Sequence record: PZ618369.1
DNA: 39,474 bases
Source: a phage
Reading direction: 5' to 3' (one strand)
Part shown: piece after piece, positions 1 to 39,474 of the stretch
Numbering within the stretch: position 1 is the stretch's first letter
How the letters are laid out: each line of letters starts with the position of its first letter
Notes under the pieces: generated by a model
Database searches by the model: none
What the model was told of the DNA's origin: nothing
The model's input: the letters and a program-made list of their open reading frames with translations, nothing else
Program-made: the position numbers and the translations under genes

Positions 1-159
1 ATGGCAAAGACCAAAGCTGTGCTTAAAGCTCTGGTGACCAACCGAGCTACATACAGGTTTCTTGCTGCTGTTCTACTTGCTGCTGGCGTTACTGCTGGAA
101 GTAAGTGGGTCGGGTGGGTCGAGACTCTCGTATGCTCTCTGGTCTCTCAGTGTAATTAA
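1..159 (+). CDS. small hydrophobic protein at the gene 19.5 position (52 aa)
   Basis: ATG at window position 1, translated by hand to a 52-aa ORF with a central hydrophobic segment (LAAVLLAAGVTAG); an AGGAGG ribosome-binding site sits at 39460-39465 if the window is circular; position after gene 19 matches T7 gene 19.5. Confidence 0.4.
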   Translation: MAKTKAVLKALVTNRATYRFLAAVLLAAGVTAGSKWVGWVETLVCSLVSQCN

Positions 160-192
160 TGCAATCATGGTAACGATTCATGAGCGGAAGAC

Positions 193-235
193 CTAAGGTC
201 AGTACGTGGATAAAGACTCACTCTACTGACCTTAG
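193..235. repeat. perfect 12-bp inverted repeat (CTAAGGTCAGTA / TACTGACCTTAG), 19-nt spacer
   Basis: read directly from sequence. Confidence 0.7.
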
Positions 236-352
236 CTACTGTAGTCAAGGACTTTAGGTAACACCATTCAGGCTAACCTATGGTCTACCTACTGATTGGT
301 TCACTGGTCGTCATCCGATGGTCTCAGACCTACGGTCCTTGACCTACAGTAG
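236..352. repeat. imperfect 17/18-bp inverted repeat (CTACTGTAGTCAAGGAC ... GTCCTTGACCTACAGTAG) enclosing about 80 nt
   Basis: read directly from sequence; arms at 236-252 and 335-352. Confidence 0.55.
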
Positions 353-405
353 CTGGGTCCTTAAGGTAGGGACGATGAGTTTTGGACCAAAAGTTTGAGA
401 CCACA

Positions 406-600
406 TCTCACAGTTCAAGAACCTCAAGTCTCCCCATAGGCCTCCTTCAGTCCAGACCAAAGGCCATACCCCAGTCTATCATAAGGTTGGACAGATGGTC
501 AATACTTCAGGTCAACGATAGGTCATGACGATAGGTGGTGGTGGAGACGATAGGTAGGGACTATGGGTCTGTCTCTGAGTCTCCATCTGTATAACCATAA
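406..600. repeat. putative genome left terminus and direct terminal repeat (extent uncertain)
   Basis: TCTCACAGTT...CCCCATAGG at 406 onward resembles the T7 left-end sequence TCTCACAGTGTACGG...CCCCCATAGGGGG as I recall it; followed by CTCTGAGTCTCCATCTGT similar to the end of the T7 terminal repeat. Confidence 0.3.
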
Positions 601-740
601 GTCACTAACCATAGGTCCTACAACCATAGGTCCTACAACCATAGGTCCTACAACCATAGGTCCTACAACCTACAGTCTCAACCATAAGACACCAACACCT
701 ACAGTCATAGACCTACAGTTAATAGACACACAGCTATAGA
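585..740. repeat. tandem short-repeat array: four perfect 15-bp copies of CCATAGGTCCTACAA at 609-668 with degenerate flanking copies
   Basis: read directly from sequence; analogous to the short-repeat array after the left terminal repeat of T7. Confidence 0.8.
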
Positions 741-830
741 CTTAAGGTCAAAGACATGATAGTCAAAGACTATATCCTCTTACACCATGAGGCCGACGAT
801 AGCTTAATCAATATTATTTCAAATTACCTA

Positions 831-861
831 TTGACTATAGGTCTAGACTATGGCCTAATAG
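831..861 (+). promoter_or_regulatory. possible sigma70 early promoter (A1-like), weak -10
   Basis: TTGACT at 831-836; candidate -10 CTAATA/TAATAG 17-19 bp downstream. Confidence 0.3.
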
Positions 862-971
862 CTTCCGTCAACACGACACGGCAACAACCGGATAGTGAAG
901 ACGCCGGGTCATCCCGGTTAAGTAGACAGCCTGATAAGTCATACGAACAACAGGCAGATGACAGAAAGTAG

Positions 972-1008
972 TTGACAAGATGTACCGACTTAAAGTAGTA
1001 TGTACCAC
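972..1008 (+). promoter_or_regulatory. sigma70 early promoter (T7 A3-like)
   Basis: TTGACA at 972-977, TAGTAT 18 bp downstream, followed by GTACCACAT as in T7 A3 as recalled. Confidence 0.55.
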
Positions 1009-1123
1009 ATCGAAACAACAGTGATGACCAACACTGAAATGGTCTACCTGAAGTCCTCTGACTGAAGGGAATGCTCTTTAACAATCTGGATAACTCTTAA
1101 TGTGCGCCGATAGCGACTAACTA

Positions 1124-1178
1124 CAGGGTCTTTGAGTCTACCGCGAGACGGGCTTGACTTGAGCGACTGAAGGCCCTG
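1124..1178 (+). promoter_or_regulatory. imperfect hairpin, candidate RNase III processing site (R0.3-like)
   Basis: arms CAGGGTCTTTGAGTC and GACTGAAGGCCCTG; preceded by GCTCTTTAACAATCTGG, identical to the T7 sequence upstream of gene 0.3 as recalled. Confidence 0.4.
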
Positions 1179-1216
1179 ACTGATAGTCACTACTAACTAA
1201 CTAAAGGATACACATC

Positions 1217-1669
1217 ATGATTTACACTAACGAACCAGCCAACGTCTTCTATGTGCTCGTGTCTGCCGCTCGTGCTGAACATAGCGATACGCAAAACATG
1301 GTACGCCAGTTAGACCTTAAGGCGCTGCTGCAAGCCGAACCTGAATACTACGGCGTACTTGAGTGTACGGGTCTTGAGGGATGCTACCGCGAAGAGGGTC
1401 AGGACGCTGTAAGCACTGAGCGGACCTACCGTGTGCGCTGTGAGAAGCGCGCTCAGGCAATCAACGTGGCTCGTCTGGCCTGTAACGACTTTGAGCAAGA
1501 CTGCGTGATGGTCTACAAGTCTCAGACTCACACGGCTGGACTGATGTTCTGCAAGGGGCTGGACGGCTACAAGACTACACGTCTGAACGGGTCATTCCAG
1601 CAGGTCGATGCGCCTAAAGGTGAATGCTACACGAAAGATGCTGAAGGTCGCTTCTGGGAGGTGGTGTAA
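1217..1669 (+). CDS. 0.3: S-adenosylmethionine hydrolase/lyase (T3-type anti-restriction protein)
   Basis: 150-aa ORF; MIYTNEPANVFYVLVSA...TGLEGCYRE...VRCEKRAQAINVARLACN...CVMVYKSQTHTAGL closely matches recalled T3 SAMase; first gene after the early promoters. Confidence 0.85.
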   Translation: MIYTNEPANVFYVLVSAARAEHSDTQNMVRQLDLKALLQAEPEYYGVLECTGLEGCYREEGQDAVSTERTYRVRCEKRAQAINVARLACNDFEQDCVMVYKSQTHTAGLMFCKGLDGYKTTRLNGSFQQVDAPKGECYTKDAEGRFWEVV

Positions 1670-1896
1670 TGTCTAAGGTCAAAGACGTAGTGTCCTCTCG
1701 CACTCACAAGCTGGCTGAGAGCTGGCTTAGTGTCAGAATTGAGACGGATGTAGATAATTGCAAGTGGGTGACGATAGTCTCTCACATCCACCTAAATCAG
1801 GAGACTCTCCTGCCGCACTGTTACAGCCATGAGTTCACAGACTCTGAGATACTGCGTGACAGTGACTTCCTGAAATACTATGCGAGGTTCCGCTAA
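1669..1896 (+). CDS. hypothetical early protein (75 aa)
   Basis: ORF start overlaps the gene 0.3 stop (TAATG); early-region position. Confidence 0.5.
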   Translation: MSKVKDVVSSRTHKLAESWLSVRIETDVDNCKWVTIVSHIHLNQETLLPHCYSHEFTDSEILRDSDFLKYYARFR

Positions 1897-1897
1897 T

Positions 1898-2023
1898 ATG
1901 TACACGATAAGCTATAGCAGCGAGCAGGCGTTCTACGATGGTCTCGTGGAGCTGATGAAGCGCGGGGCCTGCTACACGGCTAACCACCATGCGCTGACCA
2001 TAACGCTGACAGGTGGATACTAA
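1898..2023 (+). CDS. hypothetical small early protein (41 aa)
   Basis: ATG 2 nt after the preceding stop; hand translation MYTISYSSEQAFYDGLVELMKRGACY...; no homology evidence. Confidence 0.25.
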   Translation: MYTISYSSEQAFYDGLVELMKRGACYTANHHALTITLTGGY

Positions 2024-2046
2024 TAGGTTTACGAGTGCCAGACTAC

Positions 2047-2070
2047 AGGTCCTTTGACTGAAGGGCCTGA
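2047..2070 (+). promoter_or_regulatory. hairpin (9-bp stem, 6-nt loop), candidate RNase III site upstream of gene 0.7
   Basis: CAGGTCCTT-TGACTG-AAGGGCCTG; same sequence family as the element at 1124-1178. Confidence 0.35.
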
Positions 2071-2108
2071 CTGATTGTCACTTAACCACATGAGAAGGAA
2101 ACAACCGT

Positions 2109-2843
2109 ATGAACGCACACGATAAAGTAATCATGAACAACCTTATGTCTCAGCTTCACGCTATCATCTGCGAGGAGTGCTACAAGATTGAAGCCTCTTG
2201 CGCTGGCATAGCAGGTCAGCCACGCTGGAGAGCCTTTGAGATACTGGCACGGGAACATGGTTACAAGCTGTTAGGCTTAGGGCATTTCGCTGCCGCCTTT
2301 GAGCATGAGGACCTTCCGGGATATGCAATCAAGGTGGGCTTTAAGAAGGACGACTCAGGCGCTGCATATGCGGCATTCTGCCGAGAGAATGAGGGAATGG
2401 CTGGACTTCCAGTCATCCATCTTGTCAAGCGATTTAGCAGGGCGTACATGGTGGCTATGGATAAGTACCGCTCACTGGATGAAATTGGCGGGGACTACTG
2501 CCGGGACGGTGAGACCTATGAACAGCGAGTCTTAAACGTGTCGTGGCGTGTAGTAAACGCGGTGATAGACCACTGCGAGATGCCGTCAACCGCGCTGTAT
2601 TGGTGGCTGGATAGTGCGGCCCGCTCTGAGTTCGCTTACTTAGAGGCCCAGTACATTAAAGACCTTGCGCAGACTGCACGTAAGATTCATACGTTCTTCT
2701 ACGGTCTGGCATCGTTCGACACGCACCGGGCTAACGTGATGGTAGATAACAGCGGGCGCTTGATAATCACTGACCCAGTGTCTTGGACTCAGGCAGACCA
2801 TCAAGACGAGTTGCAAGGCATACTCAACACAATAGCTGAGTGA
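2109..2843 (+). CDS. 0.7: serine/threonine protein kinase gp0.7, kinase domain only (244 aa)
   Basis: GLGHFAAAFEHEDLPGYAIKVGFKKDDSGAAYAAFCR matches recalled T7 gp0.7 (GNGHFSAAYSH...[20 protein letters not shown]); about 115 aa shorter than T7 gp0.7. Confidence 0.85.
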   Translation: MNAHDKVIMNNLMSQLHAIICEECYKIEASCAGIAGQPRWRAFEILAREHGYKLLGLGHFAAAFEHEDLPGYAIKVGFKKDDSGAAYAAFCRENEGMAGLPVIHLVKRFSRAYMVAMDKYRSLDEIGGDYCRDGETYEQRVLNVSWRVVNAVIDHCEMPSTALYWWLDSAARSEFAYLEAQYIKDLAQTARKIHTFFYGLASFDTHRANVMVDNSGRLIITDPVSWTQADHQDELQGILNTIAE

Positions 2844-2909
2844 TAGACGAGAGGCCACTACATCTAGTGGTCTCAAAGATTATTTCTCACAACATATAGG
2901 AGCGTCGCC

Positions 2910-3071
2910 ATGAAAGCATTGTTAACTTACATCACAATCATCGCACTCTGGGTTACTGCTGTGGCTACCGATGGCAATGCTGGTCACTGGGGCTGGCTGG
3001 CGGTCGACATCATTATGTCGCCTGTAGGAGTGGTGCGCGGCCTGCTGATTCTCTTCGGGCTTGCGGGATGA
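2910..3071 (+). CDS. small membrane protein (53 aa, two predicted TM segments)
   Basis: hand translation MKALLTYITIIALWVTAVATDG...VVRGLLILFGLAG; RBS TAGGAG upstream; stop overlaps next start (ATGA). Confidence 0.45.
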   Translation: MKALLTYITIIALWVTAVATDGNAGHWGWLAVDIIMSPVGVVRGLLILFGLAG

Positions 3072-3268
3072 TTATGGGCTGGGCACTTCTGGTCATCGGC
3101 TACGGGTTAATACTCGCAGTCCTCACGAAAGACATCGTGAAAGCACGTAAAGTCTACCGCTTCCAGTATGTATCGCTGGGGCGCTGGACTGTACGTCAAC
3201 CTAACGGACGATTCATGCGCAACCTCGCGAACGTCTGGGATATAGCAACTCTTGGGAGCAAACTGTAA
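3068..3268 (+). CDS. small membrane protein (66 aa, N-terminal TM segment)
   Basis: ORF track; N-terminus MIMGWALLVIGYGLILAVL is hydrophobic; translationally coupled to both neighbours. Confidence 0.5.
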   Translation: MIMGWALLVIGYGLILAVLTKDIVKARKVYRFQYVSLGRWTVRQPNGRFMRNLANVWDIATLGSKL

Positions 3269-3594
3269 TGAACAAGGCATACGGGATTAATCTGGTACAC
3301 TCTATGGACGCAGACCTTAATCTGCTTTCAGCACTGGCTACGGGCTACCGTCACGGGACCTCAAGTCACACCATTCGTCAACAGCAGGAGCGCGACCGGG
3401 TGCTACAAGTAAGACTCCGGGCTGAGGGCCATAAGTCCGAGCTGATGTGTCTGGCGTATGGTGGACGACCAATCACCGACGATGGTAAACTTCTGGTCTC
3501 AGGCTGGAAGGCGATAGACCAACGGTCAACCATCAAGCACACGACTCGCGGTGACTTCAGTCATCTTCACGCTAACCCTCTGATATGCAAGTAA
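3268..3594 (+). CDS. hypothetical protein (108 aa)
   Basis: ORF track; start overlaps preceding stop (TAATG); no recognisable motif. Confidence 0.55.
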   Translation: MNKAYGINLVHSMDADLNLLSALATGYRHGTSSHTIRQQQERDRVLQVRLRAEGHKSELMCLAYGGRPITDDGKLLVSGWKAIDQRSTIKHTTRGDFSHLHANPLICK

Positions 3595-3602
3595 TTCTGA
3601 CT

Positions 3603-3621
3603 TAACTATCACTATAGGACT
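3603..3621 (+). promoter_or_regulatory. phage RNAP promoter upstream of gene 1 (TTAACTATCACTATAGGAC), +1 G near 3617
   Basis: matches the window's own promoter consensus. Confidence 0.6.
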
Positions 3622-3691
3622 CAAGGTCTAAGACTCCAAGTGAAAGACCAAAGAGACTTTAAGTGAAAGACTAATAACAAGGACTTTAAGT

Positions 3692-6373
3692 ATGAGCGTC
3701 ATCTCTATTGACAAACACGACTTCTCTGACGTGTCGAATGCCATTGAGCCATTTAACCTGCTGGCTGACCACTACGGGCAAGACCTTGCAGTCAAGCAGC
3801 TTCAGCTTGAGCATGAGGCATACACTGAAGGCGAGCGACGTTTCATCAAGAACCTTGAGCGCCAGACTGAGCGCGGGGAACTGGCAGACAATCAGGTCGC
3901 CAAGCCTTTGATGCAGACTCTGGTCCCTAAGATTGCGCAAGCCGTCAAGGAGTGGCACGAAGGAAAAGACGGGAAGCTGTCAACCTCTCGCCCAAGCGTA
4001 GCGTTTACCATGCTGAGCACTGATGAGAAGGCTGTCAAAGACCGCTCTCTGCTCATCTCCTGTGGGTCTGCTGCGGTTATCATACTGAAGGTCATCCTCT
4101 CCAAGCTGGTCAAGCCTGAAGGGATACCGATTACACCGATGGCCTCAGCGATAGGCCGCACACTTGAAGATGAAATCCGCTTCGGTCGCATTCGTGACAA
4201 GGAGCGGGAGCACTTCAAGAAGGCGATAGCTGAGAACCTGAACAAGCGAGCCGGGGCATCCTACAAGAAAGCCTACATGCAAGCGGTTGAAACCTCCATG
4301 CTGGAGCAGGGTCAACTGGAAGATGCGTGGGGAAATTGGAGTCCTACCGAGGCGGTACACGTTGGCATCAAGATGCTTGAGATTGTCATCCAGTCTACAC
4401 AACTTGTCGAGCTTAAGCGTTATGGTGCTGGCAATGCATCGGCTGACGTTGAGATGGTCCACCTGTCAGACTTCTGGGTAAAGAAGATGGCACAACGTGG
4501 ATTCAGCCTCGCGGGTATCGCGCCAGTATATCAACCTTGCGTAGTACCACCTAAGCCGTGGACTGGTGTCGTGGGTGGTGGGTATTGGGCCAAAGGTCGC
4601 AGACCGTTGCCGCTGATTCGATTAGGGTCTAAGTCTGCGGTGGCACGTTACGAAGACGTGTACATGCCTGAAGTCTACGACGCTGTGAACATCATTCAGA
4701 ATACACCTTGGAAAGTGAACAAGAAGGTTCTGGACGTGGTGAACATGGTCGAGAAGCTGAACAACACACCTATTAAAGACATCCCGCAAATGGAACCACT
4801 GAAGCCTGAGGACTATGCAGGTGAGACTGAAGAGGAACTCAAGGCATGGAAGAAAGCTGCTGCTGGTATCTATCGTCGCGAGAAGGCCCGAAAGTCACGC
4901 AGATTGTCACTGAGCTTTATCGTTAACCAAGCGAACAAGTTTTCTCAGTTTAAGGCCATCTGGTTTCCGTACAACATGGATTGGCGAGGTCGCGTCTACG
5001 CTGTACCGATGTTCAACCCTCAGGGTAACGACATGCAAAAAGGCCTCCTGACTCTTGCGGTCGGCAAGCCTATTGGTTCCGATGGCTTCAAATGGCTGAA
5101 GGTACACGGTGCAAACTGTGCGGGTGTAGATAAAGTAACCTTCGAGGAGCGCATTAAGTGGGTGGAAGACAACCATGACAACATCATGGCTACCGCTAAA
5201 GCACCGATGGATAGCATTGAGTGGTGGGGCAAGTTAGGCTCCCCGTTCTGCTTCCTTGCGTTCTGCTTCGAGTATGCTGGCGTAATGCATCACGGATTGT
5301 CTTACTCATGCTCGCTGCCGATAGCGTTCGATGGGTCATGCTCTGGGATTCAGCACTTCAGCGCGATGCTTCGTGACCACATCGGTGGACATGCAGTAAA
5401 CCTGACGCCTTCCGGTAAGGTCCAAGACATCTACCGCATCGTGTCTGACCGCATTGAGGAGGAACTTAAAGTCCTGCTGGTTAACGGTACGGACAACGAG
5501 ATGGTGACTCAAGAGGACAAGAAAACAGGTGAGATTACCGAGCGTCTTAAGCTGGGGACACGAGAGCTTGCGCGCCAGTGGCTTACCTATGGTATGTCAC
5601 GAGAGGTCACTAAGCGTTCGGTCATGACTCTGGCATACGGGTCGAAAGAGTATGGATTCGCAGACCAAGTGTACGAGGATATCGTGATGCCAGCGATTGA
5701 CTCAGGGTCTGGCGCTATGTTCACCGAGCCAAGCCAAGCATCTCGCTTCATGGCTAAGATGATTTGGGAAGCTGTTAGTGTGACCGTAGTTGCTGCGGTT
5801 GATGCGATGAAGTGGCTTCAAGGTGCTGCCAAGCTGCTGGCTGCTGAAGTGAGTGACAAGAAGACAGGCGAAATCCTGAAGCCGTGCCTTCCTGTACATT
5901 GGGTCACACCCGATGGTTTCCCGGTCTGGCAGGAATACCGAAAGAAAGATACCACTCGTCTGAACCTGATGTTCTTAGGGTCATTCAACCTTCAGCCTAC
6001 CGTCAACAGAGGCACGAAGAAAGAGTTGGACAAGCACAAGCAGGAGTCAGGCATTAGCCCGAACTTCGTCCACTCACAAGATGGTAGCCACCTCCGCAAG
6101 ACTGTAGTCCACACGCACCGCAAGTATGGCGTGATGTCCTTCGCAGTGATTCACGATAGCTTCGGGACCATCCCGGCTGACGCTGAGTATCTGTTCCGTG
6201 GCGTCCGTGAGACGATGGTAGAGACCTACCGCGACAACGATGTGCTGCTTGACTTCTACGAGCAGTTTGAATACCAGCTTCACGAGAGCCAGCGCGACAA
6301 GTTGCCTGAGCTTCCGAAGAAAGGTAAACTGAATATCGAAGACATCTTGTCTTCAGACTTTGCATTTGCTTAA
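3692..6373 (+). CDS. 1: DNA-directed RNA polymerase, single subunit (893 aa)
   Basis: palm motifs and C-terminus ...HDSFGTIPADA...ILSSDFAFA match recalled T7 RNAP; size and position. Confidence 0.97.
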   Translation: MSVISIDKHDFSDVSNAIEPFNLLADHYGQDLAVKQLQLEHEAYTEGERRFIKNLERQTERGELADNQVAKPLMQTLVPKIAQAVKEWHEGKDGKLSTSRPSVAFTMLSTDEKAVKDRSLLISCGSAAVIILKVILSKLVKPEGIPITPMASAIGRTLEDEIRFGRIRDKEREHFKKAIAENLNKRAGASYKKAYMQAVETSMLEQGQLEDAWGNWSPTEAVHVGIKMLEIVIQSTQLVELKRYGAGNASADVEMVHLSDFWVKKMAQRGFSLAGIAPVYQPCVVPPKPWTGVVGGGYWAKGRRPLPLIRLGSKSAVARYEDVYMPEVYDAVNIIQNTPWKVNKKVLDVVNMVEKLNNTPIKDIPQMEPLKPEDYAGETEEELKAWKKAAAGIYRREKARKSRRLSLSFIVNQANKFSQFKAIWFPYNMDWRGRVYAVPMFNPQGNDMQKGLLTLAVGKPIGSDGFKWLKVHGANCAGVDKVTFEERIKWVEDNHDNIMATAKAPMDSIEWWGKLGSPFCFLAFCFEYAGVMHHGLSYSCSLPIAFDGSCSGIQHFSAMLRDHIGGHAVNLTPSGKVQDIYRIVSDRIEEELKVLLVNGTDNEMVTQEDKKTGEITERLKLGTRELARQWLTYGMSREVTKRSVMTLAYGSKEYGFADQVYEDIVMPAIDSGSGAMFTEPSQASRFMAKMIWEAVSVTVVAAVDAMKWLQGAAKLLAAEVSDKKTGEILKPCLPVHWVTPDGFPVWQEYRKKDTTRLNLMFLGSFNLQPTVNRGTKKELDKHKQESGISPNFVHSQDGSHLRKTVVHTHRKYGVMSFAVIHDSFGTIPADAEYLFRGVRETMVETYRDNDVLLDFYEQFEYQLHESQRDKLPELPKKGKLNIEDILSSDFAFA

Positions 6374-6385
6374 CAGGAGATAGTT

Positions 6386-6586
6386 ATGAAATTTGCACAC
6401 AAGCAGACTGGCGTTAATGGTGGGACTCAAATCGTGACCGTAACAGAACACAACGGGAAGGGTCTGGTGAAGACCACGGTCATCCCCACCGAGATGTCAA
6501 AGCAGCTTAACGTCCCGTTCAAGTGGCTGGTTAAGCAGGTTGAGCAGACACACGAGCAAGCTCTTAAAGAGGCGGCAACCAAATGA
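6386..6586 (+). CDS. hypothetical protein (66 aa), gene 1.05 region
   Basis: ORF track; lies between gene 1 and the phi1.1-type promoter where T7 has no gene. Confidence 0.55.
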   Translation: MKFAHKQTGVNGGTQIVTVTEHNGKGLVKTTVIPTEMSKQLNVPFKWLVKQVEQTHEQALKEAATK

Positions 6587-6660
6587 CAGACCTACAGTTA
6601 CTGGCCCTGTGGCTGGGAGCACTAGCAGTATTCACTCTAATCCAACGCAGAAGAGGTTAA
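6583..6660 (+). CDS. possible small hydrophobic peptide (25 aa)
   Basis: hand translation MTDLQLLALWLGALAVFTLIQRRRG; ATGA overlap with preceding ORF; very short, speculative. Confidence 0.2.
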   Translation: MTDLQLLALWLGALAVFTLIQRRRG

Positions 6661-6664
6661 CCCT

Positions 6665-7144
6665 ATGTTTGGTAAGTCAAAACTCAAAGCACAAATCAAA
6701 GAGTTGAGCATGAAGGCGGCATACTTGGAGCGAGTAGTAATAGTCATGGATAAGGACAACGAGAGGCTGAAGGTTAAACTTGCTGAATCAGAGCGTAAGC
6801 GCCTAACACCACCAGCGGCTGTATTTAGCAAGCGTATGGTAGGCATCAAGTTCAAGGCACTGTTCAACGGGATGTACCAACCGACTGAGTTCAAGACTGG
6901 ACCGGGTAACTGCGGTAAGAACGTTAAGCACTTCACAACATCGAAGACTGAGCGCACTATTACCATTCACCAGCACCACGTAGACGGGTCTCAGAAAGAC
7001 TTTGAGTATCGACTGAGCGACATCGACGGTCGAATCCAGTATGACTACGAGCTGGTTAAGGTCTATGGTGAGGAGGCTGAACAGGAACGTATAAACCAAG
7101 TCTTCCGCAACAGACAGCGCTTACACCCTAAACTATCACTATAG
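6665..7144 (+). CDS. hypothetical protein (159 aa), heptad-like charged N-terminus (possible coiled coil)
   Basis: ORF track; stop codon TAG lies inside the following promoter (CACTATAGG). Confidence 0.55.
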   Translation: MFGKSKLKAQIKELSMKAAYLERVVIVMDKDNERLKVKLAESERKRLTPPAAVFSKRMVGIKFKALFNGMYQPTEFKTGPGNCGKNVKHFTTSKTERTITIHQHHVDGSQKDFEYRLSDIDGRIQYDYELVKVYGEEAEQERINQVFRNRQRLHPKLSL

Positions 7145-7148
7145 GATT
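7129..7148 (+). promoter_or_regulatory. phage RNAP promoter (phi1.1-type), TAAACTATCACTATAGGA, +1 G near 7144
   Basis: consensus match. Confidence 0.75.
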
Positions 7149-7190
7149 AGACTCAAGGTCATGACTAAAGTCGTGGCCTTCATGATTAAC
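7148..7190 (+). promoter_or_regulatory. conserved hairpin element AGACTCAAGGTCAT...GTGGCCTT(C/T)ATG, candidate RNase III site
   Basis: stem AAGGTCA/TGGCCTT with one G-U pair; the same element recurs at 14217 and 36872; resembles the AAGGTC...GTGGCCTTAGTCAT motif of T7 RNase III sites as recalled. Confidence 0.5.
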
Positions 7191-7220
7191 CCTAACGTAA
7201 ACTACTGGAGATTCAACCAT

Positions 7221-7400
7221 ATGTATCAGAACACTATCAACTTCGAGCGCATCCGTGAACGTCAGAAGACTGAAGGTTATATTCCGAAGGGACGCAAGCT
7301 GAACAAGACCAAGCGTGGCGGTGGTGTCAAGGGAGCTTTCCGTAATGCTGAGGGTAAAGACTCTCTGGTAAACCAAGAGAAGTATTTCGTAGGAGCGTAA
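7221..7400 (+). CDS. 1.1: gp1.1-like small basic protein (59 aa)
   Basis: KGRKLNKTKR matches recalled T7 gp1.1 (TKGRKLNKTKRDRSHKR); start taken at the ATG downstream of the hairpin rather than the ORF-track start at 7161. Confidence 0.6.
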   Translation: MYQNTINFERIRERQKTEGYIPKGRKLNKTKRGGGVKGAFRNAEGKDSLVNQEKYFVGA

Positions 7401-7402
7401 AC

Positions 7403-7690
7403 ATGAGCATGTTCTCAAGAGCGCATAGCGGCAACCTGAACACTCTTCGTACAGCCATCCACAACTGGCAGACCGAGACGGACTACAATGCAGAGGTCAG
7501 CACTTGGTTTGACCAAGTGATGCACAGGACTTGTATCAAAGCTGTAATAGTCCACGTTCACACACGAGAGGTCCTCATTGAGAAGGACTTCACGGAGTAC
7601 CCGAATATCCACGACGAAGATGTGCAGACCGTAGCGGTTGCCACTTGGTTTAACAAACAGTTCAACGACTACACTGGTCGATTCCTTTAA
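7403..7690 (+). CDS. 1.2: gp1.2-like protein (putative host dGTPase inhibitor)
   Basis: position immediately before the ligase gene; N-terminal HSGNL resembles T7 gp1.2 YSGNL (weak). Confidence 0.6.
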   Translation: MSMFSRAHSGNLNTLRTAIHNWQTETDYNAEVSTWFDQVMHRTCIKAVIVHVHTREVLIEKDFTEYPNIHDEDVQTVAVATWFNKQFNDYTGRFL

Positions 7691-7707
7691 TTCTGGAGAC
7701 ATTAACG

Positions 7708-8793
7708 ATGATAACTATTAAAACTAACCCGCACCGCGCTGTAGATTACTCTGAGTCTGGCGTTAAGAAGGCTCTGGAAGCTGCCGGGTCGCTGGAAGCT
7801 GAAGTGAAGTACGATGGTGTCCGGTTGAATCTTCTGGTCTTCCCTACTGGTGAGACTCAATGGTTGAGTCGTGAGTCTAAACCTCTCCCAGCTCTTGAGT
7901 GGCTGTCAGTCCTTACCAACATCGACAACATCGTTGATGACCAGCAAAAAGCTAGCGACTGGCGGTGGTTCCTTAAGCAGGCGGGCTACGAAGGCATGGG
8001 CCTGATGATTGATGGTGAGGTCATGGTTCCTGCAACCGACTTCAACACTTCCTCAGGTCTAGTCCGTACCATGTGGTCAGACACTAAGAACTACGCTTGG
8101 AATGGCAACCCAGATGCTGACATCGACACCAAGAAGAAGCATAAGGTCCCTTTCCATCTGGCAACCGACCACATCCGCGTGGTTGTCTACGGTATCGTTG
8201 ACCTTAACGTCATCAACGACCCGAAAGCCGAAGGTCCTATCCATAGCGTCACACGCCTGAAGGCCGAAGCTATCGTCCCTCTCCTCCAGAAATACTTCCC
8301 GGAAATCGACTGGGTTCTGTCTGAGTCACACACGGTCTATGACCTTGAGTCGCTCAACTCCCTGTACGAAGAGAAGCGTCTGGAAGGACACGAGGGTCTG
8401 GTAGTCAAGGACCCACTGGGTAAATACAAGCGTGGCAAGAAGTCAGGAATGTGGAAGATGAAGCCTGAGGAGACCATCGACGGGACCGTATGTGGCCTCG
8501 TGTGGGGGACTCCTGGTAAGGCCAACGAAGGCAAGGTCATTGGCTTTGAGGTACTGCTGGAGGACGGCATGGTAGTGAATGCGTGCGGACTGACTGAGGA
8601 GCAGAAGGATGAGTTCACCGCTTCCGTTCTAAACTGGCGTAAGGGGTTATGCTCAAGCACTATTTATGGAAACCCGTTTGCGGGTAATCAGGTGGAAGTC
8701 CTATTCATGGAGCGCTTCCCTGATGGCTCCCTTCGTCATCCCAGCTTCAAGTGCTGGCGTGGAACGGAAGACAATCCAACCGTTAAGAGCTAA
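7708..8793 (+). CDS. 1.3: ATP-dependent DNA ligase (361 aa)
   Basis: KYDGVR adenylation motif; EGHEGLVVKDP, KRGKKSGMWKMKPE and DGSLRHPSF match recalled T7 ligase. Confidence 0.95.
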   Translation: MITIKTNPHRAVDYSESGVKKALEAAGSLEAEVKYDGVRLNLLVFPTGETQWLSRESKPLPALEWLSVLTNIDNIVDDQQKASDWRWFLKQAGYEGMGLMIDGEVMVPATDFNTSSGLVRTMWSDTKNYAWNGNPDADIDTKKKHKVPFHLATDHIRVVVYGIVDLNVINDPKAEGPIHSVTRLKAEAIVPLLQKYFPEIDWVLSESHTVYDLESLNSLYEEKRLEGHEGLVVKDPLGKYKRGKKSGMWKMKPEETIDGTVCGLVWGTPGKANEGKVIGFEVLLEDGMVVNACGLTEEQKDEFTASVLNWRKGLCSSTIYGNPFAGNQVEVLFMERFPDGSLRHPSFKCWRGTEDNPTVKS

Positions 8794-8804
8794 CTAAACG
8801 TCAA

Positions 8805-8840
8805 CCCAGTGGTCTTCGGACTGCTGGGTTTCTTTGCGTT
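8805..8840 (+). terminator. intrinsic terminator (early terminator TE equivalent)
   Basis: CCCAGTGGTC-TTCG-GACTGCTGGG, a 10-bp stem with two G-U pairs and a UUCG loop, followed by TTTCTTTGCGTTT; located just after the ligase gene as TE is in T7. Confidence 0.7.
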
Positions 8841-8859
8841 TGGGGATCCAGCCTGACCC

Positions 8860-8878
8860 TAATTTATCACTATAGGAC
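8860..8878 (+). promoter_or_regulatory. phage RNAP promoter variant (TAATTTATCACTATAGGA)
   Basis: differs from consensus at two upstream positions. Confidence 0.55.
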
Positions 8879-8908
8879 AACCATAACTTCGACCTAAGGA
8901 GGCCGACC

Positions 8909-9169
8909 ATGTTTAAGAACTTAATGTTCAACCGTTATTCCAATACCTTCCACCTGTCCAACAACCCGTTCGCTTGCATTAAGCGTAACGAGAAGCTGGG
9001 CTACTTCGGGAAGGCCGTTAAGCTGTCACCTACAGTCTACGCTCTTATTACTCCCGGCAAAGCTGAAGAGGCTCGCCAGAAGCGTGAGACCAACGTACCT
9101 GTGGTCTACACTAAGTGGCCTCGAGTTCGTCTGTTCGTTGAGTTCGTGAAGGAGGTGGTCAATGATTAA
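8909..9169 (+). CDS. hypothetical protein at gene 1.6 position (86 aa)
   Basis: ORF track; synteny only. Confidence 0.6.
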   Translation: MFKNLMFNRYSNTFHLSNNPFACIKRNEKLGYFGKAVKLSPTVYALITPGKAEEARQKRETNVPVVYTKWPRVRLFVEFVKEVVND

Positions 9170-9611
9170 CCATAAACCAACTGCTGCCCAAGAACTTCTG
9201 GAACTTAACTTTAACGTAAGAGACGAAGCTAGCTGCGGTAAGGGGATAATCTGCAAGGGACTATCATGTGATCGATGTCCAATGGTAGGTCAGCTGTCAG
9301 GTGATGGAGAGTACAAGACCCTTCGTGACTTACGGGCCTCTGTGGGAACAGTGGGAACGTGCAGCGAAGACGATGGTGTACGCAAGCCTCCCCACTATCA
9401 GGTCTTTGACGGTGTGGAATCCATTGAGATTATCGCTCGGTCTATGACTGTCAGCGAGTTCCGTGGTTTCTGCATGGGCAACGTCCTGAAGTATCGACTA
9501 CGAGCTGGTAAGAAGTCAGAGCTGGCGACTATGGAGAAGGACCTGAACAAAGCAACCTTCTATCAGGAGCTGTTCGACCTACATAAAGGTAAGTGCTATG
9601 CTGCCGAGTGA
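9162..9611 (+). CDS. 1.7: gp1.7-like nucleotide kinase (149 aa)
   Basis: C-terminal PHYQVFDGVESIEIIARSMTVSEFRGFCMGNVLKYRLRAGKKSELA matches recalled T7 gp1.7 (PSHYMLFDDIEAIEVIARSMTVEQFKGYCFGNILKYRLRAGKKSELA); N-terminus shorter than T7. Confidence 0.8.
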   Translation: MINHKPTAAQELLELNFNVRDEASCGKGIICKGLSCDRCPMVGQLSGDGEYKTLRDLRASVGTVGTCSEDDGVRKPPHYQVFDGVESIEIIARSMTVSEFRGFCMGNVLKYRLRAGKKSELATMEKDLNKATFYQELFDLHKGKCYAAE

Positions 9612-9693
9612 GTGGTGCCGGGAGATGTACGAGAAGACTCTCAACCCGGACTACATTACGTTATACAACCAATGGAAGGAGCGCGGTTTGTGA
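9598..9693 (+). CDS. possible gp1.8-like small protein (31 aa)
   Basis: hand translation [31 protein letters not shown]; overlaps neighbouring genes at both ends. Confidence 0.3.
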
Positions 9694-9848
9694 CTGAGGT
9701 TGAGAAGAAATACATCGTGGAGCTTGAGGGTCGAGTTCAGTCCTTCGAGGTTCCGGTGTACGCAAAGTCTCTTGAAGAGGCTACCCTGAAGTCCCAAGAG
9801 TATGAGGACGCTGGGTTTGTGGTCGGACGGATTCGTCCTGAGACCTAA
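9690..9848 (+). CDS. 2: gp2-like host RNA polymerase inhibitor
   Basis: [15 protein letters not shown]...GFVVGRIRP matches recalled T7 gp2 (HSFEVPIYAETLDEA...GFEVTRVRP); GTG start 8 nt after AAGGAG, alternative ATG at 9672. Confidence 0.7.
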
Positions 9849-9866
9849 ACTATCACTGTAGGGCAG
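9846..9866 (+). promoter_or_regulatory. phage RNAP promoter variant (TAAACTATCACTGTAGGG)
   Basis: A to G change at -3; phi2.5 position. Confidence 0.55.
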
Positions 9867-9905
9867 ACGTCCAGTTAGTAACTTTAAATTAGGAGATTTA
9901 CACCA

Positions 9906-10604
9906 ATGGCTAAAGAGCAACTGAAGACTTTCACCACTCCGGTAGCTGGTATCGTTGAGCCTTACGCATGGCTAAACAAAGCAGACACCAAGTTTAACGA
10001 TCGTGGTGAGCACAAAGTCAACCTGACATTCGACCTGAGCAACCCGAAGGTCCGTAAGATGATTGATGTCTTACAGAAGATTCATGACGATGCGTATGCG
10101 AAAGCACTCGCAGACCACGAGAAGAACCCACCTCAGGTTCAGCGTGGCAAGAAGCCTATTGAACCACGAGAAGGCGACATGCCGTGGATTGAGAATGGTG
10201 ATGGTACTGTTACCCTGAAGTTTAAATGCTTTGCGTCTTACCTGAAGGATGGTAAGTCAGAGCCTATCGTATTACGGTTCTACGACACCGATGCTAAGTT
10301 AATCCGTGACGTCCCGAATATTGGTGCTGGCTCCAAACTGAAGGTCAAGTTTAAAGTCCTGCCGTTCAAGTGGAACGCTGCTACTGGTGCAAGCGTTAAG
10401 CTGCAGCTTGAGTCCTGCCTTCTGGTAGAGCTGAAGGAATGGAAAGGTGATGGTGCTGGTGGAGATGGTGGCTGGGGTGATGATGAAGACCTAGGCACTG
10501 GATACAAAGCGTCAACCGATGGTGACTTCGGTGACGATGACTTCGGTGACGATGGTTCCGAAGGCAGTGACGACTCCAACTCTGGTGGCGATTACGACTT
10601 CTAA
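9906..10604 (+). CDS. 2.5: single-stranded DNA-binding protein gp2.5 (232 aa)
   Basis: RGKKPIEPREGDMPW, GAGSKLKVKFKVLPFKWNAATGASVKLQLES and acidic C-terminus ending DF match recalled T7 gp2.5. Confidence 0.92.
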   Translation: MAKEQLKTFTTPVAGIVEPYAWLNKADTKFNDRGEHKVNLTFDLSNPKVRKMIDVLQKIHDDAYAKALADHEKNPPQVQRGKKPIEPREGDMPWIENGDGTVTLKFKCFASYLKDGKSEPIVLRFYDTDAKLIRDVPNIGAGSKLKVKFKVLPFKWNAATGASVKLQLESCLLVELKEWKGDGAGGDGGWGDDEDLGTGYKASTDGDFGDDDFGDDGSEGSDDSNSGGDYDF

Positions 10605-11056
10605 TGGCCCAATGGTCTGCAAAACGGGGGCACTCTGTGGGTGCCTACCGCTCTGGACTTGAAGCCAAGAACCAGCAGTGGCTGGAACAGAACGGCGTCA
10701 AAGCGGAGTACGAAAGCCATTATATCAACTATGTGATTCCGGCTTCCGACCACAAGTACACACCAGATTTTATCCTTCCTAACGGTATCATCGTGGAGAC
10801 CAAAGGTATCTTCGACAGCGATGACCGTAAGAAGCACCTTCTGGTACGAGAACAGCACCCAGAGTTAGACATCCGGTTCGTGTTCTCAAGTTCACGCTCC
10901 AAGCTATACAAAGGGTCCCCGACCACGTATGGCGCATGGTGCGAAAAGAACGGCTTTAAGTTTGCCGATAAGTTCATCCCGGTTGAGTGGCTGCGAGAGG
11001 CGACTGTACGTCTGCCTTCCGGTATCCTCATCCCCAAGAAAGGAGTTAAGAAATGA
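10604..11056 (+). CDS. 3: endonuclease I (Holliday junction resolvase)
   Basis: YTPDFILPNGIIVETKGIFDSDDRKKHLLVREQHPELDIRFVFSSSRSKLYKGSPTTYG closely matches recalled T7 gp3. Confidence 0.92.
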   Translation: MAQWSAKRGHSVGAYRSGLEAKNQQWLEQNGVKAEYESHYINYVIPASDHKYTPDFILPNGIIVETKGIFDSDDRKKHLLVREQHPELDIRFVFSSSRSKLYKGSPTTYGAWCEKNGFKFADKFIPVEWLREATVRLPSGILIPKKGVKK

Positions 11057-11505
11057 CTCGTAAAGCAATCATTGTCGACCTTACCAATGGCGGCGCTTAC
11101 ACTGATAACTTCAAGGAGGGCCAAGAGGTCTTCGTTAAGTTCTGCCGTAAGTCCCTATTCACACGAGATGGGGACCTGTGGCATGTGTCACATGACGGAG
11201 TTAAGTGGAGTGATACAATGTACGGTAAGCGCCTGAAGTTCGTGGACAGCCCTGCAAAACCTGAGGTAATCCTAGCTTCGAGCGTACAGCCTGTGACTGT
11301 GAAGCGTGAAGTCCTTACCATCGACAAGATTGGTGTAGGCCAGACGTTCATCGTCCACGGTAAACCTGAGGAAGTTTACGTTAAGATTAGCAACTCACAC
11401 GTCTTCAACCATAAGCGTCTCCAGATGCACACCACGGACGCACAACGCTTCACCCAGCACCTGAATCTGGTGGTCGTAGAATTGGTGGTGTACAATGGTA
11501 AGTAA
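11053..11505 (+). CDS. hypothetical protein (150 aa) inserted between genes 3 and 3.5
   Basis: ORF track; ATGA overlap with gene 3 and an 11-nt overlap with gene 3.5; no counterpart in T7 at this position. Confidence 0.6.
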   Translation: MTRKAIIVDLTNGGAYTDNFKEGQEVFVKFCRKSLFTRDGDLWHVSHDGVKWSDTMYGKRLKFVDSPAKPEVILASSVQPVTVKREVLTIDKIGVGQTFIVHGKPEEVYVKISNSHVFNHKRLQMHTTDAQRFTQHLNLVVVELVVYNGK

Positions 11506-11953
11506 GGTACAGTTCAACCCACGGTCCCGGACTGACGCTATCTTCGTTCACTGTTCGGCTACCAAGCCAGAGATGAACATCGGGGTAGAGACCATCCGTA
11601 TGTGGCACAAGCAGCAGGGCTGGCTGGACGTAGGCTACCACTTTATCATCAAGCGCGATGGTACTGTGGAAGAGGGTCGCCCGGTCAATGTCGTAGGGTC
11701 ACACGTTAAGGACTGGAACTCCAAGTCCGTAGGCGTCTGCCTTGTAGGTGGAATCAACGCTAAGGGTAAGTTTGAAGCTAACTTCACTCCAGCCCAGATG
11801 AACTCCCTGCGTAACAAGCTGGCTGACCTGAAGGCCCTGTATCCTCAGGCAGAAATCAAAGCACACCATGACGTAGCACCTAAGGCGTGTCCAAGTTTCG
11901 ACTTGCAACGCTGGCTGTCTACCAATGAACTGGTCACTTCCGACCATGGATAA
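11495..11953 (+). CDS. 3.5: N-acetylmuramoyl-L-alanine amidase (T7 lysozyme, RNAP inhibitor)
   Basis: TDAIFVHCSATKP...WLDVGYHFIIKRDGTVEEGR...HHDVAPKACPSFDL matches recalled T7 gp3.5. Confidence 0.95.
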   Translation: MVSKVQFNPRSRTDAIFVHCSATKPEMNIGVETIRMWHKQQGWLDVGYHFIIKRDGTVEEGRPVNVVGSHVKDWNSKSVGVCLVGGINAKGKFEANFTPAQMNSLRNKLADLKALYPQAEIKAHHDVAPKACPSFDLQRWLSTNELVTSDHG

Positions 11954-12038
11954 GATAGACTTTCTGCTTATCCTTCTGTTATCAGGAGCAATCACCTTCG
12001 TAGGATGGTGGTTCTTCCCTGAACACTTTGAACTTTAA
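11946..12038 (+). CDS. possible small membrane peptide (30 aa)
   Basis: hand translation MDKIDFLLILLLSGAITFVGWWFFPEHFEL; overlaps the end of gene 3.5; speculative. Confidence 0.25.
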   Translation: MDKIDFLLILLLSGAITFVGWWFFPEHFEL

Positions 12039-12052
12039 AGGAGAACAACTCA

Positions 12053-12268
12053 GTGATTAAACTTATTGAATTTCTTGGTCGTCTGGTGGTGCGTGGCTAT
12101 CGTCGTGCTGCGGTTATGGAACGAAAGGTAGCAGAGAAGGCTGCTGAAGGTGCGGCTGATGCTGCTGCTCTGGCTGACAAGCTGACCATCGAGTCACTGG
12201 AAGCTGGTATGAAGGCACGTCAAGCCGACACCAAAGCTGACCAGTTGGCTCAGTTCTTCAAAGCCTAA
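12053..12268 (+). CDS. hypothetical protein (71 aa, GTG start), Ala-rich C-terminal half
   Basis: ORF track; RBS AAGGAG upstream of GTG; stop lies inside the following promoter. Confidence 0.45.
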   Translation: MIKLIEFLGRLVVRGYRRAAVMERKVAEKAAEGAADAAALADKLTIESLEAGMKARQADTKADQLAQFFKA

Positions 12269-12285
12269 ACTATCACCTTAGGGAT
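12266..12285 (+). promoter_or_regulatory. phage RNAP promoter variant (TAAACTATCACCTTAGGGA)
   Basis: two changes at -4/-3; upstream of gene 4. Confidence 0.5.
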
Positions 12286-12333
12286 GGGACCATGAGTCCT
12301 GTCCCTTTGTTAGCATTTATGATTAAGGAGTGA

Positions 12334-14037
<1,704 letters not shown>

Positions 14038-14048
14038 GGAGGAATACA

Positions 14049-14213
14049 TTGCTAAGAAAACTTAAAGCTCGCTACCATCGGTTCATGTACAAATGGTGGA
14101 GCGATGAAGCAGCCTGCCTGTCTAACATTCTGGGAGACCAAAGGTTCGACTCTAAGGCATGGAAGAAAGCTAACCGGAAGTTTATGTATCACTTCTTGCG
14201 TACAGACTTCTAG
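14049..14213 (+). CDS. hypothetical small basic protein (gene 4.3-4.7 region), start uncertain
   Basis: in frame with ORF track 14016..14213; TTG 6 nt after AAGGAGG proposed as start. Confidence 0.35.
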   Translation: MLRKLKARYHRFMYKWWSDEAACLSNILGDQRFDSKAWKKANRKFMYHFLRTDF

Positions 14214-14216
14214 GTC

Positions 14217-14258
14217 TAGACTCAAGGTCATTCACATCGAGTGGCCTTTATGATTAGA
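14217..14258 (+). promoter_or_regulatory. conserved hairpin element, second copy (candidate RNase III site)
   Basis: TAGACTCAAGGTCATTCACATCGAGTGGCCTTTATGATTAGACT. Confidence 0.5.
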
Positions 14259-14277
14259 CTAAAGCGGAGGATTAACC

Positions 14278-16449
14278 ATGTTTGACCTTAAGAGTATCTG
14301 GGGTTCTGACATCGAGACCAACGGTCTCCTTGATACAGTCTCCCAGTTCCACTGTGGGGTCCTGATTAACGCCGAGTCGAATGAGACCCTTAAGTACGGG
14401 GTAGCTCCGATGGTCGGTATCGTCGGTGGCTTCAAAGAGTATGTTCATAAAGTGGAAGAGATTGCCGCATCACCTGATGGTATGCTTGTCTTCCATAACG
14501 GTATCAACTATGACGTCCCGGCTATAGACAAGCTGAAGCGTCTGTACTTTGGGAAACGTTTTAACTTCCCGAAACACAAGATGATTGATACCTTGGTGCT
14601 GGGCCGCTTGATGTATCCAAACATTAAGTTCTCAGACATAGGCGCGGTGAAAGCTGGTCATCTGTCACCTAATATGATGGGACGTCAGTCTCTTGAGGCT
14701 TGGGGTTATCGTCTCGGTGAGATGAAAGGTGAGTACAAACACGATTACGTTGCCAAGTGCAAGGCTGAAGGTATCGAATATAAGGCCGGGGACGAATGGC
14801 TGTTCCCGTCTCAGGAGATGCTGGACTATAACGTTCAAGACGTTGTGGTCACACTGGCGTTGTTCAAGAAGTTCCTGACTGACAAGTATTACTTCCAGTC
14901 TGAACAGTTCGCTTTCGACCAGATTTATGCGTTGCGTCTGGAACATGATGCTGCGTGGACCTGTGCGAAGATGGAACGTAACGGCTATCCGATGAACACC
15001 GAGATGGTCGAAGGCTTATATCGTGAACTCACCGTCAAACGTGCAGAGCTGCTGGACAAGCTGCGTTCGACTTTCGGTAGCTGGTACGCACCAAAGGGAG
15101 GCAAGGAGTTCTTCAAGCACCCCCGGACAGGCAAGGACCTTCCGAAGTATCCGAGAGTCGTGTATCCTAAGGTAGGGTCAGTATTCAAGAAGCCGAAGAA
15201 CAAAGCTCAACGCTTAGGTCTGGAGCCTTGCGAGTTCGACTCACGAGACATGATGGAGGGAGCACCGTTCACACCTATCACTTACGTTGAGTTCAATCCG
15301 GGGAGCGGAGACCACTTAGCGAAAGTCTTGATGGAGCGTGGCTGGGAGCCTGTAGACTTCACTGACACCGGGAAACCTGTAGTCGATGACGAGACGTTAG
15401 AACACGTTAAGCTACCAGACGCAGAGGCTCAGGCTTGCGTAGAGCTAGTTCGTGAGTATCTGGTAGTCCAGAAGCGCATCGGTCAGGCGGCTGAAGGTAA
15501 GAACGCATGGTTGAAACTTGTAGGTACAGACGGACGTATGCACGGTTCAATCAACCCATGCGGGGCAGTAACCGGACGTGCGACTCACAGTTCACCAAAC
15601 ATGGCTCAGGTCCCTGCTAACGGTGCTCCGTATGGTGAGATTTGCCGTGGAGCTTTCGGTGCAGCTTGGAACAAGACTAACGGTGAGCCAGACCCTTGGA
15701 TTCAGGTTGGTGTGGATGCTTCAGGTCTTGAGCTGCGCTGTCTGGGGAACAGAGCGGCTCCGTTTGATGGTGGAGACTATGCGAAGACTGTGGTCGAAGG
15801 TGACATCCACTGGGCCAACGCAGTAAACGCTGGGTTAGCACCTAACGTCCCACGCGATAAGTCTAACCATGACCATGATGCTTTCCGTAACAACGCTAAG
15901 ACGTTCATCTATGCGTTCCTGTATGGTGCAGGGGCCGCTAAGATTGGACTGATAGTTGGCGGTGGTAAGAAGGAAGGTGCTGCCCTGATGAAGAAATTCA
16001 TTGAGGGTACACCAGCTATCAAGGATCTGCGAGAGGCTGTGCAGAACACGCTCATCTCAGAGTCCAAATGGGTAGACGGTGAGAACATAGTGAAGTGGAA
16101 ACGTCGATGGCTGAAAGGTCTGGACGGTCGCCGCATTCACATCCGGTCGCCACACTCAGCACTTAACGCTCTACTTCAGGGTGATGGTGCGGTTGTCTGT
16201 AAGCACTGGATTGTCGAGACCGAGCGTATGCTCGAAGAGGCAGGGTATGTCCACGGCTGGGAAGGAGACTTCGCGTACATGGCTTGGGTTCACGATGAGC
16301 TACAGATTGCGTGTCGTACTCAGGAGATTGCCGAAGAAGTCGTCAAGATTGCTCAACTTGCTATGCGTAAGGTGGGTGAGTTCTATAACTTTAAATGTGT
16401 CCTTGATACCGAAGGTAAGATTGGACCAACGTGGAAGGAGTGTCACTAA
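14278..16449 (+). CDS. 5: DNA polymerase (723 aa)
   Basis: exo motif DIETNGL, YDVPA, pol motifs DASGLELR, KTFIYAFLYGAG and MAWVHDE; collinear with recalled T7 gp5. Confidence 0.97.
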   Translation: MFDLKSIWGSDIETNGLLDTVSQFHCGVLINAESNETLKYGVAPMVGIVGGFKEYVHKVEEIAASPDGMLVFHNGINYDVPAIDKLKRLYFGKRFNFPKHKMIDTLVLGRLMYPNIKFSDIGAVKAGHLSPNMMGRQSLEAWGYRLGEMKGEYKHDYVAKCKAEGIEYKAGDEWLFPSQEMLDYNVQDVVVTLALFKKFLTDKYYFQSEQFAFDQIYALRLEHDAAWTCAKMERNGYPMNTEMVEGLYRELTVKRAELLDKLRSTFGSWYAPKGGKEFFKHPRTGKDLPKYPRVVYPKVGSVFKKPKNKAQRLGLEPCEFDSRDMMEGAPFTPITYVEFNPGSGDHLAKVLMERGWEPVDFTDTGKPVVDDETLEHVKLPDAEAQACVELVREYLVVQKRIGQAAEGKNAWLKLVGTDGRMHGSINPCGAVTGRATHSSPNMAQVPANGAPYGEICRGAFGAAWNKTNGEPDPWIQVGVDASGLELRCLGNRAAPFDGGDYAKTVVEGDIHWANAVNAGLAPNVPRDKSNHDHDAFRNNAKTFIYAFLYGAGAAKIGLIVGGGKKEGAALMKKFIEGTPAIKDLREAVQNTLISESKWVDGENIVKWKRRWLKGLDGRRIHIRSPHSALNALLQGDGAVVCKHWIVETERMLEEAGYVHGWEGDFAYMAWVHDELQIACRTQEIAEEVVKIAQLAMRKVGEFYNFKCVLDTEGKIGPTWKECH

Positions 16450-16637
16450 TGGGCCATTATGACATCGCATACGAAGAGTTCGCTGAAGAAACACGCAGGC
16501 GTGAAGAGCTACGTCAGTCGCGGTGCGAACATCCAGATTGGGTACTTGTCTACTGCACGCAGGATGGCAAGCCAAAAGTAACTCAGTGCAGACTGTGTGG
16601 AAAGACCAATCACATTGAATCAAAAGGAGAAATCTAA
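16449..16637 (+). CDS. small Cys-containing protein (62 aa), possible zinc ribbon
   Basis: ATG overlaps gene 5 stop; AAGGAG RBS; contains CEH...C...CRLCGK. Confidence 0.45.
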   Translation: MGHYDIAYEEFAEETRRREELRQSRCEHPDWVLVYCTQDGKPKVTQCRLCGKTNHIESKGEI

Positions 16638-16927
16638 TGGCTATGACCAAACGTATGCGAGTTTCGTTCTCGCTGGGTGCTGTGTTGTCAACTGAAAACG
16701 TGGAGAACTTCAAGAAGACTCTCTGCGAGCTGAGCCGTAAGGTCCTCAACGGAGAGAAGACCACTGGTTTTGAGCGTAAGGCGGTAGAGGTTGGTGTGAC
16801 TGAAGGCCTGGAAGCTGTAGTCGAACTGGTTTTCAAGAAAGGCATCGTAGATGGGCTGAAAGAAGACCTGAGCAGTTACGCTGACCAGACGAGCTTTGGT
16901 AACTTCCGGGTGGAGTTCAAGCAATGA
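16637..16927 (+). CDS. 5.5: gp5.5-like protein (H-NS-binding in T7)
   Basis: N-terminal MAMTKRMRVSF matches recalled T7 gp5.5 MAMTKKFKVSF; size 96 aa. Confidence 0.8.
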   Translation: MAMTKRMRVSFSLGAVLSTENVENFKKTLCELSRKVLNGEKTTGFERKAVEVGVTEGLEAVVELVFKKGIVDGLKEDLSSYADQTSFGNFRVEFKQ

Positions 16928-17133
16928 GTGAATACTTACGGGTCCTAGCGGCCCTTAAGTCCTGCCCGAAGACCTTTCAGTCAAACTATGTGCGCAACAA
17001 CGCTGCACTTGTTGCTGAGGCTGCGAGTCGTGGACATCTAAGCTGCCTGTCTATGGATGGGCGTAACAACGGTGCGTGGGAAATTACGTCTGCTGGCACC
17101 AAGTTCCTAAATCAACATGGAGGCTGTCTATGA
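16924..17133 (+). CDS. 5.7: gp5.7-like protein (69 aa)
   Basis: MSEYLRVLAALKSCPKTFQSNYVRNNAALVAEAASRGH matches recalled T7 gp5.7 almost residue for residue. Confidence 0.85.
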   Translation: MSEYLRVLAALKSCPKTFQSNYVRNNAALVAEAASRGHLSCLSMDGRNNGAWEITSAGTKFLNQHGGCL

Positions 17134-17408
17134 ATCAAGACGTATCAGGACGCGAACTTAAGGTAGGACAGAAGGTTGCTTTCTGTCTGGCTGGAAAATC
17201 CTACGCAATGTGTATAGGAGAAGTCGTCAGGGTAATGCCTAAGACGGTATCCATCAAGCATAAGACATTTATTCGCTGGAAAGGAGCTGCCGAGGAAGTC
17301 GAGACGGTGCGTGCATTCTCTTCAGTGTGTATCGTTGAGGAGCCGAAAGTTTCCTTGATGCCAGCTACAGTCGCTATGGCTACAGGAGGTCTGGACGATG
17401 GGTGCTGA
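17130..17408 (+). CDS. hypothetical protein (92 aa) at the gene 5.9 position
   Basis: ATG overlaps gene 5.7 stop; GGAGG RBS; no similarity to recalled T7 gp5.9. Confidence 0.5.
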   Translation: MNQDVSGRELKVGQKVAFCLAGKSYAMCIGEVVRVMPKTVSIKHKTFIRWKGAAEEVETVRAFSSVCIVEEPKVSLMPATVAMATGGLDDGC

Positions 17409-18270
17409 GAAGAAGAAGATAGCTCTTGTTCTTGATGGTGACTATCTGGTCTTCTCTTCTATGGCTGCTGCCGAGGACGAGACAGATTGGGGCGATGACA
17501 TCTGGACCCTTATCTGCGACCACGAGAAGGCTCGCCGTATACTTGAGAACACCATCGCTGAAATCGTTAAGAAGCGCAAGGCGTGGAAAGACGCTAAGAT
17601 TGTGATGTGCTTTACTGACGATAATAACTGGCGTAAGGACGTGCTTCCTACCTATAAGGCCAACCGTAAAGGTTCTCGCAAGCCTGTAGGTTACAAGAAG
17701 TTCGTAGCCGAAGTGATGGCTGACCAACGGTTCAACAGCTTCCTTCGTCCTACGCTTGAGGGTGATGACTGTATGGGTATCATCGGGACCCGACCTCAGA
17801 TTGTCGGATGTGACCATGCGGTTCTGGTGTCCTGTGACAAGGACTTCAAGACCATCCCGAACTGTGAGTTCTTCTGGTTAACAACTGGTGAAATCCTGAG
17901 TCATACGACTGCCGAGGCAGACTACTGGCACATGGAGCAGACCATCAAGGGCGACACTACAGATGGCTACGGTGGTATTCCGGGGATGGGTGAGGACACC
18001 ACTCGTGCGTTCCTTGACGAGCCGTACTACTTCGTGCAGGAGAGCCGTGAGCTTAAGACTGGTAAGAACAAAGGCCAGATTAAGACTGAGTGGAAGAAGT
18101 ATCCTAAGCGTGAAGACATGACGCTGTGGGACTGCATGGTGACTCTGGCTGCTAAAGCTGGGATGACCGAGGAGGAACTTCTGGTCCAAGCTCAGGTAGC
18201 TCGTATTTGTCGAGCATCTGACTATGACCCTAAGTCCAAGGAGGTCATCCTGTGGACACCATCCATGTAA
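17398..18270 (+). CDS. 6: 5'-3' exonuclease (290 aa)
   Basis: CDKDFKTIPNC and TIKGDTTDGYGGIPG match recalled T7 gp6. Confidence 0.93.
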   Translation: MGAEKKKIALVLDGDYLVFSSMAAAEDETDWGDDIWTLICDHEKARRILENTIAEIVKKRKAWKDAKIVMCFTDDNNWRKDVLPTYKANRKGSRKPVGYKKFVAEVMADQRFNSFLRPTLEGDDCMGIIGTRPQIVGCDHAVLVSCDKDFKTIPNCEFFWLTTGEILSHTTAEADYWHMEQTIKGDTTDGYGGIPGMGEDTTRAFLDEPYYFVQESRELKTGKNKGQIKTEWKKYPKREDMTLWDCMVTLAAKAGMTEEELLVQAQVARICRASDYDPKSKEVILWTPSM

Positions 18271-18398
18271 TTTACTGGGTCGGACTTCTGGCCCTTTACT
18301 GCATGTACAAGTGGTTTGGGTCAAACAACCGTCCTAAACACTGAGTCTAACCGATAGTCATATCCTATCAATCCAACAGTCATCCATAGGTGAAACAC

Positions 18399-18418
18399 TA
18401 AACTATCACTATAGGGAC
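18399..18418 (+). promoter_or_regulatory. phage RNAP promoter (phi6.5-type), TAAACTATCACTATAGGGA
   Basis: consensus match, +1 G near 18414. Confidence 0.8.
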
Positions 18419-18480
18419 TTTAGGACCTAAGATATGACTATAAGATAGACTTTAGTCTTAACTTAAAGAGGAGATTCAAG

Positions 18481-18753
18481 ATGGCGATTAATGCTATTGA
18501 AAACGTTGTTAAGCAGTTACAGGAAGAAAGGCTTGATGTCCCGAACATCTCCCAGTCTGCCATCCAGTTCCTGCACGTATTGTTCAACGCAAGCTACGCT
18601 GAGAAGATGGGAGCTATTAGTCTCCTCAAGCAGCAGGGCTACAGCGATGCGTTCATTGCTGGATTCATCAAGGGTCTCCAGTATTGCTCTGACACTCTCG
18701 ACGCTGCGATTGCTATGCGTCGTGAGCTGAAAGATACCGTTCAGTTTGATTAA
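18481..18753 (+). CDS. hypothetical protein at gene 6.5 position (90 aa)
   Basis: ORF track; synteny only. Confidence 0.6.
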   Translation: MAINAIENVVKQLQEERLDVPNISQSAIQFLHVLFNASYAEKMGAISLLKQQGYSDAFIAGFIKGLQYCSDTLDAAIAMRRELKDTVQFD

Positions 18754-18767
18754 CTGTAGGAGGGACT

Positions 18768-18992
18768 ATGTGTTTCAGTCCAAAGATTAGCACTCCGAAG
18801 CCTTCGGTCCAAGCGCCTGAACCAGCACCTCTGAGTGAGGAAGTTGCGTCAGTTGACATCGGGGCTGAATCGGATGTGGATACCAACGAGACCAAAGGTA
18901 TCAAAGACCTGAAGGTCAAGAAGGAGTCTGCACCTAAAGACAAATCGTCAGTAAGTCGCGCGATGCGTAACTCTGGCGTCAACATGGGGTAA
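18768..18992 (+). CDS. 6.7: gp6.7-like virion protein
   Basis: N-terminal MCFSPKISTPKP matches recalled T7 gp6.7 MCFSPKIKTPK. Confidence 0.8.
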   Translation: MCFSPKISTPKPSVQAPEPAPLSEEVASVDIGAESDVDTNETKGIKDLKVKKESAPKDKSSVSRAMRNSGVNMG

Positions 18993-18996
18993 GACA

Positions 18997-19401
18997 ATGC
19001 TGCCATATCTAAACTCACGCGAAGGTCGCCACATGTGCGCTTGTCGCCTCTGGGAAGACGGTCAGTCTAACTTCAAGTCATTCGAGGACTTCAAGGCTCA
19101 TACTTACCGTATGGCTGACGAGTTCGATGGTGAAGAGTACACAATCTACGATGTCTCAGGTCAACCAGTAGCGTACATCTACATGCTGGCTACCGCATCT
19201 TGGCACCGACCGACTCCCGGTCTTGACCTTTCAATCGTCGCCATTCGTCGTGACTCGCAGTCCTCCCGCAAGGTTCTTGAGACTGTCAGGCACATCGTAA
19301 ACGAAGAGTGCAAGCGTTGGGGTCTTGGCTGGTATTCTCGTGTCAAGCATGTTTCTGGGTCGGTAGACATCGTAACAACTAAGGAGATTAACCGTGGGTA
19401 A
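18997..19401 (+). CDS. hypothetical protein at gene 7 position (134 aa)
   Basis: ORF track; synteny only. Confidence 0.5.
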   Translation: MLPYLNSREGRHMCACRLWEDGQSNFKSFEDFKAHTYRMADEFDGEEYTIYDVSGQPVAYIYMLATASWHRPTPGLDLSIVAIRRDSQSSRKVLETVRHIVNEECKRWGLGWYSRVKHVSGSVDIVTTKEINRG

Positions 19402-19642
19402 ATCAATCAGTAAGGCTTTCAAGAAAGTAGTAAAAGGTGCGTTAGGGACAGTTGGTCTTGGAGCTAAGGAAGCACCTAAGGTTGTTGAGGCTCAGACCCC
19501 AGCAGCGCCAGTGGAAGTCCCGAACGACAAAGTGGAAGATGTGGATACTGAAGTGACCGCATCCGACGAGAAGAAAGTGAAGCGTTCCGGTAAGCGTAGC
19601 CTTCAGGTCTCTCGCACCTCTGGTGGCGGTATTTCTATTTAA
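19394..19642 (+). CDS. 7.3: gp7.3-like tail/host-range protein
   Basis: MGKSISKAFKKVVKG... and C-terminal SGKRSLQVSRTSGGGISI match recalled T7 gp7.3. Confidence 0.8.
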   Translation: MGKSISKAFKKVVKGALGTVGLGAKEAPKVVEAQTPAAPVEVPNDKVEDVDTEVTASDEKKVKRSGKRSLQVSRTSGGGISI

Positions 19643-19653
19643 GGAGGTGACGA

Positions 19654-21222
19654 ATGGCTGAACGTGAAGGGTTCGCTGCTGAAGGAGCCAAAGCGGTCTA
19701 TGACCGACTGAAGAACGGTAGACAGCCATATGAGACACGCGCTCAGAACTGTGCTGCTGTCACTATCCCGTCACTGTTTCCTAAGGAGTCCGACAACTCG
19801 TCCACTGAGTACACAACTCCGTGGCAAGCTGTGGGCGCTCGCTGCTTGAACAACTTGGCTGCAAAGCTGATGTTGGCATTATTCCCTCAGTCACCGTGGA
19901 TGCGACTGACAGTATCCGAATATGAGGCCAAGACCTTGAGTCAGGACTCAGAGGCGGCTGCTCGTGTTGACGAAGGGCTGGCTATGGTCGAGCGTGTGTT
20001 GATGGCCTACATGGAGACTAACAGTTTCCGAGTCCCATTGTTCGAGGCGCTGAAGCAGCTTATCGTCTCAGGTAACTGCCTGCTCTACATCCCTCCACCA
20101 GAACAAGGAACATACAGTCCTATGCGAATGTACCGCTTAGTGTCATACGTTGTTCAACGTGATGCTTTCGGTAACATCTTACAGATTGTGACTCTCGACA
20201 AGGTAGCGTTTAGTGCTCTACCGGAAGACGTGAAGTCTCAACTAAACGCAGACGACTATGAGCCTGACACAGAGCTGGAAGTGTATACGCACATTTACCG
20301 TCAGGACGACGAGTATCTGCGCTACGAGGAAGTGGAAGGTATTGAGGTAGCAGGGACCGAGGGTTCTTACCCACTGACTGCATGTCCGTACATCCCAGTA
20401 CGAATGGTTCGACTGGATGGTGAAGACTATGGTCGTTCTTACTGCGAGGAGTATCTGGGAGACCTGAACTCGCTGGAGACGATTACAGAAGCTATCACCA
20501 AAATGGCTAAGGTAGCCTCCAAGGTGGTGGGCCTCGTTAACCCGAACGGTATCACGCAACCTCGTCGTCTGAATAAGGCGGCTACAGGTGAGTTCGTGGC
20601 TGGTCGAGTTGAGGACATCAACTTCCTGCAACTGACGAAGGGTCAGGACTTTACGATTGCCAAGTCGGTGGCTGACGCTATCGAGCAACGTTTAGGCTGG
20701 GCCTTCCTTCTTAATAGTGCTGTTCAGCGTAATGCCGAGCGTGTCACTGCTGAAGAGATTCGTTATGTTGCTGGCGAACTGGAGGCGACCTTAGGTGGCG
20801 TGTACTCGGTACAGTCACAAGAGCTTCAGTTGCCTATAGTCCGTGTGCTGATGAACCAGCTTCAGTCTGCTGGCATGATTCCAGACCTTCCGAAAGAAGC
20901 GGTAGAGCCTACGGTATCCACTGGTCTGGAAGCGTTAGGTCGTGGTCAGGACTTGGAGAAGCTAACTCAGGCGGTTAACATGATGACTGGTCTTCAGCCG
21001 CTATCTCAGGACCCTGACATCAACTTGCCGACCCTTAAGCTGCGACTCCTGAACGCTCTGGGTATCGACACAGCTGGCCTACTCCTTACGCAAGACGAGA
21101 AGATTCAGCGCATGGCTGAGCAGTCGTCTCAACAGGCAGTTGTCCAAGGTGCTAGTGCTGCTGGTGCCAACATGGGTGCTGCTGTAGGTCAGGGAGCTGG
21201 TGAGGACATGGCTCAAGCCTAA
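19654..21222 (+). CDS. 8: portal (head-to-tail connector) protein
   Basis: RLKNGRQPYETRAQNCA, YRLVSYVVQRDAFGN and VRMVRLDGEDYGRSY match recalled T7 gp8. Confidence 0.97.
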   Translation: MAEREGFAAEGAKAVYDRLKNGRQPYETRAQNCAAVTIPSLFPKESDNSSTEYTTPWQAVGARCLNNLAAKLMLALFPQSPWMRLTVSEYEAKTLSQDSEAAARVDEGLAMVERVLMAYMETNSFRVPLFEALKQLIVSGNCLLYIPPPEQGTYSPMRMYRLVSYVVQRDAFGNILQIVTLDKVAFSALPEDVKSQLNADDYEPDTELEVYTHIYRQDDEYLRYEEVEGIEVAGTEGSYPLTACPYIPVRMVRLDGEDYGRSYCEEYLGDLNSLETITEAITKMAKVASKVVGLVNPNGITQPRRLNKAATGEFVAGRVEDINFLQLTKGQDFTIAKSVADAIEQRLGWAFLLNSAVQRNAERVTAEEIRYVAGELEATLGGVYSVQSQELQLPIVRVLMNQLQSAGMIPDLPKEAVEPTVSTGLEALGRGQDLEKLTQAVNMMTGLQPLSQDPDINLPTLKLRLLNALGIDTAGLLLTQDEKIQRMAEQSSQQAVVQGASAAGANMGAAVGQGAGEDMAQA

Positions 21223-21238
21223 ACTATCACTATAGGAA
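21219..21238 (+). promoter_or_regulatory. phage RNAP promoter (phi9-type), TAAACTATCACTATAGGA
   Basis: consensus match; followed by a 12-bp-stem hairpin (AACAACACAACC ... GGTTGTTGTGTT) in the leader. Confidence 0.75.
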
Positions 21239-21330
21239 CAACACAACTTGAGTGAGTGAACGCATAGCCAGCCGTAATGGGAGGGCAGGTTGTTGTGTTT
21301 CCCTATTAACTACCAAAGGAGAATGACTCA

Positions 21331-22215
21331 ATGTCTCAATCAGTTTATGCCGAGTTCGGCGTTAGCTCTAATGCAATCACTGGTTCCGTTGAGGACCTGA
21401 ACGAACACCAGAAGTCTATGCTTGAACAGGACGTAGCTGTTCGTGATGGCGACGACGCTATTACCTTCAAGCAACTGGAAGCCGAAAACGAAGAGGCGAC
21501 CGAAGAAGACGAGAACGTCGAAGAGACTGAAGGTGAAGAAGACCACGAGTCAGATGACGAAGAGTCTGAGACAGATGGTGAGCAGCCTGAGTTCATCGAA
21601 CTAGGTGATGCACCAAAAGAGCTGACTGAAAGTGTCACCGCTCTGGATGAAAACGAAGCTGCATTCGACGACATGGTGTCTTCTGCTGTAGAAGCTGGCA
21701 AGGTCACTGCTGATGAAATTACCGCTATCAAGGCTGAATACGCCAAGGACGGTAAGCTGTCTGACGCATCCTACGCTAAGTTGCAGGAAGCAGGCTACAC
21801 CAAGCGTTTCGTAGATTCGTTTGTCCGTGGTCAGGAAGCTCTTGCTGAACAGTATGCTGCTGGTGTGGTTCGCTACGCTGGTGGTGCTGAACAGTTTAAC
21901 CGCATCCTGTCACACCTTGAGTCCAACGACCCGTCAACTCGTGAAGCACTGGAAGCTGCTATCGTTCGTAAGGACATTGCTACTACCAAAGCTCTGCTGA
22001 ATCTGGCTGGCAAGACTCTGGGTAAAGCTGTTGGTGTTAAACCTCAGCGTACCATCACCACTCAGGCTAAACCTGTGGTCACACCTAAGGCTCCTCAGGC
22101 CGAAGCATTCAGCTCTAAGGCTGACATGATTAAGGCTATGAGTGACCCGCGATACCTGCGCGACACTAAATACACGATGGAAGTTCGCGCTAAGGTAGCT
22201 GCCTCAAGCCTGTAG
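21331..22215 (+). CDS. 9: capsid assembly (scaffolding) protein
   Basis: very acidic 294-aa protein immediately upstream of the major capsid gene. Confidence 0.9.
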   Translation: MSQSVYAEFGVSSNAITGSVEDLNEHQKSMLEQDVAVRDGDDAITFKQLEAENEEATEEDENVEETEGEEDHESDDEESETDGEQPEFIELGDAPKELTESVTALDENEAAFDDMVSSAVEAGKVTADEITAIKAEYAKDGKLSDASYAKLQEAGYTKRFVDSFVRGQEALAEQYAAGVVRYAGGAEQFNRILSHLESNDPSTREALEAAIVRKDIATTKALLNLAGKTLGKAVGVKPQRTITTQAKPVVTPKAPQAEAFSSKADMIKAMSDPRYLRDTKYTMEVRAKVAASSL

Positions 22216-22218
22216 GAC

Positions 22219-22240
22219 TAAACTATCACTATAGGGAGAC
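22219..22240 (+). promoter_or_regulatory. phage RNAP promoter (phi10-type), full consensus TAAACTATCACTATAGGGAGA
   Basis: only copy with the full GGGAGA start; transcript begins GGGAGACC...GGTTTCCC, which can form a 5' hairpin as in T7 phi10. Confidence 0.85.
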
Positions 22241-22341
22241 CAAGAGACAGACTCAAGGTTTCCCTATTACTTCAGTCCATACGGATTGGGCATACAGTAA
22301 GTAATAAACTTTATCTTTCAATTGAATAGGAGAATTATCAT

Positions 22342-23385
22342 ATGGCAAACGTTCCGGGTCAGAAAATTGGTACAGACCAAGGTAAAGGCAAATCCAGCTC
22401 CGACGCTCTTGCGTTGTTCCTGAAGGTATTTGCTGGTGAAGTCCTGACCGCATTCACTCGCCGCTCTGTAACTGCTGACAAGCATATTGTCCGTACCATT
22501 CAGAACGGTAAGTCTGCTCAGTTCCCGGTCATGGGTCGCACCTCCGGTGTGTATCTGGCTCCGGGTGAGCGACTGTCCGATAAACGTAAAGGTATCAAAC
22601 ATACCGAGAAAGTGATTACCATTGATGGTCTGCTGACTGCCGATGTGATGATTTTCGACATTGAAGACGCGATGAACCACTATGACGTGGCTGGTGAGTA
22701 TTCCAACCAGTTGGGTGAAGCTCTGGCTATCGCTGCCGATGGTGCGGTTCTGGCTGAAATGGCTATCCTGTGTAACCTCCCATCCGCATCCAACGAGAAC
22801 ATCGCGGGTCTGGGTACCGCGTCCGTACTGGAAGTTGGTAAGAAAGCTGACCTCGACACACCAGCTAAACTGGGTGAGGCAATCATCGGTCAACTGACCA
22901 TTGCTCGTGCGAAGCTGACCTCCAACTACGTTCCTGCTGGCGACCGTTACTTCTACACCACGCCGGACAACTACTCTGCAATCCTCGCGGCTCTGATGCC
23001 GAACGCTGCTAACTATGCTGCGCTGATTGACCCAGAGACTGGTAACATCCGTAACGTTATGGGCTTCGTTGTTGTTGAAGTTCCGCATCTGGTTCAGGGC
23101 GGTGCTGGTGAGACTCGTGGTGAAGATGGTATCTCTATCGCTTCCGGTCAGAAACACGCATTCCCGGCGACTGCTGCTGGCGACGTTAAAGTTGCTATGG
23201 ATAACGTTGTGGGTCTGTTCTCTCACCGTTCTGCTGTGGGTACTGTGAAGCTGCGTGATTTGGCGCTGGAACGTGACCGTGACGTCGATGCTCAGGGTGA
23301 CCTGATTGTTGGTAAGTACGCTATGGGTCACGGTGGTCTTCGTCCTGAAGCGGCTGGCGCACTGGTTTTCAGCTCAGCGGCGTAA
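22342..23385 (+). CDS. 10A: major capsid protein 10A (347 aa)
   Basis: GKSAQFPVMGRT, KHTEKVITIDGLLTADVMIFDIEDAMNHYDV and AMGHGGLRPEAAGA match recalled T7 gp10A. Confidence 0.97.
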   Translation: MANVPGQKIGTDQGKGKSSSDALALFLKVFAGEVLTAFTRRSVTADKHIVRTIQNGKSAQFPVMGRTSGVYLAPGERLSDKRKGIKHTEKVITIDGLLTADVMIFDIEDAMNHYDVAGEYSNQLGEALAIAADGAVLAEMAILCNLPSASNENIAGLGTASVLEVGKKADLDTPAKLGEAIIGQLTIARAKLTSNYVPAGDRYFYTTPDNYSAILAALMPNAANYAALIDPETGNIRNVMGFVVVEVPHLVQGGAGETRGEDGISIASGQKHAFPATAAGDVKVAMDNVVGLFSHRSAVGTVKLRDLALERDRDVDAQGDLIVGKYAMGHGGLRPEAAGALVFSSAA

Positions 23386-23516
23386 GCACCTTTAGCCAAC
23401 CTAACGTCGCTACAGTAGCGGCTGCACCTGAAGAGGAGACTCTAACTCCTCAACAGAAAGCTGCGCGTACTCGTGCTGCGAACAGGGCCGCTAAACTGGC
23501 TGAGTCAAACAACTAA
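22342..23516 (+). CDS. 10B: minor capsid protein 10B by programmed -1 frameshift (predicted)
   Basis: heptamer GGTTTTC at 23364-23370 as in T7 gene 10 as recalled; the -1 frame is open for 48 codons to TAA at 23514-23516 (translated by hand, no stops). Confidence 0.6.
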
Positions 23517-23520
23517 TTGA

Positions 23521-23558
23521 AACCCCTTGGGTGCCTTCGGGTGCTTGAGGGGTTTTTT
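23521..23558 (+). terminator. intrinsic terminator (T-phi equivalent)
   Basis: CCCCTTGGGTGCC-TTCG-GGTGCTTGAGGGG followed by TTTTTT; a 13-bp stem with several G-U pairs and a UUCG loop. Confidence 0.8.
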
Positions 23559-23579
23559 GCTTAAAGTGAGAGGAGACTT

Positions 23580-24146
23580 ATGGCTCAATACATTCCACTG
23601 AATGCTAACGATGACTTAGATGCCATCAACGATATGTTAGCCGCTATCGGTGAACCAGCAGTCCTACAGCTTGACGAGGGGAACGCTGACGTCTCGAACG
23701 CTCTACGTATCCTGCATCGCGTCAATCGTCAGGTCCAAGCTAAAGGCTGGAACTTTAACATCAACGAAGCAGCTGTCCTGACACCTGACATCCAAGACAA
23801 TAGGATTCGATTCTTGCCGTCATACCTTCGTGTAATGACCGCTGGGGCCACCAGCTACTACAGCAACATGGGTGGGTACCTGTACGACCTGTCCACCCAG
23901 TCAACCACTTTCACCGACCCTATCACGGTAGAGCTTGTGGAGATGAAGCCATTCTCCGAGATGCCTGTGGTCTTCAGGGACTACATCGTAACTAAAGCTA
24001 GCCGTGAGTTCAACGCTAAGTTCTTCGGTAGCCCAGAGTCAGAGCTATACCTTCGTGAGCAGGAAGCAGAACTCTATCAGCAGGTTATGGAGTACGAGAT
24101 GGACACTGGTCGCTACAACATGATGTCTGACATCGGGAGGGACTAA
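23580..24146 (+). CDS. 11: tail tubular protein A
   Basis: synteny and size (188 aa); first gene after the terminator. Confidence 0.85.
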   Translation: MAQYIPLNANDDLDAINDMLAAIGEPAVLQLDEGNADVSNALRILHRVNRQVQAKGWNFNINEAAVLTPDIQDNRIRFLPSYLRVMTAGATSYYSNMGGYLYDLSTQSTTFTDPITVELVEMKPFSEMPVVFRDYIVTKASREFNAKFFGSPESELYLREQEAELYQQVMEYEMDTGRYNMMSDIGRD

Positions 24147-24373
24147 TGGCTAGTCACAACCTGAAGATTCACCGCCAGCACTTTGGTCCGGTACAGCTAG
24201 GTCTAAAGACAGCAGAGCTGAGACTTAACGACCGGGACTTTAAGGTTGGCGATTGGCTTATCCTGAATGAATGGGACAACGGGTATACTGGACAACAGGT
24301 AGCACGTAAGGTTGTCCACATTGCTGACGTTGGTGACATCGCTGAGGGATACGTTCTAATGAGTATGATTTAA
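24146..24373 (+). CDS. ASCH/PUA-like (DUF3850-like) small protein (75 aa) inserted between genes 11 and 12
   Basis: HNLKIHRQHFGPVQLGLKTAELRLNDRDFKVGDWLILNEWD...YTG fits my recollection of the DUF3850 signature; ATG overlaps the gene 11 stop. Confidence 0.55.
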   Translation: MASHNLKIHRQHFGPVQLGLKTAELRLNDRDFKVGDWLILNEWDNGYTGQQVARKVVHIADVGDIAEGYVLMSMI

Positions 24374-24382
24374 GGAGGGCCT

Positions 24383-26740
24383 ATGCCGCTAATTACTCAA
24401 TCAATCAAGAACCTTAAAGGCGGCATTAGCCAGCAGCCTGACATACTGAGGTTCTCAGACCAAGGCGAGGCACAGATTAACTGCTGGTCATCCGAGAGTG
24501 ATGGCCTCCAGAAGCGCCCACCTACAGTCTTCAAGCGCCGACTTAACATCGACGTGGGGAGCAACCCTAAGTTCCACCTTATTAACCGTGACGAGCAGGA
24601 GCAGTATTATATCGTATTCAATGGGTCCAACATTCAGGTAGTTGACTTGAGTGGTACTCAATACCCAGTGTCAGGTGCAGTAGACTACGTTAAGTCATCC
24701 AACCCACGGGATGAAATCCGTGTCGTTACCGTGGCAGACTATACGTTCGTAGTTAACCGTAAGGTTGTCGTCAAAGGTGGAAGCGAGAAGTCACACTCTG
24801 GCTATAACCGCAAAGCACGAGCTTTAATTAACCTTCGCGGTGGACAGTACGGTAGAACCCTTAAGGTTGGAATCAACGGAGGAGTCAAGGTCTCGCATAA
24901 GCTACCAGCAGGTAATGATGCCGAGAATGACCCACCTAAGGTTGACGCTCAGGCCATAGGTTCAGCTCTGAGAGACCTTCTTGTTGCTGCCTATCCAGAC
25001 TTCACGTTCGACCTTGGGTCTGGCTTCCTGTTAATCACGGCCCCTTCAGGGACTGACATTAACTCAGTAGAGACGGAGGATGGCTACGCTAACCAGCTAA
25101 TCAGCCCAGTCCTAGACACAGTGCAGACAATCTCTAAGTTGCCTCTTGCTGCCCCTAATGGATATATCATTAAGATTCAGGGTGAGACCAACAGTAGCGC
25201 TGATGAATATTACGTGATGTATGACTCCAACACTAAGACTTGGAAGGAGACAGTGGAGCCGGGAGTGGTCACTGGGTTCGATAATGCAACAATGCCACAT
25301 GCTCTGGTGCGACAAGCTGATGGCTCCTTTGAGTTCAAGACGCTGGAATGGTCTAAGCGTGGTGCTGGTAATGACGACACAAACCCTATGCCTAGCTTCG
25401 TGGATGCTGTGATTAACGATGTGTTCTTCTACAGGAACAGACTTGGGTTCTTGTCAGGAGAGAACGTAATCATGAGCCGTTCAGCCAGCTACTTTTCGTT
25501 CTTCCCTAAGAGTGTGGCGACATTGAGTGATGATGATCCTATTGACGTAGCTGTAAGTCACCCTAGAATCTCAATCCTTAAGTATGCCGTTCCGTTTAGC
25601 GAGCAGCTACTACTTTGGTCAGATGAGGTGCAGTTCGTGATGACAAGCTCAGGGGTCCTTACCTCGAAGTCTATCCAGCTTGATGTAGGCTCAGAGTTTG
25701 CCTTAGGTGATAATGCCAGACCGTTCGCTGTAGGACGCTCAGTCTTCTTCTCAGCGCCTCGTGGGTCATTCACCAGCATTAAGCGATACTTCGCTGTAGC
25801 AGATGTGTCTGACGTGAAGGATTCTGATGATATCACGGGCCACGTGCTGTCCTATATCCCTAACGGGGTGTTTGACATTCACGGAACAGGGACTGAGAAC
25901 TACATCTGCGTCAACTCTACAGGTGCTTACAACCGAATCTACATCTACAAGTTCTTGTTTAAGGACGGCGTACAGCTTCAAGCCTCTTGGTCGCACTGGG
26001 AGTTCCCTAAAGCTGATAAGATTCTGGCGTCTGCGTCGATTGGCTCTACCATGTTCATTGTTCGTCAGCACCAAGGCGGCGTAGACCTTGAGCACCTTAA
26101 GTTCATCAAGGAGGCAACTGACTTTCCATTAGAGCCATATAGACTCCACGTTGACTCCAAGGTGTCTATGGTAATCCCAATTGGCTCATATAACGCTGAC
26201 ACCTATAAGACTACGGTCGACATCGGTTCTGCTTATGGTGGAAACGCTCCGTCTCCCGGTCGGTACTATCTGATTGACAGTCAGGGTGCCTATGTGGACC
26301 TTGGTGAATTGACCGACATCTCAACTGTGGTTATGCTCAATGGCGATTGGTCGGGACGTACAGTGTTCATCGGACGGTCTTATCTGATGTCCTACAAGTT
26401 CTCACGGTTCCTGATTAAGATTGAAGACGAGAGCGGCACTCAGTCTGAGGACACTGGACGTCTACAACTTCGTAGGGCTTGGGTCAACTACAAGGACACT
26501 GGCGCTCTTAGACTCATTGTCAGAAATGGTGAGCGGGAGTTCGTGAACACCTTTAATGGGTACACCCTTGGTCAGCAAACCATCGGTACTACAAACATTG
26601 GTGACGGGCAGTATCGCTTCGCCATGAATGGTAACGCATTAACCACGAGTCTAACCTTAGAGTCCGACTATCCTACCCCAGTGTCCATCGTTGGGTGTGG
26701 CTGGGAGGCGTCATACGCTAAGAAAGCTCGTTCCGTCTAA
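24383..26740 (+). CDS. 12: tail tubular protein B
   Basis: synteny and size (785 aa vs 794 in T7). Confidence 0.9.
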   Translation: MPLITQSIKNLKGGISQQPDILRFSDQGEAQINCWSSESDGLQKRPPTVFKRRLNIDVGSNPKFHLINRDEQEQYYIVFNGSNIQVVDLSGTQYPVSGAVDYVKSSNPRDEIRVVTVADYTFVVNRKVVVKGGSEKSHSGYNRKARALINLRGGQYGRTLKVGINGGVKVSHKLPAGNDAENDPPKVDAQAIGSALRDLLVAAYPDFTFDLGSGFLLITAPSGTDINSVETEDGYANQLISPVLDTVQTISKLPLAAPNGYIIKIQGETNSSADEYYVMYDSNTKTWKETVEPGVVTGFDNATMPHALVRQADGSFEFKTLEWSKRGAGNDDTNPMPSFVDAVINDVFFYRNRLGFLSGENVIMSRSASYFSFFPKSVATLSDDDPIDVAVSHPRISILKYAVPFSEQLLLWSDEVQFVMTSSGVLTSKSIQLDVGSEFALGDNARPFAVGRSVFFSAPRGSFTSIKRYFAVADVSDVKDSDDITGHVLSYIPNGVFDIHGTGTENYICVNSTGAYNRIYIYKFLFKDGVQLQASWSHWEFPKADKILASASIGSTMFIVRQHQGGVDLEHLKFIKEATDFPLEPYRLHVDSKVSMVIPIGSYNADTYKTTVDIGSAYGGNAPSPGRYYLIDSQGAYVDLGELTDISTVVMLNGDWSGRTVFIGRSYLMSYKFSRFLIKIEDESGTQSEDTGRLQLRRAWVNYKDTGALRLIVRNGEREFVNTFNGYTLGQQTIGTTNIGDGQYRFAMNGNALTTSLTLESDYPTPVSIVGCGWEASYAKKARSV

Positions 26741-26747
26741 CTTATTG

Positions 26748-26797
26748 AAGGGCCTATAGATTTACCTTAACTATCACTATAGGGACTATAGGCCCTT
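26748..26797. repeat. perfect 12-bp inverted repeat (AAGGGCCTATAG / CTATAGGCCCTT) bracketing the phi13 promoter
   Basis: read directly from sequence; 26-nt spacer contains the promoter. Confidence 0.6.
26767..26786 (+). promoter_or_regulatory. phage RNAP promoter (phi13-type), TTAACTATCACTATAGGGA
   Basis: consensus match, +1 G near 26782. Confidence 0.8.
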
Positions 26798-26816
26798 AAG
26801 GTTATAAGGAGACTTT

Positions 26817-27287
26817 ATGTATATTCGCAAGGCTACGGAACCAGATGTCCAATACTTTCTGTGGCATCTTTCAGCAGATGATGTTAATGAGTGCAAAGCA
26901 AACTATGGGTCAACAGTTGGTCTCTCTGAAAGACTGCTTAAGCACCTATCTCCGTCATCTGTGGTTTTAACGAACGGTGTAGGCGAACACTTCGCCTATG
27001 GTGGAAACCAAGGGGACAACGTATGGTTCTTGACTTCCGGTCTGGTCCACAAGCTGAGACCTAAAGAGAAGCGAGAGTTCATAAAGCGTATCTCTGAGTA
27101 CAGGGACTTAATGTTAGACCAATACGGGACCATCTGGAACTACGTGTGGTCAGGCAATAAGTCTCACATTAAATTCTTGAAGTTACTTGGGGCTAAGTTC
27201 CATGATGATTGGACTATCAGCCCGGTAACTGGTGAGCGTTTTCAATTATTCACTATCTCTAAGGGGGACGTATGTGTGAACCCGTAA
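26817..27287 (+). CDS. 13: internal virion protein A
   Basis: synteny and size (156 aa). Confidence 0.7.
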   Translation: MYIRKATEPDVQYFLWHLSADDVNECKANYGSTVGLSERLLKHLSPSSVVLTNGVGEHFAYGGNQGDNVWFLTSGLVHKLRPKEKREFIKRISEYRDLMLDQYGTIWNYVWSGNKSHIKFLKLLGAKFHDDWTISPVTGERFQLFTISKGDVCVNP

Positions 27288-27859
27288 GTATCGGCATGGG
27301 TATCATGGCTGTAGCCGGGGCCACTATGTCCGCATCCCAACAGGCCAAGGCCGAAGGTGCAGCAATTGACGCTCAGAACCGACAGGCTCAGGAAATGGTT
27401 AAGCAGATGAACTACTCTGACGCCAACCTGAAGATGCAGGAGCGCGACCTGAAGGAGCAGCAGATGGCTGAACTGACAGAGACCACGCTTAACGGTATCC
27501 GCAATCAGGGTATGGTCCGAGCTGCGGTGGCTGAGTCCGGTCTGGAAGGTAACTCTATGGACAGGATTGAACGTCAGGTCGAAGGAGATACAGTCAAGGA
27601 GCGAGCAGGGATTACCGAAAGTTACAACCGCGACTATGCGGCTATCTTCGGGAACCGTATAGCCAACATTGAGAACACCAAGTCTGCTATTCGTGGTCAA
27701 GGTAAAATCATCAAGACTAGCCCACTGGCTCATGCACTTAATGTTGCTAACGCCGGGATGCAGGGATACGCTGCTGGTAAGTCAATCTCTGGGGCATCAA
27801 GCTCTGGTGGTTCTGCACCGATTAGTGCTGCTAAAGGCACACCTACAGGTCATAGCTAA
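27272..27859 (+). CDS. 14: internal virion protein B
   Basis: MCEP...SMDRIERQVEGDTVKE...NRDYAAIFG resembles recalled T7 gp14 (MCWAA...SMDRIKRVTEGQ...RRDYQAIFA). Confidence 0.8.
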   Translation: MCEPVSIGMGIMAVAGATMSASQQAKAEGAAIDAQNRQAQEMVKQMNYSDANLKMQERDLKEQQMAELTETTLNGIRNQGMVRAAVAESGLEGNSMDRIERQVEGDTVKERAGITESYNRDYAAIFGNRIANIENTKSAIRGQGKIIKTSPLAHALNVANAGMQGYAAGKSISGASSSGGSAPISAAKGTPTGHS

Positions 27860-27870
27860 GAGGAGGACTA

Positions 27871-30153
27871 ATGGCTAGTAATATTGAATCAGCTCTGGCT
27901 AATCGGACTATGGGTCGTGGCAGAGCTCCGGGTAAAACTATCGCCGTCAACTATCAAGCAGCCAGCGTTCAGGCTCCGACTGGTGACTCCGGTCTGGCTC
28001 GTGCATTAACCAACTTCGTTGAGTCTGGGACTGGATTGTACAAGCAGTTCAAAGACGAGGAGAAGACACGGGCCGACGAGCGGTCTAACGAGATTATCCG
28101 TAAGCTGACACCTCAGCAAAGACGTGAGGCTATCCAGAACGGCACACTGCTGTATCAGGACGACCCTTACGCTATGGAAGCACTTCGAGTCAAGACTGGA
28201 CGTAACGCTGCCTTTGCGGTGGATGACGAGATTAACGTTAAGATTCAGAATGGTGAGTTCCGCACACGTCAGGAAATGGAAGAATATCGCCACCAGCGAC
28301 TTCAAGACGCAGCTAAGTCCTATGCTGAAGAGGCTGGTATTAACCCTACCGATGAGTTCTTCCAGCGAGGGTTCAACGATAACATCACAGACCGCAACAT
28401 CGCTATCTATGGGTCCTTCAATAAGTATTTCAGTAAGCAGTCTGAAGAGACAGCAATGTTGAATACTCGTATTGAGATGAACTCATTCCTGAACGATGGA
28501 GACCTGATGCGTTCACCTGAGTCAGGTAAGACCTTCATGGCCTACCTTCGTGATGGACTGACTACTGCTGCTATCCCTTCGGACCAGCGAGCACGGGAGG
28601 TAATTACCCAGACGGTCCGTGACGCAATCCAGAAGTCTGGTGGCTCAAACTTCCTACAGCAAGTACGAGGCGAGCGAATCACACTTAACGGTGTGGATGC
28701 TACAGTCGAAGAGATTGTAGGACCTGACGTCTTCAATGCTGCTATGGTAGAGGCTCAAGGCACTGAGTACAAACTGGTGGCTAAATATCAGGAAGACTTA
28801 GCGCTTGGAGTTCAGTCTGCTATTCTTCAGGATGACCCAACCATCGGTCTGGCCCAGATTCAGAAGCTCAAGGAGCAGAACAACCTGCTTCAACCGGGTG
28901 AAGAACTCACACCTCAGCGTCAGATGCTTATTAATGCCGAAGCCAGCCTACTGGAAGCGGTCAAGCGTAAGTCTGCTGAACAGGCAAAAGAGAACACTAA
29001 GTTAATCCAGACTCAGAACAAGCAACTGGTCATCGACCAAGTGTATCAGCGACGTCTGGCTGGGGACAACGTGTCAACCAACTATGAGGACCTTCCTGTC
29101 TCTGAGGCTACAGGAGAGTTCAAACGTTCAGACATGAACAACTATGCGTCTGCCAAGCTACAGCAGATTGACCAGATGGACATCCCTGAGGCAGCTAAGG
29201 ACGCTCAGAAGGTGGCATTGTTAAGAGCTGACACTAACAACGGTCCGTTCCGTAATGCCTTCCAGACGCTGACTCAGGACGCTGCTGGTGAGTGGCAAGC
29301 TGCTGTCATCCGTGGACAGTACGACCCAGACAAGATGCAACGCTTCGAGTCTCTTCGTCGTGCCTACACTCAGGACCCTTCAAGTTTCGCTGCTCTGTAT
29401 CCTGACCAAGCTCAGTTGTTCTCTACGTTCGACCAGATGGACAAGATGGGTCTGGACCCTCAGACGATGATTGAAGCTGATAAGCAAGCTGCAAGTCAAA
29501 GCCGTGAGATGCGCATGGAGTCAGACAAGGCGTGGCAGGAGTTGAAGAACGACTCCAAGAACACCCAGTTGTCTCGTCTCCCAACGTCTCTTGACTCAAG
29601 TGCTCGTAAGGTCTGGGACTCATGGTACTATCGTACAGGTAACGCTGACGCTGCAACTCAGCAGACTCAACGCTGGCTGAATGAAAATACCGTAACGTTC
29701 CAGTCTGAAGGCTCTGACGGTAAGTCCATCGGCATGGTGTCAAAGCACCAGCTTATGGTTGGGGATAACCCAGAGTCGTGGCAGGTTGGTCGAGACATTA
29801 TCGACACAGCTCGTCAGCAGCTCATTAAGGCCAACCCTTGGGTAGTGAACTCTCAGTTGTCAGTTGTTGAGCAGAACGGCTCTATCTTCCTCCAAGACGC
29901 TACAGGGACTATTCGTATTCGCTACGATAAAGAACTTGTAGGTAAACTCTACCGTGAACAACAGCAGAAGGCACAAGATGCCGCATACGCTCAGGCAGAA
30001 CGTGACGCTAACAAGCGAGCGCGTATCGTCGGGACTAAAGCTGCTGGTGACAAACGTCGAGCTGACCGAGAGGCCACCATCGAGAAGCGCGGAGGGATGT
30101 ACAATGACGTCTCATTGGAGGGTATCGCAAACGTACTAATCGGTAAGGAGTAA
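27871..30153 (+). CDS. 15: internal virion protein C
   Basis: synteny and size (760 aa vs 747 in T7). Confidence 0.8.
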   Translation: MASNIESALANRTMGRGRAPGKTIAVNYQAASVQAPTGDSGLARALTNFVESGTGLYKQFKDEEKTRADERSNEIIRKLTPQQRREAIQNGTLLYQDDPYAMEALRVKTGRNAAFAVDDEINVKIQNGEFRTRQEMEEYRHQRLQDAAKSYAEEAGINPTDEFFQRGFNDNITDRNIAIYGSFNKYFSKQSEETAMLNTRIEMNSFLNDGDLMRSPESGKTFMAYLRDGLTTAAIPSDQRAREVITQTVRDAIQKSGGSNFLQQVRGERITLNGVDATVEEIVGPDVFNAAMVEAQGTEYKLVAKYQEDLALGVQSAILQDDPTIGLAQIQKLKEQNNLLQPGEELTPQRQMLINAEASLLEAVKRKSAEQAKENTKLIQTQNKQLVIDQVYQRRLAGDNVSTNYEDLPVSEATGEFKRSDMNNYASAKLQQIDQMDIPEAAKDAQKVALLRADTNNGPFRNAFQTLTQDAAGEWQAAVIRGQYDPDKMQRFESLRRAYTQDPSSFAALYPDQAQLFSTFDQMDKMGLDPQTMIEADKQAASQSREMRMESDKAWQELKNDSKNTQLSRLPTSLDSSARKVWDSWYYRTGNADAATQQTQRWLNENTVTFQSEGSDGKSIGMVSKHQLMVGDNPESWQVGRDIIDTARQQLIKANPWVVNSQLSVVEQNGSIFLQDATGTIRIRYDKELVGKLYREQQQKAQDAAYAQAERDANKRARIVGTKAAGDKRRADREATIEKRGGMYNDVSLEGIANVLIGKE

Positions 30154-30157
30154 CATA

Positions 30158-33100
30158 ATGGCGACTCGTGGTATTCGCAATAACAATCCGGGTAACATCC
30201 GGGTAAGTAAGGACCAATGGGAAGGAATGACTGGGGATGATGGTGCATTCGTCACCTTTGATAGTCCAGAGTCTGGCGTCCGAGCTTTAGGTAAAAACCT
30301 GCTGTCCTACGGTCGCCAAGGTTATGACTCCATCGAGAAGATTATCAACAGATGGGCTCCTCCTAACGAGAACGACACTCAGGCTTATATTGACTCTGTG
30401 GTGGCTGCGACTGGTATTCCAGCTACCCAGAGTCTCGACCTCTCGAACCCGGACACCCTGTCTTCTCTGGCTCAAGCTATCAGCTTCCATGAGACAGGCT
30501 CCCGGTACAATCCTGAAGTATATCAGAAGGGAGTCGCACGAGCACTAAACGGTATCAGCCCAAAGACTCCACCAGTAAGCGCTAACGTATTTGACGCACT
30601 CACGGAAGGACTCAAGGCTAAACCTAAAGTAGCTCTGGGAGGGAACCTTCCGACCGCTGCTGGTCTGAACATTGAGGGTCAAGCACCTGAAGCTCCAAAC
30701 GAATCGTTCGGTGAGATGTTCTATAAGGCTACTGGCGAGACAATGCAGGAACGAGAGGACCGCTCTACGTGGTTCGGTTTCGGTGCTGCTACAGAAGCTG
30801 AAGTGAAGAACTCTATGGTCGGCGTGGCTATCCGCGCTGGTCAGACCGAGGACTCACTTGATGTAATTGGCGATGTGTTCAACCCGACCCGCTGGAACAA
30901 CCATAAGTGGACTCGTGATGAGCTGGACCAGATTCGTAACGCTGGGGTTCTGCCTCAGTATTACGGAGTCATTACTGGTGGCTCTCCTCAGAACCTGACC
31001 GAGCTGATTAACTTGGCGCTTGAGAACCAGAAGTTGGATCAAGAGAAGGCCAAGGCCGGGATTGGTGCTCAGTTAGCTGCTGGCGTGATTGGTGCTGGTG
31101 TAGACCCGCTGACCTACGTTCCTATCGCTGGACAGGTTGGTAAAGGTGGTAAGCTGGTCAACAAGATGTTCACCGTGGCTGCTCAATCTGGAGCGCTGGC
31201 TGGTGTGTCTGAGATGGCTCGTACCTCAGTGGCTGGCGGTGATGCTCATGTGGCTGAAGCTATCCTCGGAGGTGCTCTCTTCGGTGGCGGAATGACCGCT
31301 ATCGCTGACGGCTTAGGAAGAGCCTTAGGTCGCAACACTAACGAGTTCGCTGGCCCGGCTACACGTCTGGAAGCTCGTGAGACTGCTCGTAACGTTGATG
31401 GTCAGGACCTGTCTCGTCTCCCTATTCAGGAAGGTGAGCAGACCTTTAGTCATCAAGGCGTTAAGTTCGCTGACGTTCAGAATGAGCCGGGTAGTGTACG
31501 ACTGGAGGATGGTTCAATCCTGATTGGTGAGAACCCTCTGAACCCTAAGACACGTCAGGTCTTTGACGAAGTGATTGAGCCTGAACGTGCAGCCGCTGGT
31601 GTGAACCTTGGTGGGCTGACTGAGATTGGACTGAAGCTGCTTCGGTCCGAGAACCCTGAGATTCGCGGAGTCGCTGCTGACTTAGTGCGTTCACCGACTG
31701 GTATGCAGTCAGGAGCCTCAGGTAAAATTGGGACCACTGCGTCAGACGTGTTCGAGAGACTTCGTGCTGTGGACCATCGGTTCTACAACGACATCGACGA
31801 TGCTGTTACTGAGGCACTCAAGGACCCCTACTTCCAGACAGCATTCTGGCGAGACTCTGGCGCATTCCGTCAGGACATCTACCAGCGTGTGTCTATGGCT
31901 ATTGAAGATGGCAGTGGGAACCTGAAGGCTGAACTGACTCCGGGAGAACTGAAAGTCTATGGCCTGCTGAAGAATCAGTTTGACGCAAAGCGTGAGATGA
32001 TGGAGAACCCAGCTATGTTTGGTCGTCCAGACGCTAAGTCTATCTTCCCCGGCAGTCGCTTCAAGGGAACCTACGTCCCGCATGTGTATAGCAATCAGAT
32101 GAAGGAGCTGTACATCAAGGAGCTTGGAAGCCCAGAGGCACTACAGGAGGCCATCAAGAAGTCATGGTTGACCAGCTATGCGTCTCGACCTGAAGTCAAG
32201 AAACGTGTGGACGAGGCACTCTTAGAGGCTGACCCTACGTTGACTGCAGATGGACTTGCGGCTGCGGTCGATAAGTACGCTAACGATAAGGCTTACGGTA
32301 TCTCTCACACCGAGCAGTTCGAACGTTCATCCGTAATGGAAGAGAACATCAATGGTCTGGTGGGTCTGGAGAACAACAGCTTCCTTGAGGCTCGTAACCT
32401 GTTCGATAGCGACATGTCAATCGTCTTACCTAACGGTCAGACCTTCAGTGTCAACAATCTGCGTGAGTGGGACATGGATAAGATTGTCCCTGCTTATAAC
32501 CGTCGAGTTAATGGTGACATTGCTATCATGGCTGGTACAGGAAAGACTACGAAGGACATGAAGGACTTGGTTGAGACCTTGATGAACAAGGCTGGGGATG
32601 ACGGTAAGTTGAAAGGTGAAGTATCTACCTTACGTGACACCCTGAAGATTCTAACTGGTCGTGCTCGACGTGATGGCGCTGATGATGCGGCCTTCGCTAC
32701 CGTGATGCGCACGATGACAGACCTATCGTTCTTCGCTAAAAATGCCTACATGGGTGTGCAGAACTTAACGGAGATTGGTGGTATGCTGGCTCGTGGTAAC
32801 GTTCGTGCATTGCTACATGGAGTTCCTATGTTCCGTGACCTAGCCTTCCGTAACAAGAAGGTAGGGGCCTCAGAGATTAAGGACCTGCACAATGTTATCT
32901 TCGGTAAGGAACTGGATGACTCAATCCGTCCGTCTAAACAGGATGTCATCGACCGTCTGCGGTCTTACAGTGACCTAGGTCGTGGTGCAGCCACAGCTCT
33001 GGGGACTGCCAAGTATTACACTGGTGAACTTGCAGTACGCTCGCCGTTCACTAAAGTCCTCAACGGTACGACAAACTACCTGTTAGATGCTGGACGTCAA

Positions 33101-34045
33101 GGCTTCCTGTCTGACATCGTGGAGCATAGTCTGACTGGCAGTAAGCGTCGGTTCGATGACCGCTGGCTGAAGACCGCTGGTATCTCTGACGAGCAGTGGA
33201 AGGGCATTAAGTCCCTAATCCGTGAGTCAGTGACTCGTGGTCCAGACGGGAAGTACACCATCAAGGATAAGAAGGCGTTCAGTCAGGACCCAAGGGCTAT
33301 GGACTTATGGCGTATGGGTGACACCATCGCTGATGAAACGTTACTCCGGCCCCACAAGCTGTCTAACATGGACGCCAAGGCTTATGGTCCTCTCGCTAAG
33401 ACTGTCCTTCAGTTTAAGAACTTCGTCATCAAGTCCATAAACGGTAGAACCATGCGTACCTTCTATAACGCCACGAAGAACAACCGAGCGATTGACGCTG
33501 CACTATCGACCGTGATGTCTATGGGTCTGGCTGGTATCTACTACATGGCTCAGGCGCACGTCAAGGCTTATGCTATGCAGGATGGTCGAGACCGTGACTA
33601 CCTTAAGCAAGCTCTGGACCCGACGATGATTGGTTATGCGGCTCTGTCTCGTAGTTCACATCTGGGTGGCCCACTCGGGGTAGCTAACATTCTGGGTGGC
33701 ATCGCTGGGTATGAGGACACCAAGATGCTCCGTTCGTCTATCCTACCTCGTTCGCCTACAGAGAAGCCTGAACGTGCCATCTCGTATGGTGCAGCTACAA
33801 GTGGCCCTGTGATGAATGTTGTTGGTAACTTCTTGGAGCAGGTTCCAGCTTTTGGATATGCTGCTAACGTTGGTGCTTCGGCTTACAACTTGGCTGGCTA
33901 CCTCAAGGCTGATACTCGGGTAAACGAGAGAGACTACATGACCGGGATGTATAACACCTTCCGTGAACTGGTTCCGAACGACCCGATTACTCAGAAGTTG
34001 CTACTGGGAACGTTTGAGGAGCAAGGTATCCACATCAAGGACTAA
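30158..34045 (+). CDS. 16: internal virion protein D (ejection protein), 1295 aa, with a non-T7-type N-terminal domain
   Basis: from about residue 200 onward collinear with recalled T7 gp16 (STWFGFGAATEAE, VLPQYYGVITGGSPQNL, RLEARETARN, SPTGMQSGASGK, YGISHTEQF, NSFLEARNLFDSD, LVPNDPITQKLL); first ~190 aa not recognisable as the T7 lytic transglycosylase domain. Confidence 0.92.
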   Translation: MATRGIRNNNPGNIRVSKDQWEGMTGDDGAFVTFDSPESGVRALGKNLLSYGRQGYDSIEKIINRWAPPNENDTQAYIDSVVAATGIPATQSLDLSNPDTLSSLAQAISFHETGSRYNPEVYQKGVARALNGISPKTPPVSANVFDALTEGLKAKPKVALGGNLPTAAGLNIEGQAPEAPNESFGEMFYKATGETMQEREDRSTWFGFGAATEAEVKNSMVGVAIRAGQTEDSLDVIGDVFNPTRWNNHKWTRDELDQIRNAGVLPQYYGVITGGSPQNLTELINLALENQKLDQEKAKAGIGAQLAAGVIGAGVDPLTYVPIAGQVGKGGKLVNKMFTVAAQSGALAGVSEMARTSVAGGDAHVAEAILGGALFGGGMTAIADGLGRALGRNTNEFAGPATRLEARETARNVDGQDLSRLPIQEGEQTFSHQGVKFADVQNEPGSVRLEDGSILIGENPLNPKTRQVFDEVIEPERAAAGVNLGGLTEIGLKLLRSENPEIRGVAADLVRSPTGMQSGASGKIGTTASDVFERLRAVDHRFYNDIDDAVTEALKDPYFQTAFWRDSGAFRQDIYQRVSMAIEDGSGNLKAELTPGELKVYGLLKNQFDAKREMMENPAMFGRPDAKSIFPGSRFKGTYVPHVYSNQMKELYIKELGSPEALQEAIKKSWLTSYASRPEVKKRVDEALLEADPTLTADGLAAAVDKYANDKAYGISHTEQFERSSVMEENINGLVGLENNSFLEARNLFDSDMSIVLPNGQTFSVNNLREWDMDKIVPAYNRRVNGDIAIMAGTGKTTKDMKDLVETLMNKAGDDGKLKGEVSTLRDTLKILTGRARRDGADDAAFATVMRTMTDLSFFAKNAYMGVQNLTEIGGMLARGNVRALLHGVPMFRDLAFRNKKVGASEIKDLHNVIFGKELDDSIRPSKQDVIDRLRSYSDLGRGAATALGTAKYYTGELAVRSPFTKVLNGTTNYLLDAGRQGFLSDIVEHSLTGSKRRFDDRWLKTAGISDEQWKGIKSLIRESVTRGPDGKYTIKDKKAFSQDPRAMDLWRMGDTIADETLLRPHKLSNMDAKAYGPLAKTVLQFKNFVIKSINGRTMRTFYNATKNNRAIDAALSTVMSMGLAGIYYMAQAHVKAYAMQDGRDRDYLKQALDPTMIGYAALSRSSHLGGPLGVANILGGIAGYEDTKMLRSSILPRSPTEKPERAISYGAATSGPVMNVVGNFLEQVPAFGYAANVGASAYNLAGYLKADTRVNERDYMTGMYNTFRELVPNDPITQKLLLGTFEEQGIHIKD

Positions 34046-34062
34046 ACTATCACTATAGGAAA
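34043..34062 (+). promoter_or_regulatory. phage RNAP promoter (phi17-type), TAAACTATCACTATAGGA
   Basis: consensus match, +1 G near 34058; leader contains hairpin GGAGAC...GTCTCC. Confidence 0.75.
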
Positions 34063-34108
34063 CGGAGACGCTACCATAGGTCTCCATTTAAATCACAAAG
34101 GAGGCATA

Positions 34109-36295
34109 ATGTCCACGATTACACAATTCCCTGCAGGAAACACTCAGTACAGGATTGAGTTCGACTACCTATCCAGAACGTTTGTTGTTGTTACGCTGGT
34201 GAATAGCTCTAACCCTACCCTGAACCGTGTACTGGAAGTTGGTCGAGATTACCGATTCCTTAATCCAACGATGATTGAGATGTTGGTTGACCAATCAGGT
34301 TTCGACATCGTTCGTATTCACCGTCAGACTGGAACTGACTTAGTGGTAGACTTCAGAAATGGCTCAGTGTTGACAGCCAGTGACCTGACCAATGCAGAGC
34401 TTCAGGCTATCCATATTGCAGAAGAGGGCAGAGACCAAACGGTTGACTTAGCGAAGGAATATGCTGATGCTGCTGGTACCTCTGCCGGCAACGCTAAGGA
34501 TAGCGAGGACGAAGCACGACGAATCGCTGAGGATATCAAGGCATCTGGTCGAATTGGCTATATTACCCGTCGCTCCTTCGAGAAAGGCTTCAACGTTATA
34601 ACATGGAACGAGGTACTGCTATGGGAAGAGGATGGTGAGTATTACCGTTGGGATGGTACGCTTCCAAAGAACGTTCCTGCTGGTTCAACTCCTGAAACTT
34701 CCGGTGGGATTGGGGTAGGTGCGTGGGTTCTCGTAGGCGATGCTTCACTTCGTATCGCACTAGCTTCTGAAGTAGGGGCATCAATGGTGTCCCGTAACGG
34801 CTCACCCCTAGGCAGAATCATTCGTGCATCACTCTTCGAATACCTTACCGAATCAGATCAGCGAGCATTACTTACTACTTCTGGAGCAGTAGTTGCAGCG
34901 GATTATGCGTTAAAAGCAGCTATAGCTGCTGGAGTTATGGTCCTTGATATACCACGGAACCTAGGGATTATTGAACTTGGTAGAGATCCAGCGACGCTTC
35001 CATTGGGGTTCTCGCTTATAGGATGGGGCTGCCGTCGACCTTATACTGTATCAGATGACAGTAGCTTCCTTAATTGCGGGGTAGTTATCCGCGTAGCAGC
35101 TGGGGCAAGTTTTCCTTTTTATTCAACTGGTCGTCATGTGTTCCGGGATATTGTTTTTGACGGGCGGGATAAAACAACGTATCTTTTTTATTCCACAGAT
35201 AGGTATGCTGAGTTCAACGGTACTCGACTAGAGGGGTGCGGAATTTACCGTTTTGCTATTGGTATTGGTTGGAATAAGGGAGGATCAGCAAGATACATCA
35301 CAACAGTGAAAGCACACTTTTGTTCCCTATCTGGAAATGGGGACGCAGTTAAAAATTTAATAGACTCTATGATGATTGGTTGCACAATCAATGCCAATGA
35401 CCGAGGCGTAGCTCTTGTCGGCGGGGCAAATAGTAACTTTTTCGGAGGATGCCGGAACGAATGGAACGCTGGTGATAACTGGTATGCGCATGAATCAATA
35501 GAAAACCAGATTTCAGGTGAACTGTGCGACAGGGCTGGGCGAGGCGGGGTAGTTGCTGGCAAGGATTCGTCATGGATTGTAACCGGAGTTGTCGTCGCTC
35601 GCAGTGGTGCTAATCAACCAATGAATGATAACTACTCAGCAAACTTTGTTATTATTGATAACGGTAAAATCGTAATCTCTGGGGTGAGAACCAGAAACGG
35701 AGCTAACGAGTGGGGTCAGGGTGGGACAAATTCTCCATCGTTTAACGTATCGGTTCTCGGTTCTGGTAATGGGACACTCCTGGTATCTGGAAGTGATATG
35801 ACCGGTTTTGTTACTTCGGTAATTAACCAGAAGGCTCCTACATTAAATAAAGCTATAACCGGAAATCTCGGTATGGATGATGATGTAAATGTTGGAATGT
35901 CTCAGGTTATTAAAGGAAGACGGATTATTGGTTCACAGTCATCGGGTAGATTGCAAGACACTGTGGGAGCAACGTTATCATTCACTAAGCCCAATATTGC
36001 GCAAGATTTATATGCTACATACGTCACCAGAGCCATATTGATTGAGTGTAGAATTGGCAATACTGCACAAGGTGATTATATAAAAATACCTATAGGGGTA
36101 AGGCACGAAAACAATTTCTATCTTGATGTCATTACCAGTGGAATTGTCGCAAGCTCTGGAAGGATTGGTCTTTCAGGAACTGGGGTTACTGTTAGCTTAT
36201 CTATTGATAGTTCAACAGGTGACATCTCAGTTACGTTAACTAGCGTTGATGGGTTGGTGAGAGATGTTAATGTCTCTTTACTGCCATCAATTTAA
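34109..36295 (+). CDS. 17: tail fibre/tailspike: T7 gp17-like N-terminal adaptor fused to a beta-helix-like C-terminal domain (putative depolymerase)
   Basis: N-terminal ~150 aa resemble recalled T7 gp17 ([37 protein letters not shown]); the remainder is Gly/Asn/Ser/Val-rich with repetitive short strands and has visibly lower GC. Confidence 0.88.
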
Positions 36296-36412
36296 GAGTG
36301 AGAACGAAAGTCGAAACAGAACTGTGGTTGTGGAGGTAGAGGTTGACTACACGCTGACCAACGCATGTAATAACTTTGGGTCACGGACGACCCGCTTTAA
36401 ACTGGAGGTTTT

Positions 36413-36607
36413 ATGATTGAGTTAGACTTCAAGAATGAGGTCCTTAAAGCCTCTCCTATCGTCGGGACCGCTGCGGCTGATGGTGCCAGTCGGTTCTTCT
36501 TCGGGCTCACACTTAACGAATGGTTCTACGTTGCAGCTATCGCGTACACCGTTGTCCAGATTGGTGTGCTAGTCTATAAAACGATTAAAGGAGGTGGTAA
36601 AACATGA
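36413..36607 (+). CDS. 17.5: class II holin
   Basis: LKASPIVGTAAADGASRFFFGLTLNEWFYVAAIAYTVVQIG matches recalled T7 gp17.5. Confidence 0.85.
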   Translation: MIELDFKNEVLKASPIVGTAAADGASRFFFGLTLNEWFYVAAIAYTVVQIGVLVYKTIKGGGKT

Positions 36608-36867
36608 CGCAGATGGACTTAGAGAAGTTCCTCTTAATGCTGGATACTGAACGTGCTCGACTCATGCTGCAAGACCTGCGGGATGACTCTAAGCGTTCAC
36701 CTCAGCTCTACAACGCCATTGAGAAGCTGCTTGCTCGTCATAACTTTGTGTTAAGCAAGGTGTCTGTTGACGAGAAGACGCTGGCTGATATGGAGGCCCT
36801 GAACGCAGAGTACGATAAGGTGCTTTCAGCGACTGAGGATAATGACACAGGGTATGGCGTTCAATAA
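36604..36867 (+). CDS. 18: terminase small subunit
   Basis: synteny and size (87 aa vs 89 in T7). Confidence 0.8.
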   Translation: MTQMDLEKFLLMLDTERARLMLQDLRDDSKRSPQLYNAIEKLLARHNFVLSKVSVDEKTLADMEALNAEYDKVLSATEDNDTGYGVQ

Positions 36868-36871
36868 GTGT

Positions 36872-36915
36872 TAGACTCAAGGTCATTACTATATGTAGTG
36901 GCCTTTATGGTTAAC
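36872..36915 (+). promoter_or_regulatory. conserved hairpin element, third copy (candidate RNase III site)
   Basis: TTAGACTCAAGGTCATTACTATATGTAGTGGCCTTTATGGTTAAC. Confidence 0.5.
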
Positions 36916-36968
36916 ACTAACTAGTGGAGGCGACTCTACGTGAAATCTGATAAACCGGGAGGGCAACT

Positions 36969-37418
36969 ATGCTCGAATTTTTAAAGAGAGCGGCTCCGTG
37001 GTTACTTGCAGCAGTGATGTTTGCTGGTGGCTACCACACCGCTAACAATAAGTGGGAGGCTAAGGTCAATGCAGAATACACCTCGAATCTTAAGGCATCG
37101 GAAGATACAAGGCTTGCTGTCCAAGCTGAAGTCAACAAAGTGTCCAAACGGTTTCAGGACGAAATGTCCTCGTTGGAAGGCAGCACTGATAGGATTATTG
37201 CTGACCTTCAGTCTGACAATAAGCGGTTGCGCGTCCGAGTCAAACCAACGAGTGGAACCACGCAAAGTGACGGTCGATGCATCATTGATGGTTACGCCGA
37301 ACTTGACGAACGAGATGCTAAACGTCTTATCGCCATCGGAGTGAAAGGAGACAAGTGGATTAAGGCCCTTCAGGACACTGTGAGAGCCTTGCAGCAAGAT
37401 AAGGAGGTGACGCATTGA
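36969..37418 (+). CDS. 18.5: i-spanin (Rz-like)
   Basis: N-terminal TM segment ([11 protein letters not shown]), coiled-coil-like body, gene 18.5 position, embedded lipoprotein ORF. Confidence 0.8.
37069..37344 (+). CDS. 18.7: o-spanin (Rz1-like lipoprotein) embedded in the +1 frame of the i-spanin gene
   Basis: [25 protein letters not shown]...[17 protein letters not shown] matches recalled T7 gp18.7 ([25 protein letters not shown]...SLMVEPNLTTEMLNV); lipobox LTISGC; start codon uncertain. Confidence 0.7.
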   Translation: MQNTPRILRHRKIQGLLSKLKSTKCPNGFRTKCPRWKAALIGLLLTFSLTISGCASESNQRVEPRKVTVDASLMVTPNLTNEMLNVLSPSE

Positions 37419-39178
37419 GTAACGATTTAGTGGCGCGTCAGGCGCTAATGACTGCCCGTATGAAGGCAGACTTCGTGTTCTTCCTGTTCGTCCTGTGGAA
37501 AGCTCTGTCACTCCCAGTCCCGACTCGCTGTCAGATTGACATGGCGAAGAAGCTATCGGCTGGGGACAGCAGGCGCTTCATCCTGCAGGCGTTCCGTGGT
37601 ATCGGGAAGTCCTTCATTACATGTGCCTTCGTGGTCTGGAAGCTATGGAACAACCCAGACTTGAAGTTCATGATTGTGTCGGCCTCAAAGGAACGAGCCG
37701 ATGCGAACTCCATCTTCATCAAGCGAATCATCGACCTCATGCCACAGCTTCAGGAACTCAAACCTAAGCAGGGACAGCGAGATGCGGTTATCAGCTTCGA
37801 TGTTGGGCCAGCAAAGCCAGACCACTCACCTTCGGTTAAGTCCGTTGGTATCACTGGTCAGTTGACTGGTAGTCGTGCTGACATCCTTATTGCAGATGAC
37901 GTTGAGGTTCCAAACAACTCAGCGACTCAGGCTGCGCGAGACCGACTGTCAGAGCTTGTGAAAGAGTTCGACGCTATTCTGAAGCCGGGAGGTACAATCA
38001 TCTATCTGGGTACTCCTCAGAACGAGATGACCCTGTATCGTGAGTTGGAAGGCCGCGGGTACACCACTACTATCTGGCCCGCTCGTTATCCACGCGACAG
38101 GAAGGACTGGCAGTCTTACGGCGACCGTCTGGCTCCTATGCTTCAGGCAGAGCTTGAAGAGGACCCTGAGTCCTTCTACTGGCGTCCAACAGATGAGGTA
38201 CGATTCGAGGATACGGACCTGAAGGAACGTGAGCTGTCATACGGTAAAGCTGGCTTCGCTCTACAGTTCATGCTTAACCCGAACCTGAGTGATGCTGAGA
38301 AGTATCCTCTGAAGCTCCGTGACCTTATCGTAGCCGACTTGGACCCAGAGTCCAGCCCAATGGTCTACCAATGGTTGCCAAACACTCAGAACAAGCGTGA
38401 GGACGTTCCTAACGTTGGACTCATGGGTGACTCATACCACACGTATCAGACTGTAGGTTCTGCCTTCAGCTCGTACACCCAGAAGATTCTGGTCATTGAC
38501 CCTAGTGGTCGTGGTAAGGATGAAACTGGTTATGCGGTACTGTACCAGCTCAACGGCTACATCTTCGCTATGGAAGTTGGTGGTATGCGTGGTGGATATG
38601 AAGACTCTACGCTGGAAGCCTTGGCTAAGATTGGTCGTAAGTGGAAGGTCAACGAATACGTCATTGAGGGTAACTTCGGTGATGGTATGTACCTTGAGCT
38701 GTTCAAGCCTGTAGCGGCCCGTATCCATCCAGCGGCTGTAACTGAAGTGAAGAGTAAGGGTCAGAAAGAACTACGCATCTGTGACGTTCTGGAGCCTATC
38801 ATGGGGTCTCACCGTCTTATCGTCAACGCTGCTGCTATCGTCCAAGACTACCAGACAGCCTCTGATAAGGATGGTGTGCGTAACCATATCTACTCTCTCT
38901 TCTATCAGATGACCCGTATCTCTCGTGAACGTGGAGCCTTGGCACATGATGACCGACTTGATGCGCTGGCTATCGGTGTACAGTTCTTCGTTGAGTCTAT
39001 GGCTAAGGATGCCAACAAAGGTGAACGTGAAGTCACTGAGGAGTGGCTGGAGGAACAGATGGAGAACCCACGGAAAGGCTTCGAGTCCATCCACACTGAG
39101 TTCTGGGACAATGGGGTCAGGGTAACTCACGATACGGACGACGAGCTTGGATTAGGGTCATACGTTACGTTCCACTAG
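37415..39178 (+). CDS. 19: terminase large subunit
   Basis: 587 aa vs 586 in T7; synteny; last large gene before the right end. Confidence 0.95.
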
Positions 39179-39275
39179 CTGAATGAATAACTATAGGAGA
39201 AAGCTGCATGAATACGCAGTTAGTACCCTATAGTTACTACCAGTCTAACCTACTGTTTTACAAGGAGTTTGGACT

Positions 39276-39294
39276 TAACTATCACTATAGGGAA
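39276..39294 (+). promoter_or_regulatory. phage RNAP promoter (right-end phiOR-type), TTAACTATCACTATAGGGAAGA
   Basis: consensus match, +1 G near 39290; downstream of gene 19. Confidence 0.7.
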
Positions 39295-39474
39295 GACCCC
39301 CGGTTACTTATAGTATTACTGTAGTGAATATACATATGCAGACTTTATGCAAGACCTTAGGAGGCAGACTCCGAGTTCTTACCTAAGGCTTGCACCGATG
39401 GAAGGAGGGTGATATTAATCATAATCCCTCCAATACAGATAGTAAAGACCATAGATACAGGAGGTATGTAGCAT

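Follow-up and report, generated by a model that had tools for sequence, protein, structure and literature searches.

Conserved inverted repeats in the concatemer junction of a K1F-like phage: a probable counterpart of the T7 M-hairpin

The window, meaning the whole stretch of 39,474 nucleotides that was analysed (PZ618369.1), is a complete, circularly permuted genome of a Kayfunavirus (K1F-like, Studiervirinae, T7 family), and it contains a single copy of the terminal repeat (TR). Its first 1.2 kb match 388 phage records, which belong for the most part to Kayfunavirus. The gene order is T7-type, the RNA polymerase is encoded by an ORF of 893 aa at 3692-6373, and the junction from the window's end to its start is exactly the same as in the relatives. 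The circularised assembly was opened at the ATG of the gene 19.5 homologue, which is an artificial cut; the same ORF is annotated gp19.5 in PE3-1. Between this homologue (1-159) and the TR (406-583) there is a non-coding gap of 246 nt, and the inverted repeats sit within it. The segment 187-372, to which the original prediction drew attention, is part of the concatemer junction of a K1F-like phage of the T7 family, between gene 19.5 and the TR. The features of the junction are as follows.

39278-39296, + strand: phage RNA polymerase promoter, equivalent of phiOR, ACTATCACTATAGGGAAGA; reads gene 19.5 and the repeat region rightwards
1-159, + strand: gene 19.5 homologue, 52 aa, last gene before the genome end (ORF; alignment with gp19.5 of T7, T3, K11 and phiYeO3-12)
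193-235, no strand assigned: H1, two-tier hairpin-forming inverted repeat, probable counterpart of the T7 M-hairpin
193-204/224-235, no strand assigned: lower stem of H1, 12 bp, perfect (inverted-repeat listing, DNA fold)
234-259/328-354, no strand assigned: H2, interrupted stem of ~24 bp (inverted-repeat listing and DNA fold)
234-259, no strand assigned: left arm of H2, which reads ACCTAAAGTCCTTGAC-TACAGTAGCT on the - strand and contains the AGTCAA box (repeats, fold)
260-327, no strand assigned: interior of H2, with short repeats such as AACCTATGGTCTACC; variable, and partly or wholly deleted in some relatives
328-354, no strand assigned: right arm of H2, ACCTACGGTCCTTGACCTACAGTAGCT (repeats, fold, alignment)
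357-373, + strand: small stem GTCCTTAAGGTAGGGAC then GATGAGTTTT, terminator-like by consensus scan only; variable in relatives
380-405, no strand assigned: pre-terminus box TTTTGGaCCAAAAGTTTGAGACCACA with a palindrome at 380-392 (TTTTGGaCCAAAA); invariant in relatives, ends at the left-end cleavage position
406-583, no strand assigned: direct terminal repeat, 178 bp (K1F left end TCTCACAGTT..., right end ...GAGTCTC); one copy, as in a concatemer junction
584-592, + strand: CATCTGTAT, matching the class II pause/termination motif ATCTGTT of the T7 concatemer junction (CJ); directly after the TR, once in the genome
607-670, no strand assigned: tandem array of the 15-bp unit AACCATAGGTCCTAC, 4.3 copies; left-end short repeats, counterpart of the T7 SRL (repeat listing)

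The position of the TR was mapped by the deposited ends of K1F and by the ends of other records. The left end of K1F (TCTCACAGTTCAAG...) corresponds to window position 406 and its right end (...GGTCTGTCTCTGAGTCTC) to position 583, while the Vec13 and SH3 records stop near 583 and the ECG4 and YZ1 records at 405. The repeats thus lie next to the genome end, as had been claimed. The TR has a length of 179 bp in K1F and of 183 bp in SH3, the latter by run-off sequencing (PMC4925675, the SH-phage paper). The pre-terminus box has counterparts (..AAAAATCTGAGTGACTA followed by TCTCACAG) in T7, T3, K11, fPS-59 and AP10. The class II CJ element ATCTGTT of T7 has been described (10.64898/2026.02.12.705533), and the PE3-1 record carries the annotation 'concatemeric junction' at a position near that of the 584-592 motif. 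Matches to ACTATCACTATAGGGA... number seven in the genome, all on the + strand, against 0.01 expected, and the place of the promoter at 39278-39296 equals that of phiOR in T7, T3 and K11. The description of the repeat region as non-coding also stands: a coding ORF was ruled out by the lack of any ORF of at least 40 aa within 197-381, and relatives show indels of 1 nt and of ~29 nt.

The gap contains two inverted repeats that are adjacent rather than nested. The first, H1, is the perfect 12-bp inverted repeat that had been reported; its arms are CTAAGGTCAGTA (193-204) and, as the exact reverse complement, TACTGACCTTAG (224-235). Its 19-nt loop consists of an unpaired C205, an upper mini-stem of 3 bp (206-208/219-221) with an apical loop at 209-218, and a bulged TC on the 3' side at 222-223. 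Folded as DNA, H1 has energies of -11.3 and -12.5 kcal/mol. An intrinsic terminator was ruled out for H1, as no T-run follows it. The second repeat had been given as a 17/18-bp pair, and CTACTGTAGTCAAGGAC at 236-252 does pair with GTCCTTGACCTACAGTAG at 335-352 with one bulged C, but this extent is too short, and H2 is really a stem of ~24 bp. It is built of 11 perfect pairs (234-244/344-354), the bulged C, 8 pairs (245-252/335-342), a 2x2 mismatch and 5 further pairs (255-259/328-332). The two arms of H2 are inverted copies of one 27-nt unit, ACCTAAAGTCCTTGAC-TACAGTAGCT against ACCTACGGTCCTTGACCTACAGTAGCT. The two stems are not enclosed one in the other as the word "nested" had implied; bases 234-235 are common to both.

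The arms of these repeats are made of a short motif that is concentrated around the TR. The four direct motifs quoted in the original prediction were located at 189, 326, 250 and 357, and they are copies of the short repeat ACCTAnRG. This motif has a density of 16 per kb in the gap and 11 per kb to the right of the TR (584-860), compared with 0.4 per kb in the rest of the genome, which is a 20- to 40-fold enrichment near the TR. Together with the 15-bp array at 607-670, this gives the distribution expected of T7-type short repeats, in which both flanks of the TR are rich and the genome elsewhere is poor.

The inverted repeats are real, conserved and far beyond chance, and they are of a kind already known from T7. 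A perfect inverted repeat of at least 12 bp within 150 nt occurred in 2 of 1000 dinucleotide-preserving shuffles of 160-405. The segment 185-375 folds as DNA well beyond shuffles on both strands, with -38.3 kcal/mol on the + strand (z -5.1) and -39.1 kcal/mol on the - strand (z -6.3), and none of 200 shuffles equalled either value; prediction of secondary structure had been put forward as a check, and its outcome favours the repeats. An Rfam scan of 1-1200 at E<=1 matched no family.

Conservation of the arms in related phages was complete for H1 and partial for H2. The element is present in 222 phage records; IMG/VR, metagenomes and GenBank supplied 37-38 distinct versions, which were aligned. 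H1 is kept in 37/37 distinct relatives, with arms invariant in 36 of them, and it forms in all 38 distinct sequences at -9.7 to -13.5 kcal/mol. The most divergent version is that of Citrobacter phage CR8, in which two H1 pairs are changed on both sides, C-G to T-A and A-T to T-A. Two pairs with double-sided changes are also found in H2. Over H1 and H2 together, 96% of the cells of the alignment pair, and 0/500 shuffles reach the observed count of double changes; the covariation within Kayfunavirus comes from one lineage, CR8, and the independent events are few. The loop of H1 occurs in three unrelated variants, CGTGGATAAAGACTCAC, TCATAGCTGACGCTAC and CGTGGGATAAACCCTCCAC, each with an upper stem of 3-5 bp, and the CTC/TC bulge on the 3' side is kept in all three. 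The distance from the start of H1 to the TR ranges from 178 to 237 across Kayfunavirus.

H2 is strong in most of the sequences, at about -19 to -30 kcal/mol, and weak or lost in 8 of the 38 (-7 to -15 kcal/mol), so the expectation that the arms would be conserved holds for H1 and fails in part for H2. The sequences with a weak H2 include those of the IMM-002-like phages, MopsHU1, PH1061, CHRF_30116.1 and ST10. These have lost the interior and have changes in the right arm, with no compensation and no evident replacement. The H2 interior, 260-327, is the most variable segment of the gap. Where only one side of an H2 pair has been substituted, the + strand has G.T at four pair columns and A.C at one, and these one-sided changes suit a role in RNA or on the + strand better than a model based on the - strand. 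Scans of IMG/VR and metagenome contigs with the pattern of the pre-TR box returned the same clade only (23 loci and 12 more), and blastn with the CR8 version found CR8 and EcpYZU01 only.

Hairpins are found at the same position in other genera. In the equivalent gap of T7 the sole substantial inverted repeat is AGGGATTCAGCGGTATGAT-tgc-ATCACACCACTTCATCCCT at 39568-39608. It starts 30 nt past the 19.5 stop and has its midpoint 190 bp to the left of the start of the TR (39778), and the corresponding values for H1 are 34 nt and 192 bp. A hairpin repeat 3-45 nt past the 19.5 stop is present in T7, T3, phiYeO3-12, K11, AP10, fPS-59, gh-1 (where the gene is a positional counterpart) and an IMG/VR contig. 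T3 and phiYeO3-12 have an outer stem identical to that of T7, and their inner bases differ by compensatory change, with the same four mismatch positions. K11 has the T7-type outer stem and a longer top. The stems of the Yersinia phages AP10 and fPS-59, of the IMG/VR contig and of Pseudomonas phage gh-1 are CTTTAAGTG/CACTTAAAG, AGTTAATTAT/ATAATTAACT, GGTAATCATGG/CCATTGATTACC and GCTCAAT/ATTGAGC. The AP10 loop, GGATAAAGACTC, resembles that of the window. A scan with the pattern AGGGATTC-N15-40-CATCCCT gave mostly chance matches, with at least five distinct usable hairpins of T7 or K11 type among the matches listed.

The 19.5-to-TR gap as a whole is prone to folding in these phages. It folds better than shuffles in 9/9 usable lineages (K1F left out), with z from -1.6 to -5.5, and the window is at the extreme. 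A second repeat of longer range between the hairpin and the TR is found in K11 (23 nt at 87%), T3 (12 nt), phiYeO3-12 (13 nt) and fPS-59 (~10 bp), and none of these can be aligned with H2. A fixed spacing of ~190 bp between hairpin and TR was considered and rejected, as the distances of 190 bp in T7 and 192 bp in the window are accompanied by 184 in T3, 210 in phiYeO3-12 and 145 in K11. Because the spacing varies in this way (145-210 bp), the agreement between T7 and the window is owed partly to luck.

The hairpins favour the strand that is not transcribed. In nine of ten types the hairpin is the more stable on the - strand, a bias behind which there are few independent lineages; the energies are -11.1 against -7.2 kcal/mol in T7, -11.0 against -8.4 in K11 and -9.3 against -7.3 in T3. 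Read on the + strand, the T7-, T3- and K11-type hairpins have C.A, A.C and pyrimidine-pyrimidine mismatches; on the - strand the mismatches are G.T and tandem G.A, which accounts for a gain in stability of 2-4 kcal/mol. As the - strand never serves as mRNA in these phages, this preference argues for a role in DNA. Within Kayfunavirus the H1 stem is perfect and so carries no information on the strand.

The position and shape of H1 suggest that it corresponds to a hairpin proposed for T7 concatemers. Chung, Nardone and Hinkle are said to have proposed in 1990 that a hairpin end found on concatemers is a processing intermediate. They reportedly mapped this hairpin to an inverted repeat ~190 bp to the left of the mature left-end cut, and are said to have suggested that it primes the synthesis by which the TR is duplicated. 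We take the T7 repeat at 39568-39608 to be the best candidate for the M-hairpin, and its computed centre, 190 bp from the start of the TR, fits that figure. The T7 'M-hairpin' adjoins gene 19.5 (PMC2680503). Deletion of the M-hairpin region impairs concatemer processing (Kim, Kim and Chung 1997, as cited in PMC2680503), although the M-hairpin is dispensable for viability (PMC2680503). The proposal that the repeats are a packaging or concatemer-processing signal is accordingly the best of those originally offered, and it gains support from their position, which equals that of the presumed T7 M-hairpin. H1 lies in the gap between gene 19.5 and the right-hand TR, its hairpin is stable beyond chance (the 2 in 1000 shuffles given above), and its pairing is kept by compensatory change, with few independent events. 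The stem of H1 has no sequence similarity to the T7/T3/K11 hairpin (AGGGATTC...CATCCCT), and only the CTC/TC bulge on the 3' side and the AGTCAA box, which directly follows the hairpin in T7, T3 and K11 also, are alike. The basis for homology is position and shape, the stems being unrelated.

On balance we favour the view that in Kayfunavirus H1 corresponds to the T7 M-hairpin and would fold back as single-stranded DNA for concatemer processing and duplication of the TR. It has the place and the shape of the M-hairpin and probably does the same job, with an unrelated stem and with a lineage-specific long repeat added. From the T7 literature and from reasoning, we infer the following course for a duplication primed by the hairpin. 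The DNA to the left of the single TR would become single-stranded during concatemer processing, through nicking and strand displacement. One strand would then fold back at the repeat; in T7-type hairpins the bottom strand is the more stable, and its 3' end would point rightwards. The fold-back could prime or redirect synthesis across the ~190-bp gap and the TR, so that one TR would become two, one for each of the neighbouring genomes. The new copy would be the TR of the next genome, while the displaced top strand would leave a TR to the genome on the left. The terminase would then cut at 405/406 and 583/584. H2 would be an accessory, lineage-specific part that may lend stability to the folded single strand, or may instead have its function in the phiOR transcript. 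Long spacers disfavour the spontaneous extrusion of cruciforms from duplex DNA. The spacers here are 19 nt in H1 and 68-82 nt in H2, and extrusion is therefore unlikely and an exposed single strand is probably needed. Any role of the element would be auxiliary, because the T7 element is dispensable and most genome-end loci of T7 were non-essential in a knockout screen.

The main alternative is that the stems, and H2 above all, act in the rightward phiOR or late transcript, as an RNase III site, a 3' stabiliser of the gene 19.5 mRNA, or both. The region is transcribed from the phage promoter at 39278-39296 and followed by the pause motif at 584-592, and an RNA fold of 160-600 retains both stems (z -4.3). 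Interrupted duplexes of ~24 bp are in the size class of RNase III substrates; H2 has such a duplex, beyond the length of about 20 bp looked for on the transcribed strand, and cleavage there is putative. Where one side of an H2 pair is substituted, the transcribed + strand has G.U at four columns as opposed to A.C at one. A stem-loop between the last gene and the TR is labelled 'R13; putative RNase III recognition site' in the gh-1 record, but that stem-loop hardly beats shuffles (z -1.0 and -2.0). Loss or weakening of H2 in 8 of 38 sequences with no evident replacement is also difficult to accommodate, and so are the mismatches in T7, T3 and K11, which are C.A, A.C and pyrimidine-pyrimidine on the + strand and G.T and G.A on the untranscribed one. 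No Rfam family matches, and none of the ten mapped RNase III sites of T7 is known to lie past gene 19.5; the part of the T7 record that was checked, 5800-6550, has no RNase III sites annotated. As an explanation of the element this reading is unlikely, though H2 may be an RNA element (a processing site or a 3' stabiliser) that stands outside the DNA fold-back.

There are three further explanations. The arms could be opposed copies of the short repeat ACCTAnRG/GTC that are bound as duplex by a protein of the phage or of the host, such as the gp18 small terminase during packaging, with the hairpin as a by-product. The original suggestion of a protein-binding site is right to the extent that the arms are made of the enriched motif (16 per kb in the gap and 11 to the right of the TR, against 0.4 elsewhere), which also forms direct arrays across the TR at 607-670 and in the short-repeat arrays of T7; in addition, the H2 arm sequences are kept even where their complementarity is reduced, and the AGTCAA box is common to several genera. 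What it leaves without account are the compensatory changes in H1 and the replacement of whole stems. CR8 has changed both partners of two H1 pairs, the loop variants retain an upper stem with unrelated sequences, and the stem at the H1 position is wholly different in T7/T3/K11, AP10, fPS-59 and gh-1 with its pairing kept. Such turnover is unexpected for a sequence-specific site unless the protein co-evolved, and we regard this explanation as quite improbable. A leftward sigma-70 promoter on the - strand, with TTGACT (248-243), a 17-nt spacer and TAGAGT (225-220), would fire into H1 antisense to gene 19.5. This would account for the invariance of 220-249, and the two hexamers, with 9/12 matches in a consensus scan, are invariant in 37/37 relatives, including CR8 with its five differences in the spacer. 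TTGACT also occurs on the - strand to the right of the hairpin in T7, T3 and K11, and T7 has an annotated leftward promoter, A0, across the TR. However, promoter-like matches in 1-1300 are not above shuffles (4 against 1.9 +/- 1.4), the equivalents of the -10 hexamer are poor in T7 (TGTGAT), T3 (TGTAGT) and K11 (TGTATG), and the left arm of H1 and the right arm of H2 are left unexplained, all of which makes such a promoter very unlikely. The remaining proposal, a secondary origin of replication, draws on the nearness of the genome end and of a phiOR-type promoter, the phiOR region being part of the right-end secondary origin of T7. That origin has a phage promoter followed by an AT-rich region, an arrangement that is missing here: GC is 0.42-0.50 across 151-400 with no AT-rich stretch for unwinding, and the promoter at 39278-39296 is ~350 nt upstream, beyond gene 19.5 and outside the region. 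Primase-type sites on the + strand are only mildly enriched (4 in 246 nt). The idea of an origin, which had been among those first put forward, is thus scarcely credible.

The fold-back reading of H1 may extend beyond Kayfunavirus. As a tentative generalisation, which we hold to be possible rather than probable, most or all Studiervirinae would share one DNA element that is defined by structure and free of sequence. It would be a two-tier hairpin with a pyrimidine bulge on the 3' side, located after the last gene and acting on the bottom strand, which is never transcribed, as a fold-back primer or turnaround that duplicates the TR. If so, the H1-H2 pair of Kayfunavirus would be its clearest natural example. 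The opposite biases, with G.T on the - strand in H1-type hairpins and on the + strand in H2, would then mark DNA-level and RNA-level signals within one 170-nt segment. To our knowledge, the way in which the single TR of a concatemer junction gives rise to two copies in T7-like phages has never been fully settled, and under this generalisation the question could be addressed with strand-asymmetric mutants of the arms (G.T against A.C).

The hairpin model goes back to a few T7 papers of 1990-1997 that are rarely cited now, and the term 'M-hairpin' appears in a single paper of the literature searched. Eight named phages of seven genera and one contig retain a hairpin at this place as a structure, although the sequence of its stem has turned over completely. 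The parts of the analysis that merit further work are this structural conservation across genera and the strand asymmetries. K1F-like phages have an unusually clean version of the element, and the two findings together lend comparative support to the hairpin model and offer a convenient system for mutational tests. K1F-like phages are also engineered and rebooted for therapy, and trimming of their 'non-coding' ends touches 187-405, which is conserved and probably functional.

Comparison with known systems places the element closest to the T7 M-hairpin, the subject of papers by Chung, Nardone and Hinkle (1990, J Mol Biol 216:939), Kim and Chung (1996) and Kim, Kim and Chung (1997, Virology 236:37). 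Both are non-coding inverted repeats ~30 nt past gene 19.5 with a centre ~190 bp to the left of the right-hand TR, and both are two-tier, have a pyrimidine bulge (TC/CTC) on the 3' side and lie between phiOR and the CJ pause site. They differ in that T7 has an imperfect 19-nt arm and a 3-nt loop, while Kayfunavirus has a perfect stem of 12 bp and a 19-nt loop; the stems are unrelated, and Kayfunavirus adds a second, long-range repeat of ~24 bp right behind the first. The 'R13' element of gh-1 (GenBank NC_004665) is similar to H2 in being the longer, second stem-loop, which follows a short hairpin past the stop of the last gene and precedes the TR. It has no sequence similarity to H2, its assignment is putative, and its stem is barely above shuffles. 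The arrays of ACCTAAAG-type repeats beside the TR of T7 are presumably the SRL and SRR of Dunn and Studier (1983). Heptamers like ACCTAAAG are found there on both flanks of the TR, and the arms in the window use the same kind of motif; beyond direct arrays, however, the window has some of the copies arranged as the long inverted pairs H1 and H2. By analogy only, the proposed fold-back resembles the rolling hairpin of parvoviruses and AAV and the telomeres of poxviruses, where a terminal or sub-terminal inverted repeat folds back and its 3' end primes copying. In contrast to these, the repeat in the window is internal, ~190 bp from the cut, its hairpin would exist on concatemers for a short time only, and the mature genome ends in blunt direct repeats and not in hairpins.

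The left-end cut of the phage genome is bordered by an invariant box that probably serves as the cleavage or terminase recognition sequence. The box and the features around it, given in window coordinates, are as follows.

248-220, minus strand, leftward: sigma-70-like sequence TTGACT-17-TAGAGT
357-373: terminator-like stem GTCCTTAAGGTAGGGAC, then GATGAGTTTT
380-405: candidate recognition box TTTTGGaCCAAAAGTTTGAGACCACA, its 3' limit being the left-end cut
584-592: CATCTGTAT, one base past the end of the terminal repeat (406-583); single occurrence in the genome
607-670: 15-bp tandem array of AACCATAGGTCCTAC, 4.3 perfect copies, just right of the terminal repeat and pause site

The box contains a 6+1+6 palindrome at 380-392, and related boxes are found in T7, T3, K11, fPS-59, and AP10 (..AAAAATCTGAGTGACTA|TCTCACAG). 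On the other side of the terminal repeat, the sequence at 584-592 agrees with the class II pause/termination motif of the T7 concatemer junction, ATCTGTT. The tandem array resembles the short-repeat array at the left end of T7 and corresponds, at this end of the genome, to the short repeats from which the inverted repeats are built. Beyond 670, less exact copies of its 15-bp unit continue to about 727. The terminal repeat of Citrobacter phage CR8 (L031, 2011-2101) has a 21-bp tandem repeat, AGACTTCTAGATAACCTCTAG, in at least four copies reaching the end of the record; this repeat is not present in the terminal repeat of the window.

The non-coding gap at 160-405 has four T7-primase-type sites ([GT]GGTC/GTGTC) on the plus strand in 246 nt, or 16 per kb versus 4.6 per kb genome-wide, and GGTC overall is enriched about fourfold around the terminal repeat, although both figures rest on small numbers. 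Across the relatives GATGAGTTTT is conserved, while the sequence of the stem preceding it is variable. Both hexamers of the leftward promoter-like sequence are unchanged in 37 relatives, and the CR8 spacer differs at five positions. The AGTCAA box also comes after the hairpin in T7 (TAGAGTCAAG), T3, and K11.

The loop of H1, the inverted repeat at 193-204/224-235, occurs in three mutually unrelated sequence variants (window 205-223; L004, L019, L031) with nearly identical flanks. In all three, a small stem still forms in the upper part of the hairpin, and the CTC/TC bulge on the 3' side is kept. Some relatives have an additional small ORF between gene 19.5 and H1 (K1F, L004, 516-602; L009, L015, L017, L028; L025, L029, L059), for example MDEESYGSFSEEDYKTEWEYAH in K1F, or alternatively a longer hydrophobic ORF. 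In these genomes H1 begins a few bases past the stop of the inserted ORF.

Pyrimidine bulges similar to that of H1 are found in the hairpins of T7, T3, K11, and gh-1. Two stem-loops lie in Pseudomonas phage gh-1 (L111).

656-694: two-tier hairpin GCTCAAT...ATTGAGC, 3 nt past the last gene
701-770: following stem-loop, labeled in GenBank 'R13; putative RNase III recognition site'

In H2, the adjacent long-range inverted repeat (234-354), one-sided changes lead to G.T on the plus strand in four pair columns versus one for A.C. In the T7-type hairpins (T7, L001 669-709; T3, L067 675-715; K11, L069 835-879), the minus strand has G.T and G.A, the plus strand A.C and C.T. H2 and the hairpins of T7, T3, and K11 thus have opposite strand biases.

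Follow-up and report, generated by a model that had tools for sequence, protein, structure and literature searches.

Terminal repeats in the T7 group

Among phages of the T7 group, the exact direct terminal repeats (DTRs) measure 160 b in T7 and 231 b in T3, and lie between gene 19.5 and the early region. The mechanism by which the repeat is duplicated is not settled, even in T7. A general statement ascribes the duplication to DNA synthesis at staggered nicks, and the same work points out that DTR phages get an arbitrary first base from assemblers (the PhageTerm paper, PMC5557969). Class II signals of T7 RNA polymerase (HATCTGTT, as in CJ, PTH and VSV) strictly require a seven-base core preceded by A, C or T, and any change in that core has been reported to abolish the signal for this polymerase. 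The phage polymerase is said to pause at the concatemer junction site (CJ), interacting with gp18/gp19 to start maturation (PMC3276506).

The K1F group (Kayfunavirus) has been placed among the short-DTR packagers by terminase phylogeny (PMC5582158). Exact DTR lengths, computed from records carrying both ends, are 178 b in K1F and EcoDS1, 179 b in Bia, Emlis and Midid, 183 b in yong1 and 184 b in SH3, so that the group spans 178–184 b with 179 b as the commonest value. The ends of SH3 come from run-off sequencing on phage DNA, in a study where the K1F repeat is quoted as 179 bp (PMC4925675), and the Penshu1 and Peacock records hold PhageTerm-derived repeats of 179 b each. Annotated lengths are 165 and 197 b in GA2A and 183 b in CR44b, and in IMG/VR contigs one copy stands at base 1 and another 179–196 b before the fetched stretch ends. 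The GA2A record, besides its unequal annotated repeats, has an internal duplication at its right end.

A K1F-like genome in unit-length form

The window considered here, that is the whole 39,474-b stretch of record PZ618369.1, is the complete genome of a K1F-like phage (Kayfunavirus, Studiervirinae, T7 group) in a unit-length assembly. Its positions 1–1300 matched 389 phage records with top identities of 92–95%, and positions 1200–26000 aligned with Kayfunavirus genomes at 91–95% identity across 86–92% of the query; the top matches of this longer query mostly bear Klebsiella, Escherichia and Salmonella phage names, with one Enterococcus name, and no near-identical copy of the window was found among the matches listed. 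The large ORFs of the + strand follow the gene order of T7, and a single-subunit RNA polymerase is encoded together with a small and a large terminase subunit. The ATG of gene 19.5 starts at base 1, and base 39474 is the one directly before that ATG.

When the last 400 b are joined to the first 420 b, the sequence obtained runs collinear with EcoDS1 and SH3 at their right ends (91–92% identity) and, at a lower identity of 82–87%, with K1F and GA2A at theirs, and no break was found at the join in the alignments with these four right ends. Gene 19.5 itself is collinear across the join with its counterparts in EcoDS1, SH3 and K1F. A second copy of the repeat, even a diverged one, was not found within the 39,474-b window. 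The single repeat copy and the collinear end-to-start join therefore identify the window as a unit-length assembly that has been circularised and rotated, and whose natural linear order is different. One internal copy is present because assemblers merge the two copies and close the circle, so that 160–800 has the form of a concatemer junction: right arm, one repeat, left arm. The parts of this junction are as follows.

1–159, + strand: gene 19.5 homologue of 52 aa, last gene of the right arm (phrog_2193, E = 9e-24)
160–405, no strand: non-coding right-arm region adjoining the repeat, 79% conserved against 7 relatives
406–584, + strand: putative direct terminal repeat, single collapsed copy, 179 b, placed by homology, the right edge to within about 6 b on either side
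585–591, + strand: junction motif ATCTGTA directly after the repeat, counterpart of the T7/T3 ATCTGTT class II pause site (CJ)
592–800, no strand: non-coding part of the left arm with short repeats, corresponding to the series of repeats that T7 has right of its left-hand repeat

On the basis of sequence comparison, it is highly probable that 406–584 represents a single collapsed copy of the 179-bp exact DTR of a K1F-like phage, seen here in its concatemer-junction form. The predicted virion DNA would run from 406, through one full turn, to 584, for a length of 39,474 + 179 = 39,653 bp. An earlier note, made from the sequence alone, had proposed a physical genome terminus near 406 and a terminal repeat represented once and collapsed in the assembly, and both proposals agree with what the comparison indicates: 406 corresponds to base 1 of linear relatives, its upstream flank is the one that precedes their right-hand copy, a single copy is present, and the join is collinear with theirs. 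The limits proposed at the time, 398–600, do contain the repeat, but are slightly generous.

The left edge of the repeat

The sequence TCTCACAGTTCAAGAACCTCAAGTCTCCCCATAGG occupies 406–440 on the + strand, where it has its single occurrence with 3 mismatches allowed, and all 35 of its bases are identical to bases 1–35 of K1F, EcoDS1 and SH3. The wider segment 406–600 matched 224 phage records, 169 of them over at least 80% of its length, with BLAST local identities of 85.1–94.2% among the best 60 of the 224 matches and lower values further down. Among the matches listed, the homologue of 406 is base 1–3 in at least 10 distinct phages.

Records starting at the 406 homologue (base 1–3): SH3, EcoDS1, GA2A, yong1, IMEP24, HC13, CR44b, Penshu1, YZ1, Peacock

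Three more of the listed records, EcoIv41_Bia, EcoIv1_Emlis and EcoIv10b_Midid, are reversed and have this homologue as their last base, which brings the GenBank relatives that begin or end there to at least 13. Where a listed record matches in two places, these are its two ends, and the remaining matching records hold it at arbitrary internal positions, like the window. The string TCTCACAG... is found at base 1 of K1F, EcoDS1, SH3, yong1, Bia, Emlis, Midid, Penshu1 and Peacock, and all seven K1F-group records with an exact repeat begin TCTCACAGTTCAAGAACCTCAA. On the edge's other side, AAAGTTTGAGACCACA (window 390–405) precedes the right-hand copy in 7/7 relatives, and the 40 b left of 406 (366–405) agree with what K1F, EcoDS1 and SH3 have ahead of their right-hand copy. 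The two marks of the left boundary of a Kayfunavirus DTR, base 1 of the relatives and the shared upstream flank, thus meet at 405|406.

Conservation is highest across this predicted cut.

380–439, no strand: conserved block across the cut, 100% identical in 7/7 relatives with known ends over three consecutive 20-nt bins

This block is the most conserved stretch of the entire non-coding region in comparison with the 7 relatives, and includes a small dyad, TGAGA (396–400)–CCACA–TCTCA (406–410), at a place where T7 has TGAG-N7-CTCA. Judging from the sequence, it is likely to be a recognition or cleavage site for the formation of the left end.

The right edge and the length of the repeat

Positions 573–590 read CTCTGAGTCTCCATCTGT, and the boundary takes the form ...GAGTCTCC|ATCTGTATAACCAT at 584|585, or ...GTCTCTGAGTCTCC|ATCTGTATAACCAT with a longer left context. 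The repeat ends directly before ATCTGT in EcoDS1, Bia, Emlis, Midid, yong1, T7 and T3, and since the ATCTGT at window 585 is in register with that of the relatives, the boundary is placed at 584|585 and the repeat at 406–584, with 406 and 584 corresponding by homology to the first and last bases of virion DNA. Position 584 lies directly before ATCTGT, and left-arm sequence comes next: what stands right of about 584 matches the sequence that follows the left-hand copy in relatives. Two exact repeats deviate from this rule, that of K1F, which is one base shorter than the ATCTGT boundary, and that of SH3 (184 b), which runs four bases beyond it and ends ...TATCT|GT; part of the 178–184 spread is probably a matter of how depositors called the ends. 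Conservation against 7 relatives with known ends amounts to 95% at 406–500, 75% at 501–545 and 93% at 546–591.

Comparison with Kayfunavirus, T7 and T3 repeats

The repeats of Kayfunavirus are orthologous to the one in the window, share its flanks on both sides and belong to the same length class, and in K1F (178–179 bp), EcoDS1 (178 bp), SH3 (183–184 bp) and Penshu1 and Peacock (179 bp) ATCTGTAT comes after the repeat, as in the window. Global identity over the whole repeat is 87–89% in the K1F group, with 89% to SH3 and 88% to Penshu1 and Peacock, which relates the window to repeats with ends established on virion DNA or by read-start statistics. The differences between the repeats are allelic only and are concentrated at 520–539 (66% conserved). 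Outside the repeat, the window differs by the tandem array on its right (a 15-b unit, 4.3 times, in the window), and by having one internal copy, due to assembly, in contrast to the copies at both ends of linear Kayfunavirus records. At the sequence level, then, 406–584 has every property by which a Kayfunavirus DTR is recognised. It is an already known, ordinary feature, since its orthologues are annotated in many GenBank records, and by itself opens no new biological question.

The relation with T7 and T3 is more distant. The first bases of T7 are TCTCACAGTGTACGGACCTAAAGTTCCCCCATAGGGGG, and the last ones of its 160-b repeat are ...GTGTCTCTCTGTGTCCCT, after which comes ATCTGT. The earlier note had likened the sequence at 406 to the left end of T7, whose start it gave correctly, and this likeness is borne out over the first 35 b, with 28 matches per 38 aligned columns for T7 (30 for T3); it had also likened the end of the segment to that of the T7 repeat, and the last bases are indeed shared, with ATCTGT coming next in both. 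The alignment with the T7 and T3 repeats that it had suggested confirms the likeness of the edges but does not extend it to the whole repeat, since identity drops there to 60% with T7 and 58% with T3, and the interior is not recognisably conserved. The shared first bases can be written TCTCAYAGT...CCCCATAG, and the columns that are invariant when T7, T3 and the K1F group are compared lie clustered at the two edges of the repeat (TCTCA.AGT, CCCCATAG, and G.GT then T.GT, the T.GT column being a remnant of the ATCTGT motif, where T3 is shifted in the multiple comparison). The T7 resemblance is thus genuine but confined to the edges, and the K1F group is the proper comparison. Beyond the repeat, T7 and T3 share with the window its position between gene 19.5 and the early region, short-repeat arrays on both sides, a homologous gp18/gp19 terminase and a phiOR-type promoter upstream. 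A phiOL promoter is annotated in T7 and T3, whereas no phage-polymerase promoter, and thus no phiOL equivalent, was found right of the repeat in 592–3600 of the window, the first one being at 3601.

Genes, promoters and arrays on both sides

The repeat has gene 19.5 on its left, and on its right the early promoters and the first early gene. Matches to the phage-promoter consensus CTAAACTATCACTATAGGR number 10, all on the + strand, and the last of them lies just upstream of the end-to-start join.

39274–39292, + strand: phiOR equivalent, last phage-RNA-polymerase promoter, CTTAACTATCACTATAGGG, 1 of the 10 consensus matches

Its place upstream of gene 19.5 is that of phiOR in EcoDS1, T7 and T3, and by its orientation it reads through gene 19.5 towards the repeat. 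As for host-type signals, a sigma-70 and terminator scan of 1–1400 gave one strong promoter-like site, at 972–1001 (TTGACA, an 18-nt spacer and TAGTAT), and no convincing terminator in the repeat, and no Rfam family reached its gathering score anywhere in the window.

Short motifs of the CCWWHVG type are abundant around the repeat, with 23–28 per kb over 160–800 against about 4 per kb elsewhere, a 6–8-fold excess; 160–405, which corresponds to the repeat-rich region on the left of T7's concatemer junction, has 6 on the + strand and 5 on the - strand. The left arm holds in addition a perfect tandem array.

607–670, no strand: 15-b unit AACCATAGGTCCTAC, 4.3 copies, just right of the repeat

The array region (600–659) shows the lowest conservation within the left arm, 41–54% against 7 relatives. 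GA2A and SH3 have other unit sequences and copy numbers at the equivalent place, and the array can thus be said to turn over quickly.

Three ORFs that overlap the repeat (382–528, 563–739 and, on the minus strand, 523–657) are regarded as spurious, because conservation in this region tracks DNA sites and not codons; the second of them, with its TIGP repeats, is probably a mere reading of the 15-b tandem array. In many related records, hypothetical proteins are annotated across the non-coding repeat.

The first early gene (1217–1669, 150 aa) belongs to phrog_2226, labelled 'SAM-dependent methyltransferase' in PHROGs, and is presumably of the SAM-degrading type of T3 gene 0.3. The anti-restriction module is swapped in comparison with the closest reference phages. 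The 1217–1669 product has no similarity to the 169-aa 'antirestriction protein' found at the equivalent position in SH3, and the K1F gene at that same position has an equal length (169 aa) and an identical product name.

Terminase and a possible course of maturation

Both subunits of a T7-type terminase, gp18 and gp19, are encoded in the window.

36604–36867, + strand: small terminase subunit, gp18 homologue (phrog_1351, E = 1.1e-34)
37415–39178, + strand: large terminase subunit, gp19 homologue (phrog_38, E = 4e-131)

The large subunit matches two solved chains, 8dgc ('Terminase, large subunit', E = 2e-247) and 4bij ('DNA MATURASE B', E = 3e-216), both of which we take to be the large terminase of T7. 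By analogy, the gp19 homologue is expected to be the enzyme that cuts at the repeat boundaries. If the model of T7 and T3 applies, replication would produce head-to-tail concatemers in which neighbouring genomes share one copy of the repeat, and the gp18/gp19 terminase would recognise this junction. Transcription from the promoter at 39274 would proceed through gene 19.5 and the repeat, with a polymerase pause at the ATCTGT just past it; the terminase would then cut at both 405|406 and 584|585, and DNA synthesis would duplicate the repeat, leaving each packaged genome with a copy at both ends.

A group-specific junction motif

The site equivalent to 585–591 in EcoDS1 (bases 177–184) is annotated 'concatemeric junction', and ATCTGTA(T) is found at the junction in all 11 K1F-group sequences examined, none of which has ATCTGTT there. 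In comparison with the CJ signal of T7, the window shares the first 6 of the 7 core bases, the preceding C and the exact place, but the seventh base is A instead of T (C-ATCTGTA), and the strict core ATCTGTT preceded by A, C or T is thus absent at 585–591. The location is otherwise that of a class II signal: at the repeat's right edge, on the transcribed strand and with a phage promoter upstream. With ATCTGTA in place of the required ATCTGTT, the pause step is consequently not assured for the K1F group.

The distribution of the motif follows a strand pattern. In the window and three complete Kayfunavirus relatives, ATCTGTA occurs on the + strand at the repeat boundary only (position 180 in the three relatives, reverse-complemented into genome-start orientation), and elsewhere in these four genomes there are 0 other sites on the + strand versus 13 on the - strand, while ATCTGTT has 2 sites in each of the four, inside genes and on the + strand. 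This pattern suggests a signal for the junction or for pausing that is specific to the group, an idea to be treated as a lead only, because of the small counts and the relatedness of the genomes.

A hairpin left of the repeat

A further element of the right arm lies between gene 19.5 and the repeat.

193–235, no strand: inverted repeat with perfectly matching 12-bp arms, CTAAGGTCAGTA / TACTGACCTTAG, and a 19-nt spacer, its centre 192 b left of the repeat

Folded as DNA, it reaches -11.3 kcal/mol (z = -3.6). Its arms are conserved in K1F, EcoDS1 and SH3, where they are centred 160–184 b left of the repeat; the loop differs in K1F and is nearly identical in EcoDS1. In T7, an imperfect palindrome has its centre near 39,588, which is about 190 b to the left of the right-hand repeat copy, so that the two elements are unrelated in sequence and notable for their match in distance (about 190 b). 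Chung, Nardone and Hinkle are said to have described (J Mol Biol, 1990) a hairpin end that forms at this T7 palindrome on concatemers and that was proposed as a processing intermediate, and the palindrome was reportedly also proposed to prime duplication of the repeat. By analogy, 193–235 may possibly be a hairpin for concatemer processing, the counterpart of the T7 hairpin end; an equally simple reading is that it could be a stem-loop of the transcript after gene 19.5.

Could both elements belong together? That in the K1F group ATCTGTA is read as a pause by the group's own polymerase and that the 193–235 hairpin is the counterpart of the T7 palindrome is a tentative combined proposal, and a somewhat doubtful one. 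If true, the specificity of the pause signal would have co-evolved with the polymerase, and the conserved functional unit in T7-like maturation would be a geometry (hairpin, about 190 b, repeat, pause site) and not a sequence. The group-specific motif and the conserved hairpin are in this respect mildly interesting, as tests of how far the T7 maturation model reaches.

Other readings of the locus

The position of the right edge is the point on which a different reading has some ground. The left end could be at 406 with the right edge elsewhere, for instance at 583 as in K1F or at 588–590 as in SH3, and the length would then not be 179. The 178–184 range of exact DTRs in relatives leaves room for this, as do the annotated lengths of GA2A (165/197) and CR44b (183) and the 179–196 suggested by the IMG/VR loci. 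Against it, seven independent records, T7 and T3 included, break exactly before ATCTGT, 179 is the value in three long-read-era assemblies and two PhageTerm calls, and outliers like GA2A show an internal duplication or inconsistent annotation; a displaced right edge is on balance unlikely.

Doubts about the end as such carry much less weight. That the phage packages by headful or in some otherwise permuted way, with no fixed end at 406 and the segment surviving as a conserved non-coding relic, is very improbable: nothing positive speaks for it, apart from the fact that the end in PZ618369.1 is placed by homology, and it would have to be reconciled with a large terminase close to solved large-terminase chains (E = 2e-247), with the K1F group's position beside short-DTR packagers in the terminase phylogeny (PMC5582158), with 60 b around the cut that are 100% conserved, as expected for a site in use, and with relatives of measured ends whose repeats are 87–89% identical globally (SH3 89%). 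A chance match to the T7 end in a non-coding region of balanced AT/GC content could appeal to the global identity of just 58–60% over the whole T7 and T3 repeats. None of 100 shuffles, however, gave the 406–440 35-mer with 3 mismatches allowed, and the 224 phage records matched, 169 of them over at least 80% of the segment, and the clustering of T7/T3/K1F-invariant columns at both repeat edges led us to reject chance, whose probability is practically negligible.

Annotation and related records

With the collapsed 179-bp DTR as the preferred reading, the record should be re-oriented to start at 406, with the 179 b of 406–584 added at the right end to give 39,653 bp, and the short ORFs called across 380–740 should not be annotated as genes. 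The exact ends and the junction sequence are of use for rebooting or engineering the phage from synthetic DNA.

Among related database records, MT350292.1, PV615262.1 and KT990215.1 show oddities. The records named 'Enterococcus phage EFA-1' and 'Acinetobacter phage vB_Aba_01KA' contain Kayfunavirus genomes that are 88–92% identical to the window, and their host labels are for this reason doubtful.

Follow-up and report, generated by a model that had tools for sequence, protein, structure and literature searches.

In phages T7 and T3, gene 1 follows gene 0.7 almost directly, as the earlier note on this DNA had stated: gene 0.7 ends at position 3100 and gene 1 starts at 3171 in T7, the corresponding positions in T3 are 2905 and 2976, and the gap is about 70 bp in both. 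T3 and Klebsiella phages carry, in order, SAM lyase, 0.6, 0.65, a full-length kinase, and RNA polymerase; in T3, a feature annotated as "RNase III recognition site R0.5" (1359-1408) precedes gene 0.6 (at 1430). In T7 the first gene after the R0.5 hairpin is 0.5, whose product, like the first product of the locus described here, is small with two hydrophobic segments. T7 gp0.4 is an inhibitor of FtsZ, and T7 gp0.6 is said, in work by Molshanski-Mor et al. from 2014, to inhibit MreB. Non-homologous genes with the same role can share a slot in these early regions, as Ocr and SAM lyase do at 0.3.

The DNA analyzed here (record PZ618369.1, 39,474 nucleotides; the whole of it is referred to as the window) is, as judged by comparison with deposited genomes, a Kayfunavirus, a K1F-like T7 relative within the Studiervirinae. 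DNA identity of the early region is 83-92% to many Kayfunavirus phages, with hosts in Salmonella, Escherichia, Enterobacter, Shigella, Klebsiella, and Cronobacter. The earlier note had listed three ORFs between the kinase and RNA polymerase genes, at 2910-3071, 3068-3268, and 3268-3594; all three are present, encode 53, 66, and 108 amino acids, and are called orfA, orfB, and orfC below. The stop/start junctions also read as claimed, with ATGA at 3068-3071 joining orfA to orfB and TAATG at 3266-3270 joining orfB to orfC. The features of the locus are as follows.

2109-2843, + strand: short gp0.7-type protein kinase, 244 aa (phrog_15752, E = 1.7e-109)
2838-2888, + strand: two-stem RNA hairpin, R0.5-like; 5′ boundary of the block
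2910-3071, + strand: orfA, 53 aa; two hydrophobic segments; phrog_7319, K1F gp0.36
3068-3268, + strand: orfB, 66 aa as called (64-66 aa); probable start at 3074; phrog_2385, K1F gp0.37
3268-3594, + strand: orfC, 108 aa, basic; phrog_7066, Kayfunavirus gp0.38
3600-3622, + strand: phage RNA polymerase promoter, directly 3′ of orfC and before gene 1; 3′ boundary of the block
3692-6373, + strand: gene 1, T7-type single-subunit RNA polymerase, 893 aa; same annotation in all relatives

Counterparts of the three ORFs have been deposited as "hypothetical protein," for example in Salmonella phage ST29, and the gene table of Enterobacter phage B1 lists, in order, the kinase, proteins of 53, 64, and 108 aa, and RNA polymerase (PMC12785254). 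To place the locus among its relatives, we used as a comparison set the roughly 220 phage records with gene 1 at ≥80% identity. Against this number, orfC was found in 224 phage records and orfB, at ≥60% identity, in about 215 (499 when all matches are counted), whereas the short kinase was found in 43 and orfA in 51 in total, about 46 of them close. By these counts orfB and orfC are genus core, variation lies in the kinase and orfA, and most Kayfunaviruses are without any kinase. The same picture emerged from 27 Kayfunavirus loci examined base by base, in which the order orfB-orfC-gene 1 hardly varies, whereas about half have the kinase and eight have orfA. The layout of R0.5-like hairpin, slot for a small transmembrane (TM) protein, orfB, orfC, promoter, and gene 1 was seen in the 27 loci and in a divergent phage, L033; the type phage K1F has orfA and orfB, a truncated orfC, and no kinase. 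The earlier note had taken the three genes to be inserted between the kinase and the polymerase. Comparison of the loci argues the reverse: orfB and orfC before gene 1 are the standard layout, the sporadic element is the kinase, and the locus is a standard Kayfunavirus early-gene block, not a special insertion.

The 5′ boundary of the block is formed by a hairpin that folds at -20.6 kcal/mol (z = -2.6) and that stands 5′ of the block in every Kayfunavirus locus examined, whether the kinase is present or absent. It aligns with the T7 sequence around nt 1430, which separates genes 0.4 and 0.5, and with the R0.5 site annotated in T3. A consensus structure of 13 pairs in two stems was derived; almost every pair is retained, and 6 of them show G-C/G-U/A-U exchanges. 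The hairpin thus has both the sequence homology to T7 and T3 and the two stems with an internal loop by which R0.5 can be recognized, and we regard it as a putative RNase III processing site, homologous to T7/T3 R0.5, at which cleavage would be expected by homology. An Rfam search of positions 2600-3900 gave zero matches; Rfam holds no family for R0.5. Annotators should note that the conserved R0.5-type hairpin is often wrongly called as coding sequence or taken for an extension of orfB at its N terminus.

At the 3′ boundary, positions 3605-3618 perfectly match ACTATCACTATAGG, the consensus of the phage promoter; 14 matches were not reached in any shuffle. The promoter is nearly invariant across 25 loci, and about 11 copies of ACTATCACTATAGG are found on the + strand of the whole window. 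A consensus scan of the + strand found no phage promoter upstream of 3605; a sigma-70-like promoter is located at 972-1001. The hairpin in the interval from the phage promoter to gene 1 scored no better than shuffles (z = 0.18). Since it has an R0.5-like hairpin at its start and a phage promoter at its end, the block corresponds to the R0.5/0.5/0.6 segment of the host-transcribed early message in the T7 group.

orfA is preceded by an AGGAG Shine-Dalgarno sequence 7 nt 5′ of its ATG, and its product matches phrog_7319 (E = 1.2e-19). Hydropathy analysis placed its hydrophobic segments at residues ~1-21 and 30-53; for orfA and orfB it agrees with the earlier reading of two products with N-terminal membrane segments, and it gave none for orfC. 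An alignment identified ten invariant residues (W14, T16, A17, D21, W29, D33, P38, V42, R43, and G44), and two of these, the charged D33 and R43, fall within the second hydrophobic segment. With the K1F gp0.36 family orfA has in common its length, the two hydrophobic segments, and the signature W-TAV...DGNA...GW-VDI--SPVGVVRGLL. It is a rarer sub-type, however, at 62-68% identity to the K1F-type copies, and only one record is more than 90% identical. A relationship to T7 gp0.5 (phrog_16572) was considered and rejected, as phrog_7319 was the sole PHROG match; a T7 gp0.5-like protein that occupies the orfA slot in phage L028 does match phrog_16572 (E = 1e-3).

The earlier note had recognized none of the three products. 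For orfB this has to be revised, as it is, by homology, the counterpart of T3 gene 0.6. The protein matches phrog_2385 over its full length (E = 5.4e-28), T3 gp0.6 (NP_523298; E = 9e-30) and gp004 of Klebsiella phage Pharr (E = 1.4e-29) match the same family, and a direct BLASTP comparison of orfB with T3 gp0.6 gave 33% identity (E = 1e-7). Further members are gene 0.6 of phages phiYeO3-12 and AP5, the Pharr "putative membrane protein," K1F gp0.37, and CR8 gp0.71. With T3 gp0.6 as the query, 597 phage records were retrieved, mainly from Klebsiella, Yersinia, Pectobacterium, and Erwinia phages and T3-like coliphages; given these 597 and the 499 records matching orfB, the family is present in roughly 800 sequenced phages of the Studiervirinae, infecting Klebsiella, Yersinia, Pectobacterium, Erwinia, Serratia, Escherichia, and Salmonella. 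No function is assigned to any of the three products in the libraries and literature searched, nor is one described there for any member of the T3 gene 0.6 family.

The orfB protein consists of a single N-terminal hydrophobic segment (~2-24) followed by a very basic tail, with a pI of 11. Like T3 gp0.6, it is about 65 aa long (64-66 aa in both), with an N-terminal TM helix and a basic tail that contains a TVRxxNGRF core (R-x-T-V-R-x-x-N-G-R-F); a TM domain has also been reported for gene 0.6 of phage AP5 (PMC4283147). Both genes are early and lie downstream of the R0.5 hairpin, although here orfA intervenes; T3 0.6 precedes a full-length kinase and has 0.65 as its next neighbor, whereas orfB comes after the short kinase and is followed by orfC. 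The helix, the tail, and its core were seen in alignments with T3, K1F, and Dev2 and with 37 relatives; among the relatives, the TM sequence is variable, whereas the tail, KARKVY-F-YV--GRWTVRQPNGRF-RNLANVWDIATLGSKL, hardly varies. Even in phage L033, where orfC is down to 39% identity, this tail has scarcely changed. Since most homologues begin at the second ATG (MGW... or MSW..., 64-65 aa), orfB likely starts at 3074, two bases past the orfA stop, rather than at the ATGA overlap. A relationship to T7 gp0.6 was rejected: hhalign gave a probability of 0.35%, T7 gp0.6A belongs to phrog_8393 and not to phrog_2385, and T7 gp0.6, unlike orfB, is without a TM helix. The two proteins being unrelated, the activity against MreB cannot be transferred to orfB by homology.

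orfC, with a Shine-Dalgarno sequence on its 5′ side, matches phrog_7066 (E = 1.6e-44). It has a pI of 9.6 and no hydrophobic segment by hydropathy, and is on this prediction a soluble basic protein. It is a full-length member of the Kayfunavirus gp0.38 family (EcoDS1 Gp0.38, CR8/Dev2 gp0.38), about 90% identical to many deposits. The N-terminal region of this family is variable, giving forms of 83-86, 108, 130, and 139 aa, of which orfC is the 108-aa form; Dev2 gp0.38 has only the C-terminal ~34 residues in common with it. Three motifs are conserved, ERDxVL, YGGxPxxDDGKLL, and HT(T/S)xGDFxHL, and in every Kayfunavirus-like locus examined (the 27 loci and L033) the gene is the one immediately before gene 1. 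At 90% identity the family forms 145 clusters, every one of them on phage-sized contigs. A profile HMM search of 1.84 billion representative proteins recovered only 13 clusters at 50% identity, and no link to other families was found in that search. An AlphaFold2 model has a three-helix core at ~33-88 (pLDDT ~90) with flexible ends, for which no significant structural neighbor was identified.

Two candidate relatives of orfC were rejected. Comparison with the C-terminal shut-off domain of gp0.7, taken as the C-terminal ~120 residues of the T7, T3, and Pharr proteins, gave BLASTP E values of 0.25 and 3.4 and a profile-profile probability of 0.3%. T3 gp0.65 (phrog_10380), suggested by a shared "AYG" stretch, belongs to another PHROG and gave an hhalign probability of ~1%. 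At the DNA level, synonymous diversity is about two-fold lower in the 3′ half of orfC than in the 5′ half, and positions 3535-3594, the 3′ end of the gene, are near-invariant. An equivalent of the sigma-70 "C promoter" was sought over the 3′ end as an explanation for the low synonymous variation; it was not found.

By homology, then, orfA, orfB, and orfC are further members of known, uncharacterized gene families. Scans of Pfam and NCBIfam with the three proteins returned nothing meaningful, PADLOC-DB gave zero matches at E values up to 1, and sequence-profile searches of the PDB with orfB and orfC found nothing. Literature searches covering early genes of the K1F group, T3 gene 0.6, screens of accessory genes, and knockout maps of T7 turned up no functional data on these families. 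The earlier note had held that the same ORFs in many T7-like phages, with an assigned function, would count against it; the block is indeed present in over 200 K1F-like phages, and no function is assigned to it there.

We considered whether the frames might be open by chance, as short ORFs that domain databases do not recognize could be. Against this, the frames are kept in hundreds of genomes, so that the conservation in close relatives on which the earlier note had staked its reading is borne out; dN/dS is 0.14 for orfA, 0.19 for orfB, and 0.22 for orfC (7 to 24 distinct homologous sequences), the PHROG matches are strong, and Shine-Dalgarno sequences precede orfA and orfC. Given dN/dS values in this range, which indicate purifying selection on all three, the frames are by alignment genuine genes, and chance is next to impossible as their origin. 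Whether the genes belong together is a separate question. The earlier note had seen in them one inserted, co-translated module, a single membrane-associated system for takeover, exclusion, or anti-defense. The tight junctions are what such a module would have, and all three genes are enclosed by a single putative processing hairpin and the promoter that follows it, so that one processed mRNA probably carries them; orfB and orfC are adjacent in nearly all relatives, and divergence of orfA and orfB is tightly correlated (rho = 0.94), in the 5 loci that have both. Stop/start overlaps, however, are the rule throughout genomes of this type, between functionally unrelated neighbors as well (phage B1, Table 1; PMC12785254), and are therefore no evidence for a functional unit. 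The distributions are unequal (51 records for orfA, 499 for orfB plus the 597 matching T3 gp0.6, and 224 for orfC), and the three do not travel together in other T7-like genomes. T3-like and Klebsiella phages have orfB, upstream of the kinase, without orfC, and Yersinia phage phiR8-01, of a different subfamily (Melnykvirinae), has an orfA homologue in its early region without an adjacent orfB. The slot before orfB is filled variously by an orfA-type protein, a 41-aa protein (ST29), or a T7 gp0.5-like protein (L028 and L033), and in several phages HNH homing-type endonucleases are inserted exactly between orfB and orfC. Pairwise divergences of orfB and orfC show only a moderate correlation (rho = 0.48), equal to that of orfB and gene 1, and some pairs of phages are nearly identical in one of the two genes and more than 20% different in the other. 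These comparisons suggest that orfA, orfB, and orfC evolve and recombine independently and do not form an obligate unit; as an insertion the module is largely refuted, and as a single system we hold it to be very improbable. The correlation in those 5 loci leaves room for a functional link between orfA and orfB.

Two further proposals assign specific roles to individual genes. The membrane proteins, orfA above all, might act in superinfection exclusion or anti-defense, blocking entry of DNA from a later phage or disarming a membrane-acting defense. orfA would suit such a role: it is patchy, is swapped with unrelated small hydrophobic ORFs, is present in another subfamily, and is early, with no phage promoter upstream, and its D33 and R43 suggest a specific interaction or oligomer in the membrane. 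On the other side, no PADLOC, Pfam, or NCBIfam model was matched, orfB and orfC are genus core rather than patchy, and orfB is kept across many host genera, which a conserved housekeeping target would fit better than strain-specific defenses; overall we judge the proposal unlikely. orfC, for its part, could stand in for the missing C-terminal shut-off domain of gp0.7, or regulate transcription around gene 1. The kinase of the window aligns to residues 55-219 of T7 gp0.7 only, so that it stops at the kinase domain and the shut-off domain is absent, and in most Kayfunaviruses the kinase is missing altogether. The basic, helical orfC protein, of 83-108 aa, is encoded directly upstream of gene 1, where T7, T3, and Pharr encode the basic C-terminal domain of gp0.7. 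We nevertheless consider this role for orfC quite improbable.

The reading that we favor, and hold to be moderately probable, is that the block is an R0.5 segment of the early message carrying three independent small genes, which encode separate, non-essential host-takeover proteins. [quoted passage not shown] For orfB, the positive-inside rule predicts an inner-membrane protein whose N terminus faces outward and whose basic tail lies in the cytoplasm. Since the tail is invariant across phages of many enterobacterial genera, it may bind a conserved, membrane-proximal host target common to the Enterobacterales. Our best single guess for this target, offered with low confidence, is the cell-elongation or cell-division machinery, because genes 0.4 and 0.6 of T7 lie in the same early part and there is precedent for slot sharing; with no detectable relationship between orfB and T7 gp0.6, it is a guess from position only. 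The conserved GDFxHL tail of orfC probably serves to bind a host factor in the cytoplasm, and orfA would be an accessory membrane protein that phages can exchange, with exclusion or anti-defense as plausible roles. The early genes of T7 up to 0.7 are dispensable (PMC11482910). By analogy, and because orfC is truncated in K1F, the three genes are probably dispensable too; the near-universal retention of orfB and orfC in the genus could mean that both matter more than "non-essential" implies. A further proposal combines two roles, with orfB as an inhibitor that is anchored in the membrane and acts on a conserved inner-membrane machine of enterobacteria, in the role that the unrelated gp0.6 has in T7, and orfC as a Kayfunavirus-specific replacement for the gp0.7 shut-off domain or a tuner of the gene 1 promoter; this we rate as rather unlikely.

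The value of these results is mostly corrective, in that the locus is an ordinary early block of a well-sampled genus and has been deposited hundreds of times. The best target for follow-up is the orfB family, among the most widespread uncharacterized early genes of T7-like phages. The near-invariance of its tail suggests that the host target is conserved, and this may offer a new target for antibacterials. If orfB is such an inhibitor, or orfC such a factor, the outcome in either case would be a new small-protein inhibitor whose host target is new as well.

The 3' end (window 3535-3594) of orfC, the gp0.38-family gene, is near-invariant at the DNA level across 25 loci, third codon positions included, and synonymous diversity over codons 67-108 is about half that over codons 27-56. 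No sigma-70 promoter was detected when one was sought in this 3' end. The gp0.38 protein of the related phage Dev2 has only this C-terminal part in common with orfC, which suggests a recombination junction. In phage K1F the orfC homologue is unannotated and N-terminally truncated, and lies within a 358-bp "gap" 5' of gene 1; in the related loci L015, L018, L019, and L022, endonuclease genes inserted at the exact boundary separate the orfB homologue from that of orfC.

K1F (L005, NC_007456) 2271-2468: 65-aa truncated homologue of orfC with a GTG start, corresponding to residues 41-108
L015 2073-2498, L018 2076-2498, L019 2118-2552, and L022 2076-2498: HNH/endonuclease VII-type homing endonuclease, phrog_2633, 140-144 aa

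Among orfB proteins, whether deposited or predicted, many have a spurious extension of 21-32 aa at the N terminus, giving totals of 85-96 aa, and spurious ORFs beginning VIDERSSTDRWPQRL... are likewise present; the source of both errors is gene calling that runs through the conserved R0.5-type hairpin. Many relatives also contain a 50-aa ORF matching PF26807 (Phage_T7_GP04), the family to which the FtsZ inhibitor encoded by T7 gene 0.4 belongs; the window has no copy of this ORF.

L006 (phage Pisces) 2394-2657, also L003, L009, L017, and others: orfB with spurious extension and/or spurious ORF
L033 (divergent phage) 3087-3239, and Kayfunavirus loci such as L005 1620-1772: 50-aa ORF (VMVTYGLCQHHVT...), Pfam PF26807

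The gp0.7-type kinase of the window is only 244 aa long; it aligns with residues 55-219 of T7 gp0.7 and lacks the C-terminal host shut-off domain. This kinase is found in only 43 phage records, compared with about 220 that have the same gene 1. Several kinase-less Kayfunaviruses encode a 174-aa protein with no Pfam match. Its N-terminal sequence, MKLIGKGAFTKCYLKDCGKRV, resembles a glycine-rich nucleotide-binding loop, and the protein may therefore be an alternative kinase-like protein in these phages.

Window 2109-2843, + strand: gp0.7-type kinase
L008 1134-1658, also L007, L012, L015, and L025: 174-aa protein, phrog_11084

The non-coding left-end region contains a perfect tandem repeat, with weaker repeats at window 509-536, 697-727, and 738-771. 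The ORF with which the window opens and the last gene of the published phage B1, at the right end of that genome (PMC12785254), are both 52 aa long; the window may thus be a permuted assembly, with its true left end after approximately position 160.

Window 607-670: tandem repeat, 15-bp unit AACCATAGGTCCTAC, 4.3 copies
Window 1-159: 52-aa ORF

Directly 5' of gene 1 lies a perfect phage promoter, whereas the T7 and T3 annotations have none at the corresponding position. The promoter is kept in 25 related loci, and because of its placement gene 1 is transcribable by its own product.

Window 3600-3622, + strand: phage RNA polymerase promoter

Follow-up and report, generated by a model that had tools for sequence, protein, structure and literature searches.

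The element examined here, a promoter for the phage's own RNA polymerase placed directly before the polymerase gene (gene 1), is genuine, ordinary and already known, and it is standard in Kayfunavirus (K1F-like) phages. Indeed, in EcoDS1 (NC_011042/EU734172) the promoter is annotated at 2244-2266 with gene 1 at 2336, in Citrobacter phage CR44b (HG818823) it is annotated in GenBank, and K1F (NC_007456) carries the same promoter sequence at 2476-2494. The 106-nt intergenic region of the DNA under study shows 100% identity with that of EcoDS1 and 99% with that of CR44b, and in EcoDS1, CR44b and K1F the element shows the same position ~ 70 nt before gene 1 and the same leader, with no difference of substance. 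In a 2026 paper on Kayfunavirus, eight CTWAACTATCACTATAGG repeats were read as promoters, one of them at the 3' end of the gene located just before that of the polymerase (PMC13298934).

Similar arrangements are found in other genera. In gh-1 (NC_004665), phi1 is annotated at 939-961, 97 nt before gene 1, which is the first gene of this genome, hence phi1 is also its leftmost promoter. In UNO-SLW4 (KX449363), which has both a left-end site and a gene 1-adjacent site, the latter is annotated at 3814-3839, 86 nt before gene 1. Both the gh-1 and the UNO-SLW4 promoters score high with their own matrices. In Vibrio phage phiA318, the predicted promoter phi-A8 lies ahead of the kinase and polymerase genes and has been proposed as autoregulation (PMC4099482). 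These three phages differ from the present one in promoter consensus, genus and leader sequence. The same wiring, with the polymerase gene under its cognate promoter and a positive feedback, was reportedly built in 1991 by Dubendorff and Studier in the synthetic T7 autogene, where T7 gene 1 is under a T7 promoter. Being engineered, the autogene needs tight repression for stability, whereas the loop considered here would run in lytic infection, where runaway expression would be harmless and where lysozyme-type inhibition probably damps the loop.

T7 and T3 also have a phage promoter left of gene 1, phiOL, located at ~ 405 in T7 and at 366-388 in T3. The initial annotation of this DNA had contrasted it with T7 on the grounds that the first T7 phage promoter comes after gene 1, which overlooks phiOL; therefore the contrast was overstated and T7 gene 1 is not strictly beyond the reach of the phage polymerase. 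Like the promoter described here, phiOL could read into gene 1, but from a distance of ~ 2.6-2.8 kb, as it lies close to the left end and ahead of the host promoters, whereas the present promoter abuts gene 1. In our survey, T7, T3, 285P (Berlinvirus), Saitama (Przondovirus) and JSF18 (Chatterjeevirus) showed no gene 1-adjacent promoter; the first four display a left-end promoter match instead, and that of JSF18 is weak (27 bits). Morganella phage MP2 was left unscored, since de novo motif finding picked a ribosome-binding-site motif in its genome.

The window, that is the whole stretch of 39,474 nt analysed here (PZ618369.1), is a circularly permuted K1F-like phage genome (Kayfunavirus, Studiervirinae; T7 family). 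A homologue of the 178-nt terminal repeat of EcoDS1 was observed at 406-583 with no second copy at the window end; thus the physical left end is near 406, and 1-405 represents right-end sequence. A 1-kb query around the promoter matched 222 phage records, in most cases with 90-95% identity; the bulk of them are Escherichia, Salmonella and Enterobacter phages, and others bear the name Kayfunavirus. The early region of the window is ~ 1.1 kb longer than that of K1F and includes a 0.7-like kinase gene. The promoter and the transcription unit in which it lies are as follows:

831-1002, plus strand: host sigma-70 early promoters, homologues of EcoDS1 A1 (831-867) and A2 (972-1002)
1217-1669, upstream of gene 1: SAM lyase gene
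2109-2843, upstream of gene 1: 0.7-like kinase gene, 244 aa
3268-3594, plus strand: upstream early ORF, 108 aa (phrog_7066, no function assigned), the last of three small ORFs upstream of gene 1
3600-3622, plus strand: phage RNA polymerase promoter, -17 to +6 (ACTTAACTATCACTATAGGACTC), 32.05 bits with the leave-one-out matrix
3692-6373, plus strand: gene 1, single-subunit RNA polymerase, 893 aa (Pfam RNA_pol, E=2e-104)
8803-8830, plus strand: early terminator TE for the host polymerase, matching the annotated TE of EcoDS1 and ending the early unit that contains gene 1

The promoter contains the 19-mer TTAACTATCACTATAGGAC at 3602-3620 on the plus strand, inside the 97-nt gap that separates the stop codon of the ORF at 3268-3594 from the ATG of the polymerase ORF. 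It has the orientation of the genes, and the stop codon of the upstream ORF is 5 nt before -17. The initial annotation had placed a promoter-consensus sequence 70 nt upstream of gene 1, which is correct, as the 19-mer ends 71 nt before the ATG. By analogy with T7, +1 is predicted at G3617, 75 nt before the gene 1 ATG. Further downstream, AAGGA is found 8 nt before the ATG at 3692, so that the promoter is followed by a gene with a ribosome-binding site.

Over the whole window, 10 plus-strand sites are within 3 mismatches of TTAACTATCACTATAGGAC, compared to 0.00 expected in shuffles. The initial annotation had also proposed to score the gene 1 site with a position-weight matrix made from the other promoters. 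Built from the nine other promoters of the same genome, this matrix places the site at 32.05 bits, within the 24.2-37.0 bits covered by the ten members when each is scored by leave-one-out. When the genome was scanned, the ten members were followed by a site at 12264 (24.3 bits) and then by a score of 11.2 bits, against a background mean of -50; the same scan showed no promoter directly downstream of gene 1, the next one being at 7129. From -17 to +2 the gene 1 promoter shows no difference from the sites at 26767 and 39275, from which it departs solely at +3 to +6 (GGAC vs GGGA). This departure from the strongest sites is seen in four other members of the family as well, and it could mean that the activity of the promoter is low.

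Two observations on the promoter family can be added. The site at 12264-12286 (CCTAAACTATCACCTTAGGGATG) represents a weaker, eleventh candidate in which CACCTTAGG replaces CACTATAGG; it is probably a real weak promoter, because the same CACCTTAGG variant is kept at the matching place in two relatives, L017 (11629) and L008 (11160). Furthermore, 3572-3618 shows 81% identity over 47 nt, promoter included, with 39245-39291, which holds the right-end promoter equivalent to phiOR. Outside the promoter, ~ 16 of 25 upstream nucleotides are identical between the two regions, and this resemblance may be the trace of a duplication or recombination between promoter cassettes.

Between the promoter and gene 1 lies a leader with the following features:

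3617-3691, plus strand: A+T-rich 5' leader of gene 1, 75 nt
3619-3628, plus strand: ACTCAAGGTC, the 5'-arm motif of T7-group RNase III sites, without a matching 3' arm
3638-3648, plus strand: direct repeat AAGTGAAAGAC, copy 1
3646-3650, minus strand: T7-primase-type pentamer 5'-TGGTC-3', of which ~ 0.4 are expected by chance per strand per 75 nt
3655-3664, plus strand: direct repeat GACTTTAAGT, copy 1, overlapping the start of the second AAGTGAAAGAC copy
3661-3671, plus strand: direct repeat AAGTGAAAGAC, copy 2
3679-3683, plus strand: likely Shine-Dalgarno AAGGA of gene 1, read from the sequence
3682-3691, plus strand: direct repeat GACTTTAAGT, copy 2, forming the spacer between the Shine-Dalgarno and the gene 1 ATG

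The 71 nt that follow the 19-mer (3621-3691) are 64.8% A+T and 44% A, and the leader is within the top 0.8% of 70-nt windows for A+T. The direct repeats pointed out in the initial annotation are real and slightly longer than first stated; ~ 0.2 copies of each 9-mer are expected per genome strand, and no other plus-strand copies of GTGAAAGAC were found in the genome. Over the likely Shine-Dalgarno, the relatives of groups A, B and C all retain AAGGACTTTAAGTATG, and L023 has AAGGACTTAAAGTATG. Two small reading frames of the leader, GTG AAA GAC TAA at 3663 and one of 8 codons from 3640, are regarded as unsupported, as they have no good ribosome-binding sites. The whole leader folds at -12.7 kcal/mol, which is no better than shuffles either alone or with its flanks (z = 0.15 and 0.13). 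A scan of the whole window against Rfam gave no family above threshold, and the folds of the variant leaders of relatives share no single structure.

The degree of conservation of the region was examined at two levels. The 106-nt intergenic region is present in 222 phage records and shows at least 99% identity in 128 of them, compared to mostly 90-95% for the flanking 1 kb. In an alignment of the window with 17 K1F-type relatives, the divergence per site is 0.3% for the promoter and 0.7% for the leader, against 2.2% for the first and second codon positions of gene 1 and 14.3% for the third; hence the leader is ~ 20 times more conserved than the synonymous sites of gene 1. That the leader is so extremely conserved among K1F-type phages could be due in part to a recent recombinational spread rather than to constraint, and between groups of relatives the leader diverges by 15-35%. 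In a second group (L016, L017, L019-L021 and L024), 3623-3691 is 35% different while the N-terminal region of the polymerase is still 93-94% identical at the protein level, which suggests that the leader cassette of this group was replaced by recombination and not by gradual drift. Two records of unexpected name or length, PQ520054.1 (Enterococcus phage IME_EF3, 7785 bp) and OP272490.1 (56270 bp), also carry the Kayfunavirus intergenic region and may be mislabelled or chimeric assemblies.

A promoter is found before gene 1 in all of the IMG/VR relatives (25/25), with 75-93 nt from the predicted start to the gene 1 ATG and 203 nt in the most distant one, L027. In each of them the -12 to -7 block before gene 1 follows the promoter consensus of that same genome, the blocks observed being AACTAT, AACCCT (L022, L023 and L028), GGAAGGTA (L025) and AACTCT (L027). 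The gene 1 site has been rewritten with each change of specificity, and it has therefore been kept in working order through several switches. The polymerases follow the same pattern: those of the AACCCT genomes have a D at the position of T7 N748, as in T3, while the window and K1F polymerases have N748 and N756 and share an identical specificity-loop segment (the counterpart of T7 744-761). When this K1F segment was grafted into T7 polymerase, specific and orthogonal expression was obtained in vivo from a promoter with the K1F consensus block (PMC3458549). Taken from the sequences, the co-variation of the gene 1 site with the specificity loop argues strongly for a functional site. The polymerase N-terminal region of the three AACCCT relatives is 78-80% identical to that of the window and their promoters are T3-like (AACCCTCACTATAGG), so that a specificity switch is seen among close relatives of the genus. 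In L025, a more distant relative, a tandem array of 13-nt units (CACCTACAGTCAA) is found near the left end, at 338-470, and represents the top repeated motif of this locus.

We now come to what this promoter would do. The initial annotation had proposed that a phage promoter at this place gives positive autoregulation of the polymerase gene and frees it from host read-through; the match to the family, the conserved place, the co-variation with the loop and the lack of a strong terminator stand behind the promoter, and both the feedback and the freedom from read-through are what we infer from them. In our estimate, at a probability of about 0.8, the single-subunit RNA polymerase of the phage has here, directly before its own gene, a class-II-type promoter that works. 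A terminator scan from 3617 to the end of gene 1 found no strong terminator, the sole terminator-like match being a weak 5-bp stem at 5054-5068 inside gene 1; thus the promoter, if firing, yields gene 1 mRNA. Having its own promoter, the polymerase gene would therefore be part of a unit driven by its own product.

Early in infection, the host polymerase would start at the sigma-70 promoters (831-1002) and produce the first gene 1 transcripts by reading through the SAM lyase gene, the 0.7-like kinase gene, the three small ORFs and the gene 1 promoter. Once made, the phage polymerase would initiate at G3617 and transcribe the 75-nt leader, gene 1 and the downstream genes, so that polymerase synthesis would become self-sustaining after the shut-off of host transcription. 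T7 class II promoters are of moderate strength and are shut down later in infection. The GGAC start of the gene 1 promoter resembles those of T7 class II, for example phi1.1B (GGAGAA), and a class-II-like strength and timing is therefore predicted for a start with GGAC in place of GGGA, with a loop that would be damped later as the T7 class II promoters are. Our searches of the literature on Kayfunavirus, the K1F transcriptome included, returned neither mapped transcripts nor in vitro transcription for the gene 1 promoter. Conservation of the promoter does not prove that gene 1 expression is the role for which it is selected, given that replication priming and genome entry would also select for a phage promoter.

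Replication was considered through the leader. In T7, phi1.1A/phi1.1B is the primary origin, the leader being its A+T-rich part, and every T7 origin needs a phage promoter (PMC8373140; PMC12796468). When the gene 1 leader was searched against the whole T7 genome, the best local match was found at 5967-6010 with a score of 44, compared to 23.4 +/- 2.3 for shuffles, and the reverse search of this T7 region against the window returned 3652-3694, the two being reciprocal best matches. Over its full length, the 78-nt leader shares 63 identical columns with the T7 leader from phi1.1B to gene 1.1 in a global alignment that scores 53-57, against -4 +/- 7 (maximum 20) for shuffles. The match is specific on both sides, as phi1.1B is the sole one among 17 T7 promoter leaders (others <=13) and the gene 1 leader is the sole one among 11 window leaders (others <=26). 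The variant leaders of the other relative groups align with the phi1.1B leader as well (41-59). In T3 the best-matching leader is that of phi1.05, with a weak score of 29, and GenBank places phi1.05 next to the primary origin. At the level of motifs, GGACTTTAAGTATG is identical to the initiation region of T7 gene 1.1, and the leader repeats have their equivalents in the (C)TTTAAG and AAGAC motifs, which are also repeated in the T7 phi1.1B region. Judged on these alignments, promoter and leader together appear to form a cassette related to the T7 leader from phi1.1B to gene 1.1, and this relationship is the sole angle that was not found in the records and papers checked.

The two cassettes have further features in common. 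Both promoters are of class-II type with a GGA start, and on the minus strand of each leader a single primase-type pentamer is found at about +27 to +30, GGGTC in T7 and TGGTC in the window. They differ in their surroundings: the T7 cassette comes after gene 1 and serves gene 1.1 whereas that of the window comes before gene 1, and T7 has phi1.1A as a tandem partner with R1.1 between the two promoters, whereas in the window the promoter is single and an R1.1-like module is found separately at 7129-7190. Three canonical T7-group RNase III sites (ACTCAAGGTCA...GTGGCCTTTATGATT) can be observed in the window, at 7151-7190, 14220-14259 and 36875-36915; the first directly follows the promoter at 7129. 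T3 R1.1 is matched best by this first site, and the T7 phi1.1A/R1.1 region by the second.

Promoter and A+T-rich leader could thus represent a T7-type replication origin, mainly or in addition to the expression of gene 1, with transcripts from 3617 serving as primers in an easily melted leader and gene 1 transcription as a side effect or second use. We regard this reading as tentative and rather improbable, although it is the best placed of the alternatives and an origin-like second role would be a reasonable possibility. The specific reciprocal match to the leader of the T7 primary origin, the T3 match next to an annotated origin, the A+T content, the primase-type site at ~ +30 and the absence from the window of a promoter just downstream of gene 1, the place of the origins in T7 and T3, are all consistent with it. 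However, the translation initiation region (GGACTTTAAGTATG) and shared short motifs account for a large part of the alignment score, and the A+T content of 65% is below those of T7 (73%) and T3 (77%). The TGGTC pentamer, of the (G/T)(G/T)GTC primase type, is taken alone within chance expectation. There is one promoter instead of a tandem pair, but in T3 too the annotated origin has a single promoter beside it and, by analogy with T3, tandem promoters may not be essential for an origin. Moreover, several T7 promoters can be secondary origins, so that such an activity would not be specific to the gene 1 site. Narrower still, and slightly more doubtful, is the proposal from sequence comparison that this cassette would be the Kayfunavirus counterpart of the T7 primary origin, moved from after to before gene 1.

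Genome entry offers another role for a promoter at this position. Transcription-driven entry is established for T7 (also cited in PMC4517105), and the site could be selected mainly as the first phage promoter inside the cell, from which the fast phage polymerase would take over and pull in the remaining DNA; phiOL could play the same part in T7. Between the left end (~ 406) and 3602, the matrix scan found no phiOL-like site, the best score being -1.3 bits, and the surveyed genomes without a gene 1-adjacent promoter all have a left-end match, weak in JSF18. However, UNO-SLW4 has both, and any later promoter would serve once inside the cell. We consider selection mainly for entry as unlikely.

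A third possibility concerns RNA processing, with the leader and its repeats as a target for processing by RNase III or as a hairpin that stabilises the 5' end, comparable to T7/T3 R1 and overlapped by the promoter-like sequence. The 10-nt motif ACTCAAGGTC at 3619-3628 is indeed the 5' arm of the canonical sites at 7151, 14220 and 36875 and also that of T3 R0.3, R0.5 and R1.1, and in read-through RNA a long irregular hairpin could form by pairing of CACUAUAGG...CUUUAAGUG. However, the leader has no canonical 3' arm GUGGCCUUUAUGAUU and is therefore not filed as an RNase III site: from the conserved arms ACUCAAGGUC ... GGCCUUUAUGAUU it has the 5' arm only, and this reading was rejected as the main one. 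The folding results given above are also against it, with an energy no better than shuffles, -12.7 kcal/mol compared to about -16 to -20 kcal/mol for the T3 sites, pairings that differ among relatives and no Rfam match. Furthermore, the T7 and T3 gene 1 leaders with R1, when searched against the window, have no counterpart before its gene 1, and a processing site would leave unexplained why the promoter block tracks the specificity of the polymerase. This reading is therefore given little weight, below that of entry. Finally, a chance match or inactive promoter relic, for which the departure at +3 to +6 from the strongest sites is the one point in favour, is effectively refuted by the comparative data, with zero matches expected in shuffles, a site conserved as well as, or better than, non-synonymous sites and its rewriting for at least four promoter specificities in relatives.

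Returning to the promoter as the driver of its own polymerase gene, the result matters little beyond correct annotation. Across the subfamily, the textbook T7 picture in which gene 1 is expressed only from host transcripts fails, since in Kayfunavirus, Ghunavirus, Pifdecavirus and some others the polymerase gene is wired to its own promoter, and this wiring has been kept through several switches of promoter specificity. K1F-type polymerase/promoter pairs serve as orthogonal expression parts, and the natural autogene cassette, whose leader is highly conserved, could be useful there as a positive-feedback module that needs no further assembly. Its resemblance to the T7 origin region is also a cheap and testable lead on where K1F-like phages start replication. 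If the cassette does prove to be an origin, one 100-nt element would both initiate DNA synthesis and place gene 1 under the control of the polymerase it encodes, and the supply of polymerase would be tied to the initiation of replication.

Follow-up and report, generated by a model that had tools for sequence, protein, structure and literature searches.

The interval between genes 1 and 1.1 of this phage consists of three tightly packed, real early genes of a Kayfunavirus-type T7-like phage, the largest of which, by profile and pairwise matches, encodes a protein of the gene 1.05 family (PF25755) in its long form. Public annotation already covers the genes, the name of the family and the overlap with the promoter described below; the three small genes are catalogued, and the long 1.05 form is ordinary apart from its function. 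Our full explanation, which takes together the three gene identities, the architecture of gp1.05, early expression and a host-interaction mechanism, we judge, narrowly, to be right. The window denotes the whole stretch of DNA analysed (39,474 nucleotides, record PZ618369.1), and the features discussed are located in it as follows.

3692–6373, + strand: gene 1, T7-type single-subunit RNA polymerase, 893 aa (ORF list; RNA polymerase annotation in all relatives)
6386–6586, + strand: conserved early gene of 66 aa, PHROG 8082, K1F gp06 / Dev2 'gp1.06' family (PHROG match, pN/pS)
6583–6660, + strand: gene of a predicted 25-aa single-pass membrane micro-protein, MTDLQLLALWLGALAVFTLIQRRRG (ORF conservation, pN/pS, hydrophobicity)
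6660–6665, no strand assigned: upstream copy of the 6-bp direct repeat ACCCTA (junctions compared with CR44b and K1F)
6665–7144, + strand: gene 1.05, long form, 159 aa (Pfam PF25755; PHROG 8103; 83% identity to EcoDS1 gp1.05)
6671–6805, + strand: predicted N-terminal leucine-zipper-like helix of gp1.05, residues 3–47 (AF2, heptad statistics, pN/pS)
6821–7063, + strand: conserved '1.05' domain, predicted as six-stranded beta, residues 53–133 (alignment A1, AF2, pN/pS)
7067–7123, + strand: predicted C-terminal helix, residues 135–153, Kayfunavirus-type long form only (AF2)
7125–7130, no strand assigned: downstream ACCCTA copy, overlapping promoter positions -17 to -14, 465 bp from the upstream copy
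7127–7149, + strand: phage RNA polymerase promoter, phi1.1-equivalent, positions -17 to +6, +1 = G7144 (consensus; EcoDS1 and CR44b annotation)
7155–7180, + strand: 11-bp hairpin in the conserved leader, candidate RNase III site (RNA fold -19.3 kcal/mol, z = -2.0)
7221–7400, + strand: gene 1.1, 59 aa (Pfam PF08200; 59 aa annotated in relatives)
8803–8830, + strand: early terminator TE for host RNA polymerase, just 3' of the ligase gene (12-bp stem, then T-rich tail)

The gene order is RNAP, 66 aa, 25 aa, gp1.05, promoter and gp1.1, with gene 1 forming the left border of the interval and gene 1.1 the right. Each of the three ORFs given in the ORF list (66, 25 and 159 aa) has a Shine-Dalgarno-like GAGG/AGGAG 8–11 nt 5' of it. 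That they are real, with the coordinates claimed in the first-pass annotation, is confirmed by the ORF list and by pN/pS values below 1 for all three (Nei-Gojobori counts, pairwise, pooled over related genomes).

Identity and architecture of gp1.05

The 159-aa protein matches PF25755 (Phage_T3_1_05) with an E of 9e-25 and 86.9 bits against a cut-off of 27, residues 58–128 falling on profile positions 2–73 of 73, and it matches PHROG 8103 with an E of 1.4e-57. Residues 57–129 share 36% identity over 73 residues with the 90-aa T3 gp1.05, and the conserved residues of the PF25755 pattern (F..G.G.CGK ... Q.H.DG..K.F.Y...D..GR) are all present. PF25755 is carried by all 235 close homologues, and EcoDS1 annotates its 83%-identical counterpart as gp1.05. 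The first-pass annotation had set the gene apart from the gene 1.05 of T3-like phages; this was wrong, since the protein is one of that gene's homologues. The family is matched by over 600 phage records, mainly from T7-like phages, and bare-domain relatives also exist as free-standing accessory genes in unrelated phage contigs. A database search from T3 gp1.05 gave a single cluster and added nothing. Against PDB sequences the family profile returned only non-significant coiled-coil matches (keratin, Lpp, ZapB and kinesin stalk; E at least 0.097), and up to E 0.1 NCBIfam and PADLOC profiles matched none of the three proteins. Fold searches, too, gave nothing significant.

Two other identifications were rejected. 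The GenBank label 'microtubule-binding protein', attached to the TM1, yong1 and IME278 homologues, is unsupported, PF25755 being the sole Pfam match of the protein here; and a 2415-aa DUF4082 surface protein (P0167), considered as a relative, scores about 0 bits with the family profile, the likeness being a chance beta-hairpin motif.

In the AF2 models, gp1.05 starts with a heptad-repeat helix of 45 residues, continues with the 1.05 beta domain and closes with an additional C-terminal helix. Residues 3–47 are predicted as one helix (pLDDT 97–98) that contains six heptads, with L7, L14, L21, M28 and L35 at the d positions and I11, A18, V25, N32 and L39 at the a positions; occupancy by L, I, V or M is 0.62 at a/d versus 0.19 elsewhere. 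Taken alone, the heptad signal of this phage's allele is borderline, being reached by 5% of shuffles. In six other alleles with the same register, 0.05–10% of shuffles reach it, and at least five unrelated-looking alleles share the register. The coiled-coil-like character earlier attributed to the N-terminal ~45 residues is borne out by the AF2 helix and the heptad register. The pattern is that of GCN4-type parallel zippers: five d positions in a row are Leu or Met, the a positions hold beta-branched or small residues and a single buried Asn, and there are about six heptads. The likeness is one of pattern only, with no homology and no basic DNA-binding region here.

The three parts differ in their rate of change. 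Within the ORF, pN/pS is 0.24 for the beta domain, 0.38 for the tail and 0.59 for the helix, the last value being only rough because pS is near saturation (0.64). As judged from these comparisons, the helix is the fast-evolving, mosaic part of gp1.05; its mosaicism could reflect recombination instead of an arms race. In the beta domain, G79, C83, V87, Q103, F113, G122 and R123 are invariant in the 65 diverse members of alignment A1, and in the model they lie in or beside three inter-strand loops. The domain-only AF2 model has a pLDDT of 93.5 and a pTM of 0.77, and the model giving helix and tail a pLDDT of 92.7.

The closest relatives, EcoDS1 gp1.05 (ACF15788) and its counterparts in TM1, P762 and Salmonella ST phages, are 83–92% identical and represent the same gene: three-part architecture, position and annotated promoter overlap are all the same in the EcoDS1 group, with allelic differences only. 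EcoDS1 and most others have 155/156 aa and a TAA stop, whereas this phage, TM1 and a few others have 159 aa and a TAG stop. The gp1.05 of T3 and phiYeO3-12 has a homologous beta domain in the same slot between gene 1 and gene 1.1. In T3, however, the protein is a bare domain; the one here is longer by a zipper helix (55 residues) at one end and a C-terminal helix (25 residues) at the other, and T3-type proteins lack this C-terminal tail. Furthermore, T3 gene 1.05 is preceded by promoter phi1.05 and the annotated primary origin, in place of which two small genes stand here.

At the same locus, gp1.05 of phiSG-JL2 (169 aa), AP10 and SH1 has a coiled coil before a C-terminal 1.05 domain, and 186–187-aa proteins of a second contig group, probably Klebsiella Przondovirus-like, share the domain layout of phiSG-JL2 gp1.05. 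In all of these the polypeptide itself includes an N-terminal TM helix and the coiled coil is longer, unlike in gp1.05 here, which has no hydrophobic segment (Kyte-Doolittle maximum 0.88). Among 55 cluster representatives there are three architecture classes (bare, zipper and TM+zipper), which are also found in 46 of 53 loci of the second phage group; the fusion of TM, coiled coil and domain is the commonest architecture in relatives.

A possible role of gp1.05 in host interaction

No characterised function for any gene 1.05 product was found in the searchable literature. Searches on gp1.05, PF25755, Kayfunavirus early genes and phiYeO3-12 non-essential genes gave only genome-announcement tables listing 'unknown', and profile searches gave no function either; on this point we agree with the first-pass annotation. 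It had named homology to characterised gene 1.05 products as what would overturn its view of these ORFs, and of this the homology holds, while the characterised function does not.

We tentatively propose, as a possibility, that gp1.05 is a non-essential host-interaction factor of the host take-over, anti-defence or exclusion type, working through its zipper and loops. The zipper would form a parallel dimer or higher oligomer and so present at least two copies of the modelled beta domain, whose three conserved loops (GxGxCGK, QxHxDG and DxxGR) might bind a conserved cytoplasmic partner or ligand. In relatives with an N-terminal TM helix, binding would take place at the inner face of the membrane. 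This reading is suggested by the early position and patchy distribution of the gene, by the joining of a mosaic, fast-evolving helix to a conserved domain, and by the fact that this domain also stands alone, as an accessory gene, in unrelated phage settings.

Small class I/II proteins of T7 (0.3, 0.4, 0.6, 1.2, 2, 4.5 and 5.5) act by stoichiometric host-protein binding. Like gp1.05, T7 gp0.3 (Ocr), gp0.4, gp0.6, gp1.2, gp2, gp4.5 and gp5.5 are small, encoded in the early/class II region and variably present, the T7 ones being non-essential; they have no sequence or structural similarity to gp1.05. By analogy, this is most likely the functional class to which gp1.05 belongs.

A wider formulation, which we regard as doubtful though worth stating, takes the 1.05 family as a widespread effector module that early in infection neutralises a host component, itself conserved, or a defence system, and the 25-aa peptide as an overlooked, independently selected membrane micro-protein of Kayfunavirus phages. 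The module, whose beta fold is without a solved relative, would there be deployed bare, zipper-dimerised or membrane-anchored, and the peptide would have an early role of its own, e.g. in membrane priming, exclusion or partnering with gp1.05.

It is unlikely, in our view, that gp1.05 is instead a nucleic-acid binder with an Sm/SH3-like barrel whose site of action is the primary origin of replication or the early transcript. Sm/SH3-like small beta-barrels (Hfq, Gemin6/LSm, SspB, the WYL domains of BrxR/CapW/PafBC/DriD, L19 and Sso7d), which are small all-beta domains of similar size, recur as weak structural neighbours of the isolated domain. If gp1.05 did bind nucleic acid, TM-bearing forms might tether replicating DNA to the membrane. 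A uniformly basic 1.05 domain, as a sign of such binding, was considered and rejected, the pI running from 4.6 to 10.1.

Another reading derives the 25-aa peptide and gp1.05 from a single ancestral TM+coiled-coil+1.05 protein that split in two; the parts would still cooperate, with the peptide bringing gp1.05 to the membrane. The order of TM, coiled coil and domain is the same, the ORFs are 4 nt apart, the fused form is the one most often met in relatives, and a positive-inside topology with a cytoplasmic C-terminus is predicted for both. Nevertheless, we hold this to be improbable. First, the peptide is under equal purifying selection where gp1.05 is absent (pN/pS 0.18, versus 0.23 where it is present; other frames about 1). 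Second, the peptide resembles 59 fused TM N-termini no better than composition-preserving shuffles do (a fraction of 0.15–0.54 reach its score). Third, peptide and gp1.05 are read in different frames, and among the 235 close homologues none was found to be a fused intermediate.

Promoter, stop codon and accessory cassette

The promoter consensus, CCTAAACTATCACTATA followed by GG, was derived from 10–11 copies in the window. The 14-nt core, CTATCACTATAGGA, has four exact copies and five with one mismatch, all on the + strand; with up to three mismatches there are 17 matches, versus 3.1 expected. The annotations of EcoDS1 and CR44b include the same promoter, and in six relatives it is invariant, and its leader nearly so, whether gp1.05 is present or absent. 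The hairpin in this leader (7155–7180) has the position of the annotated R1.1 of T3 and phiSG-JL2. A 12-nt match at 7185–7196 was considered as a fossil of a T3-type promoter and rejected as too weak (2 in the window versus 0.31 expected).

As the first-pass annotation reported, the stop codon of gp1.05 lies inside the promoter: TAG 7142–7144 occupies positions -2 to +1, and the last ~6 residues of the protein (PKLSL) are the promoter read in frame. Promoter and coding sequence do interlock, but the arrangement is not special, for gene 1.05 of T3, phiYeO3-12 and phiSG-JL2 also ends inside phi1.1, which in T3 and phiYeO3-12 likewise supplies the stop. The promoter holds TAA (-15 to -13) and TAG (-2 to +1) in two different frames. 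Alleles of 159 aa stop at the latter and those of 155/156 aa at the former, a 1-nt frame difference between the two being tolerated.

Could the overlap of stop and start site be a regulatory device by which promoter activity is tied to the end of gp1.05 translation or to transcriptional read-through? The stop falls within the 23-bp promoter in every gp1.05-bearing genome examined, and T3-type phages do likewise. We nevertheless consider this very improbable: two stop positions in different frames are in use, promoter and leader are kept unchanged without the gene, unrelated ORFs that meet other promoter copies also end in PKLSL (K1F ORF 2624–2701), and in genomes lacking gp1.05 the micro-protein stop lies just 5' of the promoter. 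The stop of gp1.05 falls where it does only because the promoter has stops in two of three frames, and therefore any abutting gene ends there; compact packing explains these observations.

Host RNA polymerase would transcribe all three genes early, since TE lies beyond them and a search upstream of it found no convincing terminator; in EcoDS1, T3 and phiYeO3-12, too, TE is annotated at this position. Read-through from the phage promoter with +1 at 3617 would transcribe the three genes as well. No match to the promoter core occurs between 3606 and 7133; gp1.05 has no promoter of its own, and the promoter at 7144 would serve genes 1.1–1.3, not gp1.05. An attempt to locate the replication origin from composition failed, there being no marked AT-rich block after the 7144 start site; around the gp1.05 start, too, GC is 0.42–0.51, with no AT-rich block.

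Comparison of the junctions identifies gene 1.05 as an accessory cassette, a 465-bp indel between the stop of the micro-protein gene and promoter position -17. Copies of ACCCTA flank the indel; the upstream one takes in the final A of the peptide's TAA as well as the first letter of the gp1.05 ATG. In CR44b and K1F, which lack gp1.05, the junction reads GGTTAACC(C)TAAACTATCACTATAGG. The gene is cleanly absent from K1F, CR44b and about 19 fetched loci, where the promoter directly follows the micro-protein gene, and in an SH3-like phage gp1.05 is interrupted by a TAT-to-TAG nonsense codon.

The two upstream genes and implications for the family

The 66-aa protein matches PHROG 8082 over its entire length (E 3.5e-41, residues 1–66 on profile positions 1–66 of 66), and its ORF has a pN/pS of 0.27 in 25 DNA versions; it has no match in Pfam, NCBIfam, PADLOC or PDB. 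Its EcoDS1 counterpart has 71 aa and is labelled 'gp1.1', a label for which we found no support.

The ATG of the 25-aa ORF overlaps the TGA of the 66-aa ORF as ATGA, and its last codons, AGAAGAGGT, serve at the same time as the Shine-Dalgarno sequence of gp1.05. In the first set of loci it was called as a 25-aa ORF in 25 of 27, the exceptions being L012, where a longer ORF starting at an ATG further upstream contains it, and L017, where none was seen; the enlarged set yielded it in 48 loci. Its pN/pS is 0.22–0.23 in frame versus 0.96–1.10 in the other two frames. The 17-residue Kyte-Doolittle maximum of the peptide is 2.24, from residue 4, the C-terminus carries RRRG, and hydrophobicity is kept across 11 protein variants. 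These features identify the product, on sequence grounds, as a single-pass membrane micro-protein translationally coupled to the 66-aa gene. It has no Pfam family at E up to 0.1. The gene is annotated only occasionally and usually missed; in phage IMM-002 it bears the label 'DUF2842', which we rejected, there being no Pfam match.

That the 66-aa and 25-aa ORFs arose by chance in spacer DNA with a regulatory or origin role, and owe their conservation to a DNA or RNA element, is hardly credible: T7 has no genes in this interval and the DNA at ~6549–6669 is conserved more widely than the 66-aa gene, but purifying selection is frame-specific (0.22–0.27 in frame versus about 1 out of frame), variation is mostly at third codon positions (8/6/15), amino-acid changes preserve hydrophobicity, and the constant length of 25 codons comes with the ATGA coupling signal.

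Three outcomes are of modest value. For annotation, the results mean that 'microtubule-binding protein', 'DUF2842' and the EcoDS1 'gp1.1' are to be corrected as unsupported, and that the usually missed 25-aa gene is to be added. The locus also illustrates how short-repeat recombination inserts and removes accessory genes right at the 5' border of phage promoters. Finally, the gene 1.05 family is now described as bare, zipper and TM+zipper modules with a confidently predicted fold that has no solved relative. If gp1.05 is a host take-over or anti-defence factor, it would be relevant to hundreds of therapeutic-candidate phages of Klebsiella, Salmonella, Escherichia and Yersinia.

Gene order and identity of the 159-aa protein

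Region 6300–7300 of the window matches 220 phage records, nearly all of them Kayfunavirus-type members of the T7 supergroup (Autographiviridae, Studiervirinae), with Escherichia phage TM1 at the top (92% identity) and EcoDS1 at 88%. The first-pass annotation had placed three small ORFs at 6386–7144; their coordinates agree exactly with the ORF list, and all three look like genuine genes. The local order is:

3692–6373, RNA polymerase gene (gene 1)
6386–6586, 66-aa ORF
6583–6660, 25-aa ORF
6665–7144, 159-aa ORF (gp1.05, long form)
7127–7149, phage promoter, phi1.1-equivalent, +1 = G7144
7161–7400, gene 1.1 as a mechanical ORF
7403–7690, slot 3' of gene 1.1, here with gene 1.2
7708–8793, ligase gene, after gene 1.2
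8803–8830, early terminator TE, after the ligase gene

For comparison, about 50 related loci were taken from GenBank and IMG/VR, over which selection was measured as pooled pairwise Nei–Gojobori pN/pS. The 66-aa ORF (pN/pS 0.27) matches PHROG 8082, a family without known function, over its full length and has no Pfam, NCBIfam, PADLOC or PDB match. In EcoDS1 and two IMG/VR relatives, an additional 76-aa gene (MSMKLVAHNKAFNDGSGR...) lies between the RNA polymerase gene and the 66/71-aa genes (EcoDS1 locus L001, 1590–1820; L023, 1261–1491; L028, 1260–1490); it is another presence/absence cassette of the interval between the RNA polymerase gene and gene 1.1.

By profile and alignment, the 159-aa protein belongs to the gene 1.05 family. 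Pfam PF25755 "Phage_T3_1_05" covers residues 58–128 with 86.9 bits (cut-off 27), T3 gp1.05 (90 aa) aligns with residues 57–129 at 36% identity, and the 83% identical EcoDS1 homologue is annotated as gene 1.05, with the promoter overlapping its final CDS bases. These three facts refute the earlier suggestion that the protein is something other than gene 1.05. When 1.84 billion representative proteins were searched exhaustively with HMMER (E up to 1e-3), only 56 clusters were found, in three architectures.

Architectures of gene 1.05 proteins among the census clusters
Bare domain; 75–105 aa; T3 type
Coiled coil + domain; about 150–177 aa; window type
N-terminal transmembrane (TM) helix + coiled coil + domain; 165–200 aa

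The TM type includes the proteins of phiSG-JL2, AP10 and SH1, and is found in 46 of the 53 loci of a second group (40–41-kb contigs), which we infer from tblastn host counts to be Klebsiella Przondovirus-like. Searched with a TM-type query, 608 phage records contain the family. Seven residues (G79, C83, V87, Q103, F113, G122 and R123) are invariant in 65 diverse members, in or beside three inter-strand loops (GxGxCGK, QxHxDG and DxxGR). Outside T7-like genomes, bare acidic domains of 78–82 aa occur at L110 1194–1442 and L108 371–607, one of them between a Mu gp27-like small terminase and the large terminase of a Mu-like contig, the other in a row of small genes close to a dATP/dGTP pyrophosphohydrolase. 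P0167, a 2415-aa metagenomic DUF4082/Big-domain surface protein, gave a borderline phmmer match in repeated stretches (residues about 1167–1201, 1439–1472 and 1914–1944; motif VKFRA..G.IT..RFY.G...G..V.HL); it was rejected as a chance beta-hairpin motif, since the family profile gives it about 0 bits.

The promoter edge of the cassette

The gp1.05 stop codon TAG (7142–7144) occupies −2..+1 of a promoter whose consensus, CCTAAACTATCACTATA/GG, has 10–11 copies in the window, all on the + strand; the EcoDS1 and CR44b records annotate the promoter as a phage promoter. An interlock of promoter and coding sequence had been proposed. The TAG is indeed within the promoter; the overlap is, however, generic among relatives and not a gene-specific device. 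In every gp1.05-bearing relative examined, the stop falls within the 23-bp promoter at one of two places, separated by a 1-nt frame change in the tail: TAA at −15..−13 in the 155/156-aa alleles, and TAG at −2..+1 in the 159-aa alleles (the window, TM1 and the related locus L009). In T3, phiYeO3-12 and phiSG-JL2, the gene 1.05 stop TAA lies inside the first six bases of promoter phi1.1. Translated in frame, the promoter reads P-K-L-S-L-stop, and an unrelated K1F ORF that enters another promoter copy ends identically. Furthermore, the promoter and its leader of about 55 nt are unchanged whether gp1.05 is present or absent. The two stop positions, the unrelated PKLSL-ending ORF and the invariant promoter argue that the overlap arises as a side effect of compact packing against a stretch with stops in two of three frames, rather than as a device specific to gp1.05.

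The stretch 7130–7196, GGATTAGACTCAAGGTCATGACT(C)AAAGTCGTGGCCTTCATGATTAACCCT, comprises the promoter and the initial ~55 nt transcribed from it; it is invariant in six Kayfunavirus genomes and conserved far above the flanking genes. It holds a leader hairpin (7155–7180; 11 bp, dG −19.3, z −2.0) where T3 has its RNase III site R1.1. The element ATTAACCCTAAC (7185–7196) fits the T3-type promoter consensus over its 5' half (ATTAACCCTCAC...); the window has only 2 such 12-mers, where 0.31 would be expected, and the element could be a T3-type promoter fossil or chance. The mechanical ORF of gene 1.1 (79 aa) has its ATG inside the R1.1-like hairpin; relatives are annotated with a 59-aa form from ATG 7221, with GGAG at 7208–7211, and this is probably the start. 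The slot 3' of gene 1.1 (equivalent in L001–L051) is an accessory hot spot with at least five unrelated alternative genes among the relatives: a 95-aa T7 gp1.2-like protein, as in the window, and proteins of 83 aa (MSKRWLFDAS...), 87 aa (MGRLYSGNLNAF...), 86 aa (MNHYELKDFAK...) and 75 aa (MFEGSLTDQ...).

Transcripts from G7144 exclude gp1.05, so its expression would have to come from upstream, through host-polymerase early promoters or the phage promoter with +1 = 3617. The latter is a perfect core copy at 3600–3622, about 75 nt 5' of gene 1, and from it the phage RNA polymerase could transcribe both gene 1 and the three small ORFs that follow. gp1.05 is located before TE, and no convincing terminator was found upstream of TE. 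As to sequence marks of the primary replication origin, the window, unlike T3, which has a phage promoter in the gene 1-to-1.1 interval, has none between gene 1 and 7127, and no AT-rich block follows the 7144 start site (GC 0.42–0.45).

The gene itself is wholly absent from K1F, from CR44b and from some 19 fetched loci. In these phages the promoter comes immediately after the stop of the 25-aa ORF, ...AGAGGTTAACC(C)TAAACTATCACTATAGGATTAG, whereas in the window the same junction string is split by the gene, ...AGAGGTTAACCCTA/TGTTTGG...(gp1.05)...CTTACACCCTA/AACTATCACTATAGG. Presence or absence is therefore a 465-bp indel, by insertion or deletion, between 6-bp direct repeats:

6660–6665, upstream ACCCTA
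7125–7130, downstream ACCCTA, overlapping promoter −17..−14

In T7 genetics, short direct repeats classically give deletions between them. In an SH3-like Citrobacter phage (IMG/VR; L026 1795–2268), codon 71 of an otherwise intact gp1.05 gene is changed from TAT to TAG, which would be a natural knock-out or else an amber mutation grown on a suppressor host; this allele suggests that gp1.05 is dispensable.

Predicted structure and function of gp1.05

The coiled-coil-like N-terminus noted earlier is borne out by AlphaFold2 (AF2), which predicts a helix at residues 3–47 (pLDDT about 97) in heptad register (d = L7, L14, L21, M28, L35; a = I11, A18, V25, N32, L39). The register is identical in six sequence-unrelated alleles of relatives; taken by itself, the window allele gives a borderline signal that 5% of shuffles reach. 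After this 45-residue helix, the full-length model (pLDDT 92.7) has an antiparallel beta domain of six strands, the first and last of them very long, and then a C-terminal helix (135–153) that T3-type gp1.05 lacks. Residues 50–135 modelled alone gave pLDDT 93.5 and pTM 0.77, and the predicted fold is probably a small beta-barrel. Foldseek against the PDB found no significant solved neighbour (best E 0.17), and a PDB sequence-profile search returned coiled-coil noise only (keratin, Lpp, ZapB, kinesin stalk). Presumably, such matches gave rise to the label 'microtubule-binding protein', which no profile or structure supports. Records with unsupported names are MT808983 (TM1), MK610268 (yong1), MW748991 (IME278), EU734172 (EcoDS1) and NC_048071 (IMM-002); other such names are 'gp1.1', a mislabelling of the 71-aa EcoDS1 homologue of the 66-aa ORF, and 'DUF2842 domain-containing protein' and 'metal resistance protein', both given to tiny ORFs that overlap.

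The N-terminal helix of gp1.05 has pN/pS 0.59, against 0.24 for the conserved domain and 0.38 for the tail. The helix is mosaic, its coding segment being swapped between alleles with like DNA flanks.

The searchable literature gives no function for any gene 1.05 product, and genome tables list "unknown" only. The leading, though tentative, reading is that gp1.05 may be a non-essential early host-interaction protein, which we consider possible rather than probable. It draws on the early position, the patchy distribution with natural knock-outs, the joining of a conserved binding-type domain to a fast-evolving, mosaic putative oligomerisation helix, the membrane anchoring of many relatives, and the occurrence of the domain by itself, as an accessory gene, in phage contexts that are unrelated. 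Its chief rival, a nucleic-acid binder associated with the origin or with RNA, draws on the adjacent annotated T3 origin and on weak Sm-like fold matches; against it, the charge of the domain is not conserved (pI 4.6–10.1), and K1F and CR44b do without the gene.

The 25-aa ORF

The 25-aa product, MTDLQLLALWLGALAVFTLIQRRRG, has a hydrophobic span (Kyte–Doolittle 17-mer mean 2.24) and, after it, an RRRG cluster. The start codon of the ORF and the stop of the 66-aa gene overlap as ATGA, and its last codons, AGAAGAGGT, are the Shine–Dalgarno sequence of gp1.05. pN/pS is 0.22–0.23 in frame versus 0.96–1.10 in the other two frames, with variable sites distributed 8/6/15 over the codon positions. The ORF was called in 25 of the 27 loci of the first set, where hydrophobicity is kept in all eleven protein variants; in L012 the sequence is part of a longer ORF that starts at an ATG further upstream, and in L017 none was seen. 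The enlarged set yielded it in 48 loci, with a constant 25 codons. Conservation of the surrounding DNA extends more widely than that of the 66-aa gene. Annotation is sporadic, and IMM-002 labels the ORF as DUF2842 without Pfam support.

The fused TM + coiled-coil + domain architecture, common elsewhere, would fit a peptide that is the detached TM of gp1.05. This reading is not supported, however: purifying selection is equally strong in gp1.05-less phages (pN/pS 0.18 vs 0.23), and similarity of the peptide to 59 fused TM N-termini is not above that of composition-preserving shuffles.

gp1.05 is the product of an accessory gene, already catalogued but uncharacterised, at its customary position; only the 25-aa predicted membrane micro-protein, conserved yet under-annotated, is mildly new.

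Follow-up and report, generated by a model that had tools for sequence, protein, structure and literature searches.

Genes 3 and 3.5, which encode endonuclease I and lysozyme, abut in phage T7 with nothing between them (10257-10706 and 10706-11161 in the T7 record). In the window, by which we mean the whole stretch of phage DNA analyzed here (39,474 nucleotides [nt] of record PZ618369.1), a further open reading frame (ORF) separates the two. A first-pass annotation took it for an uncharacterized gene inserted into the DNA-metabolism operon. What is this ORF, and what might it do there? The ORF list and the sequence confirm it exactly as described: 150 aa, 11053..11505 on the + strand, with an ATG start, flanked by the genes for endonuclease I and amidase/lysozyme. 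The features of the locus, which we call gene 3.2, are the following:

9844..9862, + strand: phage-RNAP promoter (phi2.5 type), heading the unit 2.5-3-3.2-3.5-3.7; exact match to the consensus CCTAAACTATCACYKTAGG
10604..11056, + strand: gene 3, endonuclease I, the upstream neighbor; a 150-aa ORF, annotated in K1F, phiYIO1-1 and others
11040..11045, + strand: strong Shine-Dalgarno (SD) sequence AAGGAG of gene 3.2, 7 nt 5' of the ATG, read from the sequence
11053..11505, + strand: gene 3.2 coding sequence, 150 aa plus stop, from the ORF, PHROG matches and synteny with K1F
11053..11273, + strand: variable N-terminal cassette, codons 1 to ~74, without blastn similarity to SP7 or K1F
11260..11298, + strand: Pro-rich linker, aa 70-82, with the consensus KPQVLPASSVPPVT and here KPEVILASSVQPVT, from conservation and pLDDT
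11299..11502, + strand: constant C-terminal domain, aa 83-150, a predicted six-stranded SH3-like beta domain
11389..11451, + strand: family signature S113-N-S-H-V-F-N119...Q124-M-H126.T128...R132-F133, invariant in the Providencia-phage branch
11495..11505, + strand: 11 nt shared by the end of gene 3.2 and the start of gene 3.5, ATGGTAAGTAA, an overlap also present in K1F, phiYIO1-1, Dev2 and EcoDS1
11495..11953, + strand: gene 3.5, N-acetylmuramoyl-L-alanine amidase/lysozyme, 152 aa, the downstream neighbor, from ORF and annotation
12264..12282, + strand: next phage promoter, upstream of gene 4, which ends the gene 3.2 unit; consensus match

By megablast, the window is the genome of a Kayfunavirus (K1F-like Studiervirinae), with a backbone (12300-34000; 21.7 kb) ~97% identical to Escherichia phage vB_EcoP_SP7 and Klebsiella phage SEA1f. 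Profile searches matched the 150-aa protein to PHROG 16385 (E 1.8e-48, aa 47-150), the two-domain form of gp3.2, and to PHROG 15211 (E 1.5e-40, aa 79-150), its 74-aa form; neither family has an assigned function. K1F (NC_007636) has an annotated gene 3.2, encoding a gp3.2 of 157 aa, at the same position and with the same overlaps. EcoDS1, Dev2, and phiYIO1-1 likewise carry the gene between genes 3 and 3.5 with both overlaps, annotated as gp3.2 in EcoDS1 and Dev2. A tblastn search with gp3.2 recovered about 220 GenBank phage records with the gene in this position, no fewer than the 183 records that share at least 80% of the window backbone. Hence, gene 3.2 is part of the normal Kayfunavirus layout. 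Judged by profile match, position and overlaps between genes 3 and 3.5, and the C-terminal signature, all of which we found here, the ORF is orthologous to gene 3.2 of K1F, a gene already catalogued and not a new insertion. Of the first-pass description, the part that stands is an uncharacterized coding gene, absent from T7 and located in the DNA-metabolism operon. The insertion does not stand, as the order gene 3 - 3.2 - 3.5 is standard in the genus.

The proteins most similar to that of the window come from metagenomes (94% and 91% identity), and a word-indexed search of 5.8 billion proteins returned 255 relatives, essentially all on ~40-kb contigs. When all 1.84 billion representatives were searched with HMMER, only 16 clusters matched the gp3.2 profile. 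One of these, P0128 (1872 aa, 12 matching stretches), was rejected as a low-complexity tandem-repeat protein, because only linker-region positions of the profile were matched.

We then considered how the gene is embedded in its transcription unit. Both of the overlaps initially reported are borne out by the sequence: the gene 3.2 ATG (11053-11055) overlaps the endonuclease I stop codon TGA (11054-11056) as ATGA, and the gene 3.2 stop codon TAA (11503-11505) lies downstream of the gene 3.5 ATG at 11495, so that the two genes share 11 nt. Using a promoter consensus derived from the annotated promoters of EcoDS1, we detected 11 phage-RNAP promoters in the window, every one of them on the + strand, compared with 0.01 expected by chance. 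Gene 3.2 lies between the promoters at 9844-9862 and 12264-12282, which places genes 2.5, 3, 3.2, 3.5, and 3.7 in one class II unit. Three minus-strand ORFs that overlap gene 3.2 (10729..11124, 11097..11351, and 11395..11517) were dismissed as chance, since no phage promoter was found on that strand and the region beneath these ORFs is unconserved between alleles.

Gene 3.2 is a genuine protein-coding gene, as purifying selection, codon usage, SD and coupling signals, and its place in a single unit all indicate. Across 28 related loci, the dN/dS ratio (omega) of the C-terminal part (aa 88-150) was 0.00-0.19, with dS up to 1.4, in the same range as that of endonuclease I and amidase (0.03-0.22). 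A CAI-like codon score based on the phage's large genes was 0.72 in the gene 3.2 frame versus 0.46 and 0.55 in the other frames. The coding potential assumed at the outset is therefore confirmed. We also considered whether the extreme conservation of the C-terminal domain reflects an overlapping gene or some DNA or RNA element within the coding sequence. We rejected this explanation because synonymous sites diverge freely, there is no Rfam match and no phage promoter inside gene 3.2, and sigma-70-like promoter and terminator-like sites at the gene are at or below chance.

These results bear on the simplest alternative, namely that the ORF encodes no functional protein and is a coupling spacer, a leftover of mobile DNA, or a product of chance. 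Its absence from T7, the HNH gene beside it in one relative (see below), and the lack of any function, domain, or literature in our searches would fit such an origin. However, the low omega at considerable dS effectively refutes it, and the in-frame codon usage, a 17-residue signature that is invariant at ~30% identity, confident fold predictions for both halves of the protein, and the absence of an HNH or mobility motif also speak against it. We regard this explanation as barely credible.

Conservation is distributed very unevenly along the protein. When 120 cluster representatives were aligned, conservation was 97-100% in columns 70-150, and columns 1-69 were highly variable. Many relatives (Dev2, SH3/SH4, CLB_P1, and others) encode a 74-aa gp3.2 that consists of residues ~79-150 only, and a few encode forms of ~220 aa with two N-terminal modules. 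A divergent branch, from Providencia phages, has ~30% identity, and its gene directly follows endonuclease I. An alignment that includes this branch (alignment A2) has 17 invariant positions: G96, F99, Y109, S113-N-S-H-V-F-N119, Q124-M-H126, T128, R132-F133, and L137. The window protein has all 17, in the pattern G..F...Y...SNSHVFN....QMH.T...RF...L. AlphaFold2 left the C-terminal domain unresolved when run with our first alignment; with a more diverse alignment, it predicted six strands with a core pLDDT of 82-90, in a model built on only 32 sequences (A2) and with a pTM of 0.59. A structure search with this domain returned SH3-like folds. With a pI of 9.35, and of 9.5 for the C-terminal domain taken alone, the protein is basic. 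On the evidence of these alignments, the C-terminal domain forms the family's constant core, and many relatives make do with it alone as a protein of 74 aa.

A constant domain in a fixed position raises the possibility that gp3.2 is a regulator or partner of one of its neighbors. It might temper the toxicity of endonuclease I, or modulate the interaction of lysozyme with RNA polymerase and so affect the switch by which transcription gives way to replication and packaging, with translational coupling fixing the stoichiometry. The ATGA and the 11-nt coupling are preserved in the loci examined, and the 74-aa forms are still ATGA-coupled to gene 3. The position directly after endonuclease I in the Providencia phages and a degree of conservation that equals that of endonuclease I and amidase point the same way. 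Endonuclease I and lysozyme of T7 and T3, however, function without gp3.2, and linkage to gene 3.5 is not obligatory, given the genes interposed in two relatives (described below). Such a partnership also leaves the variable N-terminal domain without an obvious role. We consider both versions of this explanation, including the proposed effects on the switch and on stoichiometry, quite improbable.

The N-terminal half behaves differently from the C-terminal half. In a blastn comparison of the window with SP7 (word size 11), identity is 96.4% up to 11050, similarity is absent from 11051-11273, and identity is 94.7% from 11274 on. In the comparison with K1F, similarity is absent at 11057-11275. 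The flanks of these gaps are 94-96% identical. From the positions of these gaps, the breakpoints coincide with the start codon and the domain boundary. We distinguished at least five classes of N-terminal allele, plus the form without an N-terminal domain. Alleles A, B, and C showed no relationship to one another or to the C-terminal domain (hhalign probability <=1%), and each N-terminal allele was found only in the gene 3.2 slot. The window carries allele A, present in about 11 GenBank phages (8 of Enterobacter and 3 of Escherichia) at <=78% identity; the K1F-type allele B is present in 56. We asked whether the cassette has a compositionally foreign origin and rejected this, as its GC content, GC3, and codon usage resemble those of the neighboring genes; it therefore derives from the same gene pool.

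Synonymous divergence gives an indication of how the cassette moved. Between the window and other copies of allele A, dS was 1.0-1.9 for the N-terminal domain and 0.35-0.8 for the C-terminal domain; for endonuclease I and amidase, dS against close relatives such as K1F and EcoDS1 was 0.10-0.22. Since dS of the N-terminal domain exceeds that of both the C-terminal domain and the flanking genes, allele A is an old lineage that was moved by recombination. In close allele-A pairs, omega was 0.33-0.89 in the N-terminal domain versus 0.04-0.16 in the C-terminal domain, a comparison of coding sequences that suggests relaxed or diversifying change. At larger divergence, omega of the N-terminal domain was 0.06-0.17, which gives no indication that positive selection was sustained. 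Variability within this domain peaks in the predicted RT-like (aa 8-24) and n-Src-like (aa 33-41) loops (p = 0.02), which is weak evidence because loops outvary strands in most proteins. Unrelated alleles, a two-cassette form, and a form with no cassette all occur on the same constant domain. These comparisons show that the N-terminal domain (aa 1 to ~69) is a recombinational cassette carried on the constant C-terminal domain.

The slot itself has received other genes. PRF-SP4 has an HNH homing endonuclease gene between gp3.2 and gp3.5 (HNH_3 match, 3.1e-14), and Providencia phage PSTCR2 has two further ORFs between the gp3.2 gene and the endolysin. By comparison with these two genomes, the gene 3.2 slot is recombination-active. 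Cassette replacement could instead be driven by a homing endonuclease through co-conversion, and the HNH gene that adjoins gp3.2 in PRF-SP4 is consistent with this route.

We next examined what the two domains might be. AlphaFold2 predicted the N-terminal domain (aa 1-67) as a five-stranded SH3-like barrel with a pLDDT of ~90. A Foldseek search with this model gave SH3 domains as the top matches, all weak (best E 0.12). A search of BFVD returned only the family itself, followed by uncharacterized phage proteins of ~75 aa. The columns of the linker (aa 70-82) are 79-100% conserved, and the segment is predicted to be disordered (pLDDT <50); the window protein has four atypical substitutions relative to the consensus (Q71E, L73I, P74L, and P79Q). 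We thus have a predicted architecture, drawn from these models, in which gp3.2 consists of two small SH3-like beta-barrels joined by a Pro-rich linker. Both domains start their first strand with 'VGxxY/F', which led us to consider the N-terminal domain as a paralog of the C-terminal domain. We did not retain this internal duplication, which is unsupported in that the hhalign probability was <=1% for all pairs.

At the sequence level, the initial description of the protein as having no recognizable motif was correct. Pfam gave no family at E up to 10 for gp3.2 and nothing above noise for the 32 sequences of A2, NCBIfam gave no match, and sequence searches of the PDB (phmmer and two profiles) found nothing or only noise. 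PADLOC, searched up to E 10, gave no defense family. Neither Pfam nor PHROG revealed an HNH or His-Me finger motif in gp3.2; as a positive control, the neighboring ORF of PRF-SP4 was detected as HNH_3. A HAS1 helicase match (E 0.41) and Imm11 and NAC matches (E ~0.06) were dismissed as chance. Nor did we find a homolog of assigned function among T7-group proteins: the homologs recovered have none. Full texts in the literature and a search with the signature motif yielded no functional data on gp3.2, a preprint on an accessory-gene screen contained no trace of it in its text or 39 supplementary files, and we found no description of a bipartite, cassette-exchanging gp3.2 in the literature searched.

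The predicted fold and the basic pI allow a further alternative, in which gp3.2 would be a small nucleic-acid-binding accessory factor of phage DNA metabolism. An SH3-type barrel might be used as in Sso7d, integrase C-terminal domains, or Tudor domains, and the protein might work with gp2.5 and endonuclease I. The process served might be recombination, replication, or breakdown of host DNA, with a polar patch of invariant residues (S, N, S, H, N, Q, H, T, R) contacting DNA or RNA. The charge of the protein, the polar patch, and a position among DNA-metabolism genes are in keeping with this proposal, but it leaves the exchange of N-terminal cassettes unexplained. We judge the proposal as a whole to be unlikely, and give no greater weight to the suggested type of barrel and partners or to the suggested processes and contacts.

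Which other parts of the genome behave like the N-terminal cassette? Besides gene 3.2, only four loci in the window are without DNA similarity to SP7:

1217-1669: SAMase-like protein in the gene 0.3 slot
2109-2843: gp0.7-type kinase
7403-7690: gp1.2 dGTPase inhibitor
16637-16927: gp5.5 H-NS inhibitor

Gene 0.3, gp0.7, gp1.2, and gp5.5 have classical host-takeover or counter-defense functions in T7-group phages. Alleles of gp1.2 have been linked to PifA sensitivity (BASEL paper, PMC11990801). By analogy with these loci, the behavior of the N-terminal domain as a cassette indirectly favors a role in host interaction or in defense evasion, the latter suggested by the first-pass annotation as an alternative to nucleic-acid metabolism.

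Based on these considerations, we tentatively propose that gp3.2 may be a modular adaptor or inhibitor that acts in host interaction, host takeover, or counter-defense; its partners and role are our inference. Gene 3.2 shares the phi2.5 promoter with genes 2.5, 3, 3.5, and 3.7, and it is translationally coupled to endonuclease I on its upstream side and to amidase on its downstream side. The constant C-terminal domain would dock onto a partner that is itself highly conserved, whether a core protein of the phage or a conserved protein of the host, and the exchangeable N-terminal domain would provide specificity for a variable host factor. The protein would act in the DNA-metabolism phase of infection.

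What does this add to the genus? As found, gene 3.2 is an ordinary and known orphan gene of Kayfunaviruses, of which the window holds a rare N-terminal allele; the added interest is modest and lies in the sharply bipartite, cassette-exchanging architecture. Kayfunaviruses (K1F and other capsule- or O-antigen-specific phages) are widely used as therapeutic and engineering chassis. If the adaptor role is true, gp3.2 would be a well-defined and cheap candidate for a new determinant of host range that acts after adsorption, because near-identical isolates differ at only a few loci, of which gene 3.2 is one and the rest are host-takeover or counter-defense genes. The natural series of alleles (no N-terminal domain, at least five alleles, and double-cassette forms) amounts to a ready-made experimental design.

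We close by comparing gp3.2 with known systems, the nearest being its own orthologs. The window protein and gp3.2 of K1F, EcoDS1, and Dev2 belong to the same family, occupy the same slot between genes 3 and 3.5 with overlaps on both sides, and share a C-terminal domain that is 78-95% identical, with the signature SNSHVFN..QMHTT..RF invariant. They differ in that the window protein has another, rarer N-terminal allele and a linker with unusual substitutions.

HNH homing endonucleases commonly fill intergenic slots in T7-like phages (for example, T7 genes 2.8, 3.8, and 5.3). Like them, gene 3.2 is an extra small class II ORF, missing from T7 at this site, and in PRF-SP4 an HNH gene occupies the same slot. 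In contrast to them, gp3.2 has no HNH or His-Me finger motif, is nearly universal in the genus, and is under strong purifying selection.

With regard to fold, both domains resemble SH3-like barrels (eukaryotic SH3; FeoA; EF-P domain I/KOW; the DtxR C-terminal domain; and the Tudor-type CarD and UvrD CTD) in predicted topology and size, with five to six short strands in a small barrel. Family models of the SH3 clan, FeoA, KOW, and Tudor gave no profile-level match to gp3.2.

The gene 0.3 Ocr/SAMase slot, gp0.7, gp1.2, and gp5.5 resemble the N-terminal domain in losing similarity to SP7 and, like gp3.2, are small, non-structural, and variable within the genus. They have no homology to gp3.2, and the likeness is one of behavior alone. 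Unlike these loci, gp3.2 exchanges only half of its gene, and the half that stays ranks with the most conserved sequences in the region. We put forward a broader proposal as a speculation of rather low probability: gp3.2 might found a new class of modular phage counter-defense or host-takeover proteins. In such a class, which is equally conjectural in its parts, an invariant SH3-like effector or docking domain of 70 aa would bind one conserved hub, and plug-in N-terminal domains, recombined at fixed breakpoints, would retarget it to factors of host immunity or physiology. Such proteins would be a cytoplasmic analogue of the design of tail fibers, with their constant anchor and variable tip.

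The proline-rich linker of gp3.2, the product encoded between endonuclease I (gene 3) and the amidase/lysozyme (gene 3.5), spans positions 11260-11298 of the window and departs at four residues from a consensus that is 79-98% conserved: Q71E, L73I, P74L, and P79Q. Three of them (Q71E, L73I, and P74L) lie no further downstream than the recombination breakpoint, and P79Q falls within the conserved part. We compared the gp3.2 slot with those of related phages, for which two features are relevant:

L005 (Salmonella phage PRF-SP4), 1916-2365: HNH homing endonuclease, 149 aa (Pfam HNH_3, E 3.1e-14)
L004 (Providencia phage PSTCR2), within 2330-3362: gp3.2 homolog of 152 aa, divergent (~30% identity), immediately following endonuclease I

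In PRF-SP4, the HNH insertion separates gp3.2 from the endolysin, making this junction a site at which mobile endonuclease genes land. The gene order of PSTCR2 differs from that of Kayfunavirus, because an unmatched 117-aa ORF and a gp3.7-like 79-aa ORF follow the gp3.2 homolog and precede the endolysin. In Enterobacter phage vB_VIPECLMC06 (record L033), a tRNA-Thr is annotated at 2425-2503, flanked by gene 3.7 and the primase/helicase gene, an unusual feature for a T7-like phage.

Alignment of the window with K1F by blastn matched window 1-583 to the right end of K1F (39048-39699) and window 406-1141 to its left end (1-738). Relative to K1F, the window therefore appears to be circularly permuted, and the match of ~406-583 to both K1F ends suggests a terminal repeat or concatemer junction within the window.

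Comparison with K1F and with SP7 (Escherichia phage vB_EcoP_SP7) involved the following features to the right of gene 3.2:

16637-16927: gp5.5-like H-NS inhibitor (phrog_1452)
24146-24373: 75-aa ORF flanked by tail tubular genes 11 and 12
34109-36295: tailspike gene, 728 aa

The 75-aa ORF is shared with SP7 (SP7_0037, annotated as hypothetical) and is missing from K1F, with no similarity at 24149-24373. The tailspike gene is 97% identical to that of SP7. Past ~34745 it diverges from the K1F endosialidase, and the N-terminal anchor alone is conserved; this is the usual constant-anchor/variable-tip pattern. The gp5.5-like gene has 94% DNA identity to the K1F gene, and the SP7 gene at this position has no similarity to it. 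SP7 also carries an extra HNH endonuclease (SP7 14172-14441), which the window does not.

Toward the left of the window lie five further features:

1217-1669: gene 0.3-slot protein, 150 aa (phrog_2226 "SAM-dependent methyltransferase", E 5.7e-46)
1669-1896: 75-aa ORF without known function, directly after the gene 0.3-slot protein
2109-2843: gp0.7-type protein kinase, 244 aa (phrog_15752, E 1.7e-109)
6665-7144: 159-aa ORF in the gene 1.1-1.2 region (phrog_8103, an unknown-function family)
7403-7690: gp1.2 dGTPase-inhibitor homolog (phrog_2949, E 1.1e-28)

By blastn against K1F, the phrog_8103 ORF has no counterpart (gap at 6663-7126). The gp1.2 allele differs from those of both SP7 and K1F, with blastn similarity absent at 7404-7713 and 7401-7707, respectively; PifA sensitivity has been linked to gp1.2 alleles (BASEL paper, PMC11990801). 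At the position of the gp0.7-type kinase, blastn found no DNA similarity in either SP7 or K1F, both of which have small ORFs there instead. The gene 0.3 slot likewise lacks blastn similarity to SP7. Whereas K1F has an Ocr-like gene in this slot, the window encodes the phrog_2226-type protein, whose family is probably that of the T3-type SAMase; the slot content looks like an alternative anti-restriction cassette.

Follow-up and report, generated by a model that had tools for sequence, protein, structure and literature searches.

In phage T7, the gene 5.5 product is an H-NS-binding protein, gp5.7 is host-directed, and the gene 6 exonuclease produces ligatable nicks during replication. Gene 5.9 follows gene 5.7, and its 3′ end overlaps gene 6. 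Its product, Gp5.9, is a small protein of 52 aa with a pI of 4.08 and a net charge of -8.5, and it is described as non-essential in a note to the T7 record. Gp5.9 is an acidic DNA mimic that inhibits RecBCD and is alpha-helical, forming a parallel coiled-coil dimer (PMC9836394).

Gp5.9 is detected by tblastn in 187 of 50,697 phage records, a count that is a lower bound, as a 52-aa query is blind to very distant relatives. All but three of these records carry it at 80% identity or more, and all of them are named as T7, T3, Yersinia, and related types. Gp5.9 is a lineage-specific gene, and its absence is normal for K1F-like phages.

The DNA analysed here, hereafter the window, is a stretch of 39,474 nucleotides (sequence record PZ618369.1) from a Kayfunavirus whose closest GenBank relatives are K1F-like phages of Escherichia, Salmonella, and Enterobacter. 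Between its homologues of genes 5.7 and 6 lies an open reading frame (ORF) that occupies the position of gene 5.9 and, like gene 5.9, overlaps gene 6 at its 3′ end (Table 1). The initial annotation described the occupant of this slot as a 92-aa protein that is neither acidic nor similar to Gp5.9, and both points are borne out. The ORF product is mildly basic, with a pI of 8.41 and a net charge of +1.6. BLASTP comparison with Gp5.9 of T7 (NC_001604) and T3 (NC_003298) finds no alignment with the E limit raised to 1000, and hhalign comparison of the ORF family profile with Gp5.9 gives a probability of 0.06%. The two proteins also belong to different PHROGs, 2251 for the ORF and 9014 for Gp5.9. 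Both are small and non-essential, the latter judged for the ORF family from its absence in K1F, but they differ in pI (8.4 for the ORF versus 4.1 for Gp5.9) and in length (92 versus 52 aa). Because its charge is near neutral, the ORF barrel described below would not be a DNA mimic. A tblastn search for a gp5.9 homologue over all six frames of the window returns chance-level matches only, the best at an E of 0.14.

Table 1. Features of the gene 5.5 to gene 6 region and the ligase gene of the window, numbered from the first nucleotide of the window.
Feature	Position	Strand	Evidence and remarks
ATP-dependent DNA ligase (gene 1.3 homologue)	7708..8793	+	PF01068, 1e-20; PF17879, 5e-22
Gene 5.5 homologue	16637..16927	+	Pfam Phage_T7_55, 3e-07; phrog_1452, 6e-28
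Gene 5.7 homologue, adjoining the ORF upstream	16924..17133	+	Aligns along its length with T7 gp5.7; phrog_1334, 1e-38
Ribosome-binding site of the ORF, GGAGG	17119..17123	+	6 bases ahead of the ATG; read from the sequence
ORF in the gene 5.9 position	17130..17408	+	92 codons plus TGA (17406-17408); ATG at 17130
Core domain, aa 1-72	17130..17345	+	DUF7205/phrog_2251; predicted five-stranded SH3/Tudor/KOW-like barrel (AlphaFold2)
C-terminal tail, aa 73-92, KVSLMPATVAMATGGLDDGC	17346..17405	+	Predicted disordered; slot-specific, not family-specific
Ribosome-binding site of gene 6, AGGAGG	17384..17389	+	Within the tail coding sequence, 8 bases before the gene 6 ATG
Gene 6, 5′-3′ exonuclease, downstream of and overlapping the ORF	17398..18270	+	PF02739, 3e-09; phrog_107, 6e-80

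The ORF is a real gene under strong purifying selection. Over the core, Nei-Gojobori comparison with five relatives (SP7, EcoDS1, P762, vB_Ecl_MII_004, and Mt1B1_P3) gives dN/dS values of 0.06-0.21, with values of 0.06-0.08 at a dS of 0.6-1.1. Its start codon overlaps the stop codon of gene 5.7 in the tetranucleotide ATGA (17130-17133), and its final 11 bases are shared with gene 6, whose ATG lies at 17398. No promoter-like or terminator-like sites rise above expectation in the ORF region. Together, these overlapping starts and stops and the lack of promoter and terminator signals indicate that the ORF is one of a run of overlapping genes. A GTG start at 17076, which would extend the protein to 110 aa, is rejected: homologues begin at the ATG (MNQD/MSQD), which is also the codon that the ribosome-binding site serves, and the GTG frame would fall within gene 5.7. 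The exact 92-aa sequence is absent from a collection of 15 billion proteins.

DUF7205 (PF23835, phrog_2251) is a catalogued, uncharacterised protein family, and the identity and anatomy of the ORF as a new, tail-bearing member of it can be given with high confidence. Residues 2-71 match phrog_2251, a 74-position profile of unknown function, with an E of 1.7e-21, and the same PHROG is matched by all 92 homologues sampled. A family profile built here scores the ORF at 2e-36. The tag PF23835 is precomputed for homologues up to 93% identical to the ORF, and membership is assigned through these tagged proteins; the Pfam-A copy scanned, which appears to lack this model, gives no PF23835 match for the ORF or even for proteins that bear the tag. 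The ORF shares with the family its core of about 70 aa and its conserved positions, D4, G7, G13, V16, and K38, together with R61 in the closer set, all of which are present in the window protein. As in the window, the members in EcoDS1, Vec13, and Przondovirus lie directly upstream of an exonuclease gene. The window protein differs from the family in its extra 20-residue tail.

A profile search over 1.84 billion representative proteins recovers 640 homologue clusters at E ≤ 1e-3, nearly all of them stand-alone proteins of 60-90 aa. Net charge varies over the family, with pI values of 5.3-9.3. There is no DUF7205 paralogue in the window and no family member in T7. Ten longer DUF7205-containing proteins have no informative fusion partner in Pfam, where the only match above the curated cut-off is DUF6465 in P0068. 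An NCBIfam search with the ORF returns nothing. A Pfam match to CusF_Ec, seen with the ORF, its core, and close homologues, is sub-threshold (E 0.012-0.03) and is taken as a chance or generic barrel signal. A literature search for PF23835, DUF7205, and phrog_2251 found no papers and no experiment on any member.

The ORF core is predicted to fall in the Tudor/KOW/SH3-like barrel fold class. AlphaFold2, supplied with an alignment of 27 sequences, models residues 1-72 with a pLDDT of about 90 (block means 85-93) and places strands at residues 15-20, 23-35, 39-48, 53-62, and 66-70. The tail is disordered in this model, with a pLDDT below 50 at residues 75-84 and 86-92. Structure prediction, which the initial annotation had proposed as a check, gives a five-stranded, all-beta barrel with a disordered tail, unlike the coiled-coil dimer of Gp5.9. 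Foldseek comparison with viral models (BFVD) retrieves uncharacterised phage proteins only. Two family profiles searched against PDB sequences return nothing below an E of 0.07; the best hits, the SMUBP-2 1B barrel and the uL24 KOW domain, are both non-significant.

The SH3-like small barrels include Tudor, NusG/Spt5 KOW, PWWP, NdhS, PsaE, and the Tudor-like C-terminal domain of ProQ, none of which has a significant sequence match to DUF7205. DUF7205 differs from them in being a stand-alone protein and no part of a larger factor. Relationship to the ProQ C-terminal domain was considered and rejected. The window protein has no match to the phage ProQ C-terminal-like domain PF24203, to which 14 of 92 relatives give sub-threshold matches (best 24.6 bits against a cut-off of 27), and hhalign comparison with the C-terminal domain of E. 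coli ProQ, in a sequence checked against PDB 5nbb, gives a probability of 1.7%.

DUF7205 genes are recurrently located beside ATP-dependent DNA ligase genes. In a neighbourhood sample of 12 representatives, picked by hit-list rank and not by context, few in number and partly related by descent, a ligase gene adjoins the DUF7205 gene in four. It is directly upstream and overlaps by 4 bases in P0047, and it is directly downstream, across gaps of 2-10 bases, in P0051, P0058, and P0065. The ligase gene lies within three genes in two more, at a distance of two or three small genes (P0055 and P0060), and four genes away in another (P0049). One representative, P0053, occupies the 5.9 slot and adjoins the exonuclease gene, and the remaining four (P0057, P0062, P0068, and P0072) have no ligase gene nearby. 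A search for related loci with a narrow alignment gives seven, and in two IMG/VR loci a ligase-like gene overlaps the DUF7205 gene. The ligase-like gene of L030 lies upstream of DUF7205, unusually placed after the DNA polymerase gene, and that of L031 lies downstream.

DUF7205 is also found elsewhere in the genome, both in Pseudomonas Pakpunavirus myophages and in other T7-like phages. The gene order in Pseudomonas phage PAK_P2 is DUF7205, a small ORF, dCMP deaminase, and ligase, and that in Pseudomonas phage phTUNSm is ligase, two small ORFs, and DUF7205. The ligase association looks real because a lone ligase gene in a genome of 40-100 kb would lie this near a random gene only a few percent of the time, although this estimate applies to a small, uncontrolled sample. 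A separate observation is that one DUF7205 member belongs to a series of small early ORFs, one of which encodes a homologue of Gad2 (anti-Gabija).

The best overall explanation, which has about an even chance of being correct, is that the ORF is an accessory DUF7205 barrel gene with a binding role in replication or repair. It is a translated accessory gene of the class II DNA-metabolism region of a K1F-like phage, encoding a predicted barrel of about 70 residues and a disordered tail of 20. The barrel would most likely bind a protein or nucleic-acid partner, as a small module acting in phage DNA replication or repair. A dedicated nucleic-acid binder is not favoured because the pI of the family spans both acidic and basic values, and DUF7205 cannot be a core replication factor because K1F is entirely without the gene.

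The gene neighbourhoods point to enzymes that make and seal nicks as candidate partners, which may be the gene 6 5′-3′ exonuclease in the window and ATP-dependent DNA ligase elsewhere. A link between the ORF, or DUF7205 as a whole, and nick processing is a tentative working hypothesis, suggested by gene order and rather unlikely as it stands. More doubtful again is a narrower version, in which DUF7205 proteins would be dedicated adaptors of phage nick-processing enzymes, either ligase or, in Kayfunavirus and Przondovirus, the gene 6 flap exonuclease. The role of such adaptors might be, for instance, to recruit or coordinate the maturation of Okazaki fragments where the replisome lacks a sliding clamp, and the window ORF would be the exonuclease-linked form. 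The ligase association is not directly applicable to the window, since 8.3 kb separate the ORF from the ligase gene upstream. Adjacency by itself carries little weight because small accessory genes fill every replication-gene gap in T7-like phages.

The main rival to a role in replication or repair is that the ORF encodes a host-takeover or anti-defence factor, which is possible, if on the unlikely side. The barrel would bind a host protein that has no part in phage DNA replication and block or redirect it, and the location of the gene would reflect the timing of its expression only. The gene is dispensable and patchy, being absent from K1F and represented by unrelated genes in sister phages, a pattern typical of host- or defence-specific accessory genes. 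Its slot neighbours are host-directed in T7, gp5.5 according to a note in the T7 record and gp5.7 as generally known, and one family member keeps company with the Gad2 homologue among small early ORFs. The variable net charge of the family fits protein-protein binding, but no similarity to known anti-defence or takeover proteins is found in Pfam, NCBIfam, PHROGs, or the PDB. A host-directed function would also leave unexplained the repeated tight linkage to ligase in unrelated genome backgrounds.

In Kayfunavirus and Przondovirus, several genes can fill the slot between genes 5.7 and 6 interchangeably, the ORF among them, and a tail-bearing DUF7205 gene in this variable slot is ordinary for Kayfunavirus. 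The slot is empty in K1F, where gene 5.7 overlaps gene 6 directly. EcoDS1 carries the core alone, as a 72-aa ORF with a TAA that overlaps the ATG of gene 6. Vec13 carries a divergent DUF7205 member, 35% identical and with a related tail. About 35 Kayfunavirus-type records have the Vec13 subtype, and Klebsiella Przondovirus has it at 56-61% identity, again directly ahead of the exonuclease gene. The F-type gene of vB_EcoP_F and other F-type phages encodes a 149-aa acidic protein (pI 4.3, phrog_4382), and 56 records have this occupant at an identity of at least 80%.

The ORF splits at about residue 71 in both DNA and protein searches. Its core (ORF bases 1-219) occurs in 28 phage records, in about 26-27 of which the tail is missing and the gene ends at the core. 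Among 50,697 phage records, vB_EcoP_SP7 is the only one to combine this core subtype with the tail, and it is 96% identical to the window in both DNA and protein. The tail DNA (ORF bases 206-279) is 96-97% identical to the 3′ end of the F-type slot gene. The vB_EcoP_F protein ends in RIEEPKVPLMPYAVAMATGGLDDGC and the window protein in IVEEPKVSLMPATVAMATGGLDDGC; comparison of these C-terminal ends places the junction between core and tail at the last barrel strand. The two proteins occupy the same slot and have their last 23 or so residues in common, whereas their bodies are unrelated and that of vB_EcoP_F is strongly acidic. The AGGAGG stretch of the gene 6 ribosome-binding site is kept in SP7, Vec13, and vB_EcoP_F. 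The tail DNA probably serves as a constant junction that holds the ribosome-binding site and start of gene 6 while the body upstream is exchanged or deleted by recombination.

An improbable alternative to such a junction is that the 92-aa form is a functionally new chimera whose tail, a short peptide with the consensus L-x-x-A-T-V-x-M-A, docks the slot proteins to a common partner such as gp6. The same tail is found on two unrelated protein bodies, a weak pattern, L[LMP]xAT[VLIM]x[AM][AM], recurs in divergent members with differing 3′ ends, and disordered tails often fold only upon binding. However, the core works without the tail, given that about 26 of the 28 core-bearing records are tailless. 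Most of the differences between the window and vB_EcoP_F tails alter the amino acid, a sign of weak constraint on the tail. Conservation is strongest where gene 6 has its ribosome-binding site and start, so that it is accounted for by the DNA, and RNA structure at the tail and gene 6 start is not unusual (z = -0.18).

Klebsiella phage IL33 carries, in order, genes 5.5 and 5.7, a DUF7205 gene, a 54-aa ORF, a gene for a 55-aa acidic protein, and the exonuclease gene. The 55-aa protein (phrog_6234) is putatively annotated as a host RecBCD nuclease inhibitor and has no similarity to T7 Gp5.9. Like the F-type protein, it is strongly acidic (pI 4.05) and unrelated in its body to the window protein, and it accompanies a DUF7205 gene rather than substituting for one. 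Since one gene run contains both, DUF7205 and an acidic protein resembling Gp5.9 in kind do not stand in for each other. No acidic inhibitor of the phrog_6234 type is found when the window is searched for one.

The initial annotation offered two readings of the ORF, as a non-homologous replacement of Gp5.9 or as a sign that the phage handles RecBCD differently. The ORF is indeed non-homologous to Gp5.9, and the homology to the T7 or T3 protein that the initial annotation named as refuting it is not found, but neither replacement nor different handling of RecBCD is supported, and the same four lines bear on both: Gp5.9 is lineage-specific, the slot is variable, the family is found elsewhere, and the two kinds of protein co-occur in IL33. 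The ORF is unrelated to Gp5.9 and is no established substitute for it, with no sign of a replacement.

It is very improbable that the ORF is a functional analogue of Gp5.9, modulating RecBCD or another host nuclease without DNA mimicry in the manner of P22 Abc2 on RecC. RecBCD modulators that are not DNA mimics are known, with Abc2 as the example (PMC9836394), and the ORF does lie in the gene 5.9 position, just ahead of the recombination exonuclease. No countermeasure to RecBCD is otherwise evident in the window, which has neither gp5.9 nor a protein of the phrog_6234 type; however, a missing Gp5.9 needs no compensation, since Gp5.9 is itself non-essential in T7. The basic pI and predicted beta-barrel of the ORF set it apart from the Gp5.9 coiled coil, and the slot is empty in K1F. 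The family member of IL33 shares its gene run with an annotated RecBCD inhibitor, and members in other phages sit at positions unrelated to gene 6.

That the ORF is a chance reading frame or decaying remnant and no functional gene, an idea with nothing beyond its small size and the label "hypothetical protein" in related records in its favour, is a negligible prospect: it is effectively refuted by the dN/dS values, and the gene has a good ribosome-binding site, start and stop overlaps with both neighbours, hundreds of homologous clusters, and a confidently predicted fold.

For the window, the result is mainly corrective, in that the ORF gives no grounds to propose a novel phage response to RecBCD. 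Cassette exchange in a tightly packed operon is clearly illustrated by the slot between genes 5.7 and 6, where a conserved junction would preserve translation of the essential gene downstream. For DUF7205, a family of 640 clusters, the recurrent position beside ATP-dependent DNA ligase genes suggests a first testable hypothesis, in which these small barrels may take part in nick processing.

The slot occupied by the DUF7205 ORF of the window is filled in 56 related phage records by a 149-aa, strongly acidic protein of family phrog_4382 (pI 4.3, charge -19), represented by that of Escherichia phage vB_EcoP_F. This 149-aa protein and the window ORF have a C-terminal tail in common. Homologues of the former are present in Klebsiella Przondoviruses (43% identity) and in 88-kb myophages (~32% identity). 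Judged from its charge, the phrog_4382 protein could be a DNA mimic.

The corresponding slot of Klebsiella phage vB_KpnP_IL33 contains a DUF7205 gene, a 54-aa ORF (phrog_12303), and a gene for a 55-aa acidic protein (phrog_6234) that bears the annotation "host RecBCD nuclease inhibitor". This label appears to be positional or inherited, because the phrog_6234 protein has no BLAST similarity to T7 Gp5.9.

Three slot-type DUF7205 proteins among the metagenomic relatives (P0032, P0033, and P0037; 109-136 aa in total) extend past the tail with a C-terminal stretch containing CxxC...CxxC, which by its sequence looks like a zinc ribbon. By DNA alignment, gene 6 of the window has, near its start (MGAEKKKIAL), one AAG (Lys) codon more than SP7, Vec13, and vB_EcoP_F.

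The slot of T7 gene 5.3 holds an HNH endonuclease or another small ORF in related phages. The 62-aa protein found there in the window contains two cysteine pairs, CEHPDW...C and CRLC, and its residue pattern likewise resembles a zinc ribbon. It matches phrog_27296 at E 3e-16, a family annotated as unknown function, and Pfam gives no hit.

Elsewhere in the window, a perfect tandem repeat of a 15-base unit, AACCATAGGTCCTAC, is present in 4.3 copies near the left genome end, within a 58-aa ORF that is probably spurious. Between the window genes equivalent by position to tail genes 11 and 12, where no gene is annotated in T7, is a 75-aa ORF with matches to DUF3850 at E 2e-19 and to the ASCH domain at E 1e-05.

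Coordinates of the slot occupants and of other features in the window and related phages
Feature	Location	Remark
Tandem repeat	window 607-670	
58-aa ORF	window 563-739	
ATP-dependent DNA ligase	window 7708-8793	for comparison with DUF7205-ligase loci
62-aa protein	window 16449-16637	slot of T7 gene 5.3
DUF7205 ORF	window 17130-17408	
Gene 6 start region with the additional AAG codon	window 17398-17420	
75-aa ORF	window 24146-24373	between genes matching tail genes 11 and 12 by position
149-aa protein, vB_EcoP_F	L002:1126-1575	same slot as window 17130-17408
Three small genes, vB_KpnP_IL33	L016:1495-2034	flanked by 5.7 and the exonuclease gene

In other phages, ATP-dependent DNA ligase genes directly adjoin or overlap DUF7205 genes (loci L017, L018, L023, L030, L031, L036, and L041), an adjacency that spans several unrelated phage backgrounds and both gene orders. 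Drawn from gene neighbourhoods, this association with ligase is a candidate and the sole functional lead for the DUF7205 family.

Follow-up and report, generated by a model that had tools for sequence, protein, structure and literature searches.

Genome setting and promoter sites

The stretch of DNA analysed here, termed the window, comprises the 39,474 nucleotides of record PZ618369.1. Megablast and gene order identify it as a complete, circularly permuted T7-like genome of the genus Kayfunavirus, with a K1F-like gene order and a nucleotide identity above the level of about 70% expected within the genus. The best megablast matches are ST31, EcoDS1, SH3, vB_EcoP_F and many records named "Kayfunavirus", and the Kayfunavirus matches show 91-95% identity across 82-90% of 25 kb; no deposited record found by megablast is identical to the window or exceeds about 95% nucleotide identity to it. 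Position 1 of the window is the ATG of gene 19.5 (1-159), phiOR is situated at the extreme right end, and the terminal repeat is present in one copy, which aligns to 406-583. The EcoDS1 record, in contrast to the permuted window, begins at the physical left end.

A short element, TAAACTATCACTATAGGGA, is located at 22219-22237 ahead of the major capsid gene. This 19-mer has 10 matches in the window at three or fewer mismatches, against 0.01 expected from dinucleotide-preserving shuffles, and an eleventh site at 8860, TAATTTATCACTATAGGAC, differs from it by 4 mismatches. All eleven sites (11/11) are on the plus strand, and the 19-mers start exactly at 3602, 7129, 8860, 9846, 12266, 18399, 21220, 22219, 26767, 34043 and 39275. 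The sequence-only reading of this DNA had proposed eleven phage promoters, and all of them exist; eight of its coordinates are exact, whereas those for the sites at 3602, 21220 and 39275 were off by one base. The promoters, each given over 23 bp with the inferred +1 G, and two terminators are as follows.

3600-3622, plus strand: promoter before gene 1 (RNAP), ACTTAACTATCACTATAGGACTC, +1 at 3617; 75-nt 5' UTR from +1 to the RNAP ATG; identical to the annotated EcoDS1 promoter 2244-2266
7127-7149, plus strand: phi1.1-type promoter, CCTAAACTATCACTATAGGATTA, +1 at 7144, gene 1.1 downstream; overlaps the 3' end of the gp1.05-like ORF 6665-7144, 17 nt before ORF 7161-7400; matches EcoDS1 6034-6056
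8803-8840, plus strand: TE, early (host RNAP) terminator, a hairpin with a 12-bp stem and a trailing T run, downstream of the ligase gene
8858-8880, plus strand: phi1.6, a deviant promoter, CCTAATTTATCACTATAGGACAA, +1 at 8875, gene 1.6 downstream; between the early terminator and ORF 8909-9169
9844-9866, plus strand: phi2.5, CCTAAACTATCACTGTAGGGCAG, +1 at 9861; upstream of the gp2.5-like ORF 9906-10604; EcoDS1 phi2.5 at 8719-8741
12264-12286, plus strand: promoter before gene 4 (primase/helicase), CCTAAACTATCACCTTAGGGATG, +1 at 12281; identical to EcoDS1 11107-11129
18397-18419, plus strand: phi6.5, ACTAAACTATCACTATAGGGACT, +1 at 18414; sequence identical in EcoDS1 and K1F
21218-21240, plus strand: phi9, CCTAAACTATCACTATAGGAACA, +1 at 21235; overlaps the last part of gene 8, with gene 9 (21331-22215) downstream
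22217-22239, plus strand: phi10, the flagged site, ACTAAACTATCACTATAGGGAGA, +1 at 22234; upstream of the major capsid gene 22342-23385 (gene 10)
23534-23561, plus strand: T-phi-like terminator, a strong hairpin with a T run behind it, downstream of gene 10
26765-26787, plus strand: phi13, CCTTAACTATCACTATAGGGACT, +1 at 26782, gene 13 downstream; identical to EcoDS1 phi13
34041-34063, plus strand: phi17, ACTAAACTATCACTATAGGAAAC, +1 at 34058; overlaps the last part of gene 16, with the tail-spike gene 34109-36295 downstream
39273-39295, plus strand: phiOR, ACTTAACTATCACTATAGGGAAG, +1 at 39290; points over the window junction into gene 19.5; identical to EcoDS1 phiOR

The T-phi-like terminator is syntenic with the EcoDS1 terminator at 22122-22157, and TE with the TE of EcoDS1.

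A position-weight matrix (PWM) of 30 columns, from -22 to +8, was built from the eleven window sites. The sites themselves score 31.7-41.2 bits, compared with 14.0 for the next-best window position and 17.5 for the highest value in 200 shuffled genomes. A scan of the whole window with this matrix, as the sequence-only reading had suggested, recovered the eleven sites and no twelfth promoter; since the next-best score falls below the shuffle maximum, the set of eleven is taken as complete. That next-best position, with a +1 at 18443, was rejected as an extra promoter on its 14.0 bits, although it is conserved in K1F and EcoDS1. A structured site downstream of phi6.5 was likewise rejected, as its RNA folds no better than shuffles (z = 0.11).

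The matrix is rich in information between -16 and +2, which makes the 23-bp element of T7-group promoters, -17 to +6, the conserved unit. Columns -16, -15, -13, -10 to -5, -2, -1, +1 and +2 are invariant among the eleven sites. The core CACTATAGG, which had been described as common to all sites, is exact in nine of the eleven, while 9846 carries CACTGTAGG and 12266 carries CACCTTAGG. The phi10 promoter is the sole window site with a T7-like GGGAGA initiation region; the 156-bp region around it (22190-22345) is at least 99% identical in 39 phage records, and 11 of the 15 records listed match it at 100%. Each site either occupies a short gap between genes or runs into the final codons of the gene before it, and the next plus-strand ORF follows at 17-108 nt. 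T7 and T3 possess equivalents of the promoters 1.1, 1.6, 2.5, 6.5, 9, 10, 13, 17 and OR. The sites show the sequence features of T7-group promoters: a repeated element of ~23 bp with the core and a +1 G, on the coding strand and at gene boundaries. The resulting map of eleven sites, their +1 positions and two terminators is useful for annotating and engineering the window phage, and the promoter finding confirms that the genome is a typical Kayfunavirus.

That the repeats serve another purpose, for instance as signals for recombination, packaging or replication, has next to no likelihood: short dispersed direct repeats would be in keeping with such a role, but the strict strand bias, the location upstream of genes, the synteny with experimentally mapped T7 and T3 promoters, the initiation core held in common with T7 and the biochemical proof for an identical sequence in Ro45lw (PMC12272871) all speak against it.

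Promoter register relative to T7 and T3

The consensus sequences of T7 and T3 were derived from annotated promoters and placed in the same register as the window sites, with the first G as +1.

T7 consensus, -17 to +6: TAATACGACTCACTATAGGGAGA
T3 consensus, -17 to +6: AATTAACCCTCACTAAAGGGAGA
Window consensus, -17 to +6: (C/A)CT(A/T)AACTATCACTATAGG(G/A)...

The three phages are alike in the 23-bp element, the core CACTA(T/A)AGG, the +1 G and the class II/class III layout. The bases from -12 to -8 read ACTAT in the window, CGACT in T7 and ACCCT in T3. The sequence-only reading had correctly noted ACTAT for this segment, but the ACGAC that it compared from T7 occupies -13 to -9. ACTAT is present in ten of the eleven window sites, the exception being phi1.6 with TTTAT. 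A second difference lies at -17 to -14, where the window promoters have (C/A)CT(A/T) and those of T7 have TAAT.

PWM cross-scoring cleanly separates the window, T7 and T3 promoter classes. On their own model the window sites reach 34.3 bits, but the T7 and T3 models give them -13.6 and 0.1, respectively, and the T7 sites score -8.2 bits on the window model. These values support the proposed specificity distinct from T7 and T3, and the proposal of a self-consistent polymerase-promoter pair is likewise supported. T3 carries an unused T7 promoter. A PWM scan of the window revealed no T7-type or T3-type promoters, with best scores of 2.0 and 13.6 bits, respectively, and the 13.6-bit match to the T3 model, discarded as a candidate, is itself a K1F-type site.

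The window has 11 promoters, compared with 17 in T7 and 14 in T3; unlike T7 and T3, it has a promoter before gene 1 and lacks phiOL. We also note three peculiarities of the window genome, namely the phi1.6 variant, an arginine at RNAP position 773 and the promoter upstream of gene 1.

RNA polymerase and its specificity elements

The polymerase and the two regions relevant to promoter recognition are encoded as follows.

3692-6373, plus strand: gene 1, single-subunit RNAP of 893 aa, from a full-length alignment to T7 RNAP (1aro/1cez, E=0)
3965-4000, plus strand: region equivalent to the AT-rich recognition loop of T7 (T7 93-101), diverged and adjoining an 11-residue insertion
5936-6031, plus strand: specificity loop, residues 749-780 (T7 739-770), containing R756, N758, S764, N766, Q768 and V771

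The window RNAP is 97.6% identical to K1F gp1, 63.7% to the T7 enzyme and 63.6% to that of T3. It differs by 21 amino acids from K1F, by 20 from EcoDS1 and by 56 of 893 from Ro45lw, a phage of the same genus, Kayfunavirus. The nucleotide identity of the RNAP gene to the closest Kayfunavirus records listed, among which K1F does not occur, is about 93-94%. The catalytic residues are kept, with D547, K641, Y649, H794 and D822 of the window corresponding to D537, K631, Y639, H784 and D812 of T7.

In T7 RNAP, N748 reads promoter positions -11/-10, and the AT-rich recognition loop, from structural knowledge of T7, reads -17 to -13. Alignment of the specificity hairpin, T7 YKKPIQTRLNLMFLGQFRLQPTINTNKDSEIDAH against window YRKKDTTRLNLMFLGSFNLQPTVNRGTKKELDKH, reveals three substitutions, Q754 to S764, R756 to N766 and I761 to V771, and confirms the expectation that the loop differs from that of T7. 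R746, N748 and Q758 of T7 are retained as R756, N758 and Q768; together with R756, these are the T7 residues that form hydrogen bonds with promoter bases (PMC11880802). The three substituted residues (S/N/V) and the three retained ones (R/N/Q) make up the combination of the K1F class, and the hairpin is identical to that of K1F and EcoDS1 over T7 739-762. The sequence-only reading had located the difference in the peptide LQPTVNRGTKKELDKHKQESG, which does correspond to window residues 767-787 (nt 5990-6052), just as the T7 peptide set beside it corresponds to T7 residues 757-777. As the determinant of specificity, this segment holds in part: V771 lies inside it, but most of it is C-terminal to the base-reading residues, and S764 and N766 lie outside.

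The asparagine at window position 758 (T7 N748) is unchanged, yet the bases at -11/-10 are C/T instead of the G/A of T7; the R756N change must therefore act beyond -9. The read-out of the window promoters is not fully explained by the loop substitutions, and we infer, for the K1F class, which residue reads which base. The diverged N-terminal region fits the different sequence at -17 to -13 and may, by analogy with T7, have a role in reading it, including the conserved C-16/T-15. A sequence search of solved structures found no RNAP-promoter complex of the K1F class.

Relatives and the published K1F specificity class

The same promoters are found in close relatives. The 2008 GenBank record of EcoDS1 (EU734172) annotates eleven phage promoters that correspond one-to-one to the window sites and include phi, phi1.6, phi2.5, phi6.5, phi9, phi13, phi17 and phiOR. 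The 23-mers of EcoDS1 and the window are identical or nearly so, several of them over all 23 bp, with small differences at -17/-12 of two promoters. A scan of K1F (NC_007456) with the window PWM revealed the same eleven sites at syntenic positions, mostly with identical 23-mers; the phi1.6 promoter of K1F reads AAGCTAT where that of the window reads AATTTAT. K1F gp1 has the same specificity hairpin through T7 position 761. The tail spikes differ, that of the window having 728 aa and gene 17 of K1F having 3,195 nt.

Beyond single genomes, the 18-mer CTWAACTATCACTATAGG occurs in several copies each on about 25 contigs of ~39-40 kb in the public viral-contig collection IMG/VR, and 146 distinct site contexts from IMG/VR yield the same consensus, nearly all on Kayfunavirus-like contigs of ~39-40 kb. 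Positions -16, -15, -10 to -5, -1, +1 and +2 are invariant across the 146 sites. A Kayfunavirus genome paper of 2026 gives the promoter consensus as the same CTWAACTATCACTATAGG.

The class itself, defined by ACTAT at -12 to -8 (PMC11880802, Table 2; PMC3458549), has been put to use in engineered form. Temme et al. (2012, NAR) exchanged the T7 hairpin from Q744 to I761 for that of the K1F subfamily and replaced -12 to -7 of the T7 promoter by the subfamily consensus (PMC3458549). The resulting T7(K1F) gave 17-fold induction on its cognate promoter, was reported to be orthogonal to T7, T3 and N4-type pairs, and was then applied to the control of a pigment pathway (PMC3458549). The variant is described as "754S, 756N, 761V" with the cognate promoter ACTAT, and the orthogonality of a four-member set containing it is rated 8-fold (PMC11880802, Table 2 for the variant). 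Three loop substitutions are thus enough to redirect T7 RNAP to ACTAT, and the redirected enzyme discriminates against T7 and T3 promoters (PMC3458549, PMC11880802). Segall-Shapiro et al. (2014, MSB) turned T7(K1F) into the K1FR sigma fragment. The details of K1F promoters and loop used in these comparisons come from the EcoDS1 annotation, the PWM scan of K1F and Table 2 of PMC11880802.

T7(K1F) and its promoter PK1F have the same S/N/V loop changes and the same ACTAT at -12 to -8 as the window. The pair is nevertheless a chimera, which combines the K1F elements with the T7 scaffold, the T7 sequence at -17 to -13 (TAATA) and the T7 N-terminal AT-rich loop, in contrast to the native window promoters, which have (C/A)CT(A/T)A at -17 to -13.

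A native enzyme of the genus has also been studied. Takatsuki et al. (2025, J Biol Chem) purified the Ro45lw RNAP, determined ACTTAACTATCACTATAGGGA as the minimal promoter and identified G as the transcript start by 5'-end sequencing (PMC12272871). The phiOR promoter of the window is identical to this minimal promoter from -17 to +4, and a single difference, at -17, separates phi13 from the tested Ro45lw promoter ACTTAACTATCACTATAGGGACT. The Ro45lw RNAP differs from that of the window by M760L, R773K and T775S in or near the loop and by L96S. By analogy with the Ro45lw enzyme on an identical promoter, transcripts in the window phage would start at the predicted +1.

Assignment of the window promoters and competing readings

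Taken with the annotation and biochemistry of its relatives, the evidence leaves little room for doubt that the eleven sites are the complete promoter set of the gene 1 RNAP of a Kayfunavirus with K1F-class specificity. The RNAP-promoter pair is distinct from those of T7 and T3 but already known. Discrimination against T7 and T3 promoters is supported in silico for the window sites and experimentally for the T7(K1F) graft, and would by analogy apply to the native pair.

One competing reading is that the window RNAP, while still of the K1F class, has a slightly altered or loosened specificity, brought about by R773 in the loop extension and by K92/L96 close to the AT-rich loop, with the TT of phi1.6 as its sign. 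It draws on the differences K92P and R773K relative to K1F and EcoDS1 and L96S relative to Ro45lw, and on the phi1.6 variant, which is essentially unique: among the 146 related IMG/VR sites, T never occurs at -12 and occurs once at -11. However, the other ten window promoters match those of phages with K773 exactly or almost exactly, and R773, which is K in K1F, EcoDS1 and Ro45lw, lies outside T7 744-761, the grafted segment that is sufficient for the transfer of specificity. The 66-aa loop region including R773 is identical in fifteen phage records and 95-99% identical in 185 more, and T7 likewise has a single deviant class II promoter. We regard a shift of this kind as improbable. The phi1.6 promoter may be weak or inactive, given its TT at -12/-11.

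Still less probable is the proposal of the sequence-only reading that the pair represents a new RNAP specificity, lacking any characterised phage representative and hence adding to the orthogonal expression tools. In its binding half the promoter is indeed unlike those of T7 and T3, the RNAP shares only 63.7% identity with the T7 enzyme, and no deposited phage lies above the megablast limit of about 95% given earlier. The presence of this consensus in the characterised phages K1F, EcoDS1 and Ro45lw, which the sequence-only reading had itself named as grounds for calling it known, refutes novelty: the same 23-mers occupy the same 11 places in K1F and EcoDS1 and are annotated in the latter, the window loop carries the substitutions of the K1F graft already in the literature, Ro45lw provides a characterised native enzyme and promoter (PMC12272871), the Kayfunavirus consensus is in print, and the 66-aa loop region is widespread as described above. 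The specificity is already available as a tool in the form of the T7(K1F)/PK1F graft, the K1FR fragment and the native Ro45lw RNAP.

Proposed transcription programme

For a Kayfunavirus genome with a K1F-class promoter set, an early-to-late programme can be proposed, and the use of the promoters in the window phage and their relative strengths would be expected by analogy with related phages. Host RNAP would transcribe the early region up to the terminator at ~8803-8840, from which gp1 would be made. The gp1 enzyme would bind the 23-bp elements as duplex DNA over -17 to -5 and melt about -4 to +2, with the first G of TATA|GG as the start. Rightward transcripts for the replication genes would arise from the promoters before genes 1, 1.1, 1.6, 2.5 and 4, and those for the virion and packaging genes from promoters 6.5, 9, 10, 13, 17 and OR. 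The promoter consists of two parts, an initiation half, CACTATAGG, common to T7, and a binding half, (C/A)CT(A/T)AACTAT, of the K1F specificity class; the latter goes with the S/N/V hairpin, in which R746, N748 and Q758 are kept, and with the diverged N-terminal AT-rich-loop region.

K1F-type promoters in host chromosomes

A scan of bacterial genomes, one per species, revealed 24 matches to the promoter, ten of them in Enterobacteriaceae; these include E. coli, Shigella (2), Citrobacter (2), Enterobacter, Leclercia, Buttiauxella and Pseudocitrobacter. In the chromosomes the K1F-type promoters come as pairs, spaced about 430-660 bp and followed downstream by a conserved gene set, and belong to integrative elements of ~6.5 kb that carry exact K1F-type promoters in Enterobacteriaceae chromosomes. 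We also note that three promoter-bearing IMG/VR contigs are not Kayfunavirus genomes.

The element of E. coli LR-64-1 (locus L125) extends from about 10062 to 16622 and splits ynfE. Its features are as follows.

Tyrosine integrase of 524 aa
K1F-type promoters at 12061 and 12490
Five genes whose products have 122, 171, 166, 163 and 329 aa, the one of ~163 aa being regarded as a partner protein
Unannotated ORF of ~79 aa, similar to the T7 gp6.7/7.3 family and regarded as a virion protein of this type

The ~79-aa ORF matches phrog_1320 at 1.8e-11, and its match to PF11653 is weak. Of 5,426 complete E. coli genomes, 310 carry the module of the element, chromosomal in every case, and almost all of its matches listed are annotated as hypothetical proteins.

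The 329-aa protein has no match in Pfam, PHROGs, PADLOC or a PDB sequence search, nor by HHalign against gp10 of the window; a profile search identified 64 relatives. AlphaFold gave a model with pLDDT 84.7 from a 34-sequence alignment, whereas 13 close homologues gave an unusable model (35.6). All Foldseek matches of the former are HK97-fold capsid proteins and encapsulins, 211 of them in the PDB at E ≤ 0.001, and the top BFVD matches are named "major capsid protein". The predicted structure suggests that the 329-aa protein is an HK97-fold capsid protein that belongs to no Pfam or PHROG family. Distant relatives of it, at 34-42% identity, are found in similar integrase-led mini-elements, whose promoters are T7-like but of other types (…CACACTATAGRG, AAACCCCGACTATAGAGAG) and which share the end motif.

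The element and the phage also resemble each other at the genome end. A hairpin of 28 nt is common to the element and to window 39404-39431, which lies between phiOR and gene 19.5, with 27 of 28 positions identical. A 120-nt region of the element resembles the right-end/terminal-repeat junction of the phage, with CCATCTAATAC...CCCCCATAGCC in the element against CCACATCTCACAG...CCCCATAGGCC in the phage, whose genome ends in TCTCACAG. The 120-nt region appears to be a mimic of the Kayfunavirus genome left end.

The most economical reading would be that the elements are capsid-forming mini-satellites or phage-triggered islands, activated through the RNAP of an infecting virulent T7-like phage and packaged with its machinery. 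We put this forward tentatively, as a serious possibility that falls a little short of being probable. No description of satellites of T7-like phages like these was found in the literature searched, and one may exist elsewhere. If this reading is true, the RNAP-promoter pair is also an interface exploited by a parasite; satellites of virulent T7-like phages would have a bearing on phage therapy with Kayfunavirus or K1F-type phages and on helper sensing. The chromosomal elements may matter more than the promoter finding itself.

The non-enterobacterial matches to the 18-mer, in Flavobacteriaceae and metagenome-assembled genomes, have TCTAAACTATCACTATAGGT in common and were judged coincidental. 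At L104, the sole non-enterobacterial locus examined, the match lies inside a conserved ORF and has no Rfam match. Logan contigs of ~6.5 kb, considered as free copies of the element, turned out to be chromosome fragments with ynf genes attached.

Chromosomal element with K1F-type promoters

The ynfE gene of E. coli LR-64-1 (NZ_AP027588.1) is interrupted by an integrative element of ~6.5 kb, which occupies about 10062-16622 of L125, a chromosomal locus matched in the genome scans. The following features of the element were recorded.

L125, 12061 and 12490: two exact K1F-type phage-RNAP promoters
Gene for a tyrosine integrase
Five genes annotated as hypothetical proteins
ORF that is gp6.7/7.3-like and carries no annotation
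Further scanned loci with the element: L042, L069, L101, L103, L109, L111, L116, L117, L119, L123 and L124

The 329-aa protein of the element is predicted to adopt the HK97 capsid fold (pLDDT 84.7), and its Foldseek matches are capsids or encapsulins without exception. Among complete E. coli genomes, 310 of the 5,426 contain the module, which also extends to several further enterobacterial genera; a literature search gave no description of it. In its overall appearance, the element looks like a mini-satellite of Kayfunavirus.

The sequence ATCTGTTTTT at L125 16184 is similar to ATCTGTT, the class II pause/termination signal of T7 RNAP. It is situated 3' of the last ORF of the element, about 260 nt ahead of a mimic of the phage genome end. 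In the phage, the terminal repeat precedes the CJ site, whereas the element shows the reverse order, with ATCTGTTTTT before the genome-end mimic. Because of this opposite order, ATCTGTTTTT may only terminate the transcript of the element's operon.

Distant relatives of the element were observed at two other loci, L128 (CP142904.1; 2370-5570 and 9369) and L130 (5746, 9458 and 10304). Their capsid protein is 34-42% identical to that of the element, and the integrase-led layout is common to both. The relatives carry T7-like promoter types that differ from the K1F type (…CACACTATAGRG and AAACCCCGACTATAGAGAG), while the genome-end-like motif CCATC..ATA…CCCCCATAGCC is kept. The different promoters together with the retained end motif suggest that subfamilies of the element are paired with different helper-phage RNAP specificities.

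The 18-nt promoter sequence used for the scans also matched Flavobacteriaceae loci (L102, L104, L106, L107, L110, L114, L115, L118, L120 and L122), where it belongs to a conserved sequence, TCTAAACTATCACTATAGGT(A/T)GC, of Maribacter, Cellulophaga and related genomes. At L104, the one locus looked at, the match lies within a coding ORF (3056-3388) on the opposite strand, and the sequence has no match in Rfam. These matches to conserved coding sequence were judged to be coincidental.

Genome ends and the hairpin near phiOR

As assembled, the window is circularly permuted, and its position 1 falls at the ATG of gene 19.5 (1-159). The terminal repeat is present in a single copy at about 406-583, with its left end TCTCACAGTT at 406 and a CJ-like ATCTGT at its right boundary (about 585-590). 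A phiOL-type promoter is absent from the left end, and phiOR, at the right edge (39273-39474), directs transcription across the junction.

Between phiOR and gene 19.5 we note a conserved 28-nt hairpin, GGAGGGTGATATTAATCATAATCCCTCC (39404-39431; DNA fold z = -2.0). It is present in the related phages K1F and EcoDS1 with compensated stem changes (AGGAGG…CCTCC), and the copy in the chromosomal element of E. coli and Shigella is identical to that of the window at 27 of 28 positions. The hairpin may belong to the maturation or packaging signals.

Individual promoters and the RNAP gene

The promoter phi1.6 (8858-8880) has TT at -12/-11 (CCTAATTTATCAC…), where K1F and EcoDS1 have AAGCTAT. Among 146 related IMG/VR sites, T occurs at -12 in none and at -11 in one; phi1.6 of the window is most likely a class II promoter of reduced strength. 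At 18426-18448, 29 bp 3' of phi6.5, lies CCTAAGATATGACTATAAGATAG, a degenerate sequence that resembles a promoter and is kept in K1F and EcoDS1. Its promoter score of 14 bits is below the shuffle maximum, and the leader RNA there folds no better than shuffles (z = 0.11).

The promoter at 3600-3622 is located directly 5' of the RNAP gene, leaving a leader of 75 nt, which implies positive autoregulation of this gene. A phage promoter ahead of gene 1 is likewise found in EcoDS1 and K1F, in contrast to T7 and T3. RefSeq re-annotation labels T7-type single-subunit RNAPs (NC_007456, NC_011042, NC_047829 and others) as "N4-like RNA polymerase"; the label is misleading, since the proteins align with T7 RNAP over the full length.
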